DNA of 64,000 bases, from NCBI GenBank assembly GCA_038883775.1, contig JAVZLM010000005.1, forward strand, positions 32,001 through 96,000, given 5' to 3'. This document shows positions 1 through 64,000 of this stretch, in pieces. A model generated the notes under the pieces. It saw nothing but the letters and a program-made list of their open reading frames with translations. It made no database searches and was not told the origin of the DNA. Position numbers and translations under genes: made by a program. This stretch comes from Candidatus Bathyarchaeia archaeon. Lineage in GTDB: Archaea; Thermoproteota; Bathyarchaeia; Bathyarchaeales; Bathycorpusculaceae. Within the stretch, counting starts at the first letter, position 1. Each line of letters begins with the position of its first letter.

Positions 1-2
1 CA

Positions 3-521
3 GATGTAGAAGTCATTGGATATGGCTGTACCAGTGGAAGCTTGTTTAAGGGTTTAAGCCACGACAAAATTATAGAAGAAAGAATAAGGAGGGTTTCTGG
101 AAAACCAGCAGTAGCAGCCGCTGGCGCTGTTATTGCCGCTTTAAAAGCTCTAAAAGTAAAGAGCGTTTCTGTAGCAACTCCATACATTAACGAGATAAAC
201 GATTTAGAGAAGAGATTCTTGATTGCAAACGGATTTAAAGTCGTAGATTTAAAGGGATTACAACTATCAGACAACCTCAAAATTGGAAAAGTAAGCAGTG
301 AAACACTTCATAAACTGATTACAAAGTTAAGACACGAAGAGGCAAACGGAGTTTTCATAAGCTGCACAAACCTTCCAACAGCACAAATTATCAAAAAACT
401 TGAGAATATGCTTGCAAAACCAGTTGTCTCAAGCAATACAGCAACGCTTTGGGCTATGCTTAAAAAGACCAAAATCCCTACAAAAATCAAAGGTTATGGA
501 AAACTCCTCGAAGAATACTAA
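3..521 (+). CDS. Maleate cis-trans isomerase / Asp-Glu racemase family protein (5'-truncated by window)
   Basis: Frame is open from position 3. Motifs YGCTSGS, ATPY, ISCTNL and PVVSSN. Confidence 0.85.
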   Translation, partial: DVEVIGYGCTSGSLFKGLSHDKIIEERIRRVSGKPAVAAAGAVIAALKALKVKSVSVATPYINEINDLEKRFLIANGFKVVDLKGLQLSDNLKIGKVSSETLHKLITKLRHEEANGVFISCTNLPTAQIIKKLENMLAKPVVSSNTATLWAMLKKTKIPTKIKGYGKLLEEY

Positions 522-550
522 AGTTATTTTCAACATTTTAGCCAAAAATG

Positions 551-722
551 TGGGGCCGGCCGGATTTGAACCGACGACCTTTCCCCGGAAACAGCGTTTG
601 GCTGTTCCTACGGGTTTCTCTATGACCGCTCCAGAATTTCTTCATTCCGCTTTGCTGCGGTCCGCAAACCCGTTTTGGCTTATTCTGGAGCCCGTCGTCA
701 TACCTTCCTAGACTACGGCCCC
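551..722 (-). tRNA. tRNA-Trp(CCA) with two introns (canonical 37/38 at 616-684; ~29 nt in the variable arm at ~580-608)
   Basis: Acceptor stem GGGGCCG/CGGCCCC-A; anticodon stem ACGGG/CCCGT with loop CT-CCA-G|A; T arm GTCGG-TTCAAAT-CCGGC. Confidence 0.9.
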
Positions 723-799
723 GTTTTGTGGCATTAGATTTACTTGAAGGATAAAATATATGCGTTATTCTTATTTTATAGGAAGGTTGAGGGATAAGA

Positions 800-1729
800 T
801 TGGCTTGGCTTTTGGAGAGGGAGATTAGGCGGGAACTGCCCGAAGAATGGAAGGGAATTATTCCAACAGAGGTTTTCATGCGTGAATCTGAAGATATTGT
901 TGAGAAAGCTAGGCGAGATGGTTTGATTTTGAGGATTTTGGGTGGCCTTGGAATAGCCATGCACTGTCAAGAATTTAGAGATTTTGCACAGAAATTGGGT
1001 AGGATTGGCACTGGGTTTGTAGAGGGGCAAGAGTATAGTGATATTGATTTTGTTTCTTATGGCAGTTATAGGGAGAAAATGAAAGAGTTCTTTGGCAATA
1101 TTGGTTATGTAAAGAGGAAAATGACGCTTTCTACGGCGGCGTCTGGAAGGCAGATATATTATCATCCAAAAGGCTGGTTTTATGTCGATGTTTTCTTTGA
1201 TAAGTTGTTGGTGGCAAATCATCCCATCGATTTTAGGGGAAGACTGGAGCTTGACTATCCCACGATAACTGTGACGGATATGCTTTTGGAGAAATTGCAG
1301 ATTTGGGAAGCCTTCAGCATAAAAGACCTAAAAGACTGTTTACTCTTGCTAAAAGCTCACGACATAAAAGTGGAAAGCGCAAAGGAAAGCATAGACGCAG
1401 CATATATTGCGAAACTTTTAGCCCAGGACTGGGGATTCTGGTATACAGCTACAACAAACCTCAAAAAAATCAAAATATTCCTCTCAGAAATCGAGAAACT
1501 TGGCCCAGAAGCCAACATGGACCCAACGCAAATCAGAAAGGAGGATAGGGAAGAGATAATCCAAAAAATAGACTCTCTATGGGAGGTTATAGAAAGAGAG
1601 CCGAAATCTTTTGGGTGGAAGATGCGGGCTAAAATTGGGATAAAGAAAAGATGGTACAACCCCGTGGAGCGCCCAGAAACCGTTGGTGGCTTTGGAATAT
1701 GGGAAGCCATCCTTAAAGAGAAGGGCTAA
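800..1729 (+). CDS. Uncharacterised nucleotidyltransferase-fold protein
   Basis: 309 aa with hGG...SDIDF and VDVF, a Pol-beta-like signature. Confidence 0.6.
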   Translation: MAWLLEREIRRELPEEWKGIIPTEVFMRESEDIVEKARRDGLILRILGGLGIAMHCQEFRDFAQKLGRIGTGFVEGQEYSDIDFVSYGSYREKMKEFFGNIGYVKRKMTLSTAASGRQIYYHPKGWFYVDVFFDKLLVANHPIDFRGRLELDYPTITVTDMLLEKLQIWEAFSIKDLKDCLLLLKAHDIKVESAKESIDAAYIAKLLAQDWGFWYTATTNLKKIKIFLSEIEKLGPEANMDPTQIRKEDREEIIQKIDSLWEVIEREPKSFGWKMRAKIGIKKRWYNPVERPETVGGFGIWEAILKEKG

Positions 1730-1768
1730 AAGCGAAAAGTTAATGAGTAATGGCTTACGGTGTATTTT

Positions 1769-1894
1769 GGGGTTTGCCGGTCATAGGGCACGGGACCCAC
1801 CTGATCCCATTCCGAACTCAGAAGTTAAACCGTGCTCCGTTCCCGGTTGTAGTGTGGTCTTCGGCCACGCGAAGCCGGGAAAGCTGGCAGCCCC
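1769..1894 (+). rRNA. rrf: 5S rRNA (stand-alone)
   Basis: Conserved CCTGATCCCATTCCGAACTCAGAAGTTAA; terminal helix GGGGTTTGCCGG / CTGGCAGCCCC. Confidence 0.95.
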
Positions 1895-1982
1895 TTTAAA
1901 ATTAGTGTTTAAATTTGGAGGAGAATTACCTAAAATTTATAACTAAGCTTTTGATAGTTTTTCGAAAGGTGAGCTGGTAATA

Positions 1983-3107
1983 GTGTTTGAGTTGATGATG
2001 CTCTTGGGAATAGTGTTGCTGCAGATTGATTTATCCCAGATTATAAGCCTACTCTACATTCTTTTCTTCGTATTTTTCATATTTTATGGACAGAGAATCC
2101 AATTGCAAGTAACGCTCAGAGAAGTTGAAGGCTCCCTTTATAAACTGAAATACATAAAGGATGAAGGAAGAAGAATCGCTATAGAAACGATTAAGGAAAT
2201 TGGAAAGCCGCAGACAGAACCCGCCAGCAGAGTTGACAAATTCTTGGAATACTTCACTATTTCACCGCAAAGTCTTGACCCAGCTGGTGTTGTTTGGAAG
2301 CTTGAGCATATCCTTGACGTTAGGGATACACGCTTCAAAGATGAAGTGAAGCTTATGGCTCCAGCGGCGGATGAAACGCAAGCAAACAATTTGGAAAACA
2401 CGCTTGAGGCTGCTATGGCGTTAAACTACATTTACAAGGTGATTAGGCATTATTACTTGCTTGGAAAGAAAACATTGAGCCTCTACGTCATAATGCAATT
2501 GCAAATGATATTACCATTAGTTATGCGGGAAGCAGAAGCCTACGCCAGCGCATTAAAAGCCTTCGCCTACGGTCAACCAATAGGCGACGGAGCAGGCGCC
2601 ATGGTGGCAGCAAAACTCATGCACGGGCACGAAACGAGAAAAGTGCCAAAAGACTGTGTTGTTGCCACAGTTCCAATAGAAGGACGCACAGCCTACGTTA
2701 TAAAAGCAGAGGGACCAGGAGGAAATGTTGGCAAAATTGGAGACGCCATTAAAACAATAATAGAGGAAAACGAGGGAAAAATTGCCACAATAATCATGGT
2801 TGATGCTGCCTTGAAACTTGAAGGCGAAGAGGTCGGCGAAGTTGCCGAAGGTGTTGGAGCAGCCATAGGCGGACCTGGAGTTGACCAATTCAAGATTGAA
2901 GAGTCGATTCTGAAATATCGTATTCCAATAAATGCTGTAATAATAAAAGAGGATATTGGCGATGCGGTTTCGCCCATGCGCAAAGAGATTTTTGATGCCG
3001 TTGACAATGCCATTGAAAGGATAAAGCATGTTATCTTGGAAAGAACTAAGGAAGGGGACAAAGTGATAATTGCTGGAGTTGGCAACACGATTGGTATTGC
3101 ACAGTAG
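1983..3107 (+). CDS. DUF1512 family protein
   Basis: N-terminal TM, PIGDGAG, VDAALKLEGE and GVGNTIGIAQ; the usual archaeal neighbour of map. Confidence 0.8.
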   Translation: MFELMMLLGIVLLQIDLSQIISLLYILFFVFFIFYGQRIQLQVTLREVEGSLYKLKYIKDEGRRIAIETIKEIGKPQTEPASRVDKFLEYFTISPQSLDPAGVVWKLEHILDVRDTRFKDEVKLMAPAADETQANNLENTLEAAMALNYIYKVIRHYYLLGKKTLSLYVIMQLQMILPLVMREAEAYASALKAFAYGQPIGDGAGAMVAAKLMHGHETRKVPKDCVVATVPIEGRTAYVIKAEGPGGNVGKIGDAIKTIIEENEGKIATIIMVDAALKLEGEEVGEVAEGVGAAIGGPGVDQFKIEESILKYRIPINAVIIKEDIGDAVSPMRKEIFDAVDNAIERIKHVILERTKEGDKVIIAGVGNTIGIAQ

Positions 3108-3120
3108 GAGATTGATTGAA

Positions 3121-3534
3121 ATGAGTAAGGCTTCAACGTCTACACCTGCAAAAATTTCTTCATTCATACTTATGATAATTTTCGTTACTTTGGCATTGTC
3201 TTTGACGGTTCTAATCGTAGCTATAAACGCCTTTATTAGCGAACAAGAAATTTTTGCAGGATACCTCTTATTGATAGGCTTCTTAGGCGTAGCCTTTTCC
3301 ACATACTTACTGTTTCAAACAAGAAGGCGAATATTGAGTTTGAGGATTGAACTTCCCCAAATAACAACCACGATTGAGTGTAGAAAATGCGGCTTCAAAA
3401 GCGTCAGGGAGTTTCAGCGAGGCGACTACATTTTTAAGGAAGTTGAACCGTGCCAAAAATGTAATGAGAAAATGCTGATAACGGCAATTTACAGAGAAGT
3501 TAGGGAAAAGGAAAGGGAGCGCTTCCCATTTTAG
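3121..3534 (+). CDS. Two-TM protein with C-terminal zinc ribbon
   Basis: Two hydrophobic helices, then CRKC...CQKC; ATG at 3121 follows AGGAG. Confidence 0.75.
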   Translation: MSKASTSTPAKISSFILMIIFVTLALSLTVLIVAINAFISEQEIFAGYLLLIGFLGVAFSTYLLFQTRRRILSLRIELPQITTTIECRKCGFKSVREFQRGDYIFKEVEPCQKCNEKMLITAIYREVREKERERFPF

Positions 3535-4436
3535 GTTAGGACAAGGCATCCGTCTTCAACCATCAAAACCGTATGTTCAGCTTGCGCCACGGGTTTTCTG
3601 CTGGCTTCGATGAATACTGGATATCCCATTATGGATTTTGAGGCTAATAATTCTTTGAAGGCTTCATGATAATGCTCTTGCGGAACCACATTTTTTAACC
3701 AGCGTTCAGCAAAGGGTAACGTTCTAAAGTTTTTCTCAATATATTTTAGAAGCTTTTTTGCGTGCGGATTTTTTAACGACCTTGATTTGAGAAAACGAAA
3801 AATTGTGACTTCTTCGCCGTCTTTTACTCGACCAGCAGCCTCTGAAAGAGTTACGAAGGGCTCGATGGCGTAAACTTCGCCCAACTTAATTTTTGAGAAT
3901 GAAAATTGTGAAACATTTGGGATGGACGTACCAGCATGCACAAGATATCTGCCAACTTGATGCCCGGTTAGGTTTGAGATGGGTTTGAAACCGCGGTTTT
4001 TTATGGTTTTTTCTATGATTGCGCCTAATTTTGATGTGGAAATTTCTGGGCGGATATTTTCTATGGCTATTTTTAATGCTTGTTCTGCTGTTTCCACAAG
4101 GCTTTCGTATTCTGGATTAAAACATAGTGTGACTGCAGTGTCTGTTACGTAGCCGTCTACGTGGACGCCTATGTCCACTTTAACCAAGGAGTTTTTTGGA
4201 ATTTTTCGTTCATCATTTGGAGGAGACGTATAGTGGGCTGCGATTTCGTTTATCGAAACGTTGCATGGGAAGGCTGGTTTTCCGCCCTTTCTTCGTATGA
4301 GGTTTTCCGCTTTTTCGCATACTTCAATTATCGACATGTCTTCATGCACAAAACTTTTAATTTCTTCTCTTGTCTCACGAAGAATTTTTCCAGACAACTG
4401 AAGTTTTTTTAGGGCTTCTTCATCATAAACGCTCAT
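3531..4436 (-). CDS. map: Methionine aminopeptidase type II
   Basis: AFPCNVS..AAHY, DIGVHVDG..D, GHQV, AIEPF and AQAEHT; start taken at MSVYDEE. Confidence 0.95.
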   Translation of the reverse strand: MSVYDEEALKKLQLSGKILRETREEIKSFVHEDMSIIEVCEKAENLIRRKGGKPAFPCNVSINEIAAHYTSPPNDERKIPKNSLVKVDIGVHVDGYVTDTAVTLCFNPEYESLVETAEQALKIAIENIRPEISTSKLGAIIEKTIKNRGFKPISNLTGHQVGRYLVHAGTSIPNVSQFSFSKIKLGEVYAIEPFVTLSEAAGRVKDGEEVTIFRFLKSRSLKNPHAKKLLKYIEKNFRTLPFAERWLKNVVPQEHYHEAFKELLASKSIMGYPVFIEASRKPVAQAEHTVLMVEDGCLVLT

Positions 4437-4506
4437 TAATTTCACACTATTTTTATTAATGCTAACAAGGTTATAGTTTAAAAGTTTAATGAGAAAGGTG
4501 ATGTGT

Positions 4507-5178
4507 TTGGCTAAGATAACATGGTTCGGACACGCAGCCTTCAAAATAGAAATTGCAGACAAAATTGTTTTGGTTGATCCGTGGCTTGATGGAAACCCAA
4601 CCTCACCAGTGAAAGCTTCGGAGATAAGTATGGTGGACATAGTTTTTGTTACCCACGACCACGGAGACCACTTGGGCGAAGCATTCGCCATCTGCAAAAA
4701 TACAAATGCAACCTTTGCTGGTGTGGTTGAGCTTGCTCGCCACGCACAAGAGAACGGTGTAAAAAACGCTGTTGGATTAAATTTTGGCGGAAGCATAGAA
4801 ATCAATGAAGTGAAGCTCGCCATTGTCCCAGCAGTTCACACATGCTCAAAAGGCGCACCAACAGGCGTAATAATTCAAGGGGAAGGCAAAACTGTTTATC
4901 ACGCTGGAGACACAGCGTTTTTTGGGGATATGCAGTTTATAGGCGATTTTTACAAGCCCGATTTGGCTTTAATTCCTATAGGAGGCTACTACACCATGAA
5001 CGCTAAAGAAGCGGTGGAAGCCGTTAAATTGCTTAAGCCAAAAGCGGTTATTCCAATGCATTACAAGACTTTTCCAGTTTTGGCGCAGTCAGCAGACGAA
5101 TTTGTGAAAATTGCTAAAGAAAAAGTGCCAAAAGTGAAGGTTGTTGTGCTGAAGCCGGGCGAAAGCTATCAGTTTTAA
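4507..5178 (+). CDS. Metal-dependent hydrolase, MBL fold (UPF0173-like)
   Basis: WFGHA, THDHGDH, YHAGDT and IPMHY. Confidence 0.9.
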   Translation: MAKITWFGHAAFKIEIADKIVLVDPWLDGNPTSPVKASEISMVDIVFVTHDHGDHLGEAFAICKNTNATFAGVVELARHAQENGVKNAVGLNFGGSIEINEVKLAIVPAVHTCSKGAPTGVIIQGEGKTVYHAGDTAFFGDMQFIGDFYKPDLALIPIGGYYTMNAKEAVEAVKLLKPKAVIPMHYKTFPVLAQSADEFVKIAKEKVPKVKVVVLKPGESYQF

Positions 5179-5738
5179 ATTGTGGGCTTGTGAACTTTGG
5201 GTTCAAGTGTTGCGAATTCGTCTCCGCCTATGTGAAATATCATCCTTGCTTTTTCTAAATCATATAATTCTTTGAAAGCCTCTTTTGAGGCATATGCCTC
5301 GACTATTTCGCCAACAAAAATTGTGTGGTCGCCCGTGGTGAACTGACTGTGGAGTTTGCATTCGAGGTGGGCTATGCATTCCTTTATTATAGGAGGCTTC
5401 ACTTTTCTGGCGGGGGCTGGCGTTAAACCAGTTTCCTTAAATTTGTCAAGGTCTCTGCCGCTTCTTCTGCCGCAAAACAAGGTTTCCTTCAATATTTCCA
5501 TTGTTGGAATGTTGACTACAAACTCTTTTGTCTCCTCAATAAGCGCATGTGAATATCTTCGTGGAGCGATGCTTATGGCAACCAGAGGCGGGTTTAGGGA
5601 AGTTGGCATAGCCCACGCCAAAGTGATTATGTTTGGTTTTCCAGCCTTGCCTATGCAAGAGACAAGCACTGTGTGCATTGGATGAAGAAGCCTTGGGGCG
5701 GATGAAAGGCTTACGTTAACTTTTTCTTTTTCAGCCAT
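5175..5738 (-). CDS. Flavin reductase-like FMN-binding protein
   Basis: PNIITLAW, FVVNIP, SGRDLDKF and GDHTIFVGEI. Confidence 0.9.
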   Translation of the reverse strand: MAEKEKVNVSLSSAPRLLHPMHTVLVSCIGKAGKPNIITLAWAMPTSLNPPLVAISIAPRRYSHALIEETKEFVVNIPTMEILKETLFCGRRSGRDLDKFKETGLTPAPARKVKPPIIKECIAHLECKLHSQFTTGDHTIFVGEIVEAYASKEAFKELYDLEKARMIFHIGGDEFATLEPKVHKPTI

Positions 5739-5751
5739 TTACAACACCACC

Positions 5752-6882
5752 TTAACGTTTCAGATGGAATTTATCTATTACATTTCTTGCCTTTTCCCGT
5801 TTCTTCCTATGCTCAATCAAGAATTTGTTAACCCTTTCCGTAAGGTCTGTTTTGCATTCGCCGCACAAAATTTCGCCTTTCTTACACTTCATTTTTCTTT
5901 CAGCCAGTTTTTTGTCGTCTTCCTCAAATAGGAAAGTGAAGTATTGGAAAACAGTGCAGATTTCTGGTTCGCCGCCGAGCTTTCGCTGTTCTTCAACCGT
6001 TGCTTTACCACCAGTGAAGGCGTTCCAAATTTTCCTTTTCACAACCTCTGGCGGGTCTATAACAAATATGGAGGTCTCGGGTTCTGAAGCGCTCATTTTT
6101 CCTCCAACACCTAACCCGGGCAAAAAGCGACAGTGAATTTGGGCTGGCTTGTAATAGCCAAGTTTTTGAGCTATGTCGCGAGTTACCCGCCAATATGGGT
6201 CTTGGTCTATGGCTGCCGGAATCAAGGCTGGAACATTTTCACCAGTTAATTTTGCGTGAATAAAGCATGGAACTGCCTGGATGGCTGGCCAGAAAATCCA
6301 ACCAATGTTTGTGCTTTCTTGGAACCCAAAGGTGGCTCTGGCTGTGGAGTAGGTTATGCGTTTCGCAACTTCCAAGGCAATATCATAAAGCAAGCCAATA
6401 TCTTCAACATCAAAAATTATATACGTGTCTTCTGGTTCAAAGCCTAAAGCAATTAGATCCAAAGCATTCTCGTAAGCAAAATTTCTAGTATCTTTAAGCT
6501 TCAATTCATCTTCTACTAAGAATTTTTCGTCATCAGTCATCTGAAAATAAAGCCTCGTCTTAAACTTGTCCTGCAAATGTTTCGTGAAAATCCATGGAAT
6601 AAGATGCCCAATATGAACAGGACCAGAAGGACCTCTGCCAGTGTAGAGAACGAATTTTTTTCCCTTCTCATACAAGTCTAAAACAACATCCAAATCACGA
6701 TGGGAAAAAAATAGCCCTCTTTGCAACTGAAGGTGGAGTTCGCCTGTGTATTTTTGCAGTCTTTGCAGTAGCTCATCTGTTAGGGGTTGCGTTCCAAAGT
6801 CCCTTATTAAACGTTCATAATCTACTTTGCCCCTAACTTCCCAAGGGGTAACAACCATTTCATTCTTGTTTTTTTCAGCCAA
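5752..6882 (-). CDS. trpS: Tryptophan--tRNA ligase
   Basis: VTPW, YTGRGPS..HIGH, AIDQDPY and KMSAS. Confidence 0.97.
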   Translation of the reverse strand: MAEKNKNEMVVTPWEVRGKVDYERLIRDFGTQPLTDELLQRLQKYTGELHLQLQRGLFFSHRDLDVVLDLYEKGKKFVLYTGRGPSGPVHIGHLIPWIFTKHLQDKFKTRLYFQMTDDEKFLVEDELKLKDTRNFAYENALDLIALGFEPEDTYIIFDVEDIGLLYDIALEVAKRITYSTARATFGFQESTNIGWIFWPAIQAVPCFIHAKLTGENVPALIPAAIDQDPYWRVTRDIAQKLGYYKPAQIHCRFLPGLGVGGKMSASEPETSIFVIDPPEVVKRKIWNAFTGGKATVEEQRKLGGEPEICTVFQYFTFLFEEDDKKLAERKMKCKKGEILCGECKTDLTERVNKFLIEHRKKREKARNVIDKFHLKR

Positions 6883-7144
6883 TTGAATGCCGCCTATGCT
6901 TTTTTGCTCTTTATAAGATTCATGAAAAACGTATTAAGTTTTGTGCGATTTCGTAAAGGAATAAGCTATAAATATGATTTCTTCTTTTGGTTATTGTGTT
7001 GTTGGTGAAGGGATGCCTCGCCAATTTACTTAAGGCATCATGCCTTTTCTCTAGATAATATAGTGTGGCTCATGCATAGTTTTATTAAAACTGAAACAAC
7101 TACAATACGAAGCATAACCGTTCAAATTCACGAGGGGAAAAGTC

Positions 7145-8656
7145 ATGGTTAAGCTTAGAGAACAAGAGTATAAACTGCTTTTAAGCCTAAAAAAGCTTGA
7201 TGGAAAGGCTTCCATAGAACAAATAATGGCTGAGAGCGGACTTTCTGATGCAGCCGTGATGCGGGCAGCTTTGACATTACAAGAGAGGAAACTTTTGAAA
7301 ATTCATGAAGAGAAACAAACAGTAGTTAGGCTTAACGAAGAAGGAAAAATTCACGCAAAAAGGGGTTTACCAGAAAGACGCCTAATAGATGCTTTAGAAG
7401 AGCTTGGCAAGAAAGCCTCAATCGAAAAAGTGGTTGAAAAAGCCAACTTAGAAAAACATTTCATACCTATAGCCTTAGGATGGATTCAAAAGAAAAAATG
7501 GGCAACACTGGACACAAAGACTGATACTTTGCAGATGCTTGAAAAAACAAAAGAAGAAGATGACGAAAGGCTTTTGAAACTTTTAAACAAAAAGGGACAA
7601 GAAGTAATCGAAAATTTAAGCCCAGAACTTCAAAAAGCTGCTCAAATTTTAAAAAAGCGAAAGCTTCTGGAAACAGAGGAAAAGGCAAAAAGAATCATCG
7701 AATTGGAAGAGGCTGGATGGAAAGCAGTAAAGAAAGGAGTGAAAGTTGCTGCGGAAATAACCCAACTCACGCCAGAAATCATCATCAGCGGAAAATGGAG
7801 AAAAACAAAACTTCAGAAATACAACATAGAATCCCCTGTGGCAAAAACTTGGCCTGGCAAAAAACATCCTTACCTACAGTTTTTGGATGAAGTTAAAGAA
7901 AAGCTTGTGACCTTAGGATTTAAGGAAATGACAGGCCCAACCGTGGAAACGTCTTTCTTCAATTTTGACGCCTTGTATACTCCGCAAGATCATCCAGCCC
8001 GGGAAATTTTCGGCATATACTTCGTGAAATCGCCAAAGTATGGCAGCATAAACGCCAGCAAGCATGTTTTAAAGAATGTTAAGGAAACCCATGAAAATGG
8101 GTGGAAGACTGGTTCCAAGGGATGGGGATACCGATATTCCCTAAAAGAGGCTAGGCGCCTAATCCTTCGTGGTCATGGAACATGCTTAAGCGCCAGAACT
8201 CTCTTAAGCAGGGATTTGGAGATTCCTGGACGCTATTTCTCGATTGTGCGCTGTTATAGACCAGAGGTTGTGGATAAGACGCATCTTACAGAATTTAACC
8301 AGGTGGAGGGCATAGTTGTGGATAAGGATTTAACCCTTAGAGACCTTCTTGGGGTTTTAGAAAAATTTGCCATTGAAATTGCTGGAGCTGACGAGGTCAA
8401 ATTTAGACCAGACTATTTCCCCTTCACAGAGCCAAGCGTGGAATTGAGCGCTTACAAGAAGGGTTATGGGTGGATTGAGTTTGGGGGTTCTGGCATTTTT
8501 AGACCAGAGGTTACTCTGCCATTGGGTGTTAATGTGCCAGTTATCGCTTGGGGTTTGGGCATTGACCGCTTATTCATGATGAAGGCTGGGATAGATGACA
8601 TTCGCCAAATTTTCTCTTATGATTTGGATTGGATAAGGAGGAAAAGGGTGGTTTAG
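7145..8656 (+). CDS. pheS: Phenylalanine--tRNA ligase alpha subunit
   Basis: PQDHPAR, THLTEFNQVEG, YFPFTEPS and GIFRPEV. Confidence 0.97.
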   Translation: MVKLREQEYKLLLSLKKLDGKASIEQIMAESGLSDAAVMRAALTLQERKLLKIHEEKQTVVRLNEEGKIHAKRGLPERRLIDALEELGKKASIEKVVEKANLEKHFIPIALGWIQKKKWATLDTKTDTLQMLEKTKEEDDERLLKLLNKKGQEVIENLSPELQKAAQILKKRKLLETEEKAKRIIELEEAGWKAVKKGVKVAAEITQLTPEIIISGKWRKTKLQKYNIESPVAKTWPGKKHPYLQFLDEVKEKLVTLGFKEMTGPTVETSFFNFDALYTPQDHPAREIFGIYFVKSPKYGSINASKHVLKNVKETHENGWKTGSKGWGYRYSLKEARRLILRGHGTCLSARTLLSRDLEIPGRYFSIVRCYRPEVVDKTHLTEFNQVEGIVVDKDLTLRDLLGVLEKFAIEIAGADEVKFRPDYFPFTEPSVELSAYKKGYGWIEFGGSGIFRPEVTLPLGVNVPVIAWGLGIDRLFMMKAGIDDIRQIFSYDLDWIRRKRVV

Positions 8657-8657
8657 G

Positions 8658-10358
8658 ATGCCAACAATAGACGTTGATTATGCGGATTTTGAAAGAATGC
8701 TTGGCATAGAACTGCACATGAACATGGAAAGGCTTAATGAAATCTTAGCTTATGTTAAGGGTGAAGTGAAACTTTTCGATGAAAAAGAAGGCGTAGTGAG
8801 CATTGAAATTAAAGATACAAACCGCCCAGACATATGGAACATTGAAGGCTTAACCCGCACCTTGCGGGGCTTTTTGGGGTTGGAAGAGGGGTTAAAGGCG
8901 TATACTGTGAACAAGCCTATAATTGAGGTTTATGTGAACCCACGGCTTAAGGATATTAGACCATTCATAGGCTGCTCAATAGTTAAAGACGTTAAACTAA
9001 CAGACACAATAATCCGCGGGCTCATGCACTTGCAAGACAAACTGGACCAGACTTATGGAAGGAATAGGCAGCGTACATCTATTGGATTGTATGACTTCAG
9101 CCTGATAACGCCGCCGCTTTATTATGGAGTTGCCAAGCCAACAGAAGTTAGTTTTGTCCCGCTTGGTTTTGAGGAAAAAATGAATTTAGAGGAAATTTTA
9201 GAGCGGCATCCGAAGGGTATAGAGTATGGGCATATAGTGAAAAAGCATCCAGTTTATCCCATACTCCAAGATTCAAAAAGCAAAGTGCTATCCTTCCCGC
9301 CAATAATAAACTCAAACGATTTAGGAAGAGTAACAGAGCAAACACGGCATGTGCTTGTTGAAGTGACGGGGACGATGCATGAAACAGTTCTTAACACTTT
9401 GAAAATTGTTACGCTCTCTTTAATTGACCGTGGAGGAAAAGCCTACTCCGCCACAATCCACTATCCACATGAAAACATGAAAGTGGTTACGCCAAACCTT
9501 AAAACATGGCTTATGGAATTGAATATTGAATACGTAAACAAGGTTTTAGGTTTGCAGTTAACGGCTAAAGAAATAGCCCAGCTTCTTATAAAGGCACGGT
9601 TCGGCATCCAAAAACTTGAAAGCCATAAGGTAATCGTGAAGATTCCCTGTTATAGAATTGATGTGATGCATCCAATAGATTTGGTGGAAGACATAGCAAT
9701 AGCCTATGGATACAACAATATCAAGCCTTTATGGCGCAAACTTCCAACAACAGGCGGCGTAAACCCAAAACAAGGGTTTTTGAATGTGGCGAGGGAGTTG
9801 ATGATTGGCTTAGGATTCCAAGAAGCCCTAACATACACGATGACGAATCCAGAAAACCTATTCACAAAAATGAACTGCAAGAAAACTCGAATAGTGGAGG
9901 TTGCAAACCCAAAAGTTCAAACCTTCACTTGCCTAAGAAACTGGCTTCTCCCAAGCCTCATGGAATTTTTAAGCAACAACCTCCATGTGGAATATCCACA
10001 AAAAATCTTCGAGTTGGGCACGGTTACGCTTTTGGACGAGAAAAGGGAAACAAAAACAAGAGATGAGGAAAGACTTGCAGCGGCTATTTCCCACGCAAAC
10101 GCCAGCTTCAGCGAAATAAAATCTGTTTTGGATGCGTTCCTCATGAATCTTGGTTTTGAATGGCAAATAAAAGAGATTAAACATCCAAGCTTTATTGAAG
10201 GACGAGTAGGCGCAGCAATAGTGAATGACGAAAACGTGGGCGTCTTAGGCGAAATTCACCCAAAAGTTTTGGAAGCATGGAAACTCGAAAACCCAGTGGC
10301 AGCCTTCGAAATAAACATGGAAACAATAATTCACGCAAAACCTAGAGGGGAGGGGTAG
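8658..10358 (+). CDS. pheT: Phenylalanine--tRNA ligase beta subunit
   Basis: NRPD, SFPPIINS, DLVEDIAIAYGY and GEIHP; directly follows pheS. Confidence 0.97.
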   Translation: MPTIDVDYADFERMLGIELHMNMERLNEILAYVKGEVKLFDEKEGVVSIEIKDTNRPDIWNIEGLTRTLRGFLGLEEGLKAYTVNKPIIEVYVNPRLKDIRPFIGCSIVKDVKLTDTIIRGLMHLQDKLDQTYGRNRQRTSIGLYDFSLITPPLYYGVAKPTEVSFVPLGFEEKMNLEEILERHPKGIEYGHIVKKHPVYPILQDSKSKVLSFPPIINSNDLGRVTEQTRHVLVEVTGTMHETVLNTLKIVTLSLIDRGGKAYSATIHYPHENMKVVTPNLKTWLMELNIEYVNKVLGLQLTAKEIAQLLIKARFGIQKLESHKVIVKIPCYRIDVMHPIDLVEDIAIAYGYNNIKPLWRKLPTTGGVNPKQGFLNVARELMIGLGFQEALTYTMTNPENLFTKMNCKKTRIVEVANPKVQTFTCLRNWLLPSLMEFLSNNLHVEYPQKIFELGTVTLLDEKRETKTRDEERLAAAISHANASFSEIKSVLDAFLMNLGFEWQIKEIKHPSFIEGRVGAAIVNDENVGVLGEIHPKVLEAWKLENPVAAFEINMETIIHAKPRGEG

Positions 10359-10463
10359 GGAAAATAAAACAGAAAAACAGTCCAAATTCTTTGCAAACAG
10401 CAACATTTAACTTACCGAAAAATAAAACTACAAATTGGCAATGACCTCCTTGAGCCTCTTAAT

Positions 10464-10649
10464 CCCACCGAAAAATTCATGCAGACGGACCCAACAGAGG
10501 CGAAAAGCCGTTGAAGGCGGGTTTACCCAAGCATGAGACACGGTGGGCGCGGGCGCAAAACTCCCACACTGGAGAGAGCTTAACCGAGAGGAGCGCAAAG
10601 CTCCACAATGAAGTTAAGTGATAGGTTGGGTGGGAAACAAACGCCCGCG
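10464..10649 (+). ncRNA. Putative tandem H/ACA-like (K-turn) small RNA
   Basis: Two GC-rich hairpin domains. Each has a lower stem, internal loop, upper stem, K-turn-like GA pairs and a 3' ACA (10538-10540 and 10637-10639). Confidence 0.55.
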
Positions 10650-10659
10650 AAACAACCTT

Positions 10660-11354
10660 TTAAATTACTTTGTTGTCTTTTTTTCTGCCGAGGGCAACAA
10701 TCACTCCTGCTATATATCTTAATGGCGTTCTCTCAAGAAAATCCTCAATTATTAACATTATTTTAAACAGCTTAAGGGACATCTGAAGCTTAACATGCAC
10801 GAGGAGCCACCCAAGAGGGAAGAAACTACTTTCAAAGATTTGAACGTCCTCAGGATTTAACCCAGCATTTTGAAGCATCTTTCTTAATTGGAATCTTGTT
10901 AAATATTTTTCTATGGGTGGTGGGTTATGGTGAGTAAGAATCTGCGCTACCTTACTCATGTCTATGGGGCACAGTTTATTGGGAGTAGCTATGACTATTT
11001 TATCTCTACCGATTCTAACAATTTCTTTTATGCCTTTAGATGGAATACATAAATGTTCGACTACATCAGCGCTGAAAACAACATCAAAAGAGTTATCCTT
11101 AAACGGTATGTTTTCAGCGTCGGCGACCAAAAGGTCAACATAATCTTTGGTTGCAAGTTTTACTTTGGCAATAGTCACCGCTTCCCTTGAAATATCATAC
11201 CTACACAAAACGGAATACCTTGCTTCTTAAAATATACAAGGTAACGCCCATCACCACAACCGACATCGATTAAACTTCCAGCCCTAAAAAAGCCTAATTT
11301 CTCAGGGGTTTTTAGTCGAATACTCATATGGTGCCATTGGCCAAAATCTTGCAC
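10660..11354 (-). pseudogene. Class I SAM-dependent methyltransferase, frameshifted at ~11196
   Basis: Motif I (LIDVGCGDG) is in a different frame from DISREAV..ADAENIPFKDNSFD..VVEH; one base is missing. Confidence 0.75.
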
Positions 11355-11519
11355 TTTCTAACCCATTATTCCATGTACTACTAAACTTTATCTTAGGTAT
11401 GATATTTAAATATAAATATTAAGTTTTCAAGTCTTTCTCCAAATATTCTACTAAATAAAGTGTAGCGAAACAACTTTTAAGTTTCACTTGCGCATAAAAT
11501 GTAGAAGGCTTGATAGGGT

Positions 11520-12596
11520 TTGGATATAGAAACAAAAATTGAATTAATCAAAAAACCGCCAACAGAAGAAATCCTAGTGGAAGAAGAGTTAAGGGAACTT
11601 TTACAAACAAACGAGCACCCCGGGCATTACATAGGCTTTGAAACTTCAGGCTTACTCCATTTGGGAAACCTTGTCATTTCAGGCTTCAAAATAAACGATT
11701 TCATAAAGGCTGGAATAAGATGCCAAGTTTATTTTGCGGACTGGCACAGCTTCATAAACAACAAGTTCGGCGGAGACTGGAACAAGATTCACAAAGCAGC
11801 AGAATATTATGAGAAAGCCTTCAAATTTTTCTGTCCAGGAGTTAAGACTGTTTTAGGTTCAGAATTATACAAGAACAACCTTGAATATTGGAGAAAAGTT
11901 CTCACGTTCTCTAAGCACATGACAATTGCCAGAAGCCTAAGATGCATGACAATAATGGGAAGAAGCGAACACGAAAAACTTGACCTTTCACAATACTTCT
12001 ATCCACCAATGCAAGCAGTAGACATAAAGGAGATAGGTGCAGACATACCCCACGGCGGAATGGACCAAAGAAAAGCCCACGTTTTAGCGAGAGAAATTTT
12101 CCCAAAAATGGGATGGAAAAAACCCGTGGCAGTTCATCACCACCTTCTCATGGGAATTGCAAAACCAGTAGAGCTAAAGTCAAAGGATAAACTGGAACAG
12201 GTTATAGCAAGCAAAATGAGCAAGTCAAAACCATGGACAGCCATATTCATCCACGACACAGAAGAACAAATAAGGGCAAAACTGCACAAAGCCTGGTGTC
12301 CAGAAAAACAAACAGAGGCAAACCCAATTCTGGAAATAGTGAAGTACATAATATTCCATGAAAAGGAAGCCTTCCAAATAAAGAGACCAGCAAAATTCGG
12401 AGGAACAACCCAATTCGAAAGCTACGAAGAGTTAGAAAGGGCTTATAGAAACGGCGAAGTGCACCCTCAAGACCTCAAAAATGCGGTGGCAAAGGAAATA
12501 GCAAAAATGCTAGAACCAATAAGGAAATATTTCGAAACAGACAAAGAAGCAAAAGAATGCTTAGAAATTGTTAAAAAGGCTGAAATAACAAGGTAA
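11520..12596 (+). CDS. tyrS: Tyrosine--tRNA ligase
   Basis: YIGFETSG..HLGN, YPPMQAVD, GGMDQRK and KMSKS. Confidence 0.97.
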   Translation: MDIETKIELIKKPPTEEILVEEELRELLQTNEHPGHYIGFETSGLLHLGNLVISGFKINDFIKAGIRCQVYFADWHSFINNKFGGDWNKIHKAAEYYEKAFKFFCPGVKTVLGSELYKNNLEYWRKVLTFSKHMTIARSLRCMTIMGRSEHEKLDLSQYFYPPMQAVDIKEIGADIPHGGMDQRKAHVLAREIFPKMGWKKPVAVHHHLLMGIAKPVELKSKDKLEQVIASKMSKSKPWTAIFIHDTEEQIRAKLHKAWCPEKQTEANPILEIVKYIIFHEKEAFQIKRPAKFGGTTQFESYEELERAYRNGEVHPQDLKNAVAKEIAKMLEPIRKYFETDKEAKECLEIVKKAEITR

Positions 12597-12601
12597 AAAT
12601 T

Positions 12602-13018
12602 TTGTCCACACGCCTAAAAGAGAAAGGGGAAAAAATTCTGCAAATTCTGGAGCGATTAGCCGAAGAAAACCAAAAAGGAACACCAATAATTGTGGAAGGA
12701 AAAAAGGACATAGAAGCCCTAAAAGCGCTTAATGTGGAAGGCAAAATAATATCAGCAAAAACAGGCGGCAAAAATCTTCTAGACACCATTTCAGAATTAG
12801 AAAAAACCCGAACACAAAAAGTCATCTTATTGTTGGATTTTGACAGAAGAGGAAAAGAACTAACAGAAAACCTAGCAAAACATTTGGAAAAAATGAAAAT
12901 GGATGTTAATTTACGATTTTGGCGGGAACTTATAGGGCTTGTCGGTAAAGAGTTGAAAGATGTTGAGGGTTTAGCCACATACATAGAAACCTTAAAGAAG
13001 AAGATTAGTAATTCATAA
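12602..13018 (+). CDS. Small stand-alone Toprim-domain protein
   Basis: IIVEGKKD and LLDFDRRG. Confidence 0.9.
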   Translation: MSTRLKEKGEKILQILERLAEENQKGTPIIVEGKKDIEALKALNVEGKIISAKTGGKNLLDTISELEKTRTQKVILLLDFDRRGKELTENLAKHLEKMKMDVNLRFWRELIGLVGKELKDVEGLATYIETLKKKISNS

Positions 13019-13126
13019 AAGTAATAAAGAGCCCAAGTTAACAATCATGTGAAACTGAGAGCCAAAATTACTCTCATCACGTGATTAAAACTAACCTTTA
13101 AACAAAATCAGTTGGAGGTGACGCTT

Positions 13127-14278
13127 ACGGGTTCATCACAAACGTTTACCATAAAGTATGTCATCCACGCAAAATTCGAAATAGAAGGCGTAGTGGAAAA
13201 GCCAGACGTTATAGGAGCAGTTTTTGGACAAACAGAAGGCTTATTCGGACCAGAACTCGACTTGAGAGAACTGCAAAAGTCTGGCAGAATTGGAAGAATA
13301 GAAATTGAGCTTCATTCTAAAAACGATAGAACTACTGGCACGATAACAATCCCAACAAGCCTCGACAGAGTCTCCACAGCCCTAATCGCAGCAAGCATAG
13401 AAAGCATAAACCGAGTTGGACCATGCGCCTCAAAAGTAACCCTAGAAAAAATTGAAGACGTAAGAGAAGCCAGAAGAAAAATGATAATCGACAGAGCCAA
13501 GGAGATTCTCCACAAATGGACCATCGAAACCATGCCCTCAGTCGACGAGGTCTTCAAAGAAGTTGCGGAAACTCTGAAAGCTGTAAAGGTCGAAAAATAC
13601 GGACCAGAAGAGTTGTCCGCTGGACCAGAAGTTGACAGCGCTAAGGAGATAATTATTGTTGAGGGAAGGGCGGACGTAATAAACCTTATGCGTTGCGGAA
13701 TGCTCAACGTCATAGCTCTTGAAGGAGCAAAGGTTCCAGAAACGATAAAGCGACTCTCAAAAGAAAAAGAGGCAACTGCGCTTCTCGACGGAGACAGAGG
13801 TGGAGACCTAATCCTAAAAGAGCTGATGCAGGTAACAAACGTCAAGTATGTTGCCAGAGCCCCACGAGGAAAAGAGGTTGAAGAATTAAACTGTAAAGAA
13901 ATTTTTGAGGCGTTAGAAGCGAAGGTTCCGATAGAAGAAGCGCTTAAACCACCACGAAAAGAAAAGCACAAAATAGAGGTCCCGAAGGAAATCGTCCAAC
14001 TAACGAAGGGCTTGGAGGGAACATTAGAGGCTATTCTTTTGAATGATAAGTTGGAGCAGATTGAGCGATTGCCAGTAAGCCAACTAGCCGAAAAACTTCA
14101 GCAAACAGAAGGCGTAAACACAGTCATATTCGATGGAGTAATAACCCAGAGGATAGTTGACGTGGCAAGCGAGAAAAACATAAAAAACATTATTGCCTCA
14201 CGCATATCAGATGCTGTCAAGCCACCATTAAACGTTCAATTACTAACATTCACAGACATTGAAACGCAAAAGGAATAA
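13127..14278 (+). CDS. dnaG: Archaeal DnaG (primase-like, exosome-associated); start either ACG 13127 or TTG 13112
   Basis: GVVEKPDVIGAVFGQTEGL, VEGRADV, DGDRGG and GKEVEEL. Confidence 0.93.
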   Translation, partial: TGSSQTFTIKYVIHAKFEIEGVVEKPDVIGAVFGQTEGLFGPELDLRELQKSGRIGRIEIELHSKNDRTTGTITIPTSLDRVSTALIAASIESINRVGPCASKVTLEKIEDVREARRKMIIDRAKEILHKWTIETMPSVDEVFKEVAETLKAVKVEKYGPEELSAGPEVDSAKEIIIVEGRADVINLMRCGMLNVIALEGAKVPETIKRLSKEKEATALLDGDRGGDLILKELMQVTNVKYVARAPRGKEVEELNCKEIFEALEAKVPIEEALKPPRKEKHKIEVPKEIVQLTKGLEGTLEAILLNDKLEQIERLPVSQLAEKLQQTEGVNTVIFDGVITQRIVDVASEKNIKNIIASRISDAVKPPLNVQLLTFTDIETQKE

Positions 14279-14286
14279 AAAGCAAG

Positions 14287-16671
14287 CTAAGCTCGGAAAA
14301 AGTCTGTTAGCTTTCTAGTTTCTTTTTCCTCCACTTTTGAACTCAATAGTTCTTCTTCTGTTATGCCGAAACTTTCGAGAACTCTAGCTGCTGCGGGGAC
14401 AATTTGCTTTGATATGTAATATTCCATGTCCACCTCATCATAAGAAGCAAACATATAGGGCTTAACACGCTCATATAAGCGTCCAGCGCCAACAACCACC
14501 ACATAGCCAATTTTGTCGCCAACGGAAAGCTTCCAGCCCTTATCCATCAACATCTTCGCAGCCTCCACATGGGAAGCCTTAACCTCATACTCTTCTGGAG
14601 CTTTTGTCAATGTCTTCCATATTATTAGGTCTCGATATGGAATGCGCTTCTGCCTCAACTCGTAAATGGTTTCCTGCACGTATTTTGCGGCTTTTCTCGG
14701 AGACTGTTCCTTCAAAACTATTTCTAAAACCCGCTCCTGCACTTTTTTGGCTATAGATGCCCAATCTCCACGAATAACTTCTAAACCAACAATATCAAGC
14801 TGTCCATCAGGCAAGAGCCCTGCATAACGTTTTTTGGCTTCTGTAAAGAAAATGCGCACATAAATCTTGTCTGGCTTAACCTCTAAACCTAACTTCTCTT
14901 CAATTTCCTTTAACAATTTGTCAATTTTTTCCGGCTCATGCTTTACGAAGATACTGTCAGTATCGCCATAAACAACTTTCAATCCAGCCTTTTCAGCCAT
15001 TTCAATAGCATTTGATATCGTGTGTCTTCCCCAGGCTGTGGCCGCCTCCGCCACGGGCTTTATGTACCATCTTGCGCCTATCCAACCAGCATAACCATAC
15101 GAAGCATTAGTAATAACCTTCACAGCTTTTTGACGAGCATCCAAAACCCGATATTCAACACTTTCAACGGCGGTTTTCTTCATTTTTGAGCGAATTTCAT
15201 CCCGCACTTTAATGAGGTAAGAGAGCACTTCTTTGTAGAAGCCTACTGGTTCTTTTCGGAATCTATGTTTAACTTCTGGGGCTTCGTAAAAACCGCTTTG
15301 GGGTGGCTGTTCTTTAGACGATATGTACGTGTCTGGAGACAAGTTGTAGGTTATCATAAGGTTTGGATACATAGCTTTAAAGTCCAAAACAGCAATGTTT
15401 TCATGCAAGCCCGGTTCTGGCTTAAGCACAATAGCGCCAGCGTATGGTCTGTAGGGCTGTTCAATCCTTTTCGGCACGAGTTCGCCGATTTTTTGTACAT
15501 ACTTTATTAGGAACCATTCCACGCGGAAGCCTACGGCTGCCGTGCCAACATGATCTATCGGTAAGCCTACAAGGTTTGAGAGTTGCATGGCAAAATCCAA
15601 AAGGGCTTGAGCTATGCCCATCACGCATTTTGTGTTTTCCATAGAGAATTTCTTTAAAATTTCCCGTTTTCCTTTGTCATCCCAGTAATCAGCAAAATCC
15701 ACATCCTCAATTAATGTTCGCTCCTCAATTTTCATAACCCCCAAATAATCAGCCAAATTCTCCAAAGTCTTAACCTTAATTTCTGGAAATTCATGAGCAT
15801 AATCCAACAAGTCAATGTTAGCCCTTCCAGTTATTGAAACGTGTCCATAAACGCTTGTGTGCGGTTCCGTTCCAGCCCTATCAACATGCAACCGCAATCC
15901 AACTTTCTTACATCTTTCGTTGAGATATGGCCAATCTTGCCCGTTTATGCCAAAGCCAACAATAATGTCTGGGTCAAACTTTCGAACATAATCCATAAAA
16001 GCTTCTAAAATTGGCTTGTCGTTTTTGCTTTCGTCAGCAACAAACTGTTTTTCTTCGCCATTGTTTGTTGCCACAGAAAATATTATCACGGGGTTTCTGT
16101 CTGGTTTTGGCGTACCTTCGCGACTGTAGCAGATTGTTGAGAAACCCAAAATTCGTAAGGATGGAACTTCGGCTTTTTCGATAGATTTTGGGTAAGATGT
16201 TGCAGCATAAACCTTGTCAACTTGAACGGCTAATGTGCTTTTTTCTTCAACCACTTCTATCTCGTGCCATCCGCAAGGCGCCACATCATTGTCTATTAGG
16301 TAGCGCATGGAATATCGAATGTCATCTTCGAGGCACTCCTTAACGCCTTCAATTTTTCGAAAAGCCTTGGCATATTTTGGTATAACATCAGGATTTTTAC
16401 AATAAACTTTTATGGCTTTCACTGGTTTTCCAAAAAACCTGCGTTCAACAACCTCAAGCCTTTCCACAATGGGATAATGCGCCTTCTCAACTTCTTTAAC
16501 AACTTTATCCGCATTTACGCCTTCTTCAGTAATAATGTAAAAGTAGTCAAGAAAATTTCTATCAATAACAAGAATGCGCTTTCCAGATTCGTCTATGCCC
16601 CAAAGCCAAATTTCAGGCACATCATTCTTTACCTCATAATTCACGTCTAAAAGCCAAAACCGAGTTTTCAT
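14287..16671 (-). CDS. polB: Family B DNA polymerase (PolB3-like) with degenerate 3'-5' exonuclease motifs
   Basis: DFKAMYP, KVITNASYGY, YGDTDS and KKRY; C-terminal PIP-like LTDFF. Confidence 0.93.
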   Translation of the reverse strand: MKTRFWLLDVNYEVKNDVPEIWLWGIDESGKRILVIDRNFLDYFYIITEEGVNADKVVKEVEKAHYPIVERLEVVERRFFGKPVKAIKVYCKNPDVIPKYAKAFRKIEGVKECLEDDIRYSMRYLIDNDVAPCGWHEIEVVEEKSTLAVQVDKVYAATSYPKSIEKAEVPSLRILGFSTICYSREGTPKPDRNPVIIFSVATNNGEEKQFVADESKNDKPILEAFMDYVRKFDPDIIVGFGINGQDWPYLNERCKKVGLRLHVDRAGTEPHTSVYGHVSITGRANIDLLDYAHEFPEIKVKTLENLADYLGVMKIEERTLIEDVDFADYWDDKGKREILKKFSMENTKCVMGIAQALLDFAMQLSNLVGLPIDHVGTAAVGFRVEWFLIKYVQKIGELVPKRIEQPYRPYAGAIVLKPEPGLHENIAVLDFKAMYPNLMITYNLSPDTYISSKEQPPQSGFYEAPEVKHRFRKEPVGFYKEVLSYLIKVRDEIRSKMKKTAVESVEYRVLDARQKAVKVITNASYGYAGWIGARWYIKPVAEAATAWGRHTISNAIEMAEKAGLKVVYGDTDSIFVKHEPEKIDKLLKEIEEKLGLEVKPDKIYVRIFFTEAKKRYAGLLPDGQLDIVGLEVIRGDWASIAKKVQERVLEIVLKEQSPRKAAKYVQETIYELRQKRIPYRDLIIWKTLTKAPEEYEVKASHVEAAKMLMDKGWKLSVGDKIGYVVVVGAGRLYERVKPYMFASYDEVDMEYYISKQIVPAAARVLESFGITEEELLSSKVEEKETRKLTDFFRA

Positions 16672-16743
16672 AACTTGTCGCCCCCTCAAAATGAATAGTG
16701 AAGAAAAGTTTCTTTTAACACTTTTTAATGATGTTCTTCCTTG

Positions 16744-17529
16744 CTATTCTGTGTTTGATAACAACTCTTTTCTTTTAAGAAAAACCATTATTGGGATGGC
16801 TATAATGTAAAAAGTTATGCTTAGAATATACCCGTTCTCTTGAGAAGTTACAATGCCGAAAGGTATGGAGCTCCCAATGAAAATCGTGAATGAGTGGTAG
16901 GTTATGGTTCCAATTGTTGTTTTTCCAGTGCTCGTATAGAAGTATCCAAGAAAAATTCCAGTTATGGTGGCGAAAAGCACAAAAAGAGTCCAGTAGGTGA
17001 ACGTGAGAATGGAAAATGGAGAAACAAAGATGTAAACTAATGAGAGATGATAAAGTCCGAAGAGAATGGAGGAATATGCTATTGCTTCAATGTTGGAAAA
17101 AGCCTTGCAAAAATTTCTAAGAATGTACCCTCTAAAAGCAGTTTCTTCCACAAGACCAACTATTAAAGCCAATAAAATGTTGTAGGGAATCGTGAACATG
17201 CCATGCTGGAGGGTGGATGAAGGCCCCAAAGAAAATAGTGAAGCGCCTATCACAATCAAATATGAGCTATAGGCAACTGCAAAAATGAAACCAACGATAA
17301 AATATTTTTTCCAAGCTTTATGTTTTGTAATTCCTAAATCGCTTATTTTCTGTTTATCGAGGACAAAGAAACAAACCTCCACCATAAAGACTACGAGGTA
17401 GGCAAACAGCCAATACTTGCTTAGGAACGGAAAAAGAAAAGTGATATAGTAAAGAACATGCCAGGTTAAGAAGAGAACTAGAAAAAGCAAAATAGCCTTT
17501 CTTACATTAACATTCATAGTCCATTCCAA
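16744..17529 (-). CDS. CPBP (CAAX/Abi) family intramembrane protease
   Basis: Multi-TM; VEETAFRG, FGLYH and a distal His. Confidence 0.88.
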   Translation of the reverse strand: MEWTMNVNVRKAILLFLVLFLTWHVLYYITFLFPFLSKYWLFAYLVVFMVEVCFFVLDKQKISDLGITKHKAWKKYFIVGFIFAVAYSSYLIVIGASLFSLGPSSTLQHGMFTIPYNILLALIVGLVEETAFRGYILRNFCKAFSNIEAIAYSSILFGLYHLSLVYIFVSPFSILTFTYWTLFVLFATITGIFLGYFYTSTGKTTIGTITYHSFTIFIGSSIPFGIVTSQENGYILSITFYIIAIPIMVFLKRKELLSNTE

Positions 17530-17610
17530 AGAAGTATCAAGAATAAATAATTTAACACTTTTTAATAGTCACCAATGCTATTGCATAAATGTGCGAAGAG
17601 GCTAAAAGCT

Positions 17611-18690
17611 TTGAAAATCTTAGAGATGAATTTGAAAAAGGGTATTGTTAAGGTAGTGCCCGAAACATTCGATGACTTATGGCATTTATACAACATAATC
17701 TATGAAAAAGATGAGGTTTATGCTCGCACATCAAGGGAAATAAAGCCAGAAGAAGGTGGATACGCCAGACCAAAACGTGGCAAAAGAGTACCCGTATTTT
17801 TAGGAGTTATTGTTGAAAGCGTTAAATGGGATAAGCTTTTGGGCAGGCTTAGGGTTCATGGAAAAATTTGCGAAGCCCCAGAAATTGTTCCAACAGGTGC
17901 CAGTCACACGCTTAACATTGCCTTAGACATGCCAGTAACCATCGTGAAGAAAGAGTGGGCTAAGCATCATCTTGAAAGGTTAGAGTGGGCATCTAAAACC
18001 CTAGAAAAACCAGTGATAATCATTGCCATAGACGATGACGGTTATGCTATAGCAACAACAGCCCAATACGGCGTAGAAGTAAAAGCAGAAGAAAGCATAA
18101 GGCTTCCTGGAAAATTGGAAGCAGAGAAAAGAGCAAACGCAACAAAAGAATACTTTACAAAAGCATTGGACAGTTTACGCCAAGTTTGGGCTGCCACCCA
18201 AGGTCCAATAGCCATTATAGGCGTTGGCTTTGTAAAAAATGATTTTGCAAAATTTGTGGAAAATGAAGCTCCCGACATCGCAGGAATGGTTGTAGATGTC
18301 AAAAGCGTTAATAACGGTGGCGTGGCTGGAATTTATGAAGCCTTCCGTTCTGGCGTGCTGTTAAAGGCTATGAAACAACAACGAATCATCAAAGAAACAG
18401 AAATCGTGGAAGAAATTCTGAAAAGGATTGGGAAAGGCGAAGCAAACGTTGCTTATGGGTTTGATGAAGTTAAAAAAGCCGCAGAATTGGGCGCTGTGGA
18501 AAAACTTGTCTTAACAGATATAATGTTGCGTGAAGCCTCAGACGAAAAAAGGCTAAGCTTGGAAGATTTAATGAAAAATGTTGAAAAGCGAGGCGGAAAC
18601 ATAACTGTGATAAGCACGGAACACGAAGCCGGAGCGAAGCTTACAGCTCTCGGCGGAATAGCAGCCCTACTACGCTTTTCACTACGTTAA
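17611..18690 (+). CDS. pelA: Pelota ribosome-rescue factor
   Basis: DDLWHL, RLRVHG, HTLN, VAYG and LGGIAALLRF. Confidence 0.95.
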   Translation: MKILEMNLKKGIVKVVPETFDDLWHLYNIIYEKDEVYARTSREIKPEEGGYARPKRGKRVPVFLGVIVESVKWDKLLGRLRVHGKICEAPEIVPTGASHTLNIALDMPVTIVKKEWAKHHLERLEWASKTLEKPVIIIAIDDDGYAIATTAQYGVEVKAEESIRLPGKLEAEKRANATKEYFTKALDSLRQVWAATQGPIAIIGVGFVKNDFAKFVENEAPDIAGMVVDVKSVNNGGVAGIYEAFRSGVLLKAMKQQRIIKETEIVEEILKRIGKGEANVAYGFDEVKKAAELGAVEKLVLTDIMLREASDEKRLSLEDLMKNVEKRGGNITVISTEHEAGAKLTALGGIAALLRFSLR

Positions 18691-18692
18691 GC

Positions 18693-19400
18693 TTATACTG
18701 TTTTTAACCTTCTACGAACCGCTGGATTCTGCTCGGCAAGCCTCTTCAAAGTCATCTCAAAAGTTTCGCCATTCAAAACTTCTTTTTCAATGAAAACCCC
18801 AGTTCTGCCAACCTCATCTCGTCTTAAAAGCGCATGGACACGGTCTAAAACAGTTTCCACTGATATTCCTAAAAGTTTAGCAGTGTGCTCTTCACAACCA
18901 ATGATTGTGCTTTCTTTATGCCCCTTTTCAGTAGGCTCAATCAACATTAACCGCTTATCCACGCCACAAACTCGCACACCATCCCTCAAATTTTTTATAG
19001 TGGCTTCGCCGCCGAAACGGTAGAATTCCCTTTCCACTTTACGCATTTTCATCAACGGAAAAGAAACGCGGGTTTTCTCGTCTATTTCGATGTAGGCTTT
19101 CATGGCGTATGCTGGCGTGGCTTGCACAACCAAACGCTTATTAGCTCTAATTCCAGCCTTCTCCAAAGCAGATTCCACAGTAAAAGAAGAAACTTGAAGG
19201 GGTATGAAAACGTCTATGTCGCTTTTCTCGTTTACGTCGCCTCTTGCAATGCTACCGTGAACGATGGATTCTAAATGGAAAACAGCTAAAGCCTCCATTA
19301 TTCGTATGGCTTTACCCCTAAAATTTTCGATTAAACTCCAACGTTTAGCATCATATACAACCTCTCGGTATTCCAAGCGCCTTTCAGGCTTTGTAGCCAT
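18693..19400 (-). CDS. Archaeal nucleotidyltransferase (Pol-beta fold, COG2413-like)
   Basis: HGSIARGDV..SDID, RVCGVDKRL and GRTGVF. Confidence 0.85.
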   Translation of the reverse strand: MATKPERRLEYREVVYDAKRWSLIENFRGKAIRIMEALAVFHLESIVHGSIARGDVNEKSDIDVFIPLQVSSFTVESALEKAGIRANKRLVVQATPAYAMKAYIEIDEKTRVSFPLMKMRKVEREFYRFGGEATIKNLRDGVRVCGVDKRLMLIEPTEKGHKESTIIGCEEHTAKLLGISVETVLDRVHALLRRDEVGRTGVFIEKEVLNGETFEMTLKRLAEQNPAVRRRLKTV

Positions 19401-19478
19401 GATTTTATTCCCTTTTCAAAAGACTATTGTATTTGATTTATTTTTAGTAATTGGTAGATAAGAAAATGTGAAACGCAA

Positions 19479-20423
19479 ATGAGCCCAAACGCTATACAAT
19501 GCAGCATTTGCAAACGCAGAGAAGCATTTTTTTATAGGCAATACTCTGGAGAAAAACTCTGCAAAAAATGTTTCACAGAATCAATTGAGGCAAAGGTTAG
19601 AGCTACAATTGCCAAATATGGAATGTTCGAATTCGATGATAAAATAGTTGTTGCAGTTTCTGGCGGAAAAGACAGCGTTAGCCTTCTCCACATCTTAGCA
19701 AAAATAGAGCGGGATTACCCGAAAGCTTCGCTTATAGCGGTTACTGTGGATGAGGGAATTAGGGGCTACCGTGACGAAGCCTTAAAAATAGCAATGGAAA
19801 ACTGTAAAAAACTTGGCATAGAACATCACATAGTCTCCTTCAAAGAACTTTATGGGTATAGGCTTGATGAAGTTGTTAAGAAGTTGAAAGAGAAAGGCAA
19901 TACGAGGCTGACGCCGTGTGCATATTGTGGCGTAATGAGAAGAAAAGCATTAAACATAGCTGCAAGAAAACTTGAAGCAAACAAGATAGCCACAGCCCAC
20001 ACATTAGACGATGAAACCCAAACAATTCTCTTAAACATTTTTCACGGTGACGTTTTGCGCATAGCAAGAGAAAAACCAGTTACAGACGAAACCCATCCAA
20101 AACTTGTGCGGAAGGTGAAGCCTTTCTGTGAAATTCCAGAAAAGGAAACAGCCCTTTATGCTTATGTTAAAAAGATAAAGTTTCAAAGTATGCCATGTCC
20201 ATACGCTTCAGAAGCCTTAAGGAATGACATCCGTCTAATGCTTAACCGTTTGGAAGAGAAGCATGCTGGAATAAAATTTACAATTTTCAAATCCGTAGAA
20301 AAAATTCGTCCAGCATTGGAAAAAATTGCTAAAAGAGAAGAAGTGAAGGAGTGCAGTGAATGCGGAGAACCAACCACAGACAAGATATGCAAAACTTGTC
20401 AAATGCTTAGGGAAATAGGCTAA
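19479..20423 (+). CDS. TtuA/Ncs6-family tRNA thiolation protein (TIGR00269-like)
   Basis: PP-loop SGGKDS, CAYC, and N- and C-terminal Zn fingers. Confidence 0.9.
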   Translation: MSPNAIQCSICKRREAFFYRQYSGEKLCKKCFTESIEAKVRATIAKYGMFEFDDKIVVAVSGGKDSVSLLHILAKIERDYPKASLIAVTVDEGIRGYRDEALKIAMENCKKLGIEHHIVSFKELYGYRLDEVVKKLKEKGNTRLTPCAYCGVMRRKALNIAARKLEANKIATAHTLDDETQTILLNIFHGDVLRIAREKPVTDETHPKLVRKVKPFCEIPEKETALYAYVKKIKFQSMPCPYASEALRNDIRLMLNRLEEKHAGIKFTIFKSVEKIRPALEKIAKREEVKECSECGEPTTDKICKTCQMLREIG

Positions 20424-20474
20424 GCATAGCTAACCGATATTCATATAAAGAAGAAGAATTGAACACAAAACTAT

Positions 20475-21230
20475 ATGAATGATTTAATTGCCACACTGGT
20501 TTCAGTCACAACAGTCAGCCTCATGTCGTTAACGGGAATTGTTTTTATAGGTTTAAAGGAGAATTTGTTAAAACGTGTCTTAATGTTTTTTGTGGGCTTC
20601 TCTTCGGGGACTCTTTTAGGAAGCGCATTTTTGGATTTGTTGCCGGAAGCCATAAATTCGGAATTTGGAGAAACAGCCTTCTATTACGTTATAATAGGCA
20701 TAGTTTCCTTTTTCGTCCTAGAAAAGTTTCTTTATTGGCGCCACTGCCACGAAGAAGAATGCCCAGTCCACATGTTTGTATACCTAAACTTGGTGGGAGA
20801 TGGAATTCATAACTTCATTGATGGAATGATAATAGCAGCCACATACATCCTTTCCTTCGCAAGCCGCAACTACCACTTAGGCTTTGCAACTACATTGGCG
20901 GTGATTTTCCATGAAATTCCCCAAGAAATTGGAGACTTCGGAGTCCTAATCTATGGCGGTCTCACAAAAAAGAAGGCTTTAGCCTACAATTTTATTTCCG
21001 CAATAACAGCAATTCTAGGAGCCATCACCACATACTTGCTCACTTACATAGAAAGCATGACGACTTTTCTTGTAGCTTTCGCCGCAGGCGGCTTCATATA
21101 CATCGCAGCCACAGACCTCATGCCAGAACTGCACAAAAGAACTCGGGCAAGCATCTCAATTACCCAGTTTCTAACAATCATGCTAGGAATAGGACTGATG
21201 GCCTACTTAAAAACCGTTACTGGAGCTTAG
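20475..21230 (+). CDS. ZIP family metal transporter
   Basis: GDGIHNFIDG, FHEIPQEIGD and LMPEL. Confidence 0.93.
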   Translation: MNDLIATLVSVTTVSLMSLTGIVFIGLKENLLKRVLMFFVGFSSGTLLGSAFLDLLPEAINSEFGETAFYYVIIGIVSFFVLEKFLYWRHCHEEECPVHMFVYLNLVGDGIHNFIDGMIIAATYILSFASRNYHLGFATTLAVIFHEIPQEIGDFGVLIYGGLTKKKALAYNFISAITAILGAITTYLLTYIESMTTFLVAFAAGGFIYIAATDLMPELHKRTRASISITQFLTIMLGIGLMAYLKTVTGA

Positions 21231-21436
21231 CACTCTTCTGTTTTAGAATTGCATTCCGTTTCAATCTGCGTAAAATCATAGAAGCTTCATTAGCATCGTT
21301 TGCTGAGGCTACTTTCTTCGCATTTTCTAAAAAAATTGTGGTGCCACAGTATGGACATGTCCTTGTTTTTTGTCCAGTCTTAGCTAATAAAAAACCCCTA
21401 CATTTATGACAGATAACTACAATGAAGGATTTCATG
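21217..21436 (-). CDS. Small zinc-ribbon protein (DUF1922-like); start approximate
   Basis: CHKC...CPYCG; ATG of MKSFIV follows AGGAG. Confidence 0.7.
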
Positions 21437-21499
21437 CTTCTCCTATCCGAAAACCTTTTCCACACGCAACTAAATAACCCTTAATACTAGGGAGTAGAA

Positions 21500-21868
21500 G
21501 TGAGCACAGAAAAAAGCGCAGAGAAAAAGCCAATATCCCCATTAATGGAGATGGCTATACAATATTTTAAAAAAGACGGCTACAAAGTGGAACTGGAGAA
21601 TACCGCGCTTGAGGGTTATAGTGGAATTTTGAGAAAATTTGACCTAGTTGTTCAGAAAGGCCGTGTTACCCAAGGAGTTTGGGTAAAAGATTGGAACAGA
21701 ACAATAGGAATAAATATCATAATAAATCTAGATAAGGCTTCAGAAGACGTGGGGCTCTCAAATCCAATAATAATAGGAGAACAATTCAGTGACCACGCAA
21801 AAGCCTATGCAAACAGAAGAAAAATCATTTTATTAACAAAACGACAAGTTTCTCCAAAAATTAGGTAA
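21500..21868 (+). CDS. Mrr-like PD-(D/E)xK-fold protein
   Basis: GYKV..GYSG..FDLVV..VKDW..FSDHA. Confidence 0.65.
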   Translation: MSTEKSAEKKPISPLMEMAIQYFKKDGYKVELENTALEGYSGILRKFDLVVQKGRVTQGVWVKDWNRTIGINIIINLDKASEDVGLSNPIIIGEQFSDHAKAYANRRKIILLTKRQVSPKIR

Positions 21869-21871
21869 AAA

Positions 21872-22459
21872 CTAAATTTTTAAAAATTCCCCCAACAAAC
21901 CTTCCTTTTCCAACTTGCCAAGCCAATCCACAATGCCCACACGACATTTTCCACGCTTCATTAAGATATTCCAAATTTCGTCAACAACTTCCTCAACACT
22001 CTTTCCAGTAACATCCAACTCGCAAACCTTCTCTTTCCCATGAACCTTTAAAGCGTCAACTAAACAAACGTCAAGAATTTCAGAAGCCAAATTCTCCCAT
22101 AACTTACGTCCAGAAAAGCCAACCTTTTCCATAAAGCCCTTTAATTCAACCGGGTCTCGCCTCAAAACAAAAACGTATGTAACAAGTTTTTTGGGAACAA
22201 CGCCGACAGCATAGTGTCCATCAATAACCACATATTCCCTATCACATTCGGCTATTATTTTGCTGATTTTACGCATCATTCGCCTTTCATCAACAATGAT
22301 AGAGTTTCTCTCCATGTCTTTGCCAGAAACAAGATTTTCCCGTAAGGCTAATTCAGTCAAACTCACATAAAAAGCATCAAGCTTAACACACAAAAGCTGC
22401 GCCACAGAAGATTTTCCAACGCATGGTGTCCCAGTCAACAAAATAACTCGTCTAGACAT
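21872..22459 (-). CDS. Atypical adenylate kinase (AK6/Fap7 family)
   Basis: TGTPCVGKS, IDGH, VLR, ENL.SE and VDWL. Confidence 0.88.
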   Translation of the reverse strand: MSRRVILLTGTPCVGKSSVAQLLCVKLDAFYVSLTELALRENLVSGKDMERNSIIVDERRMMRKISKIIAECDREYVVIDGHYAVGVVPKKLVTYVFVLRRDPVELKGFMEKVGFSGRKLWENLASEILDVCLVDALKVHGKEKVCELDVTGKSVEEVVDEIWNILMKRGKCRVGIVDWLGKLEKEGLLGEFLKI

Positions 22460-22549
22460 TCACTAACCATCCATAATTTGTAGTAAAAGCTTTACACCAA
22501 AATAAGGTTTCCAAAATTCTTATTGCTAACGCTTACGCACATATATTTT

Positions 22550-22868
22550 GAGCTGGCGAAGTTGGCGGGTGGCTTTCGAGCCCGCTTTAAGGGCTTGAGG
22601 AAACTCCGCCCACAAGTAGAATTGCAACACCCGCAAGGGTGTAAGGCGAGAGCCTTGGCAACGGAGCAGAAACGAAACGTCCATCTAGCAGTTGCCAATG
22701 ATACATGCTAAGTTGTTGAGAATGCTGGACGGAAACGGTGAAACGGCCGCCCTGCAAGTGGAAAGGGCAAACAGACGCCTGTGAGGAATCTACCCAGAGG
22801 CGCGGGTAGCCCGATTAGTCGAATGCCACCTAAAACTAAAGGCGGGTTACAGCCAACATCGCCAGCTC
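22550..22868 (+). ncRNA. rnpB: RNase P RNA
   Basis: P1 GAGCTGGCGA/TCGCCAGCTC; P4 halves GAGGAAACTCCGCCC and AACTAAAGGCGGGTTAC; GGAAACGGTGAAACGG. Confidence 0.95.
22829..22864 (+). repeat. Direct repeat copy 1 (rnpB 3' end)
   Basis: 33/36 nt identical to 28601-28636. Confidence 0.85.
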
Positions 22869-22945
22869 TATAAATAACACTAGCCCTCCAGATCGCTGAG
22901 CAATGTTACCATCGTGCATTGTGCATCTGCTTGCGGACTATTTCT

Positions 22946-23710
22946 CTATTCTATGATTCGCCTGAAACTAATTGAAGCTATGATAAACATTACAGCGTCA
23001 AAAATTGCAATTGCAGCTAAATCCAGTAAAAGGTTTGAAACGTTTCCTGTAATTAATAAGCCTCTTACGGCATCGACAACGTAACTTAGCGGGTTAAATG
23101 TTGAAAATTCCCTTAGGATCGGCGGCATCATTTGAATAGGATATAGGGCGTTGCTTGCAAAGAATAGGGGCATGATTATGGCTTGGCCTATGCCCATAAA
23201 CCTTTCCCTAGTTTTCATAAAAGAAGCCACAAGTGTAGATATGGCGGCGAATCCGCCTGAAGCAAAAAAGATTATTGTGAAGGCTAGGATGAAGTAGGCT
23301 GGGTTGGGTATAAACTGCACGCCAATTATAAGCGCTATGGGCAAAATTATTAGGGCTTGGAATAGCGCCCTCACGCCTGAAGCCATAGACCTTCCTATCA
23401 CCATGGAATACCTTGAAGCTGGCGTGACAAGCAACTTCTTCAAGATGCCGGAGTCCCGCTCCCAAACCATCATCAACCCATAGAATATGCTGACGAAAGT
23501 TGTTGTTTGAATCATAACCCCCGGCGTTATGAAGTCCGTGTATGGCACTCCGCCTGTTGGTATAGCCCTAACACTGCTCATGACTGGGCCATAAATGACT
23601 ATCCATAGGATTGGTTGAACAGCCCTAAAGTAGATTTCCGTCCTGTCATGGCGTAGTCTCCTCAATTCCAGCTCAATCATAACCAGCATATTTTTAAAGC
23701 CTTCCATCAT
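22946..23710 (-). CDS. ABC-2 type exporter permease (DrrB-like)
   Basis: Multi-TM; ERDSG.LKKLLVTP and NPLSYVVDAVRGL. Confidence 0.9.
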   Translation of the reverse strand: MMEGFKNMLVMIELELRRLRHDRTEIYFRAVQPILWIVIYGPVMSSVRAIPTGGVPYTDFITPGVMIQTTTFVSIFYGLMMVWERDSGILKKLLVTPASRYSMVIGRSMASGVRALFQALIILPIALIIGVQFIPNPAYFILAFTIIFFASGGFAAISTLVASFMKTRERFMGIGQAIIMPLFFASNALYPIQMMPPILREFSTFNPLSYVVDAVRGLLITGNVSNLLLDLAAIAIFDAVMFIIASISFRRIIE

Positions 23711-23713
23711 GCC

Positions 23714-24711
23714 TTATCCCTTCCTAATCATATAACGCATATGCGTAACATCGCTGATTCTACCCTTCTCCTCAAGCCTTGTCCCAACATACTTAAGGAA
23801 AACATCATCCAACGTTGGCTTAGTTATAGAAACCTTCCCTACGGATATGCCCTCACCTTTTAAGACGTTCATTAGGCTTGGTAAGGTGGATTCGGCATCA
23901 TCAACAAACACACTTAAACTTCCATCTTCGACAAAGACATCCCTTATAAAACTTAATTTCCGAAATTCTTTACTTAATTCAGGTTTGATGGTCGCCTTTT
24001 CAAGCGTAAATGCGACGATCTCGCCGCCTAATGAATGCTTCAGCTCTTCACTTGTTCCTCGAGTCACTATCTTTCCTTGGTTAATTATGGCTATGTCATC
24101 CGCATATAAGTCAGCCTCATCCATGTAATGTGTATTAAAGAATATGGTTACGCCGTATTCCCTCTTAAAAACGTTTAACCTTTCCCAAACAACCTTCCGT
24201 GCAGCTGGATCCAAACCAATTGTTGGCTCGTCTAAAAACATGATTTTCGGCCTAATAAGCATGGCACATGCTATTTCAAGTCTCCTATCATCCCACCAGA
24301 ATATGTCCTAACCAATTCATTTTTCACATTGATTAAACCCATATGCTCCAAAACTTCATCAATTATTTTTTCCCTTTCATCAGTTGACAAACCGAAAATT
24401 TTAGAATAAACTAAAAGATTTTCATAGCCGCTAATATCCGTCCAAACGCTCATCTCTTGAGGAACATAGCTGATTAGCCTTCTAACCTTGCCGCCTTGAC
24501 GGACAACATTCAAACCGAAAACATGTGCTTCTCCGGCAGTAGGCTTAATCTGCGTTGTCAAAATGCGCATAAGAGTGGTTTTTCCAGCACCATTCGGCCC
24601 TAACAATGCAAATGCCTTTCCAGTCTCAACCGTCAAATCCACACCATTCAAAGCCCTAACCTTTCCATTGTAAACTTTTACAAGGCCATTAACTTTAACA
24701 GCAAAATCCAT
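23714..24711 (-). pseudogene. ABC exporter ATPase (DrrA-like), frameshifted at ~24287
   Basis: Walker A GPNGAGKT and YSGGM are in one frame; RRLEIACAML..LDEPT is in another (ATGATAGGAGA lacks one A). Confidence 0.85.
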
Positions 24712-24862
24712 TTCCCCGTCACCCTTTAGTAACCAATAAGCCTACAAACACAAGCTTAAAAACTTTATAGAAAAAATATTAAATGACGCTTTTCGTTTCG
24801 AACAGTTAATATCTTTCTGTTAGAACACAACAGATGCAAATTTGACATTTGCTGGGTGAAGC

Positions 24863-26035
24863 ATGGATAAAAACGATAAGTTGCTTGCTTTTGTGTACTT
24901 AGTCGTCTTTTTTATAGGAATGATGTTCGGTATTGAAAGTGTAATTCCTCTTTTCTTTAAGTCCTTGGGAGTGGCACTCATTGACTGGGGAATATTAGCT
25001 TTCTTATCCACGTTTGGAATGTTGCTTTTTGAAATGATTTGGGGAATACTATCAGACAAATTCGACAAATTCAAGCTCATATTAGGAGGCCTTTTTACAT
25101 CCGCCATTGTGACATTGGCTTACATCGCACCTTTCTCTTTTTACCTTTTTTTGATTCTTCAGGCTTTAAGAGGAGCGTTTAATGTGATGTCGCCACCATC
25201 TACTAGAACGCTTGTCTCTGAATTGTCTTCGTCTAGAAATCTTGTATTTGTATTGGGTTTATGGTTCTCAGCAATAAGACTAGGTTCAACGGTTGGTTCT
25301 CTCTTTTTTAGCTACGTAGCTCAAGAGTTTAGTTATGCCATAACATTTATTTCTTGTTCCACATTGTTATTCGTAATTGGACTGAGTACACTAATTGTTC
25401 TTCGCAGAACAGAATTTTCAACTTATCCCAGAGCTGGAAAACTGAAAACTCGAAGAGTCTCAATGCGGCATGCTCTAAGTGAAATATTAAAGGTAAACTC
25501 AATCTACATGATTTTCTTCTGTGCAGTAATAAGCTTTTTACAGATGAGCATGATAAGAACAATAATTCCTTTGTTTGCTTCTGAAATCCTTGGTGCATCA
25601 ACTTTTCTTGTAGGGTTAAACCAAGCGGAGTTCACAGGTTTCTGTGTAGTCTTCTTTATTCTCTCAGGTTTTCTGGCGGAAAAAATCGGTACGAAGAAAA
25701 CCATTACCATCGGATTCGCAACTCTTCTCTTTTCCGCAATAACATTTTCAATAACTGTTGATTTTTACCAATTGTCAGTTTCAACTATTCTTTCATCCTT
25801 TGGTTTCTCTCTAGTTGCGCCTTCACTTCTCGCGTTATTGATTGGCTCCGTCCCAGAAAAAGTGTTGGGCGCATCTGTGGGAATTTATGGCAGCATTGAA
25901 AACCTAGGCATAACTATAGCCCCATTACTATTCACCATAATCTGGAATTGTTTTGGCATACAATATGTCTTCTATGTCTGCGGAGTAATACAGGCAATAG
26001 GTTTCATTTTCGCGCTAACCTTAAGAGACAGCTAG
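24863..26035 (+). CDS. MFS transporter
   Basis: ~12 TM; G.LSDKF motif A-like, repeated as GFLAEKIG. Confidence 0.88.
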   Translation: MDKNDKLLAFVYLVVFFIGMMFGIESVIPLFFKSLGVALIDWGILAFLSTFGMLLFEMIWGILSDKFDKFKLILGGLFTSAIVTLAYIAPFSFYLFLILQALRGAFNVMSPPSTRTLVSELSSSRNLVFVLGLWFSAIRLGSTVGSLFFSYVAQEFSYAITFISCSTLLFVIGLSTLIVLRRTEFSTYPRAGKLKTRRVSMRHALSEILKVNSIYMIFFCAVISFLQMSMIRTIIPLFASEILGASTFLVGLNQAEFTGFCVVFFILSGFLAEKIGTKKTITIGFATLLFSAITFSITVDFYQLSVSTILSSFGFSLVAPSLLALLIGSVPEKVLGASVGIYGSIENLGITIAPLLFTIIWNCFGIQYVFYVCGVIQAIGFIFALTLRDS

Positions 26036-26187
26036 CATGCCAGCCTTTTCCTCATGTTTGGTTGCCAAACCTTTTTATAAGCGTGTTGCGTTTAGTTTTG
26101 CTGTCACATATTCACTCATGCAATTATAGAGGCCTTTTGAAAGCTTTTGGAAGATGCATGAAAAGTTTTGTGGCAGGAGATAAATAT

Positions 26188-27296
26188 ATGCAAAAACAAT
26201 ACTTCAGAGATTTACAGTTAAGTGCGGAGGTTATGAGGGGAATCGAAGAGTCGGGTTTAGTAATCTTTTTCCAATTCAAGCCCAAGCCATAACTCCTTTA
26301 CTGGAAGGCAAAGATGTTATTGGACAAGCGCAGACTGGAACGGGAAAGACGGCCGTTTTCGGCATTCCAATGATTGAAAGATTAAACCCAAAAGTTAAGG
26401 ATGTTCAAGGCTTAGTTTTAGTGCCAACTCATGAGCTTGCTGTCCAAGTTGCAGAGCGCATTAGCCGATTTGGAAAATACACAAAAATGAAAGTCTTACC
26501 AGTTTACGGAGGAGAACCCATTGAAAAACAAATACGTGCACTTAAAAACGGAGTCCAAATTGTCGTCGGTACGCCAGGCCGCATCATTGACTTGCTTGAG
26601 AGGCGCATGTTAAACTTGGCATTTGTGAGAATTGTTGTTCTCGATGAAGCGGATAGGATGTTGGACATGGGTTTCATAGACGATATTGAACACATACTTT
26701 CAAAAGTGCCAGCTAATAGGCAGACAAGCCTTTTCTCGGCGACAATAGACCACTCGGTAATGAAAATATGCAGTAGATACCTTAAGAATCCTGAAAAGAT
26801 ACTTGTAAGCAAAGGCGAAATAGCCCTTTCACAAATAACCCAATATTACATGGTTGTAAACCCGCACAACAAATTCGAAATTTTATGCAATATTCTGGAC
26901 GAAAACCATATAGAAAAAGCCATAATATTCTGTAAAACCCGACTTGGAACAAGCATGCTTGCAGATAAGCTTAGAAAAAGGGGATACGACGCAAAACCAC
27001 TGCATGCCGGTTTCACCCAATCGCAGAGAGATTTTGTTACAAACTCTTTCCGAAGGGGGAAACTGAAATTGCTTGTTGCAACGGATGTTGCCGCGAGAGG
27101 CTTAGACATTCAAGGAATAACTCACATAATTAACTATGACGTTCCGTTTGACGCCCTCGTATATTTTCATAGGATAGGCAGAACCGCTAGAAAGGGACAT
27201 GAAGGAACAGCCATAACCCTTGTAGGCTACGGTGAACTCATAAACTTTAACAATATAAAAGCCCTCACCAAAACAACAATAGAAGAAATAACGTGA
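26188..27296 (+). pseudogene. DEAD-box RNA helicase interrupted by a -1 frameshift at ~26256 (pseudogene or recoded)
   Basis: The N-terminus MQKQYFRDL is out of frame with FPIQAQAI, AQTGTGKT, DEAD, SAT and HRIGRTAR. Confidence 0.85.
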
Positions 27297-27362
27297 AACG
27301 CCTTTCTTCCCATAACCATAATAGGCAGAACATGCATTCTCTTATGAGGTTAAGACTAAAAT

Positions 27363-27506
27363 ATGCCTACTGACCCTGTTTGCGGAATAATTCTTGATGA
27401 AAGGACGGCCAAGTTCAAAAGCACTTACGAAGGTGAAACCTACTATTTTTGCTCGTTAACATGCAAGAAAAAATTCAAAAGACACTCAACGAAGTTTGTT
27501 AAATAA
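27363..27506 (+). CDS. YHS/TRASH domain protein (47 aa, below the ORF-track cutoff)
   Basis: MPTDPVCG...YEGETYYFCSLTCKKKF. Confidence 0.85.
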   Translation: MPTDPVCGIILDERTAKFKSTYEGETYYFCSLTCKKKFKRHSTKFVK

Positions 27507-27636
27507 CCTTTAGCTATTTTTCAATTGCCTTTATAAGCAAGGTTGAAGATTATTTATCAGTAACGTTCTACCATTGAACATGCGCGTAAACAAGGCAACG
27601 TTACATGCTACAAATAACATAAAAAGGAGTGAAAAA

Positions 27637-27924
27637 ATGACAGAAAATAGGGATGTTATCTTCATTGGAAACAAACCGCCAATGGCCTACGTCCTAGCCA
27701 TTATTACAAGCCTCTCCGCAAGCAACGCCAAAGAAATAACTCTGAAAGCCCGCGGGCAAGCAATTACAACAGCGGTTGACGCAGTTGAAATAGCCAGAAG
27801 ACGCTTCATGAAAGATTTGCAAATAAGCAAAGTATCCATTGGCACCGAGGAAATGCCGCCGAGAGAAGGTGAAAATAGGTCAAGGATGGTTTCGACAATG
27901 GAGATAACCCTTAAAAAAGAGTAG
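27637..27924 (+). CDS. albA: Alba DNA/RNA-binding protein
   Basis: IGNKPPMAYV, LKARGQAITTAVDAVE and VSTMEITL; SD AGGAGTG. Confidence 0.9.
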   Translation: MTENRDVIFIGNKPPMAYVLAIITSLSASNAKEITLKARGQAITTAVDAVEIARRRFMKDLQISKVSIGTEEMPPREGENRSRMVSTMEITLKKE

Positions 27925-27929
27925 GAAAA

Positions 27930-28538
27930 ATGCGAAGCAAAATATCACCCAGCGAATACCTCGCTTTTCTTTCCCTAAAATATGAGGTTGACCCTGACAA
28001 GCTTTTCTACGCAATAGTTTCAGCAAGCGAAACTGGAAAATCCACGTGTGAAAATCTCCTAGTTGAATGCCGTGGTAAACAAAGGAAAGGGATTATCCTT
28101 TTAATAACAAAAGGCAAAAAAGTTGTGGCTCAATTTCCGATACTTAAAGAATTTTTAAGGGAAAAGAACAATCCAATAAAAGAGATAAGAAAAACAAACT
28201 TGTTCCGCAGATACTCCATCATAAAAGGCATTAAACCGCATTCTTTTCAGATAGGAGATTTAAGGGTAGGAATGAGAAAAGTTAACGTGAAGGCGAAGGT
28301 TCTTGAAATCACAAAACCTACTCTTGTTTTTACAAGATTTGGAAACTATGCCAGCGTAGCCAACGCTCGGATAGCAGATGAAACGGGAGAAATTAAACTA
28401 TGCTTGTGGAACAAACAAATAGACTCCATATCCATAGGAGACACGGTTCAAATTGAGAATGCGAACACATCAGCGTTTAGAGGCGAGAAACAATTGAGAA
28501 TTGGAAGAAAGGGTATTTTCCGCAACATGGGAATTTAA
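27930..28538 (+). CDS. OB-fold (SSB/RPA-like) protein with N-terminal extension
   Basis: IGDL..GM.KVNVKAKV, IADETGEIKLCLW and ENA...FRGEKQL. Confidence 0.8.
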   Translation: MRSKISPSEYLAFLSLKYEVDPDKLFYAIVSASETGKSTCENLLVECRGKQRKGIILLITKGKKVVAQFPILKEFLREKNNPIKEIRKTNLFRRYSIIKGIKPHSFQIGDLRVGMRKVNVKAKVLEITKPTLVFTRFGNYASVANARIADETGEIKLCLWNKQIDSISIGDTVQIENANTSAFRGEKQLRIGRKGIFRNMGI

Positions 28539-28600
28539 TGAGGTAAACAAAAACTATAAAATCTCCTTTGCCGCCTTTCTGTAAACTTCAAAGTCACATC

Positions 28601-28636
28601 CCAAAAACTAAAGACAGGTTACAGCCAACATCGCCA
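28601..28636 (+). repeat. Direct repeat copy 2 (orphan rnpB 3' fragment)
   Basis: Shares a perfect 20-mer, GGTTACAGCCAACATCGCCA, with rnpB. Confidence 0.85.
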
Positions 28637-28691
28637 ACCATATGGAGAAATGGATAAAGTTTTAAGGTTTTAATGAATTACAAATTTTATT

Positions 28692-29286
28692 GTGTACGAA
28701 ATTTCAGAGCCTTTACATTTATATTTAGTGAAAAATCTTAGAGGAATAGTTTACTTTTCAATAACTGTTTCTGTAAAAGAAGAGTTTGATTGGCTTAAAA
28801 GAAAATTTAAATACAGAGAACTTGGAATTTCCGAAAGTTTAGGACTTAAGCAGACATGGAAGAAACTTTTGACCTTACCAAAAATCGAGGAAAACCCAGC
28901 GCTGGATTCGCTTTCTTCAAGCTTCAAAATTCATTTGTCCCTTAACAGTTTTGAAGGAAGAAAGTCTAAAAGATTTTGGAAATGCCATAATCGCTTGTCT
29001 CAAAACTAAAGAGAAACTAAGCGACAAAGAATTGAAATTTAATTTGAGATTGGTTAATTATTCCATAACAGATTTTTATTTAAAATCCATAGAACTTGCC
29101 TTGCAGTCTGACATGGAAGGAAGAAGGAAGCTTGCAGAAAAGGATATGAAAAGATTCTGGAGAATTAAAGCCAGCAAAGACGGAAAAACTTTGATCGCGT
29201 ATGCGGACCCACTTCTGCTCAAAAGCACTCTGCAAAATGCAATGCAAATGAGCCTTGTCCCATGCATAATCCTTGATTTAAGCTAA
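28692..29286 (+). pseudogene. Hypothetical protein, probably one gene split by an extra T at ~28950
   Basis: The overlapping ORFs 28692-29009 and 28951-29286 join if AGTTTTGAAG is read as AGTTTGAAG. Confidence 0.5.
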
Positions 29287-29295
29287 ACTTGGCGA

Positions 29296-29853
29296 TTACA
29301 GAATTTCTCCTGCTGTTTTTCTGTAAATTTCGAAGTCGCGACTTGAAAACAACACGAACACAACTTTGTCGAGGTTATCCTCCTTTTCCAAAAACTCCTT
29401 AACCGTTGATAGGGCTATTTTGCTCGCTTCTTCGATAGGATAACCATAGGTGCCCGTGCTTATGGCTGGAAACGCAATAGTTTTTAGTCCTTTAGAAACA
29501 GCTAATTTTAGCGAGTTGTGGTAAGCTTCAGCTAAAAGTTGCGGCTCACCACTTGAGCCGCCACGCCATATGGGTCCAACAGTGTGGATAACGTATTTAG
29601 CCTTTAAGTTCCCGCCAGAAGTGATGACAGCCTTTCCCGTTGGTAATCCGTTTGGATATTCTGTGGCTCTTATGCGTTTGCATTCCTCAAGGATTTTTGG
29701 TCCGCCCTTGCGGTGGATTGCTCCGTCCACGCCTCCGCCTCCCATAAGCGATGGATTAGCAGCGTTCACTATTGCATCAGTGTCCATTTCAGTTATGTCG
29801 CCTTGAACTAGGAGGATTTTTGCCTTGCCAACCCTAAATTCTTCACTCGGCAT
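29296..29853 (-). CDS. Macro-domain O-acetyl-ADP-ribose deacetylase
   Basis: GDIT, NAAN..GGGGVDGAIH, HTVGP and AISTGTYGYP. Confidence 0.93.
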   Translation of the reverse strand: MPSEEFRVGKAKILLVQGDITEMDTDAIVNAANPSLMGGGGVDGAIHRKGGPKILEECKRIRATEYPNGLPTGKAVITSGGNLKAKYVIHTVGPIWRGGSSGEPQLLAEAYHNSLKLAVSKGLKTIAFPAISTGTYGYPIEEASKIALSTVKEFLEKEDNLDKVVFVLFSSRDFEIYRKTAGEIL

Positions 29854-29989
29854 TAGAGTCCCCCTCAACAATTTATTCTGTAACCATTCTAAATTCTTAA
29901 ATGTTAAATCTTTCTCGCCCTTAAACACTTACACACATAAAATTAGGGCTTAAGCTTATTTTCTTGAAAAATAACTAATCTTCAGCAAG

Positions 29990-31366
29990 GTGAAAATCAT
30001 GGATTTCAGCAAATTAGAAAATTTCGTTTTTGAGAAAATGTCTAAAACCCATTTGCCAGGACTAAGCATAGCCATCGTTAAAGACGGCGAAGTGATTTAT
30101 AGTAGAGGCTTCTGTTTTAGGGACCTGGAGTATGGCTTAAGGGCAACTCCAAACACACTTTATGGAATAGGGTCCATAACCAAATCGTTCACCGCCCTTT
30201 CCATAATGCAACTTGCCGAAAAAGGAAAATTAAGCTTGGAGGATTCTGTTAGCAAATATGTTCCATTAGAGCTAAAATCCATGGAGGAACCAATAAAAAT
30301 ATGGCACCTGCTCAGCCACAGTTCTGGTTTGCCAGCCTTGGCTTATGCAGAAGCTCTTATTCGATATTTGACGGGGGCTGGTGAAAAATGGATTCCCATA
30401 GCAAGCTGCGAGGATATCCTAACTTTTATTCGTGAAGCAGACCAGTGGGCTTTGGCTAAGCCTGGAGAAAGATGGTTCTACTTAAACGAGGGCTACGTGA
30501 TTCTCGGCTACATCATAGAGAAGCTTTCTAACATGCGTTATGAAGAATACGTGAAAAAGAATATTCTTGAACCTTTGCATATGAGCAGAAGCTTCTTTAA
30601 AAAAGAAGATGTGGAATCAGATTTGGATGCAGCCACACCATACATAATCACCAGAGATGGAGAATGCAAAAAATCCGTCTATCCTTATGGAATTTCTGCC
30701 GACGGTGGGCTGATAAGTAATGTCTTAGACTTAGCCCGATACATTATCATGTTTCTTAATCGAGGAACATACGATGGTAACACCTTGGCGTCTCCCAATT
30801 CTATAGAGGAGATGGAAAAGCCAAGAATAAAATTGCCGCTTCAAATTTTCAGCGGAGAATCTTATGGATATGGCTTAAGCATAACTCCCAACTTCTATGG
30901 CAATAAATTAGTAGGTCATGGTGGCTCTGTGCTTGTTTACACTGCCTACATGGGATACATACCAGATAAAAAAGTGGGCATTGCGTTAATGGCTAATGGA
31001 AGTGGTTATCCTCTCTCCCAAATTGGCTTGTATGGACTTGCATTGATGCTGAATGAAAATCCGGAAAACCTTCCATTCATAAAAATTGAAAGAGTCTATG
31101 ATGCGCTTACAGGACTTTACGAAACTTATAAGGGAACAATGAAAGCACAAATTGTCAGCAAAGGCGGCATCCTCCAACTTGAGATTAAGGACAGATATAC
31201 GGATATGATTATACCCTTAATTCCAGAAGACATAGAGGGCACTGTGAAGAAATTTTATGCCCTTCAGTCAGGTGGGAAGCTTCCAGTTGAGTTTATGGTT
31301 GTTGGGGAAAGGGTAGACTTGATTTATGAACGGTATAGACTTAGGAAAGTCGGCAATTTAGCGTAA
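29990..31366 (+). CDS. Serine hydrolase of the beta-lactamase/PBP family (Pab87-like peptidase)
   Basis: SITK, LLSHSSG, YLN and GHGG; extra C-terminal domain. Confidence 0.88.
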   Translation: MKIMDFSKLENFVFEKMSKTHLPGLSIAIVKDGEVIYSRGFCFRDLEYGLRATPNTLYGIGSITKSFTALSIMQLAEKGKLSLEDSVSKYVPLELKSMEEPIKIWHLLSHSSGLPALAYAEALIRYLTGAGEKWIPIASCEDILTFIREADQWALAKPGERWFYLNEGYVILGYIIEKLSNMRYEEYVKKNILEPLHMSRSFFKKEDVESDLDAATPYIITRDGECKKSVYPYGISADGGLISNVLDLARYIIMFLNRGTYDGNTLASPNSIEEMEKPRIKLPLQIFSGESYGYGLSITPNFYGNKLVGHGGSVLVYTAYMGYIPDKKVGIALMANGSGYPLSQIGLYGLALMLNENPENLPFIKIERVYDALTGLYETYKGTMKAQIVSKGGILQLEIKDRYTDMIIPLIPEDIEGTVKKFYALQSGGKLPVEFMVVGERVDLIYERYRLRKVGNLA

Positions 31367-31984
31367 CGCTGAAATAATGAACCATACTCCAAAACCTGTT
31401 AAAACGAGAAAACAAAAACCAAAAACAATTTCATGCACTCTTTCAGTCCAAAAACGTCTCGATTTAAAAACTGTCAAAGAAACGAAAATGTTCCAGACTA
31501 GGTCGCAAGACCAATGGATTACGGCAAAAATTAAAAAGCCCACAAACCCAAAAAGGGCAGCATTCATAACTAAGAAGAGTCCAATAGTAGCCCACCAAAA
31601 AAGGAAATAGGGATTACTAGCTGTAGCAAGAATCCCAGAAACAAGGGAACCATATTTGAAATAGGAAGACTCCTCTTCCATTTCCTTTCGAGCTTTAAGC
31701 ATTTTCAACCCCAAATAAACCATCAATGCTCCACCCACAAGACCTATAATTTTCTGTGTAAGCGGGGAAGCAAAAACCCATGCAAAACCAAGGTAAATGA
31801 GAAACATTATGGGGAACTCCACAACCCCATGACCAATGGATATTAGGATTCCAGCATTCTTTTCTCTGCTAGCCCTTGCAACAGTTACAGCAAACAAGGG
31901 GCCAGGCGACATAACTCCAGATAAGGAGACTAAAATTACTGAAATTAGAAAAAGGTGGAAATCCATAATCATAGGGGGTTCCAT
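31358..31984 (-). CDS. LysE family exporter
   Basis: SPGP, GHG..E and NPY..WW. Confidence 0.88.
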   Translation of the reverse strand: MEPPMIMDFHLFLISVILVSLSGVMSPGPLFAVTVARASREKNAGILISIGHGVVEFPIMFLIYLGFAWVFASPLTQKIIGLVGGALMVYLGLKMLKARKEMEEESSYFKYGSLVSGILATASNPYFLFWWATIGLFLVMNAALFGFVGFLIFAVIHWSCDLVWNIFVSLTVFKSRRFWTERVHEIVFGFCFLVLTGFGVWFIISALR

Positions 31985-32015
31985 AAAACTTCACCGAAAC
32001 CCTTTACGCCTTCAC

Positions 32016-33173
32016 TTACCTTTTTAGTGAAAGGAGTTTATCTTCCGCTGCTGCTAATCCAGCTCCAAGTTTGAAATTGTATCCTAAACTTTTCAAAGTT
32101 GATTCAATAGCCGCTATTGTAGACATTATATCGTTTTGACTAACGTTTCCCATATGTCCCACTCGGAAGCCCTTCCCCTTTAATGGTCCAAGAGTGGAGG
32201 CAACAACAATTCCACACTTTTTCATTTCGCTTCTGAACTTTGCATCATCAATGTTTTCTGGATAATACACGGCAGTAACAGTGTCAGCTGCATGTTCTCT
32301 ATCTGCCACCAGCTTAAGGTTTAAGGTGTTCATTGCAGCCCTAAAAGCCTCAGCCAAAACATGATGTCTTCTAAATCGCTCACTTAACCCTTCCTCAAGC
32401 ACAATTTTCAAAGCTTCAGAAAGGGCATAAATCATGTTAACTGGCGGAGTTGCAAAGTATTGCGATGGGTCTCGCATAACTGGAAGCCAATTTAGCAAAT
32501 TTCCATACCAAAAACTTGGGGGATTTTTTCGCTTTTCAAGATAGTCTAAAACTTTGTCGCTGATTGAAAGTAGGGCTAAACCAGGCGGAACGCCCAGGCA
32601 TTTTTGTGAACCGGAAACGCAAATGTCTATGTTCCACTCGTCAACTCGAACTTCCATTCCACCAAGTGAACAGACGGTATCTACAATGTAGAAGGCATCA
32701 CTGTTTTCCCTAACAATTTCGCCTATCTCCTTAATTGGGTTCGCAACACCAGTGGACGTTTCAACATGGGTAACAGTAACCGCCTTATAAGAATCCTCTT
32801 TTAAGGCATTCCTAATCATTTCCGGCTTTACTGCTTTACCCCACGGCACTTCCAAAACTTTTGCAGTAGCTCCATAAGCCTTTGATATTTTAACGAAATA
32901 ATCGCCAAAATAGCCAGCAACCAAATTTAAAATTTTGTCTCCGGGCTCTACGAGGTTGGCAATAGCCATTTCTAGGGCTAGGGTTCCAGAACCAGCTATT
33001 ACAAAAACATCATTTTCCGTCATGAAAACCCTTTTTAAGTTGTTAAGGGTTTCTTTGAAGATTTCAACAAATTCTGGACTTGTGTGGGATAGAGGTGGCT
33101 TGCTTAGAGCTCTTAAAACTTTTGGGTCAACATTTGTTGGACCTGGAATCATGAGAAGCTCTCTTTCACCCAT
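32016..33173 (-). CDS. Class V PLP aminotransferase (alanine-glyoxylate/serine-pyruvate type)
   Basis: MIPGPT, HVETSTG, GSQK and FRVGHMG. Confidence 0.92.
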   Translation of the reverse strand: MGERELLMIPGPTNVDPKVLRALSKPPLSHTSPEFVEIFKETLNNLKRVFMTENDVFVIAGSGTLALEMAIANLVEPGDKILNLVAGYFGDYFVKISKAYGATAKVLEVPWGKAVKPEMIRNALKEDSYKAVTVTHVETSTGVANPIKEIGEIVRENSDAFYIVDTVCSLGGMEVRVDEWNIDICVSGSQKCLGVPPGLALLSISDKVLDYLEKRKNPPSFWYGNLLNWLPVMRDPSQYFATPPVNMIYALSEALKIVLEEGLSERFRRHHVLAEAFRAAMNTLNLKLVADREHAADTVTAVYYPENIDDAKFRSEMKKCGIVVASTLGPLKGKGFRVGHMGNVSQNDIMSTIAAIESTLKSLGYNFKLGAGLAAAEDKLLSLKR

Positions 33174-33246
33174 TTAGGTTAGCCTCCTTATGGCGACCAA
33201 TACAGCTATATTTATGTTTACTTTTAAATTGTGCGGAAGGATTTTC

Positions 33247-33516
33247 TTGTCTGCTAAGGCTGAAGGTTTAGGATTTTGGCGGAAAATCAAAGACTTTTTT
33301 ATCGGAGCAACTGTTTATAGCGCTATTAAGGAACTTGAAGAAAGGAGACTGCTTGTCGAGTATGGGTTAATGCTGGCAGTGATTGGAGACATGCTGGGGT
33401 ATCCTGTTCCTTCTTATTATAAGCTTAGATTGCTTCCTTTTTGGTTGCCAAGGATAGAAGCGTGGAAAAGTTTCTTGCTTAAAGAGAAGGATATAACGGA
33501 GAAGTTGAAGGGATAA
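33247..33516 (+). CDS. Small CstA/ArsA-associated protein, paralogue 1
   Basis: ML...GDMLG.P..YY.LRLLP.W...I..WK, shared with the next gene. Confidence 0.75.
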   Translation: MSAKAEGLGFWRKIKDFFIGATVYSAIKELEERRLLVEYGLMLAVIGDMLGYPVPSYYKLRLLPFWLPRIEAWKSFLLKEKDITEKLKG

Positions 33517-33575
33517 ATAAGAATAACATTTTTATCTTGAGAGTATTTCCTTATTGTTTTGTGAGTGAAAAACCA

Positions 33576-33863
33576 ATGGCGAAAAAAGAAAAGAACGCGG
33601 AAAAAAGGGAAAGCGAGATTAAAAAGGCAGCAAAGGGCTTAGTTTATGGAATGGCTATGCATGGTATGGTGAGTTATGCCCTAAAAACAAGGATGCACTT
33701 GGAAAATCTTTTTATGCTCATTACAATGGGAGACATGCTAGGCGTTCCAGTATTGCCACCATACTACTGCTTAAGGCTTTTGCCATACTGCGTTCCCCAC
33801 ATTAAAACTTGGAAGAGAACATTGCTGAGGGAACGCGACGTCACTGACTCGATTTTTGCCTAA
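33576..33863 (+). CDS. Small CstA/ArsA-associated protein, paralogue 2
   Basis: ENLFMLITMGDMLGVPVLPPYYCLRLLPY. Confidence 0.8.
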   Translation: MAKKEKNAEKRESEIKKAAKGLVYGMAMHGMVSYALKTRMHLENLFMLITMGDMLGVPVLPPYYCLRLLPYCVPHIKTWKRTLLRERDVTDSIFA

Positions 33864-33879
33864 TGGAGGCTGAACAAAT

Positions 33880-34872
33880 TTGTCAATAACTATGTCGATG
33901 GAAGAATATTTAAAAACTCATCCAAACGTGAAATACATACTCTTCGGCGGTAAGGGAGGACTCGGAAAAACAACGTTGTCTGCTGCAACTGCTTATTGGC
34001 TTTCTAAACATGGGAAAAGGGTTGTTGTATTTTCAACAGATCCCCAAGCAAGTCTCACCGATATTTTTGAGAGGAACATTTTCGGCAAGGGAGAGGTTGA
34101 AATAGCCCCTAACCTTTTTGCGTTGGAAATTGATGCTGATAAACGCATAGCGGACTATCAGCAGGAAATTCGAAACAAGATAATGGAAATGTATGGGGAA
34201 GTTCCAAAAGAAGTGGAAGATTATATTCAATCTTCTGCAGCGGAGCCCGCCATGGCTGAATCAGCAACTTTTGACGCCATGGTTGAGTTGATGACAAGCG
34301 GCACATATGATTACTACATTTTTGATATGATGCCACATGGACATGCTATTCGTTTTCTCGGCATGTCAGAAATATTAGACGCTTGGGTTAACAAAATTGT
34401 TGAGACCAGAAAAAAAGCAGCAGAGTATGGTGATGTAGCTTCTGTTATGAGCGGAAAGGGCGGATTAGCTCAAGAAGATAAGATTTTGGAGGAGTTGGAT
34501 TTCATAAGAACCCGATTAGGATTTGTCAGTAACATGATGAGGGATGAGGAGCACACAGCCTTCTTTTATGTTCTTATACCAGAGCTTATGCCAATTCTAG
34601 ACACCAAAAAAGCCCTAGAGATGTTTAGAGCCTTCAACATTCCATTAAGCGGCGTTATAGTGAATCAAGTTTATCCTACGGATTTGTTAAAGCAAAAGAA
34701 TGTTCCTTCATTCTTAAAAAATAAGATATCAATGCAGCAAGAACACATGAAAACGATTCAAAGAGAGTTTGGACCATTAATTCGTGGAATTGTGCCAATG
34801 TTTGATAGAGAACCAAAGGGGCTTAAAATGATTCCTGAAGTTGCTAAGGTACTATTTAAGGAGGGACGCTAG
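33880..34872 (+). CDS. ArsA/Get3-family ATPase 1
   Basis: GGKGGLGKTT, STDP and DMMPHGH; no Cys. Confidence 0.92.
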   Translation: MSITMSMEEYLKTHPNVKYILFGGKGGLGKTTLSAATAYWLSKHGKRVVVFSTDPQASLTDIFERNIFGKGEVEIAPNLFALEIDADKRIADYQQEIRNKIMEMYGEVPKEVEDYIQSSAAEPAMAESATFDAMVELMTSGTYDYYIFDMMPHGHAIRFLGMSEILDAWVNKIVETRKKAAEYGDVASVMSGKGGLAQEDKILEELDFIRTRLGFVSNMMRDEEHTAFFYVLIPELMPILDTKKALEMFRAFNIPLSGVIVNQVYPTDLLKQKNVPSFLKNKISMQQEHMKTIQREFGPLIRGIVPMFDREPKGLKMIPEVAKVLFKEGR

Positions 34873-34874
34873 TT

Positions 34875-35879
34875 ATGAGTCAAACTCAAACCTTTGGAGA
34901 CTTCATATCCTCAAATCCTCAATTGAAATACATGTTTTTTGGAGGGAAGGGTGGGGTAGGTAAGACCGTAGTTGCTGCTGGCGCTGCCTATTATTTGGCT
35001 GAAAAGTTGGGCAGAAAAACGTTAATTTCATCCACTAATCCTGTTCATAGTTTGTCAAGCGCTTTTGGACAAGACATTTGGGGCAAAGGCATCCGAAAAA
35101 TTGAGGGGGCAAAAAATCTTTACGCTATTGAGATTGATGTAACAGACACGATTAAGAGGTATAAAGAGGAAATACGTGAAAAAATTCTCACGTTTTTGAA
35201 GTATGCAGATATACCATTGGACCCTGAACCTTTTGTGGATATTGCTACCACGAATCCAGCTTTTGAAGAATCTGCCATGTTTGATGACATGATTGATTTG
35301 ATATTGAAGGGCGAATTTGACGCTTACATTTTTGACACTGCACCAGTTGCCCACACCTATCGCCTTTTGGGAATGTCTAAAGTTTATGATCTTTGGCTGC
35401 ATAAAATGGTTGAAAGCCGAAAGGAAGCCCTTTCCCTACGGGTTAAGTTGTCTTTTAGAAAAGAAAAGATTATGGAGGAAATAAAGCGAGATCCCATGCT
35501 TGCCAGTCTCTTAGCCACCAGGGAAAAGACTGAGAAGGGACGAAAGCTTTTGACGGATAAGGAGAAAACAGCATTCTTCTTTGTTACGTTACCGCTTGCT
35601 CTTCCTATAGCGGTTATTGAGCGTTTCATTGGTTGGGTTAAAGCCTTCGATATACCAACTGGCGGCGTTATAGTGAATGAGGTTTTGCCAAAGGAAGAGT
35701 TTGACTTGAAAAATGCTACATCCTACATAGTTAACAAGATTCAGGAGCAAGAAGGCTACTTGAAAATGATTCACAGCAAGTTTCCAGGAATGGTTCGCGG
35801 TTATGTTCCGTTGTTTGAAAAAGAAGTCGCTGGTTTAGAAATGATTGCCCGTGTGGCAGACGCCTTAGGGAAAAAATAA
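34875..35879 (+). CDS. ArsA/Get3-family ATPase 2 (switch-I Asp replaced by Asn)
   Basis: GGKGGVGKT, STNPVHS and DTAPVAH; no Cys. Confidence 0.92.
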   Translation: MSQTQTFGDFISSNPQLKYMFFGGKGGVGKTVVAAGAAYYLAEKLGRKTLISSTNPVHSLSSAFGQDIWGKGIRKIEGAKNLYAIEIDVTDTIKRYKEEIREKILTFLKYADIPLDPEPFVDIATTNPAFEESAMFDDMIDLILKGEFDAYIFDTAPVAHTYRLLGMSKVYDLWLHKMVESRKEALSLRVKLSFRKEKIMEEIKRDPMLASLLATREKTEKGRKLLTDKEKTAFFFVTLPLALPIAVIERFIGWVKAFDIPTGGVIVNEVLPKEEFDLKNATSYIVNKIQEQEGYLKMIHSKFPGMVRGYVPLFEKEVAGLEMIARVADALGKK

Positions 35880-35889
35880 AAGGGGAAAA

Positions 35890-37587
35890 TTAAGTTTTAG
35901 CAGTTTCTTCCTTTGGCTTTGCCCTTAACCGCTGGAAAGCTTTTGCTCCCTCATAACACATGAAAAGACCAAGAATTAACAAGAAGATATTTACAATAGC
36001 TGCAATTAAGGCTCCGATTTTCGAAGGATCTGCAATGTATCCAGTAATTCCACTGTATGTAAGATACGCCAACGCTGACAAGGTAGTTGCTAACATGAAA
36101 AGCATAGGAATCACGGTATAGATTGTGGGACGTTTTTCTTTGGTAAGCCATAGGGACACTATCATCAATGCCAATCCAGCCATGAGTTGATTAGCTCCGC
36201 CGAAAGTGCCCCAAATATAGCTGAATACAGCACCAACGTGTGGACTTGTTATTAAATAGACTATTATGCATACTAAGATGGCACTGAAGTACATATTCTT
36301 GAATATTCCGCCAAATCTGGGCCCACCTAAATCTGACAGAACCAAGCGGGTAATCCTGAGTCCTATATGCATTATTGTTATCGCTAATATAATTAGCATT
36401 ACAGACGTCAATGCATTTCCAACAGTTTCTGAAATTCCTATATAACCTAATAGTTGGGAACCGCCTTTTACAAATACGCTTCCTGCAGCAGTTGTTTCTA
36501 CCAAGCTTGGAGAAAGAATTGCGCATGTAACCAAAGCCACAGTTGCCAGTATTCCCTCAGCCAACATTGCGCCACCACCTATGAAATGAGCATCAGGTTC
36601 TGTATCCAACTGTTTTGAAGTAATGGAAGAGCCTATTAAGCTGTGCCATCCAGATATTGCTCCACATGCGATGGTTACAAACATCATCGGCCATAACGGA
36701 CCAATTGCTGCTGAGTTAACCCATTTTCCCGTAGTCCAAAAGGTTGTGGTCGCTGTTTGCGAAAAATTCGGAGCGCCAATGATAGCGCCAATAATTATGC
36801 CTATAACGCCTGAATATACAAGATAGAAGGAAAGATAGTTAATGGGTTGTATGAAAACCCAAATCGGCAGCACAGCTCCAAGGAAACAGAAGAGCAGAGT
36901 TATGAACATCCAAAAATCTAAAGCGTTTGGAAATGGACCTGTCGCTGGAAGAGGGACCCTAAAAGGTTGGGCTATACCAGCCCAGATTCCTAGAAACATT
37001 ACTATTACGGCGATGATCGTGGTGTAAACTATGTTAACTTTAAGCTTATATGTCATAAAACCTGCTAGCACACCTATAAGTGTTACAATAAGCACAGGTA
37101 TTGGACTTACGGGATAGCTTCTAAATAATCCTGCAACAACGTTGGTGAACGATGAAAGAATCAAAATGATATACCAGAGAATATACCATAACAATATTGT
37201 CCGAGCCCTTGGCGAAACTAACTCATAAGTTATAGGTCCAAAAGAAGCGCCTTCCGATCTTGCTGATACCATTAAGCTTCCATAGTCATGTATCCAGCCG
37301 ATGAATATTGTTCCAAAGAGAATCCACAAAAGGGCGGGAAGCCATCCCCATTGAACGCCAATAATTGGGCCAAGAACAGGTCCCAAGGCTGCTATGCTTT
37401 TCCATTGGAAGCCGAATAGGACGTATTTGTTTGTTGGAAAGAATTCAACGCCATCCATGTATGTGTGTGCGGGCGTTTCTCGTTTAGGGTCTGACATTAT
37501 GACGTTTCTGTCAAACCATTTGACATAGCCCCAATAGGCAATTGCGTAAAGGATTATACCCAATAGAATGACAATTACTGAGAGCAT
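35890..37587 (-). CDS. cstA: Carbon starvation protein CstA family transporter
   Basis: TPAH..DGV, GPVLGP, WGWLP, TIACGAISGWH and FGGANQL; SD GGAGG. Confidence 0.93.
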   Translation of the reverse strand: MLSVIVILLGIILYAIAYWGYVKWFDRNVIMSDPKRETPAHTYMDGVEFFPTNKYVLFGFQWKSIAALGPVLGPIIGVQWGWLPALLWILFGTIFIGWIHDYGSLMVSARSEGASFGPITYELVSPRARTILLWYILWYIILILSSFTNVVAGLFRSYPVSPIPVLIVTLIGVLAGFMTYKLKVNIVYTTIIAVIVMFLGIWAGIAQPFRVPLPATGPFPNALDFWMFITLLFCFLGAVLPIWVFIQPINYLSFYLVYSGVIGIIIGAIIGAPNFSQTATTTFWTTGKWVNSAAIGPLWPMMFVTIACGAISGWHSLIGSSITSKQLDTEPDAHFIGGGAMLAEGILATVALVTCAILSPSLVETTAAGSVFVKGGSQLLGYIGISETVGNALTSVMLIILAITIMHIGLRITRLVLSDLGGPRFGGIFKNMYFSAILVCIIVYLITSPHVGAVFSYIWGTFGGANQLMAGLALMIVSLWLTKEKRPTIYTVIPMLFMLATTLSALAYLTYSGITGYIADPSKIGALIAAIVNIFLLILGLFMCYEGAKAFQRLRAKPKEETAKT

Positions 37588-37686
37588 TTTTCTCCTCCAA
37601 AAATGTATATTGAGGGTTATCTTAATATAAAACTTATCATACACATCAAAGCAGAATGGCCGCCCGTCAACGAAAGGAGCCTTAAA

Positions 37687-38343
37687 ATGTACGAATTTAC
37701 TGCAATCTTCCTTCTCGCTTTACTTTTTATAATTGTATACTTTATTGGAATGAGACAAAACCGAAAGATTGCAGTCAAATACGCCAGAACAGTAAAGGAA
37801 TATATGTCTCCGAAAAGCGAGTTTGTAGGCTTCCGTCCATACAGCCGAGGAGGATTTAGAGCAGTATGCAAAATGAAAGAAAAGGAGGCTTTCAAACAAA
37901 TTGAAATGGCAGTAAGCCTCGTAGACCGGGAAAACCTAATGCATTACCCATTAACACTACTAACAAAAGACACCGATCGCCTCGCATGTTGGGGGTTCCT
38001 TAAAGACCCATTATCTCTCAGCATGGAAATCCTATCAAAACCAAATGAAAAAATACGTAAAAAAATGGCTACGGAGAAAAACCTTAAAGAGATAACCGTA
38101 AACAATACATTAAATTCCTCTTTTACTATCCTCACATCAGACCAAAAGTCTGCAAAAAGATTCTTGTCCTATACTAAACTCGAAAAATGCCTAATGGAAA
38201 CGAAGGATTTTGTAAAACGTCTTTCTTTAGACAGCAAAGATTCAAGAATATATTTAATAGGCGACTTGCGAGATGAGTCCACAATAAAATCACTTTTTGA
38301 CATTTTGTTGTGTTGTGGTGAACAAAGCAGAAAAATACACTAA
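37687..38343 (+). CDS. Single N-terminal-TM protein, CCDC47/DUF1682-like
   Basis: TM, then G.R.NRKIA, later L.DRENL...D; the family call is by eye only. Confidence 0.55.
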   Translation: MYEFTAIFLLALLFIIVYFIGMRQNRKIAVKYARTVKEYMSPKSEFVGFRPYSRGGFRAVCKMKEKEAFKQIEMAVSLVDRENLMHYPLTLLTKDTDRLACWGFLKDPLSLSMEILSKPNEKIRKKMATEKNLKEITVNNTLNSSFTILTSDQKSAKRFLSYTKLEKCLMETKDFVKRLSLDSKDSRIYLIGDLRDESTIKSLFDILLCCGEQSRKIH

Positions 38344-38864
38344 TTATAGCTTTTAATAAATTGTTTCTGGATTTCAATAACTGCTAAGCTATCTGCAGCT
38401 TTTGCGTAGCTTTCAAGCTTTTCTTTGTTTATTTCGATGAAAGTGTGTCCCCACTTAAATATGGAAAGAAGCCTTTGCGCTTCTTCTTTGAATCCAGCTA
38501 TGTATAGGGCTCCAGCTAAAGCCTCAACAGTGCTAAGTTGGGTTGGCTTGCCAAAGTTGATTGGGTTTCCGGCAACCAAAACTGGTAAGCAGCGAGCGGT
38601 TCCTCTCACGTGTTTTGATAAAACTTTTTGGGCATGTTCCCAACTGCAATCTAAGGCAGCTAATCCAAATTTTTCTATGCGTTGCCTATCCGCTGGAGAA
38701 AAGGCTATTTCCGAAAAGGGGTTAAGCACAACAGCCCTTTTCGGCAAGAACTTTATTTGATTTACCATGCGGATTAGCCCGTGGCGTTTGAGCTTTAGGG
38801 CTGTACACTTTTTAGGGTCGCATTGCCCAGCATGATAAACAACAATTCTAACTCTTTCTTGCAC
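38340..38864 (-). CDS. tsr3: rRNA aminocarboxypropyltransferase Tsr3 (DUF367)
   Basis: CDPKKCT, DCSW, NPINFG, LSTVEA and FKWGHTF. Confidence 0.93.
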   Translation of the reverse strand: MQERVRIVVYHAGQCDPKKCTALKLKRHGLIRMVNQIKFLPKRAVVLNPFSEIAFSPADRQRIEKFGLAALDCSWEHAQKVLSKHVRGTARCLPVLVAGNPINFGKPTQLSTVEALAGALYIAGFKEEAQRLLSIFKWGHTFIEINKEKLESYAKAADSLAVIEIQKQFIKSYN

Positions 38865-40392
38865 TGTTCTTGCGCACCTTCAAGTGGCTCATGGGGTCAT
38901 CTAAAACTTTCGGAATCCACTGCAGCAAATCACTGGAAACCATGTGGCAACCCTTCTCTTCAAAAACAAAGTCTCCAGCGGCACCATTAACAAAGGCTCC
39001 AGCCACAGCAGCCTCAAAAGGATCGCACTGTTGGGCTAAGAGGGCGCCCACAATTCCCGAAAGCACGTCTCCTGTTCCGCCAACGGTCATGCCTGGGTTT
39101 CCAGTAAAGTTGAGTTTGAAGCGTTTTTCGTCGCAGATTATGTCCACTGGACCTTTCAAAAGTATTACAGCGCCCAATTCTGCCGCTGTCTTCTGCACTT
39201 CATAAACCCTTTCCTTCAAACTTTCCGGAAGCCGCCTTCCCGTGAGTGTAACATATTCACCAGCGTGGGGTGTCAAAACTAAAGGCACATTTAACTTTCT
39301 TTTGAATTCTGAAAAAGCTTTAAGCGCATCCGCATCTAAAAGCAAAGGTTTCCCAGCCATTTCCACAGCCTCCACAACAGCCTTTACTGCTTCTCGCGTT
39401 TCCACATGCAACCCAAGACCCGGTCCCAAAACGACTGCGTTTGCTATTTCTATGTAGGTTTTCAACATTGGTATATTGCTTATGTTTAGGTGTTTTCCCT
39501 CAAGCTTTATTGTGATTAAATCTGGTGACATGGAAGAAATGGTATAGGCGGTTTTCTCCGGCGCAGCAATATAAGCTAAATCCACGCCAGTTCGTAGAGC
39601 GGCCAAAGCAACAAAGGCGGGAGCCCCAGAAAAGCTTTCGCTTCCTCCAATTACAAGTAGGCGCCCAAAATCTCCTTTATGGGACTCCGAAGGGCGAGGT
39701 TTAACAACCAGCGAAACGTCTCCTGGTCCTGCAAAGTTTTCAAAATCTTTTGGTAACCCTATGTCTTTTACTTTTAATTCGCCAATATAATCTCTTGCTT
39801 TTTCGAGTCCCTGCTTTGTTTTGTGGAAAGTTATGGTTAGGTCGGCTTTGACGGCTTCGCCTAAAATTTCTCCGGTGTCCGAGTCGATTCCCGTTGGTAC
39901 GTCAACTGCAATCTTGAAGGCGTTCATAGAGTTGATTTTTTGGACAAGCTGCAAAATTGGCGGTCTCAATTTTCCTTTAGTGCCTATCCCAAGTAAGGCA
40001 TCGACCACGATATCTGCTTTTATTTCGGGTATGAGTATGCTATCATAAACTTCGTAGATTGGAATTGTTTCCTTCAAAAATTGTAGGGCTTCCCAGTTTT
40101 TTAATGCCGCCTTGTCTGTTATTTCTTTGGCTTTTCCAGCAAGAATTACCGTGACTTTAAAGCCAAATGAGGAAAGATGCCTAGCGATAACGAAACCGTC
40201 GCCGCCATTCCCGCCTAATCCGCAGAAAACTGCAACACTTTTTTCCGGTGGGAATCGCGAAGCAACCTCCAAAGCCACATTATGCCCAGCATTCTCCATT
40301 AATTGAAGTCTGGAAACACCAAAATATTCGCTGTTTAGCTCTAACGCCCGCATCTCTCGGCTGGTTATGACACTTTCACTTTTTTCCAGCAT
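38848..40392 (-). CDS. nnr: Bifunctional NAD(P)HX epimerase/dehydratase
   Basis: LMENAG, GNGGDG, HKGDFG, TPHAGE and GGTGDVL. Confidence 0.93.
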   Translation of the reverse strand: MLEKSESVITSREMRALELNSEYFGVSRLQLMENAGHNVALEVASRFPPEKSVAVFCGLGGNGGDGFVIARHLSSFGFKVTVILAGKAKEITDKAALKNWEALQFLKETIPIYEVYDSILIPEIKADIVVDALLGIGTKGKLRPPILQLVQKINSMNAFKIAVDVPTGIDSDTGEILGEAVKADLTITFHKTKQGLEKARDYIGELKVKDIGLPKDFENFAGPGDVSLVVKPRPSESHKGDFGRLLVIGGSESFSGAPAFVALAALRTGVDLAYIAAPEKTAYTISSMSPDLITIKLEGKHLNISNIPMLKTYIEIANAVVLGPGLGLHVETREAVKAVVEAVEMAGKPLLLDADALKAFSEFKRKLNVPLVLTPHAGEYVTLTGRRLPESLKERVYEVQKTAAELGAVILLKGPVDIICDEKRFKLNFTGNPGMTVGGTGDVLSGIVGALLAQQCDPFEAAVAGAFVNGAAGDFVFEEKGCHMVSSDLLQWIPKVLDDPMSHLKVRKNSARKS

Positions 40393-40505
40393 ACCAAAAC
40401 CTAATAGTTTAATGCCTAAAATAGAAGATAAGCCTATCCATGCTATTCAAAATTTAGCAAAATATTTTAATGCATAAAGATAAAACATTAAGTGAGGAGA
40501 ATTTC

Positions 40506-40745
40506 ATGCCAACAGCCTTTGTGTTGATAAATACTGAGATAGGCTCAGAAGCAGATGTGCTAAAAGACCTTAAGAAAGTGGAGGGAGTGGACGAAGCCTT
40601 CGCTGTTTATGGCGTATATGACATTGTTGCAAGGGTTAAAGCAGAATCCATGGATAAGCTTAAGGAAATTGTAACCTGGCGAATAAGGAGACTTGATAAG
40701 GTTAGGTCAACTTTAACAATGATTGTTGTGGAAGAGTCGAAATAA
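40506..40745 (+). CDS. Lrp/AsnC ligand-binding (RAM) domain protein
   Basis: AFVLIN, VYGVYD and STLTMIV. Confidence 0.9.
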   Translation: MPTAFVLINTEIGSEADVLKDLKKVEGVDEAFAVYGVYDIVARVKAESMDKLKEIVTWRIRRLDKVRSTLTMIVVEESK

Positions 40746-40808
40746 CAAAACTTCCTCTTTTTTATTTACCTAAGCTTTCCTTTATTCATCAAGAATGGGA
40801 CACCATAA

Positions 40809-42146
40809 ATGACAAAACAAATCATGCACATAGGACTGGACGATACAGACTCCATAAGAAGAGGATGCACAACATACATTGCCGCCCTCTTAGTGGAAAA
40901 ACTGCAAAAATTAAATGCCAACTTCATTGATTACCCAAACCTAATTAGATTAAATCCTAACGTGCCATGGAAAACTAGGGGAAACGGAGCCCTCTGCCTA
41001 AGAATACAATACAATAAAAATGTTGAGGAAAAAATCAAAGAATTAGCCATAAGTATGGTGGAGGAGAATGCGGATTTAGAATTTAAAGGCACAGACCCAG
41101 GCATAGTCTTCTTTAAAGGAAAACACATACCAAATGAGATCAAAAATTTTGCCAAGAACACAATCACTGGAATTGTAAGTCTAAAAGAGGCATTAAAACT
41201 TCTGAAAAAGTTTGGGGCGGAAGCGGTTGGCTTCAAAAAGGGTAGAGGCATAATTGGCAGTTTAGCAGCGGTTGGCGAAACCCTTCACGGAGATCACACC
41301 TACGAGATACTTGCGTATCGTGTCCCAGAAAATTGCGGTTCAAAAAGAAGGGTGGATGAGGCTTCAATTTTTGAAATGGATAAGGCTACAGCGCCCTACA
41401 CGTTCAATAATGTGGACCAAGAAAAGCACAGAGTAATCATTACGCCGAGGGGACCAGACCCGATTCTTTTTGGAATTAGGGGTGAAACTCCAGAAATTGT
41501 AAAGAAGGCATTTGTCATGGTTAAGCCTTTTGAGCCTATAGAACGATGGGTTATATTTCGAACAAATCAAGGAACAGATGCGCATTTAAAAAGGGTTGCA
41601 AAACTGAGCGAAGTTAAGCCTTACCATCCAGTTATAGCTAGAGGAATTGTGGCGGCGAATCCAAAAATGATTCCTCGAAGGCATGTGATTTTCTCAATTG
41701 AAGATGACAGCGCTCAAGTGGACTGTGCAGCCTACGAGCCTACAGGCGTTCTTCGCCGTGCCACAATGAAGTTATTGGTTGGGGATTACGTTGAAGTTTA
41801 TGGTGGGGTAAGGGCGCCATCAAAAAAGAATCCATTAACTATAAACCTTGAAAAGATTCGGCTGTTGAAGTTGGCGCCAAAAATTGTTTACCAAAATCCA
41901 GTGTGCACTAAATGTGGAAAACGATTGAAATCCATAGGAAAGTATAAGGGTTTTAGATGCGAAAATTGCGGTTCTAGATACGTTAACATTGGGAAAGTTA
42001 AGGTTAAAATGAAACGAGAAATAAGAAAAGGACTTTACATAACATCCACCAGGTCTCAAAGACATTTAACAAAGCCTTTTAGGCGTTATGGAATGGAAAA
42101 ACACAAAATAAACGGAAAGCTAATTGATTGTTGGCATTTTCCTTAA
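40809..42146 (+). CDS. tiaS: tRNA(Ile2) agmatinylcytidine synthetase
   Basis: GLDDTDS..GCTT, WKTRGNG, TNQGTD and RHLTKP. Confidence 0.95.
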   Translation: MTKQIMHIGLDDTDSIRRGCTTYIAALLVEKLQKLNANFIDYPNLIRLNPNVPWKTRGNGALCLRIQYNKNVEEKIKELAISMVEENADLEFKGTDPGIVFFKGKHIPNEIKNFAKNTITGIVSLKEALKLLKKFGAEAVGFKKGRGIIGSLAAVGETLHGDHTYEILAYRVPENCGSKRRVDEASIFEMDKATAPYTFNNVDQEKHRVIITPRGPDPILFGIRGETPEIVKKAFVMVKPFEPIERWVIFRTNQGTDAHLKRVAKLSEVKPYHPVIARGIVAANPKMIPRRHVIFSIEDDSAQVDCAAYEPTGVLRRATMKLLVGDYVEVYGGVRAPSKKNPLTINLEKIRLLKLAPKIVYQNPVCTKCGKRLKSIGKYKGFRCENCGSRYVNIGKVKVKMKREIRKGLYITSTRSQRHLTKPFRRYGMEKHKINGKLIDCWHFP

Positions 42147-42154
42147 TTTTTTCT

Positions 42155-42391
42155 TTACTCGTTTACTTTGAAAATTTCGCACAGCATTTGATAAAGCTCA
42201 TCGCCGCCCTCCACTTTCGAAAACAGATCTTTTTCGGCTTTAAGCAATCGTCCCATGGTTTGATAGGTTCTTCTCCATTCCAGTTCCTGCCACATCATGC
42301 GGTAATGTTTCTGTTCAATCCAAGCCCTAAAAATCAAGACAGCAAACATACCCAACGTAACTATAAGATTTAATATGTAAAGGTCCAGCAA
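42155..42391 (-). CDS. Small hypothetical membrane protein
   Basis: One TM; strong SD GGAGGTG. Confidence 0.7.
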   Translation of the reverse strand: MLDLYILNLIVTLGMFAVLIFRAWIEQKHYRMMWQELEWRRTYQTMGRLLKAEKDLFSKVEGGDELYQMLCEIFKVNE

Positions 42392-42472
42392 ACCCTTTTC
42401 ACCTCCTTTCTTTTATTTAGCAAAATACATTTAAATCAAACTTGCGATAGCACTTCAAAAGAGAGATATCCT

Positions 42473-42781
42473 ATGAGCGAAATTATTTCGCCGCTTGCTT
42501 ATCAGTTGGGGTTAGGAGGCATAGGCGGTTTCATAGTTGGATATGCTGTAAAAAAGCTAAGCAAGCTAATAGCCATTTTAATAGGCTTATTTATAATAGC
42601 ACTAATTTATCTAAGCACACAAGGGATATTAAGCATAAATTATGAGAGACTTTTTGATTCATTAAAAAATGCTTTGGGATTGGTGGGTCAAGCAGCAGAA
42701 TGGTTCATTAGCTTAATATCGCTACTTCCCTTCATGGGAAGCTTTGTTGTTGGTTTCCTGCTTGGCTTTAAGCTTGGGTAG
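42473..42781 (+). CDS. FUN14 family membrane protein
   Basis: GFIVGYAVKK and C-terminal GFLLGFKLG. Confidence 0.85.
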   Translation: MSEIISPLAYQLGLGGIGGFIVGYAVKKLSKLIAILIGLFIIALIYLSTQGILSINYERLFDSLKNALGLVGQAAEWFISLISLLPFMGSFVVGFLLGFKLG

Positions 42782-42858
42782 TGAAATAGTTTAAATTTGT
42801 GAAGCTCTTTAATCCATTGGAACTTGAAATTAAAGAATTTATTGGAGTGTCTTAAACG

Positions 42859-45660
42859 TTGGAGAAAAAGTTTCCAGCAGAGGAGTACAGCGTCCCATTC
42901 TTTAAGGAAATGGATTATGTGAGGAAGCTTTGTCCAAAATGTGGAGATTATTTTTGGACGCAAAATCCAGAGCAACAAACTTGCGGAGAAGCAAGAAAGG
43001 AAGGTTGCGCTTTTTACACTTTTATAGAAAACCCGCCCACAAAGAGAAGCTACACTTTTGGCGAGATGCGAGAGGCTTTCTTATCATTTTTTGAAAGGCA
43101 TGGGCATACCCGCATAAAGCCTTATCCCGTTGTAGCCCGATGGAGAGAAGACATTTACCTAACACATGCAAGCATCATCGACTTTCAACCCTACGTAACT
43201 GAGGGAATTGCTCCTCCACCAGCAAACCCCCTTGTGATTGTTCAGCCCTGCATTCGTTTAGTGGATATTGCCAACACTGGTCCAACTTTTGGAAAGTATG
43301 AAACTGTTTTTGAAATGGGGGGGCATCACGCATTTAATTATCCAGACAAGGAGGTTTATTGGAAAGACCAAACCGTAAGGTACCACCATGAGTTTGCTAC
43401 AAAAGAATTGGGCATTAAATCTGAGGAGATTGTTTACAAGGAAGAAGTTTGGTCTGGTGGCGGAAATGCTGGTCCATGTTTAGAAACTATTGTTCGAGGA
43501 CTGGAGCTTGCAACACTTGTTTTTATGCAATACAAAGTTATTAACAACGAATTCATCAAATTGCCCATAAGAACCGTCGACACCGGCTACGGCATTGACC
43601 GTTTTACATGGATCTCTCAAGGTGCGATCAGCGGTTTTCACGCAGTTTATGGAGAATTGCTTGACAAGATTTTTGAAATTGTGGGAATAACCAGCGTTGA
43701 CAAGGATTTGTTGGCGAAGGTGGCAAGAGTTTCCGGTTTGGTCAGTTTGGATAAAACAACTGGCATGTGGGAAGTTAGGAAAAAAGTGGCGGAAATTATT
43801 GGAGTGAAAGTTGAGGAACTAGACGCTTTTCTCTCGCCTATCGAAAATGCTTTCGCCGTGGCTGACCACACGAAATGTTTAAGTTTCATACTTTCCGAGG
43901 GCGTAGTTCCATCAAACATTCAGGAAGGCTATTTGGCGAGACTGCTTTTCCGCAGAATCTACCGACTATTAAAGATGTTGGGTGTTCCGGAAAAATTGCC
44001 AGACATTATAGACATGCAAATTAGTTTCTGGTCTAAGGATTATCCTCACCTTAAGGAGATGCGAGACGAAATAATGGAAATGCTTTCAGTTGAAAACGAA
44101 AAGTTTCAAGAAACAATAAAGAGGGGCGAGGGGCTGGTTAAGCGAATATCCAGCGAATTGAAAACCAGAAAGGCGCATGAAATTCCTGTGGAAACTTTGA
44201 CGGAGCTTTATGATTCTCATGGGCTTCCACCAGAAATTGTTAAGCAGATTGCGGAAGAAGAGGGGTTAAGCGTGAATATTCCAGAAAACTTCTACGCATT
44301 AATCGCAGAAAGACACATGCAAACAACAAAACCAGTAGAAGAAGAAGTTAAACCCGAAGAATGGTTGGAAAAAGAAGTTTCGGAACTCCCTCAAACAATA
44401 CCCCTCTATTATCAGGACCAATACATGAAAGAGTTTGATGCAACAGTCATCAAAGTAATAGATAATGATTATGTGGTTCTTGATGAGACATGCTTTTATC
44501 CAGAAGGCGGAGGACAACCAGCAGACACGGGCTATTTCCTATTCGACGGAAAAAGGGTTGATGTTGTTGACGTTAAAAAAGTCGGCAAAGTAATAGTCCA
44601 CAAAATTAAGGGCGAAGCCATTCCGAAAGAAGGCAGCATTGTTAAAGGTGTTATTGACTGGGAAAAGCGGTACAGTTTAATGAAGGCACATACAGCAACT
44701 CATTTAGTTAATGGCGCTGCAAGGCGTGTTTTGGGACAGCACGTTTGGCAGTTTGGAACACAAAAAGGCATTGAAACCTCAAGGCTGGACATATCCCATT
44801 ATCGCCGATTGACGCCAGAAGAAATTCACAAAATAGAAACTTTGGCAAATCAAGCAATTCTAAAAAACATGCCTGTGGAAACCCTTTGGATGCCAAGAAG
44901 CGAAGCAGAAAACCAATATGGTTTTAGACTCTATCAGGGCGGTGCGGTTCCAGGCAAAGAAATCCGCGTGGTAAAAACTGGAGACTGGGATGTAGAAGCG
45001 TGCGCTGGAACTCACTTGAAAAGCACAGGAGAGATCGGCTTCATAAAAATAATTCACACAGAAAGAATTCAAGATGGCGTTGAAAGACTCGTATATTCAG
45101 TCGGAATTCCCGCCCTAAAAACAGTACAAGAGAAGGAAAGGCTGCTATGGAAATTGTCGGAAATTTTGAACGCTCCAGTAGAAAAACTGGACAAAACAGC
45201 CGAAAAACTCGTGAAAGACTATAAGGAAGTCATAGCAGAAAGAAGAAGGCTGATTAAGGAATTAGCGGAACGGGAAAGCGCAAGTTTGGGAGCAAAACCA
45301 ACCGAAAAAATTAAAGAAATAAGCGGCGTCAAAATAGTAATACGCGATTTTCAAGATTCCATTGATGTTGACCGCATGGTTCAAACAGCCAACGAAACAA
45401 TCAAGAAGGACGATGCAACGGTTACAATATTTTATGGAAATGACGGAAAAAATGCGAGAATTATGGTTATGGTTGGTAAAGCTGCTCTGGAAAAAGGTGT
45501 AAACGCAAACGAAATTGTAAAAGAAGCATCAGCAATAATAGGCGGCGGAGGCGGTGGAAAACCAAACTTCGCCCAAGGCGGAGGAACAAAAATCGAAAAA
45601 CTAAAAGAGGCGGTTAAGAAAGCTGAAGAAATCTTGAAGAAACAATTAAAACCCGAATAG
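42859..45660 (+). CDS. alaS: Alanine--tRNA ligase
   Basis: DTGYG, ADHT, HTATH, CAGTH and GGGGKPNFAQGG. Confidence 0.97.
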   Translation: MEKKFPAEEYSVPFFKEMDYVRKLCPKCGDYFWTQNPEQQTCGEARKEGCAFYTFIENPPTKRSYTFGEMREAFLSFFERHGHTRIKPYPVVARWREDIYLTHASIIDFQPYVTEGIAPPPANPLVIVQPCIRLVDIANTGPTFGKYETVFEMGGHHAFNYPDKEVYWKDQTVRYHHEFATKELGIKSEEIVYKEEVWSGGGNAGPCLETIVRGLELATLVFMQYKVINNEFIKLPIRTVDTGYGIDRFTWISQGAISGFHAVYGELLDKIFEIVGITSVDKDLLAKVARVSGLVSLDKTTGMWEVRKKVAEIIGVKVEELDAFLSPIENAFAVADHTKCLSFILSEGVVPSNIQEGYLARLLFRRIYRLLKMLGVPEKLPDIIDMQISFWSKDYPHLKEMRDEIMEMLSVENEKFQETIKRGEGLVKRISSELKTRKAHEIPVETLTELYDSHGLPPEIVKQIAEEEGLSVNIPENFYALIAERHMQTTKPVEEEVKPEEWLEKEVSELPQTIPLYYQDQYMKEFDATVIKVIDNDYVVLDETCFYPEGGGQPADTGYFLFDGKRVDVVDVKKVGKVIVHKIKGEAIPKEGSIVKGVIDWEKRYSLMKAHTATHLVNGAARRVLGQHVWQFGTQKGIETSRLDISHYRRLTPEEIHKIETLANQAILKNMPVETLWMPRSEAENQYGFRLYQGGAVPGKEIRVVKTGDWDVEACAGTHLKSTGEIGFIKIIHTERIQDGVERLVYSVGIPALKTVQEKERLLWKLSEILNAPVEKLDKTAEKLVKDYKEVIAERRRLIKELAERESASLGAKPTEKIKEISGVKIVIRDFQDSIDVDRMVQTANETIKKDDATVTIFYGNDGKNARIMVMVGKAALEKGVNANEIVKEASAIIGGGGGGKPNFAQGGGTKIEKLKEAVKKAEEILKKQLKPE

Positions 45661-45791
45661 TTAGGGAAAGAGAGTAAAGGATTAATGCAAGTTCTGTTAT
45701 GACTTGATATGGTGTTTAAACGTGAGGAATAGCGTTCTCTGTCCGTGAAAACAAAACCTTTAATATCCCTCAAACCAATTCAGAAAGTTTT

Positions 45792-48671
45792 ATGGAATTT
45801 TTAAAGAAAATAGAAGAAAAATGGCAAAAACAATGGGAAACAGCAAAAATCTTTGAGGCAAACCCAGATCCAAACAAAAAGAAATTCTTCATAACCTTCC
45901 CATATCCATACATGAATGGACCCCTCCACGTAGGCCACGGCTTCACAGCCTCCCGCGTAGACGTATACGCACGATTCAAAAGAATGCAAGGCTACAACGT
46001 GCTCTGGCCATGGGCATGGCATTGGACAGGCCAACCACTATTAGGTGCAAGCGAACGTGTAGCAAAGGGCGATGAAGAATTCATAAAAGTTTTAAGAGAA
46101 GTGGATGGCGTTCCAGAAGAAGAACTCAGAAAATTTAGTGACCCAATTTGCATGGCAACATACTATACAAACGATGGACGAACCGCCGCAAAAAAGGCCG
46201 GCTTCTCGATTGATTGGAGAAGAGAATTTAACACAATAATGCCCACTTATCAAAAATTTATAGAATGGCAATATGAAAACCTCAAAGCGAAAGGCTACGT
46301 TTCAAGAGGGACGCATCCAGTTGTTTGGTGTGCAAAATGTCAAAGCCCAACAGGAGACCATGACCGCCAAGTTGGAGAAGGCGTAACTCCAGAAGAATAC
46401 ACGCTAATAAAGTTTAAGCTAAATCATGAAACCATTTTGCCAGCAGCAACTTTCCGCCCCGAAACAATTTACGGCGTAACCAACATGTGGATAAATCCAG
46501 ACGCAACCTACGTCGAAGCTTTGGTAGACAGCGAAACTTGGATAATAAGCGAAGAGGCAGCCCAAAAAATGAAAGAGCAAGGGAGAAACGTGAAAATAAA
46601 ACGAACACTGAAAGGGAGAGAGCTCATAGGAAAAACCTTCGAAAACCCAGTAACAAAAGAACGTTTCCCGATACTTCCAGGATGGTTTGTCAACTCAAAA
46701 CAAGCAACAGGCGTTGTTTACAGCGTTCCAGCCCATGCACCATACGATTGGTTAGCCCTCAAAGACCTACAAGAAAAACCAGAAGTATTACAGGAGTTTG
46801 GCATAGACCCAGAAACTGTGAAGAAAATAAAGCCCATTTCCCTAATCAAAGTAGAAGGATTCGGCGAATATCCAGCCATCGAAATAGTGGAACAGTTAGG
46901 CGCCAAAAACCAGCACGACCCAAAGGCTGAAGAAGCAACAAAAATACTCTACAAGAAGGAATTTCATGGCGGAATCCTAAAAGAAAACTGCATGGAATAT
47001 TCTGGAAAAATAGTTAGAGAAGTGAAGGAAAACCTAATAAAGGATTTTAAAAACCGCGGAATCGTAGACTCAATGTATGACCTACCACAACCAGTGGTTT
47101 GCCGCTGTCTAACGCCATGCATCGTCAAAGTCTTGCAAGACCAATGGTTCCTAAACTATTCAGACTCAGAATGGAAAGAAAAAGCAAAAGAAGCCATAAA
47201 TCAGATGAAAATTTACCCAGAAACCGCAACCCAATGGTTCTTAACAGTAATTGACTGGTTGAAAGAGTGGGCTTGCGCAAGAAGAACAGGATTCGGCACA
47301 CCATTACCATGGGGAGAAGGTTGGATTATAGAGACGCTAAGCGACTCAACAATTTACATGGCTTTCTACACAATAAACAAACACATAAAAGAAAACAATA
47401 TACCGCCGGAGAAGCTCACTAAAGAAGTTTTCAACTACATTTTCTATGGAGAAGGAAACGCGGATACAATAGCCGCACAAACTGGAATAGAAGCCAAAAC
47501 TCTCGAAGAAATGCGAAAAGAATTCCTATACTGGTATCCAGTGGACTTAAGAGTTTCAGCCAAAGAACTCGTCCCCAACCACCTAACATTCTTCGTATTC
47601 CACCACACAGCGCTTTTCCCACCGCAACACTGGCCAAAAGGAATAGGCGTAAACGGCATGCTAATGATAGAAGGGAAACAAATGCATAGGCATCTGGGAA
47701 ACTTCATACCCCTAAAAAAAGCCATAGAAAAATATGGGGCAGATGCCACGAGATGCGCCTTATTATTAGCTGCGGAGGGAATGGATGACCCAGACTGGAG
47801 AAGCGAAAACGTTAAAGACATACAAAATAAACTCGAAACATTCTATAATTTTGCAAAAAACATAATAGAACAAGCCAAAAGCACAGAAACTGGACACATG
47901 GAGAAATGGCTCATGAGCATCTTACAACACCGCATAAAAGAAGTCACAGAAAATTTGGAAGAAATGAAAACAAGAACAGCCCTAGAAATCGCTTTATTCG
48001 AAACATGGAACGACTTTCGCTGGTATATACAAAGAAAAAAGACAATAGAATCTAAGACTCTAAAAGAAGCCCTAAAAACATGGCTAAAATTGCTCGCACC
48101 ATTTGCACCGCACATATGTGAAGAATTGTGGAGCGAAATGGAAGAAGAGAGTTTCATCTCACTTGCTGAATGGCCAAAAATTAATGAAGAGCAAATAGAC
48201 ATACTAGCAGAGGAAAAGGAAAACTTCATAGAAGACTTAATCGAAGACACATTAAATGTCTTAAAAGCAACAAAAATCACTCCCCAAAAAATATTCTATT
48301 ACACAGCCAACTCATGGAAATGGAAAGTCTACCAAAAAATTTTAGAGAAATCAAAACGTGGAGAAGTAAAACTAAACGAACTCATGAAAGAATTCACCAC
48401 AGAAAAAGAATTGAAAGAAAAAATCAGAGAAGTCGTAAAATTCGCTTCAAACATCTTAAAAGAAATAAAATTAATACCAGAAAACAGAAGAGAAAGCATA
48501 TTACAAATAAAACTCGACGAAAAAAGGATAATTGAAGATGCAAAGGAATTTTTAATTGAAAAATTCAAGGCGCAAATCATTGTCTATACCGAAGATGACA
48601 AAGAAATTTATGATCCCCGACAAAGAGCAACAATAGCTATGCCGCTCCGACCAGCAATTTACATAGAATAA
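45792..48671 (+). CDS. leuS: Leucine--tRNA ligase (KMSKS replaced by QMHRH)
   Basis: PYPYMNGPLHVGH, ATFRPET, VPAHAPYD and LSDSTIY. Confidence 0.95.
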   Translation: MEFLKKIEEKWQKQWETAKIFEANPDPNKKKFFITFPYPYMNGPLHVGHGFTASRVDVYARFKRMQGYNVLWPWAWHWTGQPLLGASERVAKGDEEFIKVLREVDGVPEEELRKFSDPICMATYYTNDGRTAAKKAGFSIDWRREFNTIMPTYQKFIEWQYENLKAKGYVSRGTHPVVWCAKCQSPTGDHDRQVGEGVTPEEYTLIKFKLNHETILPAATFRPETIYGVTNMWINPDATYVEALVDSETWIISEEAAQKMKEQGRNVKIKRTLKGRELIGKTFENPVTKERFPILPGWFVNSKQATGVVYSVPAHAPYDWLALKDLQEKPEVLQEFGIDPETVKKIKPISLIKVEGFGEYPAIEIVEQLGAKNQHDPKAEEATKILYKKEFHGGILKENCMEYSGKIVREVKENLIKDFKNRGIVDSMYDLPQPVVCRCLTPCIVKVLQDQWFLNYSDSEWKEKAKEAINQMKIYPETATQWFLTVIDWLKEWACARRTGFGTPLPWGEGWIIETLSDSTIYMAFYTINKHIKENNIPPEKLTKEVFNYIFYGEGNADTIAAQTGIEAKTLEEMRKEFLYWYPVDLRVSAKELVPNHLTFFVFHHTALFPPQHWPKGIGVNGMLMIEGKQMHRHLGNFIPLKKAIEKYGADATRCALLLAAEGMDDPDWRSENVKDIQNKLETFYNFAKNIIEQAKSTETGHMEKWLMSILQHRIKEVTENLEEMKTRTALEIALFETWNDFRWYIQRKKTIESKTLKEALKTWLKLLAPFAPHICEELWSEMEEESFISLAEWPKINEEQIDILAEEKENFIEDLIEDTLNVLKATKITPQKIFYYTANSWKWKVYQKILEKSKRGEVKLNELMKEFTTEKELKEKIREVVKFASNILKEIKLIPENRRESILQIKLDEKRIIEDAKEFLIEKFKAQIIVYTEDDKEIYDPRQRATIAMPLRPAIYIE

Positions 48672-48770
48672 ATTATTCAATTGACAATTGCGACAATGAA
48701 CCTAAGATGGTTGGTGATTTCTTCTTTCGCTAACGTCGTCACCCAATATCACAATTTACTAATGAAATAG

Positions 48771-49148
48771 TTACAAGATTCTCGACATTAAACTCAGAGT
48801 GCGAGAATTAACCCTAATGTGATAATTCCTTCGTCCTCTACTGGTTGTTGTGACATAGAAATCTTTTCCTTCACGAAGTTTGCTTCCATACAAAAAGGCC
48901 AAAATGGTGCGACAAACATTCACGTTAGTTAATTTCTCATCTGCAACTCTCTTTTCAATCTCTTCTTGTAAAACTCTAGGATTAATTGTGTAAATAACCT
49001 CGGAATCTTGTCCCACTTTTTCGTAGTGTATCTCCATCTCTTTCAAAAGAAAGTTGACTATGTCATAATAGGGTGACTTGCGGTTTTGAATTAGAAATAT
49101 GTAATTAACTAGGGGGATGGGAATGTTAAAGCGGTGAATCTCTGAGAT
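48771..49148 (-). CDS. Hypothetical protein; proposed ATC start at 49148 (track start is TTG 49046)
   Basis: The frame stays open upstream to SD GGGAGGGGG (49162-49154). Confidence 0.6.
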   Translation of the reverse strand: MSEIHRFNIPIPLVNYIFLIQNRKSPYYDIVNFLLKEMEIHYEKVGQDSEVIYTINPRVLQEEIEKRVADEKLTNVNVCRTILAFLYGSKLREGKDFYVTTTSRGRRNYHIRVNSRTLSLMSRIL

Positions 49149-49273
49149 CTTCGCCCCCTCCCTAATAAAGTTAATTTAACGCTTATTTAAAAGCTTTAAG
49201 TAACATTTTTCTATAGAGAATTTTCAATTAATACAGATAAAATTATTATTTGTGCCCACTATCACATCTTGTA

Positions 49274-49368
49274 GGGTCCGTGGCGCAGCTTGGATAAGGC
49301 TAAATTCCAAAAAGCGCGTCGGCCTTCTAAGCCGGAGATCCTGGGTTCAAATCCCAGCGGACCCGCCA
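49274..49368 (+). tRNA. tRNA-Arg(TCT) with a ~17 nt D-loop intron; CCA encoded
   Basis: GGGTCCG/CGGACCC-G-CCA; TCGGC-CTTCTAA-GCCGG; insertion at ~49296-49313. Confidence 0.9.
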
Positions 49369-49462
49369 TTGTTCGTTTCGGAACGGAAATTTTAAATTAG
49401 TAATGCAATAATAAATGGTAAACGCTTTAAGATTGACGTGTCAGTGTATAAGGGGGGTTGCC

Positions 49463-50218
49463 ATGAGCACGCATGTTGATGAGTTAAAGCTTCGTTTGAT
49501 GACTATTGAACTGCTTAGGACGGCCAAGTATAAGCGGAATATTACTTATCGTGAGTTAGCTTCCAAAACTGGTTTGCCCGTAACTGTTTTGAGCAGATAT
49601 GCTAAAGGACACGTTTTGCCGAATACTGCGAGGGCAAGGCAGCTTTGGAAAGTTTTAAATAAGCTTGTTGGTTTGGAGACTGAATTGCGTAATAGGATAA
49701 AGTTTGATGAGGAAGGTTATTTTGATAATACTGATATTGTTGGGGATTTTAACATTTTACAGCAGGCGGCTAATCATGCCCTTGCAAATTTTGCAGGAAA
49801 ACGGGTTACAAAGGTTTTGACGGCGGCTGTGGATGGCATACCATTGGCAACTATGGTTGCCAGCGCTTTGGGAGTGAACCTCATAATTGCGAAGAGAAGC
49901 AAAGAAGTTGGAGTTAAGACTTTTTTGGAAGAAACTTATGCGCTTAGGGATTCAGGCGTAACCATGACGCTTTACATTCCAAAAGACGCCATCAAAAAGC
50001 GAGACAGCGTTTTGATAGTGGATGACATGATTAAGACTGGAGAAACCCAAGCGGCTTTGGTGAACCTTGTTAGAAAGGCAAAGGCTGAAATTTCAGGATT
50101 TTTTTCCCTTATAGCTGTGGGCGAAGAGTGGAAGAAGAAGCTTAAACTTTCTGGAGAATGCCCAATAGAGGTTATCACTTATGTTAAGGCGCCTTCGGAG
50201 CAGAGCACTCGCTTTTAA
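49463..50218 (+). CDS. HTH-phosphoribosyltransferase fusion (purine PRT/PurR-like)
   Basis: N-terminal HTH (YRELA..TGLP..VLSRY) and PRPP motif VLIVDDMIKTGET. Confidence 0.85.
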   Translation: MSTHVDELKLRLMTIELLRTAKYKRNITYRELASKTGLPVTVLSRYAKGHVLPNTARARQLWKVLNKLVGLETELRNRIKFDEEGYFDNTDIVGDFNILQQAANHALANFAGKRVTKVLTAAVDGIPLATMVASALGVNLIIAKRSKEVGVKTFLEETYALRDSGVTMTLYIPKDAIKKRDSVLIVDDMIKTGETQAALVNLVRKAKAEISGFFSLIAVGEEWKKKLKLSGECPIEVITYVKAPSEQSTRF

Positions 50219-50903
50219 CAGGACAAGAAGCACATTTGCCCTTTCTGCAAGAATCCTTGCCAAGCCTTAGCAGTGCTGTTTCAAAATTTATGAAGGATTT
50301 TCCTTCAACCTTGTTTCTGAGCCAAAAATCCTCTAATTGTTTTAAGGCGTTTTCGCGTTTTTCTTTTTTGATTATTCCAAGGTTTTTTGCTGCAAGCAGA
50401 ACGAGGCTTGTTGGTTCTAGTTTGGCTTTACCCCATATATCGCGGAGTTCTCTTAAGAAAATGTTTACTGTTACTTCTCCAATGCCCTTCCCCAAACTTT
50501 TTAGGCGACTTTTCAAGTCTTGCATGTCTGAAGCTTGGTTGTAGAGGAGGGTTAGGCTTCCATTGTATTTTTGAGTGAGGTTTTGCATAACTTCGAGGAG
50601 TTTGTCTGCAGTTTTAAAGTCGTAACGTGTGTAGCTTCCTTCATCTAATATTCTGACAAGTCCGTCCCATCCAGTTTGGAGAATTCGCTGAGGCGTTAAT
50701 ACACCATATTTTTGGAAGCACTTGTAGGTTTTAATGACGGAGTTTTCTGTTATTGGAGCGCCAAAAAGTATTGAGGCAAAAAACCATTTGAAAATTTCTT
50801 CGTCTTTGCCGCTTGCTAGATCGATGTCTAATGTTTCAGCGTATCTTTTTCCAAAATTTTCCACAAGAATCCTAAGGCTTTCCTTTCTCATAACGAGGTT
50901 CAC
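50184..50903 (-). CDS. HhH-GPD-like DNA glycosylase fold protein with C-terminal Fe-S motif
   Basis: GYTRYD-like segment, KGIGEVT and C-x4-C-x2-C-x5-C. Confidence 0.75.
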   Translation of the reverse strand: MNLVMRKESLRILVENFGKRYAETLDIDLASGKDEEIFKWFFASILFGAPITENSVIKTYKCFQKYGVLTPQRILQTGWDGLVRILDEGSYTRYDFKTADKLLEVMQNLTQKYNGSLTLLYNQASDMQDLKSRLKSLGKGIGEVTVNIFLRELRDIWGKAKLEPTSLVLLAAKNLGIIKKEKRENALKQLEDFWLRNKVEGKSFINFETALLRLGKDSCRKGKCASCPVKSECSAPKAP

Positions 50904-50958
50904 TTTCTAACATATTTTATACTCGTTCCGGCATAAACAATTTACTGAGGCAAACGCG

Positions 50959-51975
50959 ATGCTAACTCACACGATTGAATGGCATGACGGAAAAGTACTA
51001 ACCATAGACCAGTCAAAGCTTCCATGGGAAACCATAATGCTTGAGATGAAAAGTTGTGATGATGTGGCTGAAGCCATAAAAACAATGAAAATCAGAGGCG
51101 CACCTCTTTTAGGCGCTGCTGCAGCCTTCGCATTGGCTTTAACAGCCTACCACTCGAAAAATAAAAGTAAAGAGGGGCTTCTTCAAGAATTGGAGAACAC
51201 TGCTGAAGTTTTGAGAAGTACAAGACCGACTGGTGTTAACCTTTTCTGGGCTGTAGACAGAATTTTAGCTAAGGCAAGGGATTTTTCAGGAAGCGCTGAG
51301 GCTTTAGCTGCTTTTGTTGTCGAGGAAGCGAAGAGAATAGCTGACGAAGATGCTGCGGCAAACCGCATGATTGGAAAGTTTGGCGCCGAACTCATCCGTG
51401 ACGGAGATGTTGTCCTAACCCATTGCAATGCTGGCGCTTTAGCAACTGTTGAGTATGGCACTGCTCTTGGAGTCATAAGGGCTGCTTGGGAACAAGGTAA
51501 AAAAATTAGGGTTATCGCCACAGAAACGCGTCCAAAATTGCAAGGGGCAAGGTTAACAACTTATGAGCTTAAGCGGGAGGGAATTCCGGTTACTTTGATT
51601 ACTGATAACATGGTTGGTTATGTCATGTTTAAGCGAATAGTTAGTAAGGTGATTGTTGGTGCTGACAGAATAGTTCAAGATGCAGTCATAAACAAGATTG
51701 GAACTTTCACAGTGGCTGTTTTAGCCAAAGAGCATCGTATACCCTTCTATGTGGCGGCTCCAAAATCCACCTTTGATTTAAAGCATAAGTCTGCAGACGT
51801 CATTATTGAAGAGCGGAACCCAGAAGAAGTAACCCATGTAGGTTCGCTGCGTATTGCCGCTGAAAGTGTGGACGCTTTGAATCCAGCATTTGACATAACT
51901 CCACTTAAATATGTGACAGCAATAATCTGCGAAAGCGGGATTCTATATAAGAAGGACTTTGATAAGTTTAAATGA
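50959..51975 (+). CDS. mtnA: Methylthioribose-1-phosphate isomerase
   Basis: IRGAP, RPTGVNL, THCNAGALAT, ETRP.LQGARLT and NPAFDITP. Confidence 0.92.
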   Translation: MLTHTIEWHDGKVLTIDQSKLPWETIMLEMKSCDDVAEAIKTMKIRGAPLLGAAAAFALALTAYHSKNKSKEGLLQELENTAEVLRSTRPTGVNLFWAVDRILAKARDFSGSAEALAAFVVEEAKRIADEDAAANRMIGKFGAELIRDGDVVLTHCNAGALATVEYGTALGVIRAAWEQGKKIRVIATETRPKLQGARLTTYELKREGIPVTLITDNMVGYVMFKRIVSKVIVGADRIVQDAVINKIGTFTVAVLAKEHRIPFYVAAPKSTFDLKHKSADVIIEERNPEEVTHVGSLRIAAESVDALNPAFDITPLKYVTAIICESGILYKKDFDKFK

Positions 51976-52000
51976 AATTTGGCGACGGTTGATGGTTTAA

Positions 52001-52555
52001 ATGAGCAAAAGCAAAGGAAAAGTTTCTGGCAACACAGAACTCAAAGTTAAGGGACTACTTGCGGAGAAGGGTGTGCACATTCCAAAAAGCCAGAATATAG
52101 AGGGCATTTCTTCAAGAGGATATGGCACGATAGAAAATGATGAACTTCTGCTAACTTTTTATGAGGCATTATATCTTTTGGAAAAGAAAATACTTGAAAT
52201 CGAAGATGAAAAAGGAGAAGCCGTGGATTTTCAGAGGCTTCTACGTTGCTATGAGGCTGTTAATGAAAATGCTTGGGCTGCATACTTAACCTATCGCGAT
52301 TTAAGAAGCCGTGGGTATGTGGTGCGGGAGGGTTTTGGTTTAGGCGTTGATTTTCGAGTTTATGAGAGAGGCGAGTATGGCAAAGACACGGCTAAATATT
52401 TAGTCTTAAACATTCAAGAAGGAAAGCCTATCTCATTGGAGGATTTAACCCGTGCCATGATGCAGTGTCAAAGCCTCAAAAAGGAGTTGGTTTTGGCTGT
52501 CATTAATCGCAGGGGAGAAATAGTTTACTATTCAGTTTCTCAGCTACAAATCTAA
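52001..52555 (+). CDS. endA: tRNA splicing endonuclease subunit, probably the structural (beta) subunit
   Basis: EALYL, Y.DLRSRGYVV and DFRVY; the catalytic Tyr and His are not visible. Confidence 0.8.
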   Translation: MSKSKGKVSGNTELKVKGLLAEKGVHIPKSQNIEGISSRGYGTIENDELLLTFYEALYLLEKKILEIEDEKGEAVDFQRLLRCYEAVNENAWAAYLTYRDLRSRGYVVREGFGLGVDFRVYERGEYGKDTAKYLVLNIQEGKPISLEDLTRAMMQCQSLKKELVLAVINRRGEIVYYSVSQLQI

Positions 52556-52673
52556 GTTTAAACTTATTTTACATTAAGCACTTTGTATCGCATAATTTCT
52601 TGTGCGGTTTGCAAAGCTAAAATGCCAATAAAAAAGAGGGTTCAAAGCGTCAAACTAGTTTTCTATGTTTGAG

Positions 52674-53018
52674 TTAGATAAGTGCTAATAATCCAATGCC
52701 TATCAATGCAAGTATTGCAACTATTACTATGAAGATTATTACTGCGATGATGGCGATTGCCAATGCCATTATCCATCCACAATCAAAGAAATGTTTAATC
52801 AATGCAAGCCATATAATGAGCATTATAACTGCTGCAATTAAGCCACCGATGAAACTTCCAATGACCGTACCTAATATCGTTCCGAGAATCACTATCCATA
52901 TTGCATCAGTGAACTTTGCTTTGTCTTTTCCCACCAGTGCTCTTCCAGCTAACCAAAGGACTGGGGCGACAATTATTGTTCCTACGACGATCTGAATTAA
53001 TAGTGCAACAAGATCCGT
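52674..53018 (-). CDS. Small multi-TM membrane protein; proposed ACG start at 53018
   Basis: The hydrophobic frame extends upstream of the track start 52934 to SD AGGTGA (53030-53025). Confidence 0.65.
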   Translation of the reverse strand, partial: TDLVALLIQIVVGTIIVAPVLWLAGRALVGKDKAKFTDAIWIVILGTILGTVIGSFIGGLIAAVIMLIIWLALIKHFFDCGWIMALAIAIIAVIIFIVIVAILALIGIGLLALI

Positions 53019-53210
53019 TTCAAATCACCTTTTAGGCAGTACCTTTGTGGGTGTATCCTTATAAATCTAATCCGTTGGTTAAGCAACCAACATTAAAAAC
53101 AAACATATAAACCAAGACATGTACAAAATATCGGGAAGAAATTAAAATAGATATGCAATATCTTTACTATTCAGTTTCGCACTTGCCCTTAAAATGATGG
53201 AGAATTTGGC

Positions 53211-54497
53211 ATGTCTCAATTTAAAACTGTTAGGGGAATGAGGGATTTCCTGCCAGAAGAAGCCAAAATGATGAAGTACATCGAAGCCAAAGCAAGGCGA
53301 GTGGCTGAGCTTTACGGATATCAAGAAATCATAACGCCCGTCGTAGAGTCCTATGAACTTTTGGCAGCAAAGAGTGGTGAAGAAATTCGTTCAAGAATGT
53401 TTGCCTTCAGAGATTTGGGCGACCGAATGGTTGCTCTACGCCCAGAGTTTACAGCTTCAGTTGCAAGACTTGTTGCAACCACTTTAAAAAATGAGCCAAA
53501 ACCATTGAGGCTTTTTTCTGTAGGAAGCGTTTACCGCTATGACGAGCCCCAACGGGGACGCTATAGAGAGTTTTGGCAATCAAACTACGAGTTGATGGGT
53601 TCAGACAAGCCCGAAGCAGACGCTGAAATACTGATGCTAACAAACAGTCTAATGAAAAACGTTGGGCTGAGGAATTGCGCTTTTAAAATTGGACATGTCG
53701 GAGTCTTAAGGGGCGTCATGGCGGAGGAAAATTTGGATGAGAAAACACAAAATGCAGCTATGCAACTAATGGACAAGAAACTGTATGATGAGGCCATTAA
53801 CTTGGTAAAAGATTCGGGAGTCAAAGAAAAGTGCATAAAAACTCTCCAAAAATTGGTTGAGCTTAAAGGCGGTGACATTTTTGAAACCGTTAAAAGAATG
53901 AAAGAGTGTGTTATGGGTTACGAAAAAGCTGAGGCTGCTGTAGAAAACCTTCATGAAATTTTAAAGCTTGTTTCGGAAAGCAAAAGCAAAATCGCCTTTG
54001 TAGTTGATGCTGGTTTTGCGAGGGGACTTGAATATTATACTGGAATGATTTTTGAAGTTAGTGTGCCAGAAATAGACATAGCCTTGGGCGGAGGCGGAAG
54101 ATACGATAGGCTTATTGAATTGTTTGGTGGCGAACCCACACCAGCGGTTGGAGTAGCCCATGGAATAGATAGGATAATGTTAGCCATGCAAACTCAAAAA
54201 ATCTCCATCGAGAAAAGAGAGGAAAATAGGGTTATGGTGATTCCAACAAAAGATGAGTTGATTGGAAAGGCTATGGAAATTTCACGAAGGCTACGAGATG
54301 CGGACATACCAACAGAAGTTGAGGTTATGGGTCGAAAAATAACTAAAGCCTTAGAGGATGCGGACAGAAGAGGGGTAAAGTATGCGATAATAGTTGGAGA
54401 AAAGGAGCTAAAAGAGGATGCTGTGGTTGTCCGAGATTTAATGAAGCGGGAGCAGAAAACTGTAAAAATTGAAAAAATAGTAGAGGAAATAGCCTAG
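53211..54497 (+). CDS. hisS: Histidine--tRNA ligase
   Basis: RGMRD, LRPEFT, GRYREF, RGLEYYTG and GGGRYD. Confidence 0.97.
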   Translation: MSQFKTVRGMRDFLPEEAKMMKYIEAKARRVAELYGYQEIITPVVESYELLAAKSGEEIRSRMFAFRDLGDRMVALRPEFTASVARLVATTLKNEPKPLRLFSVGSVYRYDEPQRGRYREFWQSNYELMGSDKPEADAEILMLTNSLMKNVGLRNCAFKIGHVGVLRGVMAEENLDEKTQNAAMQLMDKKLYDEAINLVKDSGVKEKCIKTLQKLVELKGGDIFETVKRMKECVMGYEKAEAAVENLHEILKLVSESKSKIAFVVDAGFARGLEYYTGMIFEVSVPEIDIALGGGGRYDRLIELFGGEPTPAVGVAHGIDRIMLAMQTQKISIEKREENRVMVIPTKDELIGKAMEISRRLRDADIPTEVEVMGRKITKALEDADRRGVKYAIIVGEKELKEDAVVVRDLMKREQKTVKIEKIVEEIA

Positions 54498-54964
54498 ATT
54501 TGATGTCTTTCTCTCCTTAGAAAATCGCCTACATCAGAAATGTTTTTTACAGCAACGCCTTCCACAATTTCATCCAAATTGCCCAAAATCTTACCGAAGC
54601 CTAGGCACTCGCCATGCTGGTTTAGGATAAGCGCATAATCACCTTTCTTTTTTGAACCGACAATTTTTGTTATTCCTTGCTTGAATAGGTCTCTTCCACA
54701 AATAAAGAGCCACTCGGACCATTTGTCAACAAAAATTTTGTTTGCCTTTTCCTTTGCGATCATCGATAAAAGGTTAAAGCTTGGGAAAAATTTTCCATCT
54801 TTGACTTTTCCAAGATAAACTCCAGCGTAAAAGAAGTCCTTTCCAACCAGAGTTTTCAGTCTCTCATTGAGAAGAAAGTATCTGTTTCCTCTTTTCGCTA
54901 TGAGATTCTCATTTAGCGTAATTTTTGCGCCAAATCGGCTCACAAATTTCTTTAAAAATTTCAT
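54494..54964 (-). CDS. NIP7-like PUA-domain ribosome biogenesis protein
   Basis: AGVYLG, EWLFICGRD and DVGDFLRRE. Confidence 0.8.
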   Translation of the reverse strand: MKFLKKFVSRFGAKITLNENLIAKRGNRYFLLNERLKTLVGKDFFYAGVYLGKVKDGKFFPSFNLLSMIAKEKANKIFVDKWSEWLFICGRDLFKQGITKIVGSKKKGDYALILNQHGECLGFGKILGNLDEIVEGVAVKNISDVGDFLRRERHQI

Positions 54965-55872
54965 CTTATCCGCGCATCCTTCTTGAGTTTGCAGACAAAG
55001 AAACCTTGAGTTTTACCCGGCCAAATTCTCCTACAATTCTCTATTTGATCGTCAAGCTTTCTTCCAAAAATCTCGGTCGAGGGAGGCTCACCATAACAAT
55101 CGATTTTTTCCACGTGAAGCCCGAGGTTTTTTATTGCCCAATCAATGATTAATTCGTCTTCTTCGGGTTCAAGGGAGCACGTTGAATAGACTATTTCTCC
55201 ATCATCCTTCAAAACTTTCGCTGCTTCAGCCAATATTTCTTTTTGGCATTTCGCATTCTTCTCAATATCTTTGATCGTTCTGCGTTTGAACCAGTATTCG
55301 TCTGTGGAAAAGTTGCCAGAACATGGAACATCCAATAATATGCGATCAAACTTCATTTTCAATTTGGAGGCATGCCGCGCATCTGAATTATAAACTATCG
55401 TGTTTTTCACGTGGCATCGCTCAAGTTGATTTGAAAGGGCGGTTAATCTCCGCAATTTAACGTCTAAAGCTATAATTACGCCGGTGTTCTCCATCAAATC
55501 TGCCAATTGAACAGTTTTTCCTCCAGGAGCCGCACAAGCATCCAAAACAATTTTGTCTTTCAAATCTGTGAAAAGCGTTGGTGGAATCTGGGATGCTGCT
55601 TCTTGAATTGAATAATAGCCTAAAAGGTATTCTGTTGTTGCGCCAACGGAAAATTCTGAATGAGATACCCAATAGCCCTTTTCTAAGAAGGGGATTTTCT
55701 CAAGTCCAATTCCCAAAGATTGTAATCTTTTAACGATTTCTTCTTCCTCGGCGTTCGTGGAGTTTATCCTAATGGCTGGTTTAGGCTTTACATCCTCATA
55801 TTTCCAGCCGAGCATTTCATAGCGGTTTACAAAAAACTCTTTTCCAGACATCAACAATGAATAATCAAGCAT
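54961..55872 (-). CDS. RsmB/NOP2 family RNA m5C methyltransferase
   Basis: DACAAPGGKT, DVPCSG and YSTCS. Confidence 0.93.
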   Translation of the reverse strand: MLDYSLLMSGKEFFVNRYEMLGWKYEDVKPKPAIRINSTNAEEEEIVKRLQSLGIGLEKIPFLEKGYWVSHSEFSVGATTEYLLGYYSIQEAASQIPPTLFTDLKDKIVLDACAAPGGKTVQLADLMENTGVIIALDVKLRRLTALSNQLERCHVKNTIVYNSDARHASKLKMKFDRILLDVPCSGNFSTDEYWFKRRTIKDIEKNAKCQKEILAEAAKVLKDDGEIVYSTCSLEPEEDELIIDWAIKNLGLHVEKIDCYGEPPSTEIFGRKLDDQIENCRRIWPGKTQGFFVCKLKKDARIR

Positions 55873-55936
55873 AGGATAAAAAGTTTAGTTCAACAAGTTT
55901 TAAATTACGAAGTATTCAGCATATTAACGTGGTTTA

Positions 55937-56386
55937 ATGAAGAAAAAATATGCTTTCATCATAATGGTTAAGGAGAAATGGTGGCGCGAATTCTGCCGTC
56001 TTAGCCACGAAGGAAGACAAGTGCACTCTTATGTTGGCGGTCCGCGAGCGCCTCCCAAAAATACTTCTTTACTTATCTTTTACGTTTCAAAACCCGTAGC
56101 CGAGATAGGTGGTTATGCAGAGTTTATTGAAAGGAAAGTTGGAAAGTCTGAAGAGTTATGGAAGGAATACGGCAGTGAATCGGTTTTAAGCTCTGCGGAA
56201 CAATACTTTCAATTCGTTAAAGATAAACAGCAAGTTTCCTTTATAAGATTCAAAAACCTTCGAGAAGCAGCCAACCCCATACCGCTTAATAATGCTCGTT
56301 TACTTTTGGGCGTTAACAGATTAGCCCGAGGAGGCTTTTACGTAGATAAGGAAACTGCGGAAAAAATGATTACATTAATGGAATAA
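55937..56386 (+). CDS. PUA-like (EVE/ASCH/DUF365-like) domain protein
   Basis: LIFYVSKP..EIGG.A, ELW..YG and PIPL. Confidence 0.6.
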   Translation: MKKKYAFIIMVKEKWWREFCRLSHEGRQVHSYVGGPRAPPKNTSLLIFYVSKPVAEIGGYAEFIERKVGKSEELWKEYGSESVLSSAEQYFQFVKDKQQVSFIRFKNLREAANPIPLNNARLLLGVNRLARGGFYVDKETAEKMITLME

Positions 56387-56528
56387 GAGTTATAACAAAA
56401 AGTTAATAGGTTACATTTCGCTTTTCCATGTAGCTCTTTTCAGAGAGCGAAATAACAATGATTAAAGAAACTAAAACAGAACATTCCATCAAAAAATCCA
56501 ATTTAATTAGCATGGGGAAGGTTTAACC

Positions 56529-58745
56529 ATGGGACGTTACAGACAAATTGAAGACATCGTCAAACTGATGAATAATCCAGAAATAATCCGAAACACAAGC
56601 ATAATAGCCCATGTAGACCACGGAAAAACAACGCTTTCAGACAGCCTTTTGGCTGCGGCCGGCATTATAAGCGAACAAAGAGCCGGGCAACAGCTTTATC
56701 TTGACAGTTGGGAACTTGAACAAAAGAGGCAGATGACAGTTTTCGCCTCCAACATAAGCATGGTTCACACTTACAATGGGAAAGAACATCTCATAAACTT
56801 AATTGACACGCCGGGACACATAGACTTCAGTGGAGCAGTAACAAGAAGTCTCCGCGCGGTGGACGGCGCATTAGTGGTTGTTGATGCAGTAGAAGGTCCT
56901 ATGACGCAGACAGAAACGGTTTTAATGCAAGCCCTCAGAGAAAGGGTCAAGCCTATTCTTTACATAAACAAGGTTGACAGACTCATAAAAGAGATAAAAT
57001 TAACACCCGAAGAAATACAGCGAAAATTTGCGAAAATAATTGTACGCATAAACAGCCTCATAGAAAAATATGCACCGCCAGAGCATAAAAAGGACTGGCA
57101 AGTCAAAGTGGAAGACGGACGAGTAGCCTTCGGCTCAGCTCTCCACAAATGGGGACTAAACCTACCTCATATGAAAGCAAGAGGCATAACCTTCCAAGAA
57201 ATCATCGACGCCTATACGGGAGAACCAGAAGAAATCGCAAAGAAAGTGGATGCCCTAAGCAAAAAAGCCCCTCTATACGAGCCAATATTGGACATGTTCT
57301 GCGAACATTTGCCAAACCCATTAGACGCCCAACCATATAGGCAAAGCCAAATCTGGCCCGGAGACTTGAATAGCCCAGTAGGCAAAGCCATGGCAAAAGT
57401 TGACCCAACAGGGCCTCTTCTCATGTGCATAACAACAATTGAAGTTGACCCTCACAGCGGTGTCATAGCCATAGGAAGAGTTTTCAGCGGCACAGTTAAG
57501 AAAGGAAAAACCGTCAGTCTCATAAACAGTCGCCAAAAGGGAACAATCCAGCAAGTTTACATGAGCATGGCAGCCGACAGAGTCATCGTAGACGAGATTC
57601 CAGCGGGAAACATAGCCGCCTTATCAGGGTTACCATCAATTCATGTGGGTGAAACTGTGGCAGAAGAAGGTGTGGAAACGCAACCCTTTGAAGGATTAAA
57701 ATACGTTTCAGACCCAGTAGTCACAGTGGCAGTAGAGCCAGAAGACGTAAAAGACCTACCACTCTTCGACAAAGTAATCCACAAACTAACATTAGAAGAC
57801 CCAAACCTTCACTTCGTAATAAATAAGGAGAGCGGAGAATACCTCCTAAGCGGCATGGGCGAACTCCACCTAGAAGTCACAGCCTACCGCATGCAAGAAG
57901 CAGGACTGAAAGTGAAAATAAGCAAACCCATAGTAATTTACCGCGAAACTATAAGCCACGACTACAAAGGACCACCAATAATGGGCAAAAGCCCCAACAA
58001 ACACAACCGCCTATGGGTAACCATAGAAAAACTGCCAGAAGAAGTCATAGAAGCCATAAGAACAGGAAAAATCAACGAAATGCAAACCCGCGACGAAAGA
58101 GCAAAAATTTTAAGGCAGTTCGGATGGTCAACCGAAGACGCCCGCAACGTCATAGCCATAGAAGGCACAAACATACTAGTAAACAGAATAAAGGGAAGGC
58201 AATACGTGGAAGAAATTATAGACCATGTGAAATCAGGTTTCCGCGAAGCCGTTTACACGTCAGTTTTAGCAAAAGAACCAGCCTATGGATTAAAAGTTAA
58301 CCTAGAAGATATACTAGTCCACGAAGACCCAGTTCACAGAGGCCCAGCCCAAATACTTCCCATGACTTGGCGTCCCATATGGTGCTGTTTCCTATTAAGC
58401 GACCCAAAACTGTTAGAACCAATCCTAAACTTCGAATGTAAGGTTCCAAATCAATTTGTAAGCAACGTCATCGCCATAGTACAGAAACGCAGAGGAAAAA
58501 TCCTAGACATGATAAACGAAGAAGACATGGTAATAGTAAAAGCCGAAATGCCAGTAGCCGAATCCTTCGGACTAGCAGACGAACTTCGCTCATCAACCCA
58601 AGGAAGAGCCTTCTGGGCAACACAATTCAGCCGTTGGGCACCAGTTCCAGAATCAATGCAAGCCGAAATAATAGCTCAAATACGCAAACGCAGAGGCCTG
58701 AGCCCAACACCACCAAGAGCAGAAGAATTCTACGAAGAAGCCTAA
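56529..58745 (+). CDS. fusA: Elongation factor 2 homologue (possibly a paralogue)
   Basis: AHVDHGKT, DTPGH, NKVD, GMGELHL and HEDPVHRG. Confidence 0.92.
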   Translation: MGRYRQIEDIVKLMNNPEIIRNTSIIAHVDHGKTTLSDSLLAAAGIISEQRAGQQLYLDSWELEQKRQMTVFASNISMVHTYNGKEHLINLIDTPGHIDFSGAVTRSLRAVDGALVVVDAVEGPMTQTETVLMQALRERVKPILYINKVDRLIKEIKLTPEEIQRKFAKIIVRINSLIEKYAPPEHKKDWQVKVEDGRVAFGSALHKWGLNLPHMKARGITFQEIIDAYTGEPEEIAKKVDALSKKAPLYEPILDMFCEHLPNPLDAQPYRQSQIWPGDLNSPVGKAMAKVDPTGPLLMCITTIEVDPHSGVIAIGRVFSGTVKKGKTVSLINSRQKGTIQQVYMSMAADRVIVDEIPAGNIAALSGLPSIHVGETVAEEGVETQPFEGLKYVSDPVVTVAVEPEDVKDLPLFDKVIHKLTLEDPNLHFVINKESGEYLLSGMGELHLEVTAYRMQEAGLKVKISKPIVIYRETISHDYKGPPIMGKSPNKHNRLWVTIEKLPEEVIEAIRTGKINEMQTRDERAKILRQFGWSTEDARNVIAIEGTNILVNRIKGRQYVEEIIDHVKSGFREAVYTSVLAKEPAYGLKVNLEDILVHEDPVHRGPAQILPMTWRPIWCCFLLSDPKLLEPILNFECKVPNQFVSNVIAIVQKRRGKILDMINEEDMVIVKAEMPVAESFGLADELRSSTQGRAFWATQFSRWAPVPESMQAEIIAQIRKRRGLSPTPPRAEEFYEEA

Positions 58746-58805
58746 AAACCATACCATCAAATATGCTATCCTTTCATACTCATAAATGAAGCACCTAAAG
58801 AATTT

Positions 58806-58882
58806 TGGTGCGGTCGCCGGGATTTGAACCCGGGTCGTCAGCGTGGGAGGCTGATGTCCTAACCATGCTAGACGACGACCGC
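58806..58882 (-). tRNA. tRNA-Gly(CCC); CCA encoded
   Basis: GCGGTCG/CGACCGC-A-CCA; TCAGC-CTCCCAC-GCTGA. Confidence 0.95.
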
Positions 58883-58916
58883 ATTAGAAGCTAAAAACCT
58901 TTTAAATTTTTATGCG

Positions 58917-60833
58917 TTACTCTCTCTTGTTTTCGTCTTTAATTCTCCCTAATTTTGTTGTCAAACTCCTATGTGCACGTTTTGATAGATACGCAGTGAC
59001 AATTATCAGAGTTGCTGCCATAGCAGCGAGAACATAGCTCAAGTTCCGAACATTGCTAACATTTTGAGAGTAATTATACAGATATTCCTGATAAGAAGCC
59101 TCCAAGCTTTGGAATTCTTCTTGAAGCTGAGTATAGTTACCCAAAAGAAGAACCAGATTGTCAAGAAGTTCATTAAATTTATCAGTCAAATTATCATAAT
59201 CCCTTTCTAATTCTAAGTAGGTGTTTTTAAGGTTATAGTATGTTTCGTTTAGATGATGAAAGTCTTCTTGTAGCCTTGAATAGTTGTTTAGAAAATTATA
59301 AAATGTTGCATTCAACTCGTAAAGATGTTGTGAAGAAGCGTTTAATTGCTCAAAGTTGCTCTGGAGCCTAGCAAAGTTGTCCAAAAGACTTGTGTAATTA
59401 TTCAGAAGATCATAAAAGGTGTCCAAAAAGTTATAGTATGTAGCATTTAAATGAATGTAAAGGGTAAACAATTCTTCATAGAGTTCAGAAGAAATTATCG
59501 TGATGGTTTGGTTCGTGTGTAAATAACTGAAATATAAATAAACGTTAGTTTCGTTTGAAACATCAAGAAAAGTTGGACTGACTTCTTCGTTGCCCAGAAG
59601 AACGATGTATGGATAACCCAAAAATTTGATAGGAACCATAACTCGGCAGAAACCACTGAAATTTTCGTTGCCAATAGGTTTAAAGCGTATTATCTTGTTC
59701 CCTGTTTCTACTCCAAGTTGAAACTGAAAATCAGAAATTGATGAATTAGAAATAATAGTAACTTGATATGTTTCCTTTTTGTAAATAATGTTAAACGCAA
59801 AGAATCTTCCCATAAGGGGACCAATGTCTACGTTATTTTCATCTATAACGTAGGGAGTATCACCTATTCCGTCGCCGTTTAAATCTCGTCCATAATAGTC
59901 ACTCCAATAGTTTCCTTCGCCGTAGAAGCTCCAAAAATTTTTAGAATTATCACTGGATACTTGAACTGTATTGTTAAAGTTGTTGTGATAAACAGTGTTG
60001 TTGCTTGAAAAAGCAAAGTTAATTCCGTAGGGATGGTTTACGATGGTGTTAGTTGAAAATACATTAACGGATGATGAGTAGAGGCTAATTCCATAAAACC
60101 GATTATAAGAAATATTATTGCCAAAAACTATATTAGCTTCAGAGTTATAGAGGCTAATTCCGGTGAGCTCGTTAGCTGCTATAAAGTTATTTGTAATGGT
60201 ATTGTTAAAAGAGTTAAAAAGGCAAATTCCATCGTTAACGCTCGAAAGTACAATGTTATCGGAAACGATGTTATTGCTGCAGGAAGTGAGACTGATTCCG
60301 TAAATGTTGTTAGAGAAAAGATTACGAGAAACGATGTTATTACTAGAAAAATAAAGATAAATCCCGTAAGAATTTTCTACTATTTTATTATTAATTATGG
60401 CGTTGCTTGCAGAAGGTGGCTTTACGAATATTCCACTATATGGAACACTTCCACTCATCTTTATAGTAAAACCTTGGATATTAACATTATTAGCCTCTAT
60501 AACAACGACATGACCAGTATTGTTGCCGTTAATGATGGTAAAGTCGGAGTTCTCGCCAATGAGCGTGATGCTTTTAGTGATAACTATGTTTTCAATATAT
60601 GTACCATTGCGAACAAAAATAATGTCTCCAGAACTTGCGTTATTAATGGCATCCTGAATAGTCTTAAAGTCATCAGGTTCATTTCCCACAATTAATGTTC
60701 TTGTCGAATTTGCCCTCAGAGACGCTTTATAATTGCTTGTCAACGACATGAATAGTAAACATAATACAATAAAAAAAGCTACTTTAGTTTTTTTCAACGA
60801 GGTCACACCTATTTTCTTTTCTAATTGTAACAA
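58917..60833 (-). CDS. Exported NosD-like parallel beta-helix protein with coiled coil and C-terminal TM
   Basis: Signal-like N-terminus, TIQDAIN, Asn-rich GI.L..S.NN repeats, GNYWSDY..D..GDGIGD and many N-x-S/T sequons. Confidence 0.85.
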   Translation of the reverse strand: MLQLEKKIGVTSLKKTKVAFFIVLCLLFMSLTSNYKASLRANSTRTLIVGNEPDDFKTIQDAINNASSGDIIFVRNGTYIENIVITKSITLIGENSDFTIINGNNTGHVVVIEANNVNIQGFTIKMSGSVPYSGIFVKPPSASNAIINNKIVENSYGIYLYFSSNNIVSRNLFSNNIYGISLTSCSNNIVSDNIVLSSVNDGICLFNSFNNTITNNFIAANELTGISLYNSEANIVFGNNISYNRFYGISLYSSSVNVFSTNTIVNHPYGINFAFSSNNTVYHNNFNNTVQVSSDNSKNFWSFYGEGNYWSDYYGRDLNGDGIGDTPYVIDENNVDIGPLMGRFFAFNIIYKKETYQVTIISNSSISDFQFQLGVETGNKIIRFKPIGNENFSGFCRVMVPIKFLGYPYIVLLGNEEVSPTFLDVSNETNVYLYFSYLHTNQTITIISSELYEELFTLYIHLNATYYNFLDTFYDLLNNYTSLLDNFARLQSNFEQLNASSQHLYELNATFYNFLNNYSRLQEDFHHLNETYYNLKNTYLELERDYDNLTDKFNELLDNLVLLLGNYTQLQEEFQSLEASYQEYLYNYSQNVSNVRNLSYVLAAMAATLIIVTAYLSKRAHRSLTTKLGRIKDENKRE

Positions 60834-60860
60834 TTATTAAATGTTAAGGTAAGCAAGTAA

Positions 60861-61472
60861 TTATCCTCCAGAGAGAGTTTTGCCCAGAAGGATAGCGCAG
60901 ACAACAGCTACTAAGAGAGTTGAAATACAAATGATTGGACTTATTAGCGGTTGAATGAGGCTCCATAAAATGGTTAGGTATGAGACAATTATCATTAGTG
61001 CTAATAGAGAAATTTTGACCTTGGTATTTATTATTTTGGTTGTATATTTTTCTTCTTGATTTATCATGGAGCTTAGAAGAGTTTGCGCTTGTCTTACTTG
61101 CTCTTCTGTTGCGAAAGTTATCAAGTTTTTTTCGCTATCTTGAAACTTGAAGCTGGAAAGCATGTATCTTTGTAGGTCCCAAGGATTTTTTTTCGGTAAA
61201 ATTCTGACAACATTACTTTTCTCCATTTTTTTTAAAATTGTTTGAATCATACGTATGAATTGGATGTCGTTAGCTTTTTCCTCTCCGTACAGTCTTTTTA
61301 TTATATCTTTGACATCCGGAAAATGCAGTTCAAGATGGAAGGATGCTATTGCTTTAGCAAGATTGTATTGGTATTCGCCTTCCCGCAAACGAATATTGCC
61401 ATTTTTATAATCTGAGCTTAAAATCTCTTGCAGGAGTTGAATTTCGTCCAATGTTAGCTTTCGGTGGGACAC
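60861..61472 (-). CDS. Putative winged-helix protein with two C-terminal TMs
   Basis: IQTILKKMEKSNVV..Y.L followed by two hydrophobic helices. Confidence 0.6.
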   Translation of the reverse strand: MSHRKLTLDEIQLLQEILSSDYKNGNIRLREGEYQYNLAKAIASFHLELHFPDVKDIIKRLYGEEKANDIQFIRMIQTILKKMEKSNVVRILPKKNPWDLQRYMLSSFKFQDSEKNLITFATEEQVRQAQTLLSSMINQEEKYTTKIINTKVKISLLALMIIVSYLTILWSLIQPLISPIICISTLLVAVVCAILLGKTLSGG

Positions 61473-61547
61473 TTTTTCTCCTCAATTGAAACTATTGAAA
61501 TAACATAAAAAAGCTTCGCTTTAAAATATGGATTTTCAATAAAGTCT

Positions 61548-62009
61548 ATGGAAAAAACGCCTAATTTATTCAACGCTAATAAATACGCTGTAAGGCGCGT
61601 ATTTATGGTAACCCGTGCAAGAGAATTGGATTTAATTCGTGTTCCTTTTCAGAAAAGGTATAGGAGCCGAATGGAAATTATTGCTTTAATACTGGAAGCT
61701 GCAGGATGCGATGGCGCTGCTCTATATTCTATCATGAAACGTGCCGATATTAATTATGTGCAGCTTAAGAAGTATTTGCCGTCTCTTGCTAAAATTGGTT
61801 TTGTTGAAGCTGAAATTAAAGGGGGCAAACTTTTATTTAGATTAAGTGAGAAGGGAATTGCTTTTCTAAGACAATATAATATTTTACGTGATATGCTGCT
61901 AAACGCTTACCGTAATGAACCAGACGTAAATATTCAAGATAGCAACTTATCAAAAAACCAGCAGCAAGTTATTATGCCTTTTTTAACATGGACCGCAAAG
62001 CGTAAATAG
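61548..62009 (+). CDS. Winged-helix transcription regulator (archaeal, HTH_45-like)
   Basis: RSRMEII..IL, IM..A.INY.Q..KYL and LSEKG..FL; the true start may be downstream. Confidence 0.8.
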   Translation: MEKTPNLFNANKYAVRRVFMVTRARELDLIRVPFQKRYRSRMEIIALILEAAGCDGAALYSIMKRADINYVQLKKYLPSLAKIGFVEAEIKGGKLLFRLSEKGIAFLRQYNILRDMLLNAYRNEPDVNIQDSNLSKNQQQVIMPFLTWTAKRK

Positions 62010-62144
62010 GGATTTATTGTCAAGGCATAAACTCAACTGATTATCTTAAATGTGCATAGTAGTTTAGTGTAATTTTGGACAAAACTATTATTTATGTCGC
62101 TTCTTTTAAAAGTGCAACCTTATCTATGTTATATGAGAGGGGTT

Positions 62145-63227
62145 ATGTTGCGCAGAGAATTTACTTATGCTAAGGCAGGTGTTAATAGAAGGATAAGATT
62201 CAAGTCCAAGAAGGCTCTGCAGATTTTGAAGGAAACTTATAGGTTTAGTTATTATGGTGAGGTTGTTGAGCTTCCTTTTGGGAACATTTTTCCTATAGGA
62301 AATGGCTGTCTTTTGGATTTGGTTATTGAGGGTGTGGGTACTAAGGTTCTTGTTGCGCAGTTGGCTGAAAAATTTGATACTATAGGGGTTGATGGTGTTG
62401 CAATGGCTGTTAATGATGTTATTAGGTCTGGGGCTAAACCTTTAGCGGTTGCGGATAATATTCATGTTCAAGTTTCTGATCCGAAGCTGATGAGGGATTT
62501 GTTGAAGGGAATAGCAAAAGGGGCTGTTGAGGCTGGATGTGTTGTGCCCAGTGGGGAAATTGGTGATGTTGCTGAGGTAGTGAAGGGGTTGGTGGAGGGC
62601 AAGGGGTTTGACTTGGTTGTAGCAGCTATTGGAATGGTTTCTGATGAAAAAATTATTTATGGAAAAGACGTAAAAGCTGGCAATGTTATTGTCGGTTTGA
62701 GAAGTTCTGGAATTCACAGTAATGGTGTTTCTTTGGCAAGGAAAGTTCTTTTCAAGCGTTGGGGTGGAAAATATGAGCCTTACGACGTTCCAGATGGATT
62801 AGAAAGGGAAGTCGTTTATGAGGTTTTGGAGCCTACTAGGGTGTATGTGAAGCCTTTGCTCGAGGTTGCAGAAGAGATTAGGATTAAGGCTGCAGTGCAC
62901 ATAACTGGCGATGCGTATTTAAAATTTGATAGGTTGACAAGGTTTTCTAAGGGTATAGGTTTTGAATTTGACAGTTTTAAGCCGCAGCCCATTTTTGAGT
63001 TAATTCAGAAAACCGCTTCAGAATTAGGTGGAAAACTAACGGATGAGGAGATGTTTAAGACTTTTAATATGGGATGGGGTTTTGCAGTGATAGTTGACAG
63101 AAAGGACGTAGACAGAGCAGTAGACGCTTTAGAGAGGAATGGGGTTCAGGCTGAACCAATAGGGCATGTAACGGATTACAAAGGAATAAGGATTCTATAT
63201 AAGGATAGGAAAATTATTTTGAAATGA
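62145..63227 (+). CDS. purM: AIR synthetase
   Basis: EGVGTK, SSGIHSNG, HITG and TFNMG. Confidence 0.93.
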   Translation: MLRREFTYAKAGVNRRIRFKSKKALQILKETYRFSYYGEVVELPFGNIFPIGNGCLLDLVIEGVGTKVLVAQLAEKFDTIGVDGVAMAVNDVIRSGAKPLAVADNIHVQVSDPKLMRDLLKGIAKGAVEAGCVVPSGEIGDVAEVVKGLVEGKGFDLVVAAIGMVSDEKIIYGKDVKAGNVIVGLRSSGIHSNGVSLARKVLFKRWGGKYEPYDVPDGLEREVVYEVLEPTRVYVKPLLEVAEEIRIKAAVHITGDAYLKFDRLTRFSKGIGFEFDSFKPQPIFELIQKTASELGGKLTDEEMFKTFNMGWGFAVIVDRKDVDRAVDALERNGVQAEPIGHVTDYKGIRILYKDRKIILK

Positions 63228-63281
63228 TTTTGCTTCTTGCTGATAAAAGCGTTTAAATCTTTTAAAACTCAAACTTAGCGT

Positions 63282-63533
63282 ATGAAATACCGCTTAAAGA
63301 TTGAAGTAAAATTGAAACCCGGACACAGTGACCCAGAAGGGGAAACCACGGCACATTTGCTGAAGGAGCTTGGTTATAAAGTTGAAACTGTGAATGTTAG
63401 TAAGGTTTACTATGTGATTCTTGAAACTGAATCCAAGGAAGAGGCTAAAGCGAAGGCTGATGAGATGTGTAGGAGGCTTTTGGCTAATCCAACTAAGGAT
63501 GATTATGTGATAGTGGTTGAGGAAGAAAGATGA
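63282..63533 (+). CDS. purS: FGAM synthase subunit PurS
   Basis: LKPG..DPEG and LLANP. Confidence 0.93.
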   Translation: MKYRLKIEVKLKPGHSDPEGETTAHLLKELGYKVETVNVSKVYYVILETESKEEAKAKADEMCRRLLANPTKDDYVIVVEEER

Positions 63534-64000
63534 ATGTAAGCCTTTACACTCACAGAAAAACTCCGTTTTCGCATTTTGAAGTGAACGTTCTTGAGGCTTC
63601 TGAACAGCAACTTTTGGAAATAAGCAGCGAACTTGGCATAGGCTTAAGTTTGCAAGAAATGAAGAGTGTTCAAGAGTATTTTAGGCGGAAGGGGCGAAAC
63701 CCCACAGATGTGGAACTTCAAACTATTGGGCAAACGTGGTCTGAGCATTGTTTTCACAAAACTTTCAAGGGTAAAATAAAATTTGATGGGAAAGAGATTG
63801 AAAGCCTTTTCAGAACTTACATAGTAAAGGCAACTAATGAAATTAAGCCAAAATGGTGCTTTTCCATTTTTGAGGATAACGCGGGTATAATCCGTTTTGA
63901 CAAGGGTTATGGAGTGGCTGTTAAGGTTGAAACTCATAATCATCCATCTGCTGTGGAGCCTTTTGGGGGTGCTGCCACTGGAGTTGGTGGAGTGATTCGG
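63530..64000 (+). CDS. purL: FGAM synthase subunit PurL (3'-truncated by window)
   Basis: The ATG overlaps the purS stop; QTWSEHCFHKTF, DNAG and KVETHNHPS..PFGGAATG. Confidence 0.93.
   Translation, partial: MNVSLYTHRKTPFSHFEVNVLEASEQQLLEISSELGIGLSLQEMKSVQEYFRRKGRNPTDVELQTIGQTWSEHCFHKTFKGKIKFDGKEIESLFRTYIVKATNEIKPKWCFSIFEDNAGIIRFDKGYGVAVKVETHNHPSAVEPFGGAATGVGGVIR

Follow-up and report, generated by a model that had tools for sequence, protein, structure and literature searches.

A conserved gene module linking a CstA-family permease to CstX proteins, a CCDC47-like protein and a pair of Get3/ArsA-family ATPases in a Bathyarchaeia-like genome

Why should a permease be encoded beside two ATPases of the Get3/ArsA family, when its characterised relatives from E. 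coli are pyruvate/H+ symporters, and E. coli CstA and its like function without any ATPase? The question is raised by a locus in a window of 64,000 nucleotides (contig JAVZLM010000005.1, positions 32,001 to 96,000) from a Bathyarchaeia-like genome. A preliminary description of this window had listed six genes there and had suggested, as alternatives, that the ATPases energise or gate CstA or that they serve as a chaperone for its membrane insertion.

The locus and its relatives in other genomes

All six genes were present in the list of open reading frames. On the forward strand, cstX1 (33247..33516; 89 aa from a TTG at 33247, in a frame that also opens at an ATG at 33190) and cstX2 (33576..33863; 95 aa, in a frame that also opens at 33537) encode small, predicted two-helix proteins, and they are followed by the genes for ATPase1 (33880..34872; 330 aa) and ATPase2 (34875..35879; 334 aa), both single-domain members of the Get3/ArsA family. 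The cstA gene lies on the reverse strand (35890..37587; 565 aa from an ATG at 37587, with an alternative start at 37644) and converges on the ATPase2 gene, with 10 nt between their stops. On its other side is cstY (37687..38343, forward strand; 218 aa), which is divergent from cstA and 99 nt away. Read directly from the sequence, the intergenic region between them (37588..37686) holds A+T-rich, TATA-like stretches, which are putative promoters, and ribosome-binding sites for both genes, with GGAGG upstream of the cstA ATG at 37587. Reading frames and family matches thus agreed with the arrangement first described, including the convergent cstA and the divergent gene for a single-TM protein. 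The permease matches PF02554 (E = 1.8e-118) and shares 28% identity with E. coli CstA (BLAST, E = 2e-61), relative to which it lacks a stretch of ~42 residues (a BLAST gap) and ~80 C-terminal residues; only one cstA was found in the genome.

Archaea and bacteria together supply 78 loci with this arrangement, far more than chance would give. Where related loci offered 2.3 kb of room or more, both ATPases were found in 59 of 61, and cstA was present in all 42 with room on both sides, so that the genes do co-occur, which the preliminary description had named as a check on its proposal. Its emphasis on a twofold duplication of small proteins and ATPases did not carry over to the family; CstX is present in 1 to 4 copies per related locus, and many loci have just one. 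In bacterial loci at most a few bases lie between the cstA stop and the opening of the CstX frame, and the ATPase frames are contiguous or overlapping, which is to be expected if the products belong to a single complex. In a 61-genome sample of the same class, CstX was found in 12 genomes, 10 of which had at least two ArsA-family matches, and none of the CstX-negative genomes in this sample had an adjacent ArsA-family pair. The linkage of the module is very strong.

The same gene set, and the idea that an ATPase energises CstA, had already been published, so the label "uncharacterised system" in the preliminary description does not stand. Castillo and Saier (Int J Microbiol 2010:187373, PMC2963123) named clusters of cstA, cstX, cstY and an arsA homologue; the passages of their paper on these clusters report that some genomes have a second CstX paralogue and ATPase genes in adjacent pairs, propose that CstA is energised by the ATPase through CstX as a linker, and argue that the system is analogous to ArsA-ArsB and that CstA, CstX and the ArsA homologues have evolved together. 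The clusters in those passages, especially ArsA clusters 14-15, share with the present locus a CstA permease, a CstX of ~90 aa, the absence of ars genes, a single ArsA homologue or two side by side, each with one domain and ~330 aa, and, in archaea, a CstY of ~210 aa with one TM segment (218 aa here), a correspondence of gene content, sizes and order. Beyond what those passages contain, we describe a fixed Asp-to-Asn asymmetry, two ancient ATPase clades and the CCDC47/TtfA fold of CstY. We found no later paper on the cluster in the literature. With near certainty, the locus is an instance of a conserved CstA-CstX-(CstY)-ATPase1/ATPase2 module.

Two ancient ATPase clades with unequal catalytic sites

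ATPase1 and ATPase2 are 39% identical (E = 2e-73), match PF02374 (ArsA_ATPase; 3.1e-71 and 7.9e-62, respectively) and, like Get3/TRC40, carry the deviant Walker A motif GKGGVGKT and score above the TIGR00345 cut-off of 135 (230.3 and 215.8 bits). The nearest solved relatives of both are archaeal Get3 targeting factors (3ug6 and 3zq6, E ~1e-50), not ArsA. ATPase2 aligns over its full length with M. jannaschii Get3 (3ug6, E = 2e-50), and the alignment spans the helical region after switch II, in keeping with the insert previously noted at that position.

The two proteins differ at the catalytic site. That of ATPase1 is intact, with STDPQ at switch I and DxxPxGH at switch II, whereas ATPase2 combines an intact P-loop with a degenerate site, in which switch I reads STNPVH, with Asn for Asp, and switch II reads DTAPVAH, with the Gly lost. 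In M. jannaschii Get3 the position of this Asn is taken by the Asp of STDPAHSL. This difference is fixed across the family: all 70 ATP1-type sequences have (T/V)DPQASL and D..P.GH, keeping the switch-I Asp, while in all 63 ATP2-type sequences switch I reads (T/L)NP(V/I)HSL, the switch-II Gly is missing and the P-loop is invariant. The types split at one branch of the tree (SH-aLRT 100, 59 rows each), with bacterial and archaeal subclades mirrored on its two sides, and ATPase1 and ATPase2 belong to two ancient, separate clades. By alignment, the ATPase2 Asn is the equivalent of the hydrolysis-dead D57N of Get3, a substitution reported to leave ATP binding without hydrolysis (PMC12506534). Because Asn occupies switch I in every ATP2-type sequence, the two ATPases resemble a pair with only one active member, and probably form an asymmetric heterodimer, as the preliminary description had supposed. 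Get3, a homodimer with the catalytic Asp in each subunit, differs in this from the predicted heterodimer of two paralogues, and also in that the module pair is tied to a transporter gene and has no Zn-binding CxxC. Both ATPases contain 0 Cys, just as first described, but the absence of CxxC does not exclude a Get3-type function, since this motif is reported not to be universal in archaeal Get3 (PMC6593721).

What kind of ATPase, then, is the pair? Pfam's name for the family, "anion-transporting ATPase," might suggest an arsenite or antimonite resistance ATPase, ArsA proper. That identity is contradicted by single-domain proteins whose lack of Cys leaves no metalloid ligands, by TIGR04291 scores (115.9 and 97.6 bits) far from the cut-off of 650, and by family searches of the whole genome (1.69 Mb, 91% complete), which returned no match to ArsB, ArsD or SBF/Acr3, in line with the preliminary remark that no ars genes are present; we give it practically no weight. 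A housekeeping archaeal Get3, a general targeting factor for tail-anchored proteins that merely lies beside cstA, also seems very improbable. No further ArsA/Get3-family gene was found elsewhere in the genome, as this reading would have it, but a family match (E<=1e-20) was absent from 40 of the 61 same-class genomes, many of them at least 95% complete, and CstX from all 9 genomes sampled of the same family or order, so that the pair is accessory; moreover, it travels with cstA and cstX. A somewhat better but still poor prospect is a pair of stress holdase or homeostasis ATPases, with the redox-activated Get3 holdase or the mycobacterial BagAB pair as model, that is co-regulated with cstA and has no physical link to it. 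Holdase activity is known for Get3 proteins (PMC6593721), and the "carbon starvation" name hints at a stress regulon. Matches to BagA (NF053622; ATPase1 55.5 and ATPase2 39.7 bits) and BagB (NF053621; 35.9 and 33.3 bits) point the same way but fall far below the respective cut-offs of 400 and 521. The Get3 redox switch uses cysteines, which neither ATPase has, and co-regulation alone fails to explain the linkage to cstA (42/42) and cstX (59/61) across two domains.

The small CstX proteins and the membrane-anchored CstY

An alignment of CstX1 with CstX2 gives 41% identity across 74 residues (E = 9e-19), and the motif GDMLGxPxxPxYYxLRLLP is common to both; a CstX1-like paralogue is found at the same position in related loci. 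Conservation within the module is highest in CstX2, with bacterial copies 53-64% identical to it (alignment A5); it has 430 representatives at E<=1e-3, and PF25952 is the precomputed Pfam assignment of 234 relatives. An AF2 model of the CstX2 monomer (pLDDT 63.8) places helices at residues 3-54 and 62-94. The hydrophobic helix of CstX is marginal, with a hydropathy peak of 1.3-1.4 (family median 1.52) that is below the usual threshold for TM segments, and it includes an invariant Glu and Asp; the hydrophobic segment ends ~35 residues before the C-terminus.

Small proteins of another kind are also encoded beside cstA in bacteria. E. coli YbdD (PF04328) is one of these, and it ends in CC; YbdD and the cory-CC-star proteins resemble CstX in size and gene position, but the CstX C-termini read ...SIFA and ...KLKG, and none of 149 CstX family representatives examined has a terminal CC. 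The preliminary description had mentioned a CC-star link, which is partly borne out, while pointing out the missing CC. Weak NF041419 (cory-CC-star) matches do exist (1.2e-7, 31.7 bits; for CstX1, 1.6e-3, 18.4 bits), but they are so far below the cut-off of 80 that, together with the lack of a C-terminal Cys-Cys, membership was rejected. Kinship with YbdD/YjiX (PF04328) was likewise rejected (hhalign probability 0.4%, no Pfam match).

CstY consists of an N-terminal TM helix (hydropathy peak 2.72) and a predicted cytoplasmic alpha/beta domain. Its AF2 model (pLDDT 93.5, pTM 0.87) retrieved 7tm3_4 (E = 3.4e-10) and 9i78_4 (E = 1.2e-8) in Foldseek, and VIA-align gave Z scores of 20.3 (7tm3_4), 17.4 (9i78_4) and 13.9 (6w6l_7) for CCDC47 entries and 14.1 for TtfA (6t84), with the next match at 7.5. 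The depositors named 9i78_4 as CCDC47, and we take 7tm3_4 and 6w6l_7 to be CCDC47 from the entries' papers and residue ranges. The alignment with 7tm3_4 includes 215 of 218 CstY residues (rmsd 2.5) and covers chain residues 136-397 only, CstY lacking whatever flanks that span. At the level of profiles, CstY scores 21.6 bits against PF07946 (CCDC47), below the gathering cut-off of 27.7; sub-threshold matches were obtained in 9 of 24 CstY orthologues at E<=0.01 (best 3.2e-7), and a further scan, which took in 10 of these orthologues and the CstY-like protein of the bacterial locus L052, 11 proteins in all, matched only L034, over residues 10-185. Judged by its model, CstY has the CCDC47/TtfA fold, and the earlier "CCDC47-like" label holds well.

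A phmmer search with the window CstY (E<=1e-5) detected the protein in 19 of the 23 archaeal loci that had room for it and in none of the 19 such bacterial loci. A divergent CstY-like family is present in 16 of the 78 loci, 14 of them bacterial, the others being L039 and L040. CCDC47 is a subunit of the PAT complex and multipass translocon, a eukaryotic membrane-protein biogenesis factor. Both it and TtfA have the architecture of CstY, in which the TM helix continues as a long helix and an alpha/beta domain comes next, and both act alongside multipass membrane proteins; CstY, unlike CCDC47, has no known link to the ribosome or to Asterix. TtfA is a mycobacterial accessory protein found in complex with the transporter MmpL3 (PMC6593404).

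A possible ATP-coupled complex or biogenesis machine

With gene content, linkage, the two-clade split of the ATPases, the asymmetry of their catalytic sites and the fold of CstY established, two ways stand out in which the parts might work together. One is a dedicated biogenesis machine, in which a Get3-like heterodimer would deliver CstX or segments of CstA post-translationally to the membrane and CstY, as a mini-CCDC47, would be the receptor or an intramembrane-assembly chaperone for the multipass CstA. The kinship of the ATPases with 3ug6 and 3zq6 suits such a machine, as does the near-complete match of CstY to CCDC47 of ribosome-translocon structures, and at least one archaeal Get3 without CxxC is reported to dimerise and to bind tail-anchored proteins (PMC6593721). 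From the position of its hydrophobic segment, the ~90-aa CstX would leave the ribosome with that segment only around termination; its marginal hydrophobicity and low-confidence monomer model, as expected if the chain needs a partner, would also fit a Get3 client. On the other hand, the CstX helix, with its invariant acidic residues, is below the usual TM threshold, many modules have no detectable CstY, and CstA homologues elsewhere insert without such help. We know of no precedent for a private two-subunit ATPase serving a single transporter. Furthermore, a subunit with a fixed Asn for Asp would hold half of the dimer in its ATP-bound form, whereas release of cargo from Get3 requires complete opening. 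A fixed half-dead pair would suit a stably assembled motor better than a symmetric capture-and-release chaperone. We consider the biogenesis machine possible but on balance doubtful.

We favour, tentatively and at somewhat short of an even chance for the mechanism as a whole, an ATP-coupled CstA complex. CstA would be the permease, and ATPase1 and ATPase2 would pair obligately as a heterodimer of the Get3/ArsA type, in which ATPase1 would supply the one hydrolytic site and the altered site of ATPase2 would bind ATP and be unable to hydrolyse it. CstX, as a very conserved helix-loop-helix, would tether this heterodimer to the cytoplasmic face of CstA. CstY would be a membrane-anchored accessory subunit that stabilises or assembles CstA, comparable to TtfA for MmpL3. 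We infer every physical contact in this scheme, the coupling to transport and the substrate.

ArsA turns ArsB into an ATP-coupled pump, and its nucleotide sites are non-equivalent. The module resembles this system in that a gene for an ArsA-family ATPase is linked to one for a secondary-type permease and the two sites are unequal; it differs in having separate subunits instead of fused halves, no metalloid Cys, a different permease family and no ArsB, Acr3 or ArsD. We counted against ATP coupling that the ATPases are nearest to Get3 targeting factors and CstY to a biogenesis factor, CCDC47. We also counted three loci (L060, L069 and L084) with CstX and ATPases in which cstA was not seen in the available sequence, where room is limited. 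Because E. coli CstA works without an ATPase, energisation is not required by the fold. In the ATP-coupled complex that we favour, the one active site, by binding and hydrolysing ATP, would drive or gate transport, as ArsA acts on ArsB, in a widespread module of the nutrient-transporter type that was first noticed through genome comparison in 2010.

The six-gene module and its earlier description

Two small paralogous genes, cstX1 (33247..33516, + strand) and cstX2 (33576..33863, +), whose products are 41% identical (E 9e-19), are followed by tandem genes for two single-domain ATPases of the ArsA/Get3 family that are 39% identical to each other. Both ATPase1 (33880..34872, +; PF02374 3e-71; TIGR00345 230 bits) and ATPase2 (34875..35879, +; PF02374 8e-62; TIGR00345 216 bits) score above the TIGR00345 cut-off of 135. 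The cstA gene (35890..37587, −; PF02554 1.8e-118) converges on this group, with 10 nt between its stop and that of ATPase2, and cstY (37687..38343, +), which encodes a protein with one N-terminal transmembrane (TM) helix, is divergent from cstA across a gap of 99 nt; putative ribosome-binding sites can be read from the sequence for both genes. The preliminary description had named this same gene set, and it was also right that neither ATPase contains a cysteine and that arsenic genes are missing: ArsB, ArsD and Acr3/SBF genes were not found in the whole genome (1.69 Mb, 28 contigs, 91% complete). The genome carries one cstA and one cstY, and we found no ArsA/Get3-family gene beyond ATPase1 and ATPase2.

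The flanking genes (29296-33173 and 38340-45660) look ordinary for an archaeon. Scanning with Pfam identified a Tsr3-like ribosome-biogenesis protein, a class-V aminotransferase and a LysE-type exporter. From their translations, the others presumably encode an NAD(P)HX repair-type fusion, a TiaS-like tRNA enzyme, an alanyl-tRNA synthetase, a beta-lactamase-fold protein and a macro-domain protein.

A cstA-cstX-cstY-arsA-homologue cluster has been described before. In the portion of Castillo & Saier 2010 (PMC2963123) available to us, the cluster was derived from SEED gene contexts, with CstX present in 24 of 26 associations between CstA and an ArsA homologue. That text gives CstX as ~90 aa with two paralogues in two genomes, adjacent ATPase pairs in two organisms, and CstY as a ~210-aa protein with one TM segment in five archaea; it reports that ars genes were not found in these clusters, and its list of carriers includes cultivable Thermococcus, Pyrobaculum and Bacillus species. 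In its authors' proposal, CstA is energised by the ArsA homologue and CstX may serve as linker. Because our gene set matches this cluster in gene content, sizes and order, the module that the preliminary description put forward as a candidate uncharacterised system is real, although its prediction from gene context has been in print since 2010. The locus is a further member of that predicted kind of system. A full-text literature search for CstX and CstY returned only the 2010 paper and none later, and we found no bench work on the module in the literature.

Linkage, distribution and the ATPase pair

With a CstX profile, relatives turned up in at least 603 species-representative genomes; we examined the best 78 loci, comparing the window's six proteins with all their frames by phmmer. 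The archaeal loci came from Bathyarchaeia, Nitrososphaeria, Thor- and Heimdallarchaeota, Methanoperedens and Hydrothermarchaeales, and the bacterial loci from Chloroflexota, Bacillota, Nitrospirota, Thermodesulfobacteriota, Actinomycetota, Spirochaetota and Pseudomonadota. Loci with too little flanking DNA were excluded from the linkage counts. The co-occurrence implied by the preliminary description held: among the 61 loci where 2.3 kb or more follow CstX, 59 have both ATPases at full length, always with the relative of ATPase1 (ATP1-type) before that of ATPase2 (ATP2-type), and cstA was present in every one of the 42 loci whose flanks extend 2.5 kb or more upstream and 4.5 kb or more downstream. 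Of the two loci without the intact ATPase pair, L056 has a split ATP1 and L067 only a solitary CstX; three loci short of room (L060, L069 and L084) contain CstX and the ATPases, with cstA not in the DNA covered. CstX copies number 1 to 4 per locus. CstY detectable by phmmer with the window's protein as query occurred in 19 of 23 archaeal and 0 of 19 bacterial loci with room. Other neighbours recur around these loci: a ~140-aa CxxC protein in 21, a ~200-aa protein in 13 and a TM-plus-TPR protein in 9 Anaerolineae loci (examples of these neighbour families are L013:2739-3182(-), L032:12899-13495(-) and L073:3388-4071(+)). Only the TPR protein had a Pfam match, and NCBIfam gave nothing for any of these families; the window encodes none of them, and a search of its genome did not turn up the CxxC protein.

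Within the class, CstX was found in only 12 of 61 sampled genomes, the window's own included, and in none of the 9 sampled that belong to the family or order of the window's genome. The module is therefore an accessory one with a patchy distribution. Ten of the 12 have at least two ArsA-family matches at E<=1e-20, and 40 of the 61 have none at that threshold. The gene order at L092, a same-family locus (G038:C14:26400-38000) compared with window positions 31358-38864, together with the missing CstX in the close genomes, is consistent with the module having been gained or lost in one piece: there the Tsr3 gene is directly followed by the LysE-type gene, and the aminotransferase and the module, which lie between them in the window, are both absent.

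Other observations touch the same site. In each of two hot-spring sequencing runs from one study (X9 and X10), one contig joins 33173 to 38351, omitting 5177 nt that are exactly the six-gene module. With just 34 nt on the shorter side of the junction and a match similarity of 90-95%, this hints only weakly at a related population devoid of the whole module at this site. The sequencing runs listed as containing window-like DNA are hot-spring metagenomes with no RNA run among them; two, labelled "metatranscriptomic", were flagged as probably DNA. At L090, another same-family locus (G008:C66:63000-65752), Tsr3 has beside it genes for a 190-aa protein and for a CstY-like one of 229 aa, after which the contig closes with transposase-like ORFs, and matches to cstA, CstX and the ArsA family were not found in that genome. 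This could be a module remnant or an assembly break.

In a maximum-likelihood tree of 59 ATP1-type and 59 ATP2-type sequences the two types split at one branch (SH-aLRT 100), with bacterial and archaeal subclades mirrored on the two sides, and the duplication therefore predates the spread of the module. The types also differ in their motifs across an alignment of 133 sequences. In all 70 ATP1-type sequences switch I reads (T/V)DPQASL and switch II D..P.GH. The 63 ATP2-type sequences all have switch I (T/L)NP(V/I)HSL and a switch II that lacks the Gly and often the His too, while their P-loop is invariant. Among solved structures, those closest to both ATPases belong to archaeal Get3 rather than to ArsA, and E. 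coli ArsA aligned over residues 18-175 only. In the alignment to M. jannaschii Get3 (3ug6, E 2e-50), the Asn of ATPase2 falls on the Asp of STDPAHSL. We take this position to correspond to residue 57 of yeast Get3, numbering by family correspondence. According to the available part of PMC12506534, yeast Get3 D57N binds ATP and does not hydrolyse it. From these motifs we infer that ATPase1 and ATPase2 probably form an obligate heterodimer with one working and one ATP-locked site. Predictions of ATPase1, ATPase2 and CstX2 with two ATP scored 0.57, 0.54 and 0.58, compared with 0.00 and 0.00 for the two partner-swap controls. Substituting ATPase2 in a further control likewise gave 0.57, and the prediction therefore weighs neither way on binding.

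The CstX and CstY proteins

CstX is the most conserved component of the module. CstX copies from the bacterial loci of alignment A5 are 53-64% identical to the window's CstX2, compared with 49-53% for ATPase1 and 49-56% for ATPase2, and the invariant residues include E43, G52, D53, P58, P61-P62, Y63-Y64, W79 and D88. An AF2 monomer model, of low confidence (pLDDT 63.8), has two helices with a PxLPPYY loop between them. The best 19-residue stretch has a hydropathy of 1.3-1.4 in the window's copies, against a family median of 1.52, and 9 of 59 family members reach at least 1.6; this stretch, which contains invariant acidic residues, would be borderline for a TM helix. Relatives of CstX carry the precomputed tag PF25952, for which our literature search found no paper, and in a set of 1.84 billion representatives, 430 fall into the family at E<=1e-3. 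CstX matches NF041419 (cory-CC-star) weakly, and a C-terminal CC was seen in none of 149 representatives examined. Kinship with E. coli YbdD was considered and rejected (hhalign probability 0.4%). A sequence search found no solved structure for CstA or CstX.

A search for longer family members found no fused CstX forms. At the protein level, single representatives are apparent fusions: P0121 is a tandem CstX-CstX, in P0137 a partial CstA C-terminus runs straight into CstX, and in P0134, P0150 and P0189 an N-terminal CxxC domain, which seems to be the ~140-aa neighbour protein, is apparently joined to CstX. In one CstX subfamily the C-terminus is rich in His (...HEHHLHG and then L, V or I); in another it is ...DLTDL..EI.. 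(the set behind the tail observations is P0121, P0137, P0168, P0184 and P0236). These tails and joined forms might reflect metal binding or natural fusions.

For CstY, a model built from an alignment of 24 archaeal orthologues (pLDDT 93.5, pTM 0.87) has a TM helix running into a long helix, then an alpha/beta domain. The top three Foldseek matches were chains of ribosome-translocon structures: 7tm3_4 (E 3.4e-10), 9i78_4 (1.2e-8) and 6w6l_7 (1.1e-6). With VIA-align, 7tm3_4 gave Z 20.3 (215 of 218 residues, rmsd 2.5, chain residues 136-397), followed by 9i78_4 (17.4), mycobacterial TtfA (6t84; 14.1) and 6w6l_7 (13.9), the next match being 7.5. The depositors name 9i78_4 as CCDC47, and 7tm3_4 and 6w6l_7 are probably CCDC47 too, judging from the entries' papers (PMC7505659, PMC9630114), the available parts of which place CCDC47 among the components. 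The Pfam CCDC47 family matched 9 of the 24 orthologues below threshold but recurrently (best 3.2e-7), and one Thorarchaeota CstY aligned over residues 10-185. Together with the fold matches, this upholds the "CCDC47-like" label of the preliminary description. The homology rests mainly on the fold, because a profile search of CstY against PDB sequences returned only an insignificant CCDC47 match (E 1.4). In the ESM Atlas the nearest relatives are bacterial "hypothetical" clusters of 211-218 aa (score 0.97), with a eukaryotic CCDC47 cluster, as a lead only, at rank 30 (0.79). When unassigned neighbour ORFs were clustered, a divergent CstY-like family emerged, with members in 14 bacterial loci and in L039 and L040, 16 loci altogether (hhalign to CstY 95.6%, E 1.3e-8, 178 columns). 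Our literature search found no paper tying CCDC47 to archaea, TtfA, DUF1682 or CstA.

Possible functions of the module

We tentatively favour a stable transporter complex. An asymmetric ATPase1/ATPase2 dimer would dock on CstA through CstX, ATP would be coupled to CstA transport or gating, and CstY would act as an accessory subunit. We prefer it because the cstA/cstX linkage is near-absolute across both domains of life, because bacterial operon frames are tightly spaced, as for subunits of one complex, because a permanently half-locked dimer would suit a motor better than a symmetric capture-and-release chaperone, and because ArsA-ArsB is a precedent for coupling an ATPase to a permease. In addition, TtfA, which shares the fold of CstY, is an accessory protein complexed with the transporter MmpL3 (PMC6593404). 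The main rival, a dedicated biogenesis device, seems to us somewhat less likely; it draws on the Get3 homology of the ATPases, the CCDC47 homology of CstY and the marginal hydrophobicity and ~90-aa length of CstX. The interpretation in the preliminary description, which offered an energised or gated CstA or an insertion chaperone for CstA, is on the whole partly supported.

A more far-reaching combination, distinctly less probable as a whole, would make CstY a true prokaryotic CCDC47 homologue, shared by the modules of Asgard and Bathyarchaeia and, as a divergent version, by those of bacteria, and the entire module a machine for post-translational membrane-protein insertion and assembly from which the eukaryotic GET and PAT systems might descend. 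Its half-locked Get3-like targeting dimer, CstX as client or adaptor and CCDC47-like membrane chaperone would all act on multipass CstA. A stress holdase merely co-regulated with cstA fits the data poorly and is less likely again; a housekeeping Get3 is another poor fit that we consider very improbable, and arsenic resistance, also at odds with the data, deserves almost no credence.

The module is widespread, with CstX matches in Asgard, other archaea and several bacterial phyla, and it unites topics that are normally separate: a nutrient permease family, Get3/ArsA ATPases and a CCDC47/TtfA-fold protein. Neither the natural Asp-to-Asn subunit nor the CCDC47/TtfA-fold accessory protein was found in the literature searched, including the available portion of the 2010 paper, and these two features make the module worth bench work; the natural Asp-to-Asn subunit is a ready-made mechanistic handle. 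Were the module a biogenesis device, some components of the machinery that inserts eukaryotic membrane proteins would have prokaryotic roots. Should the ATPase pair drive or gate CstA, it would be a second, arsenic-independent ArsA-type motor on a secondary-type carrier.
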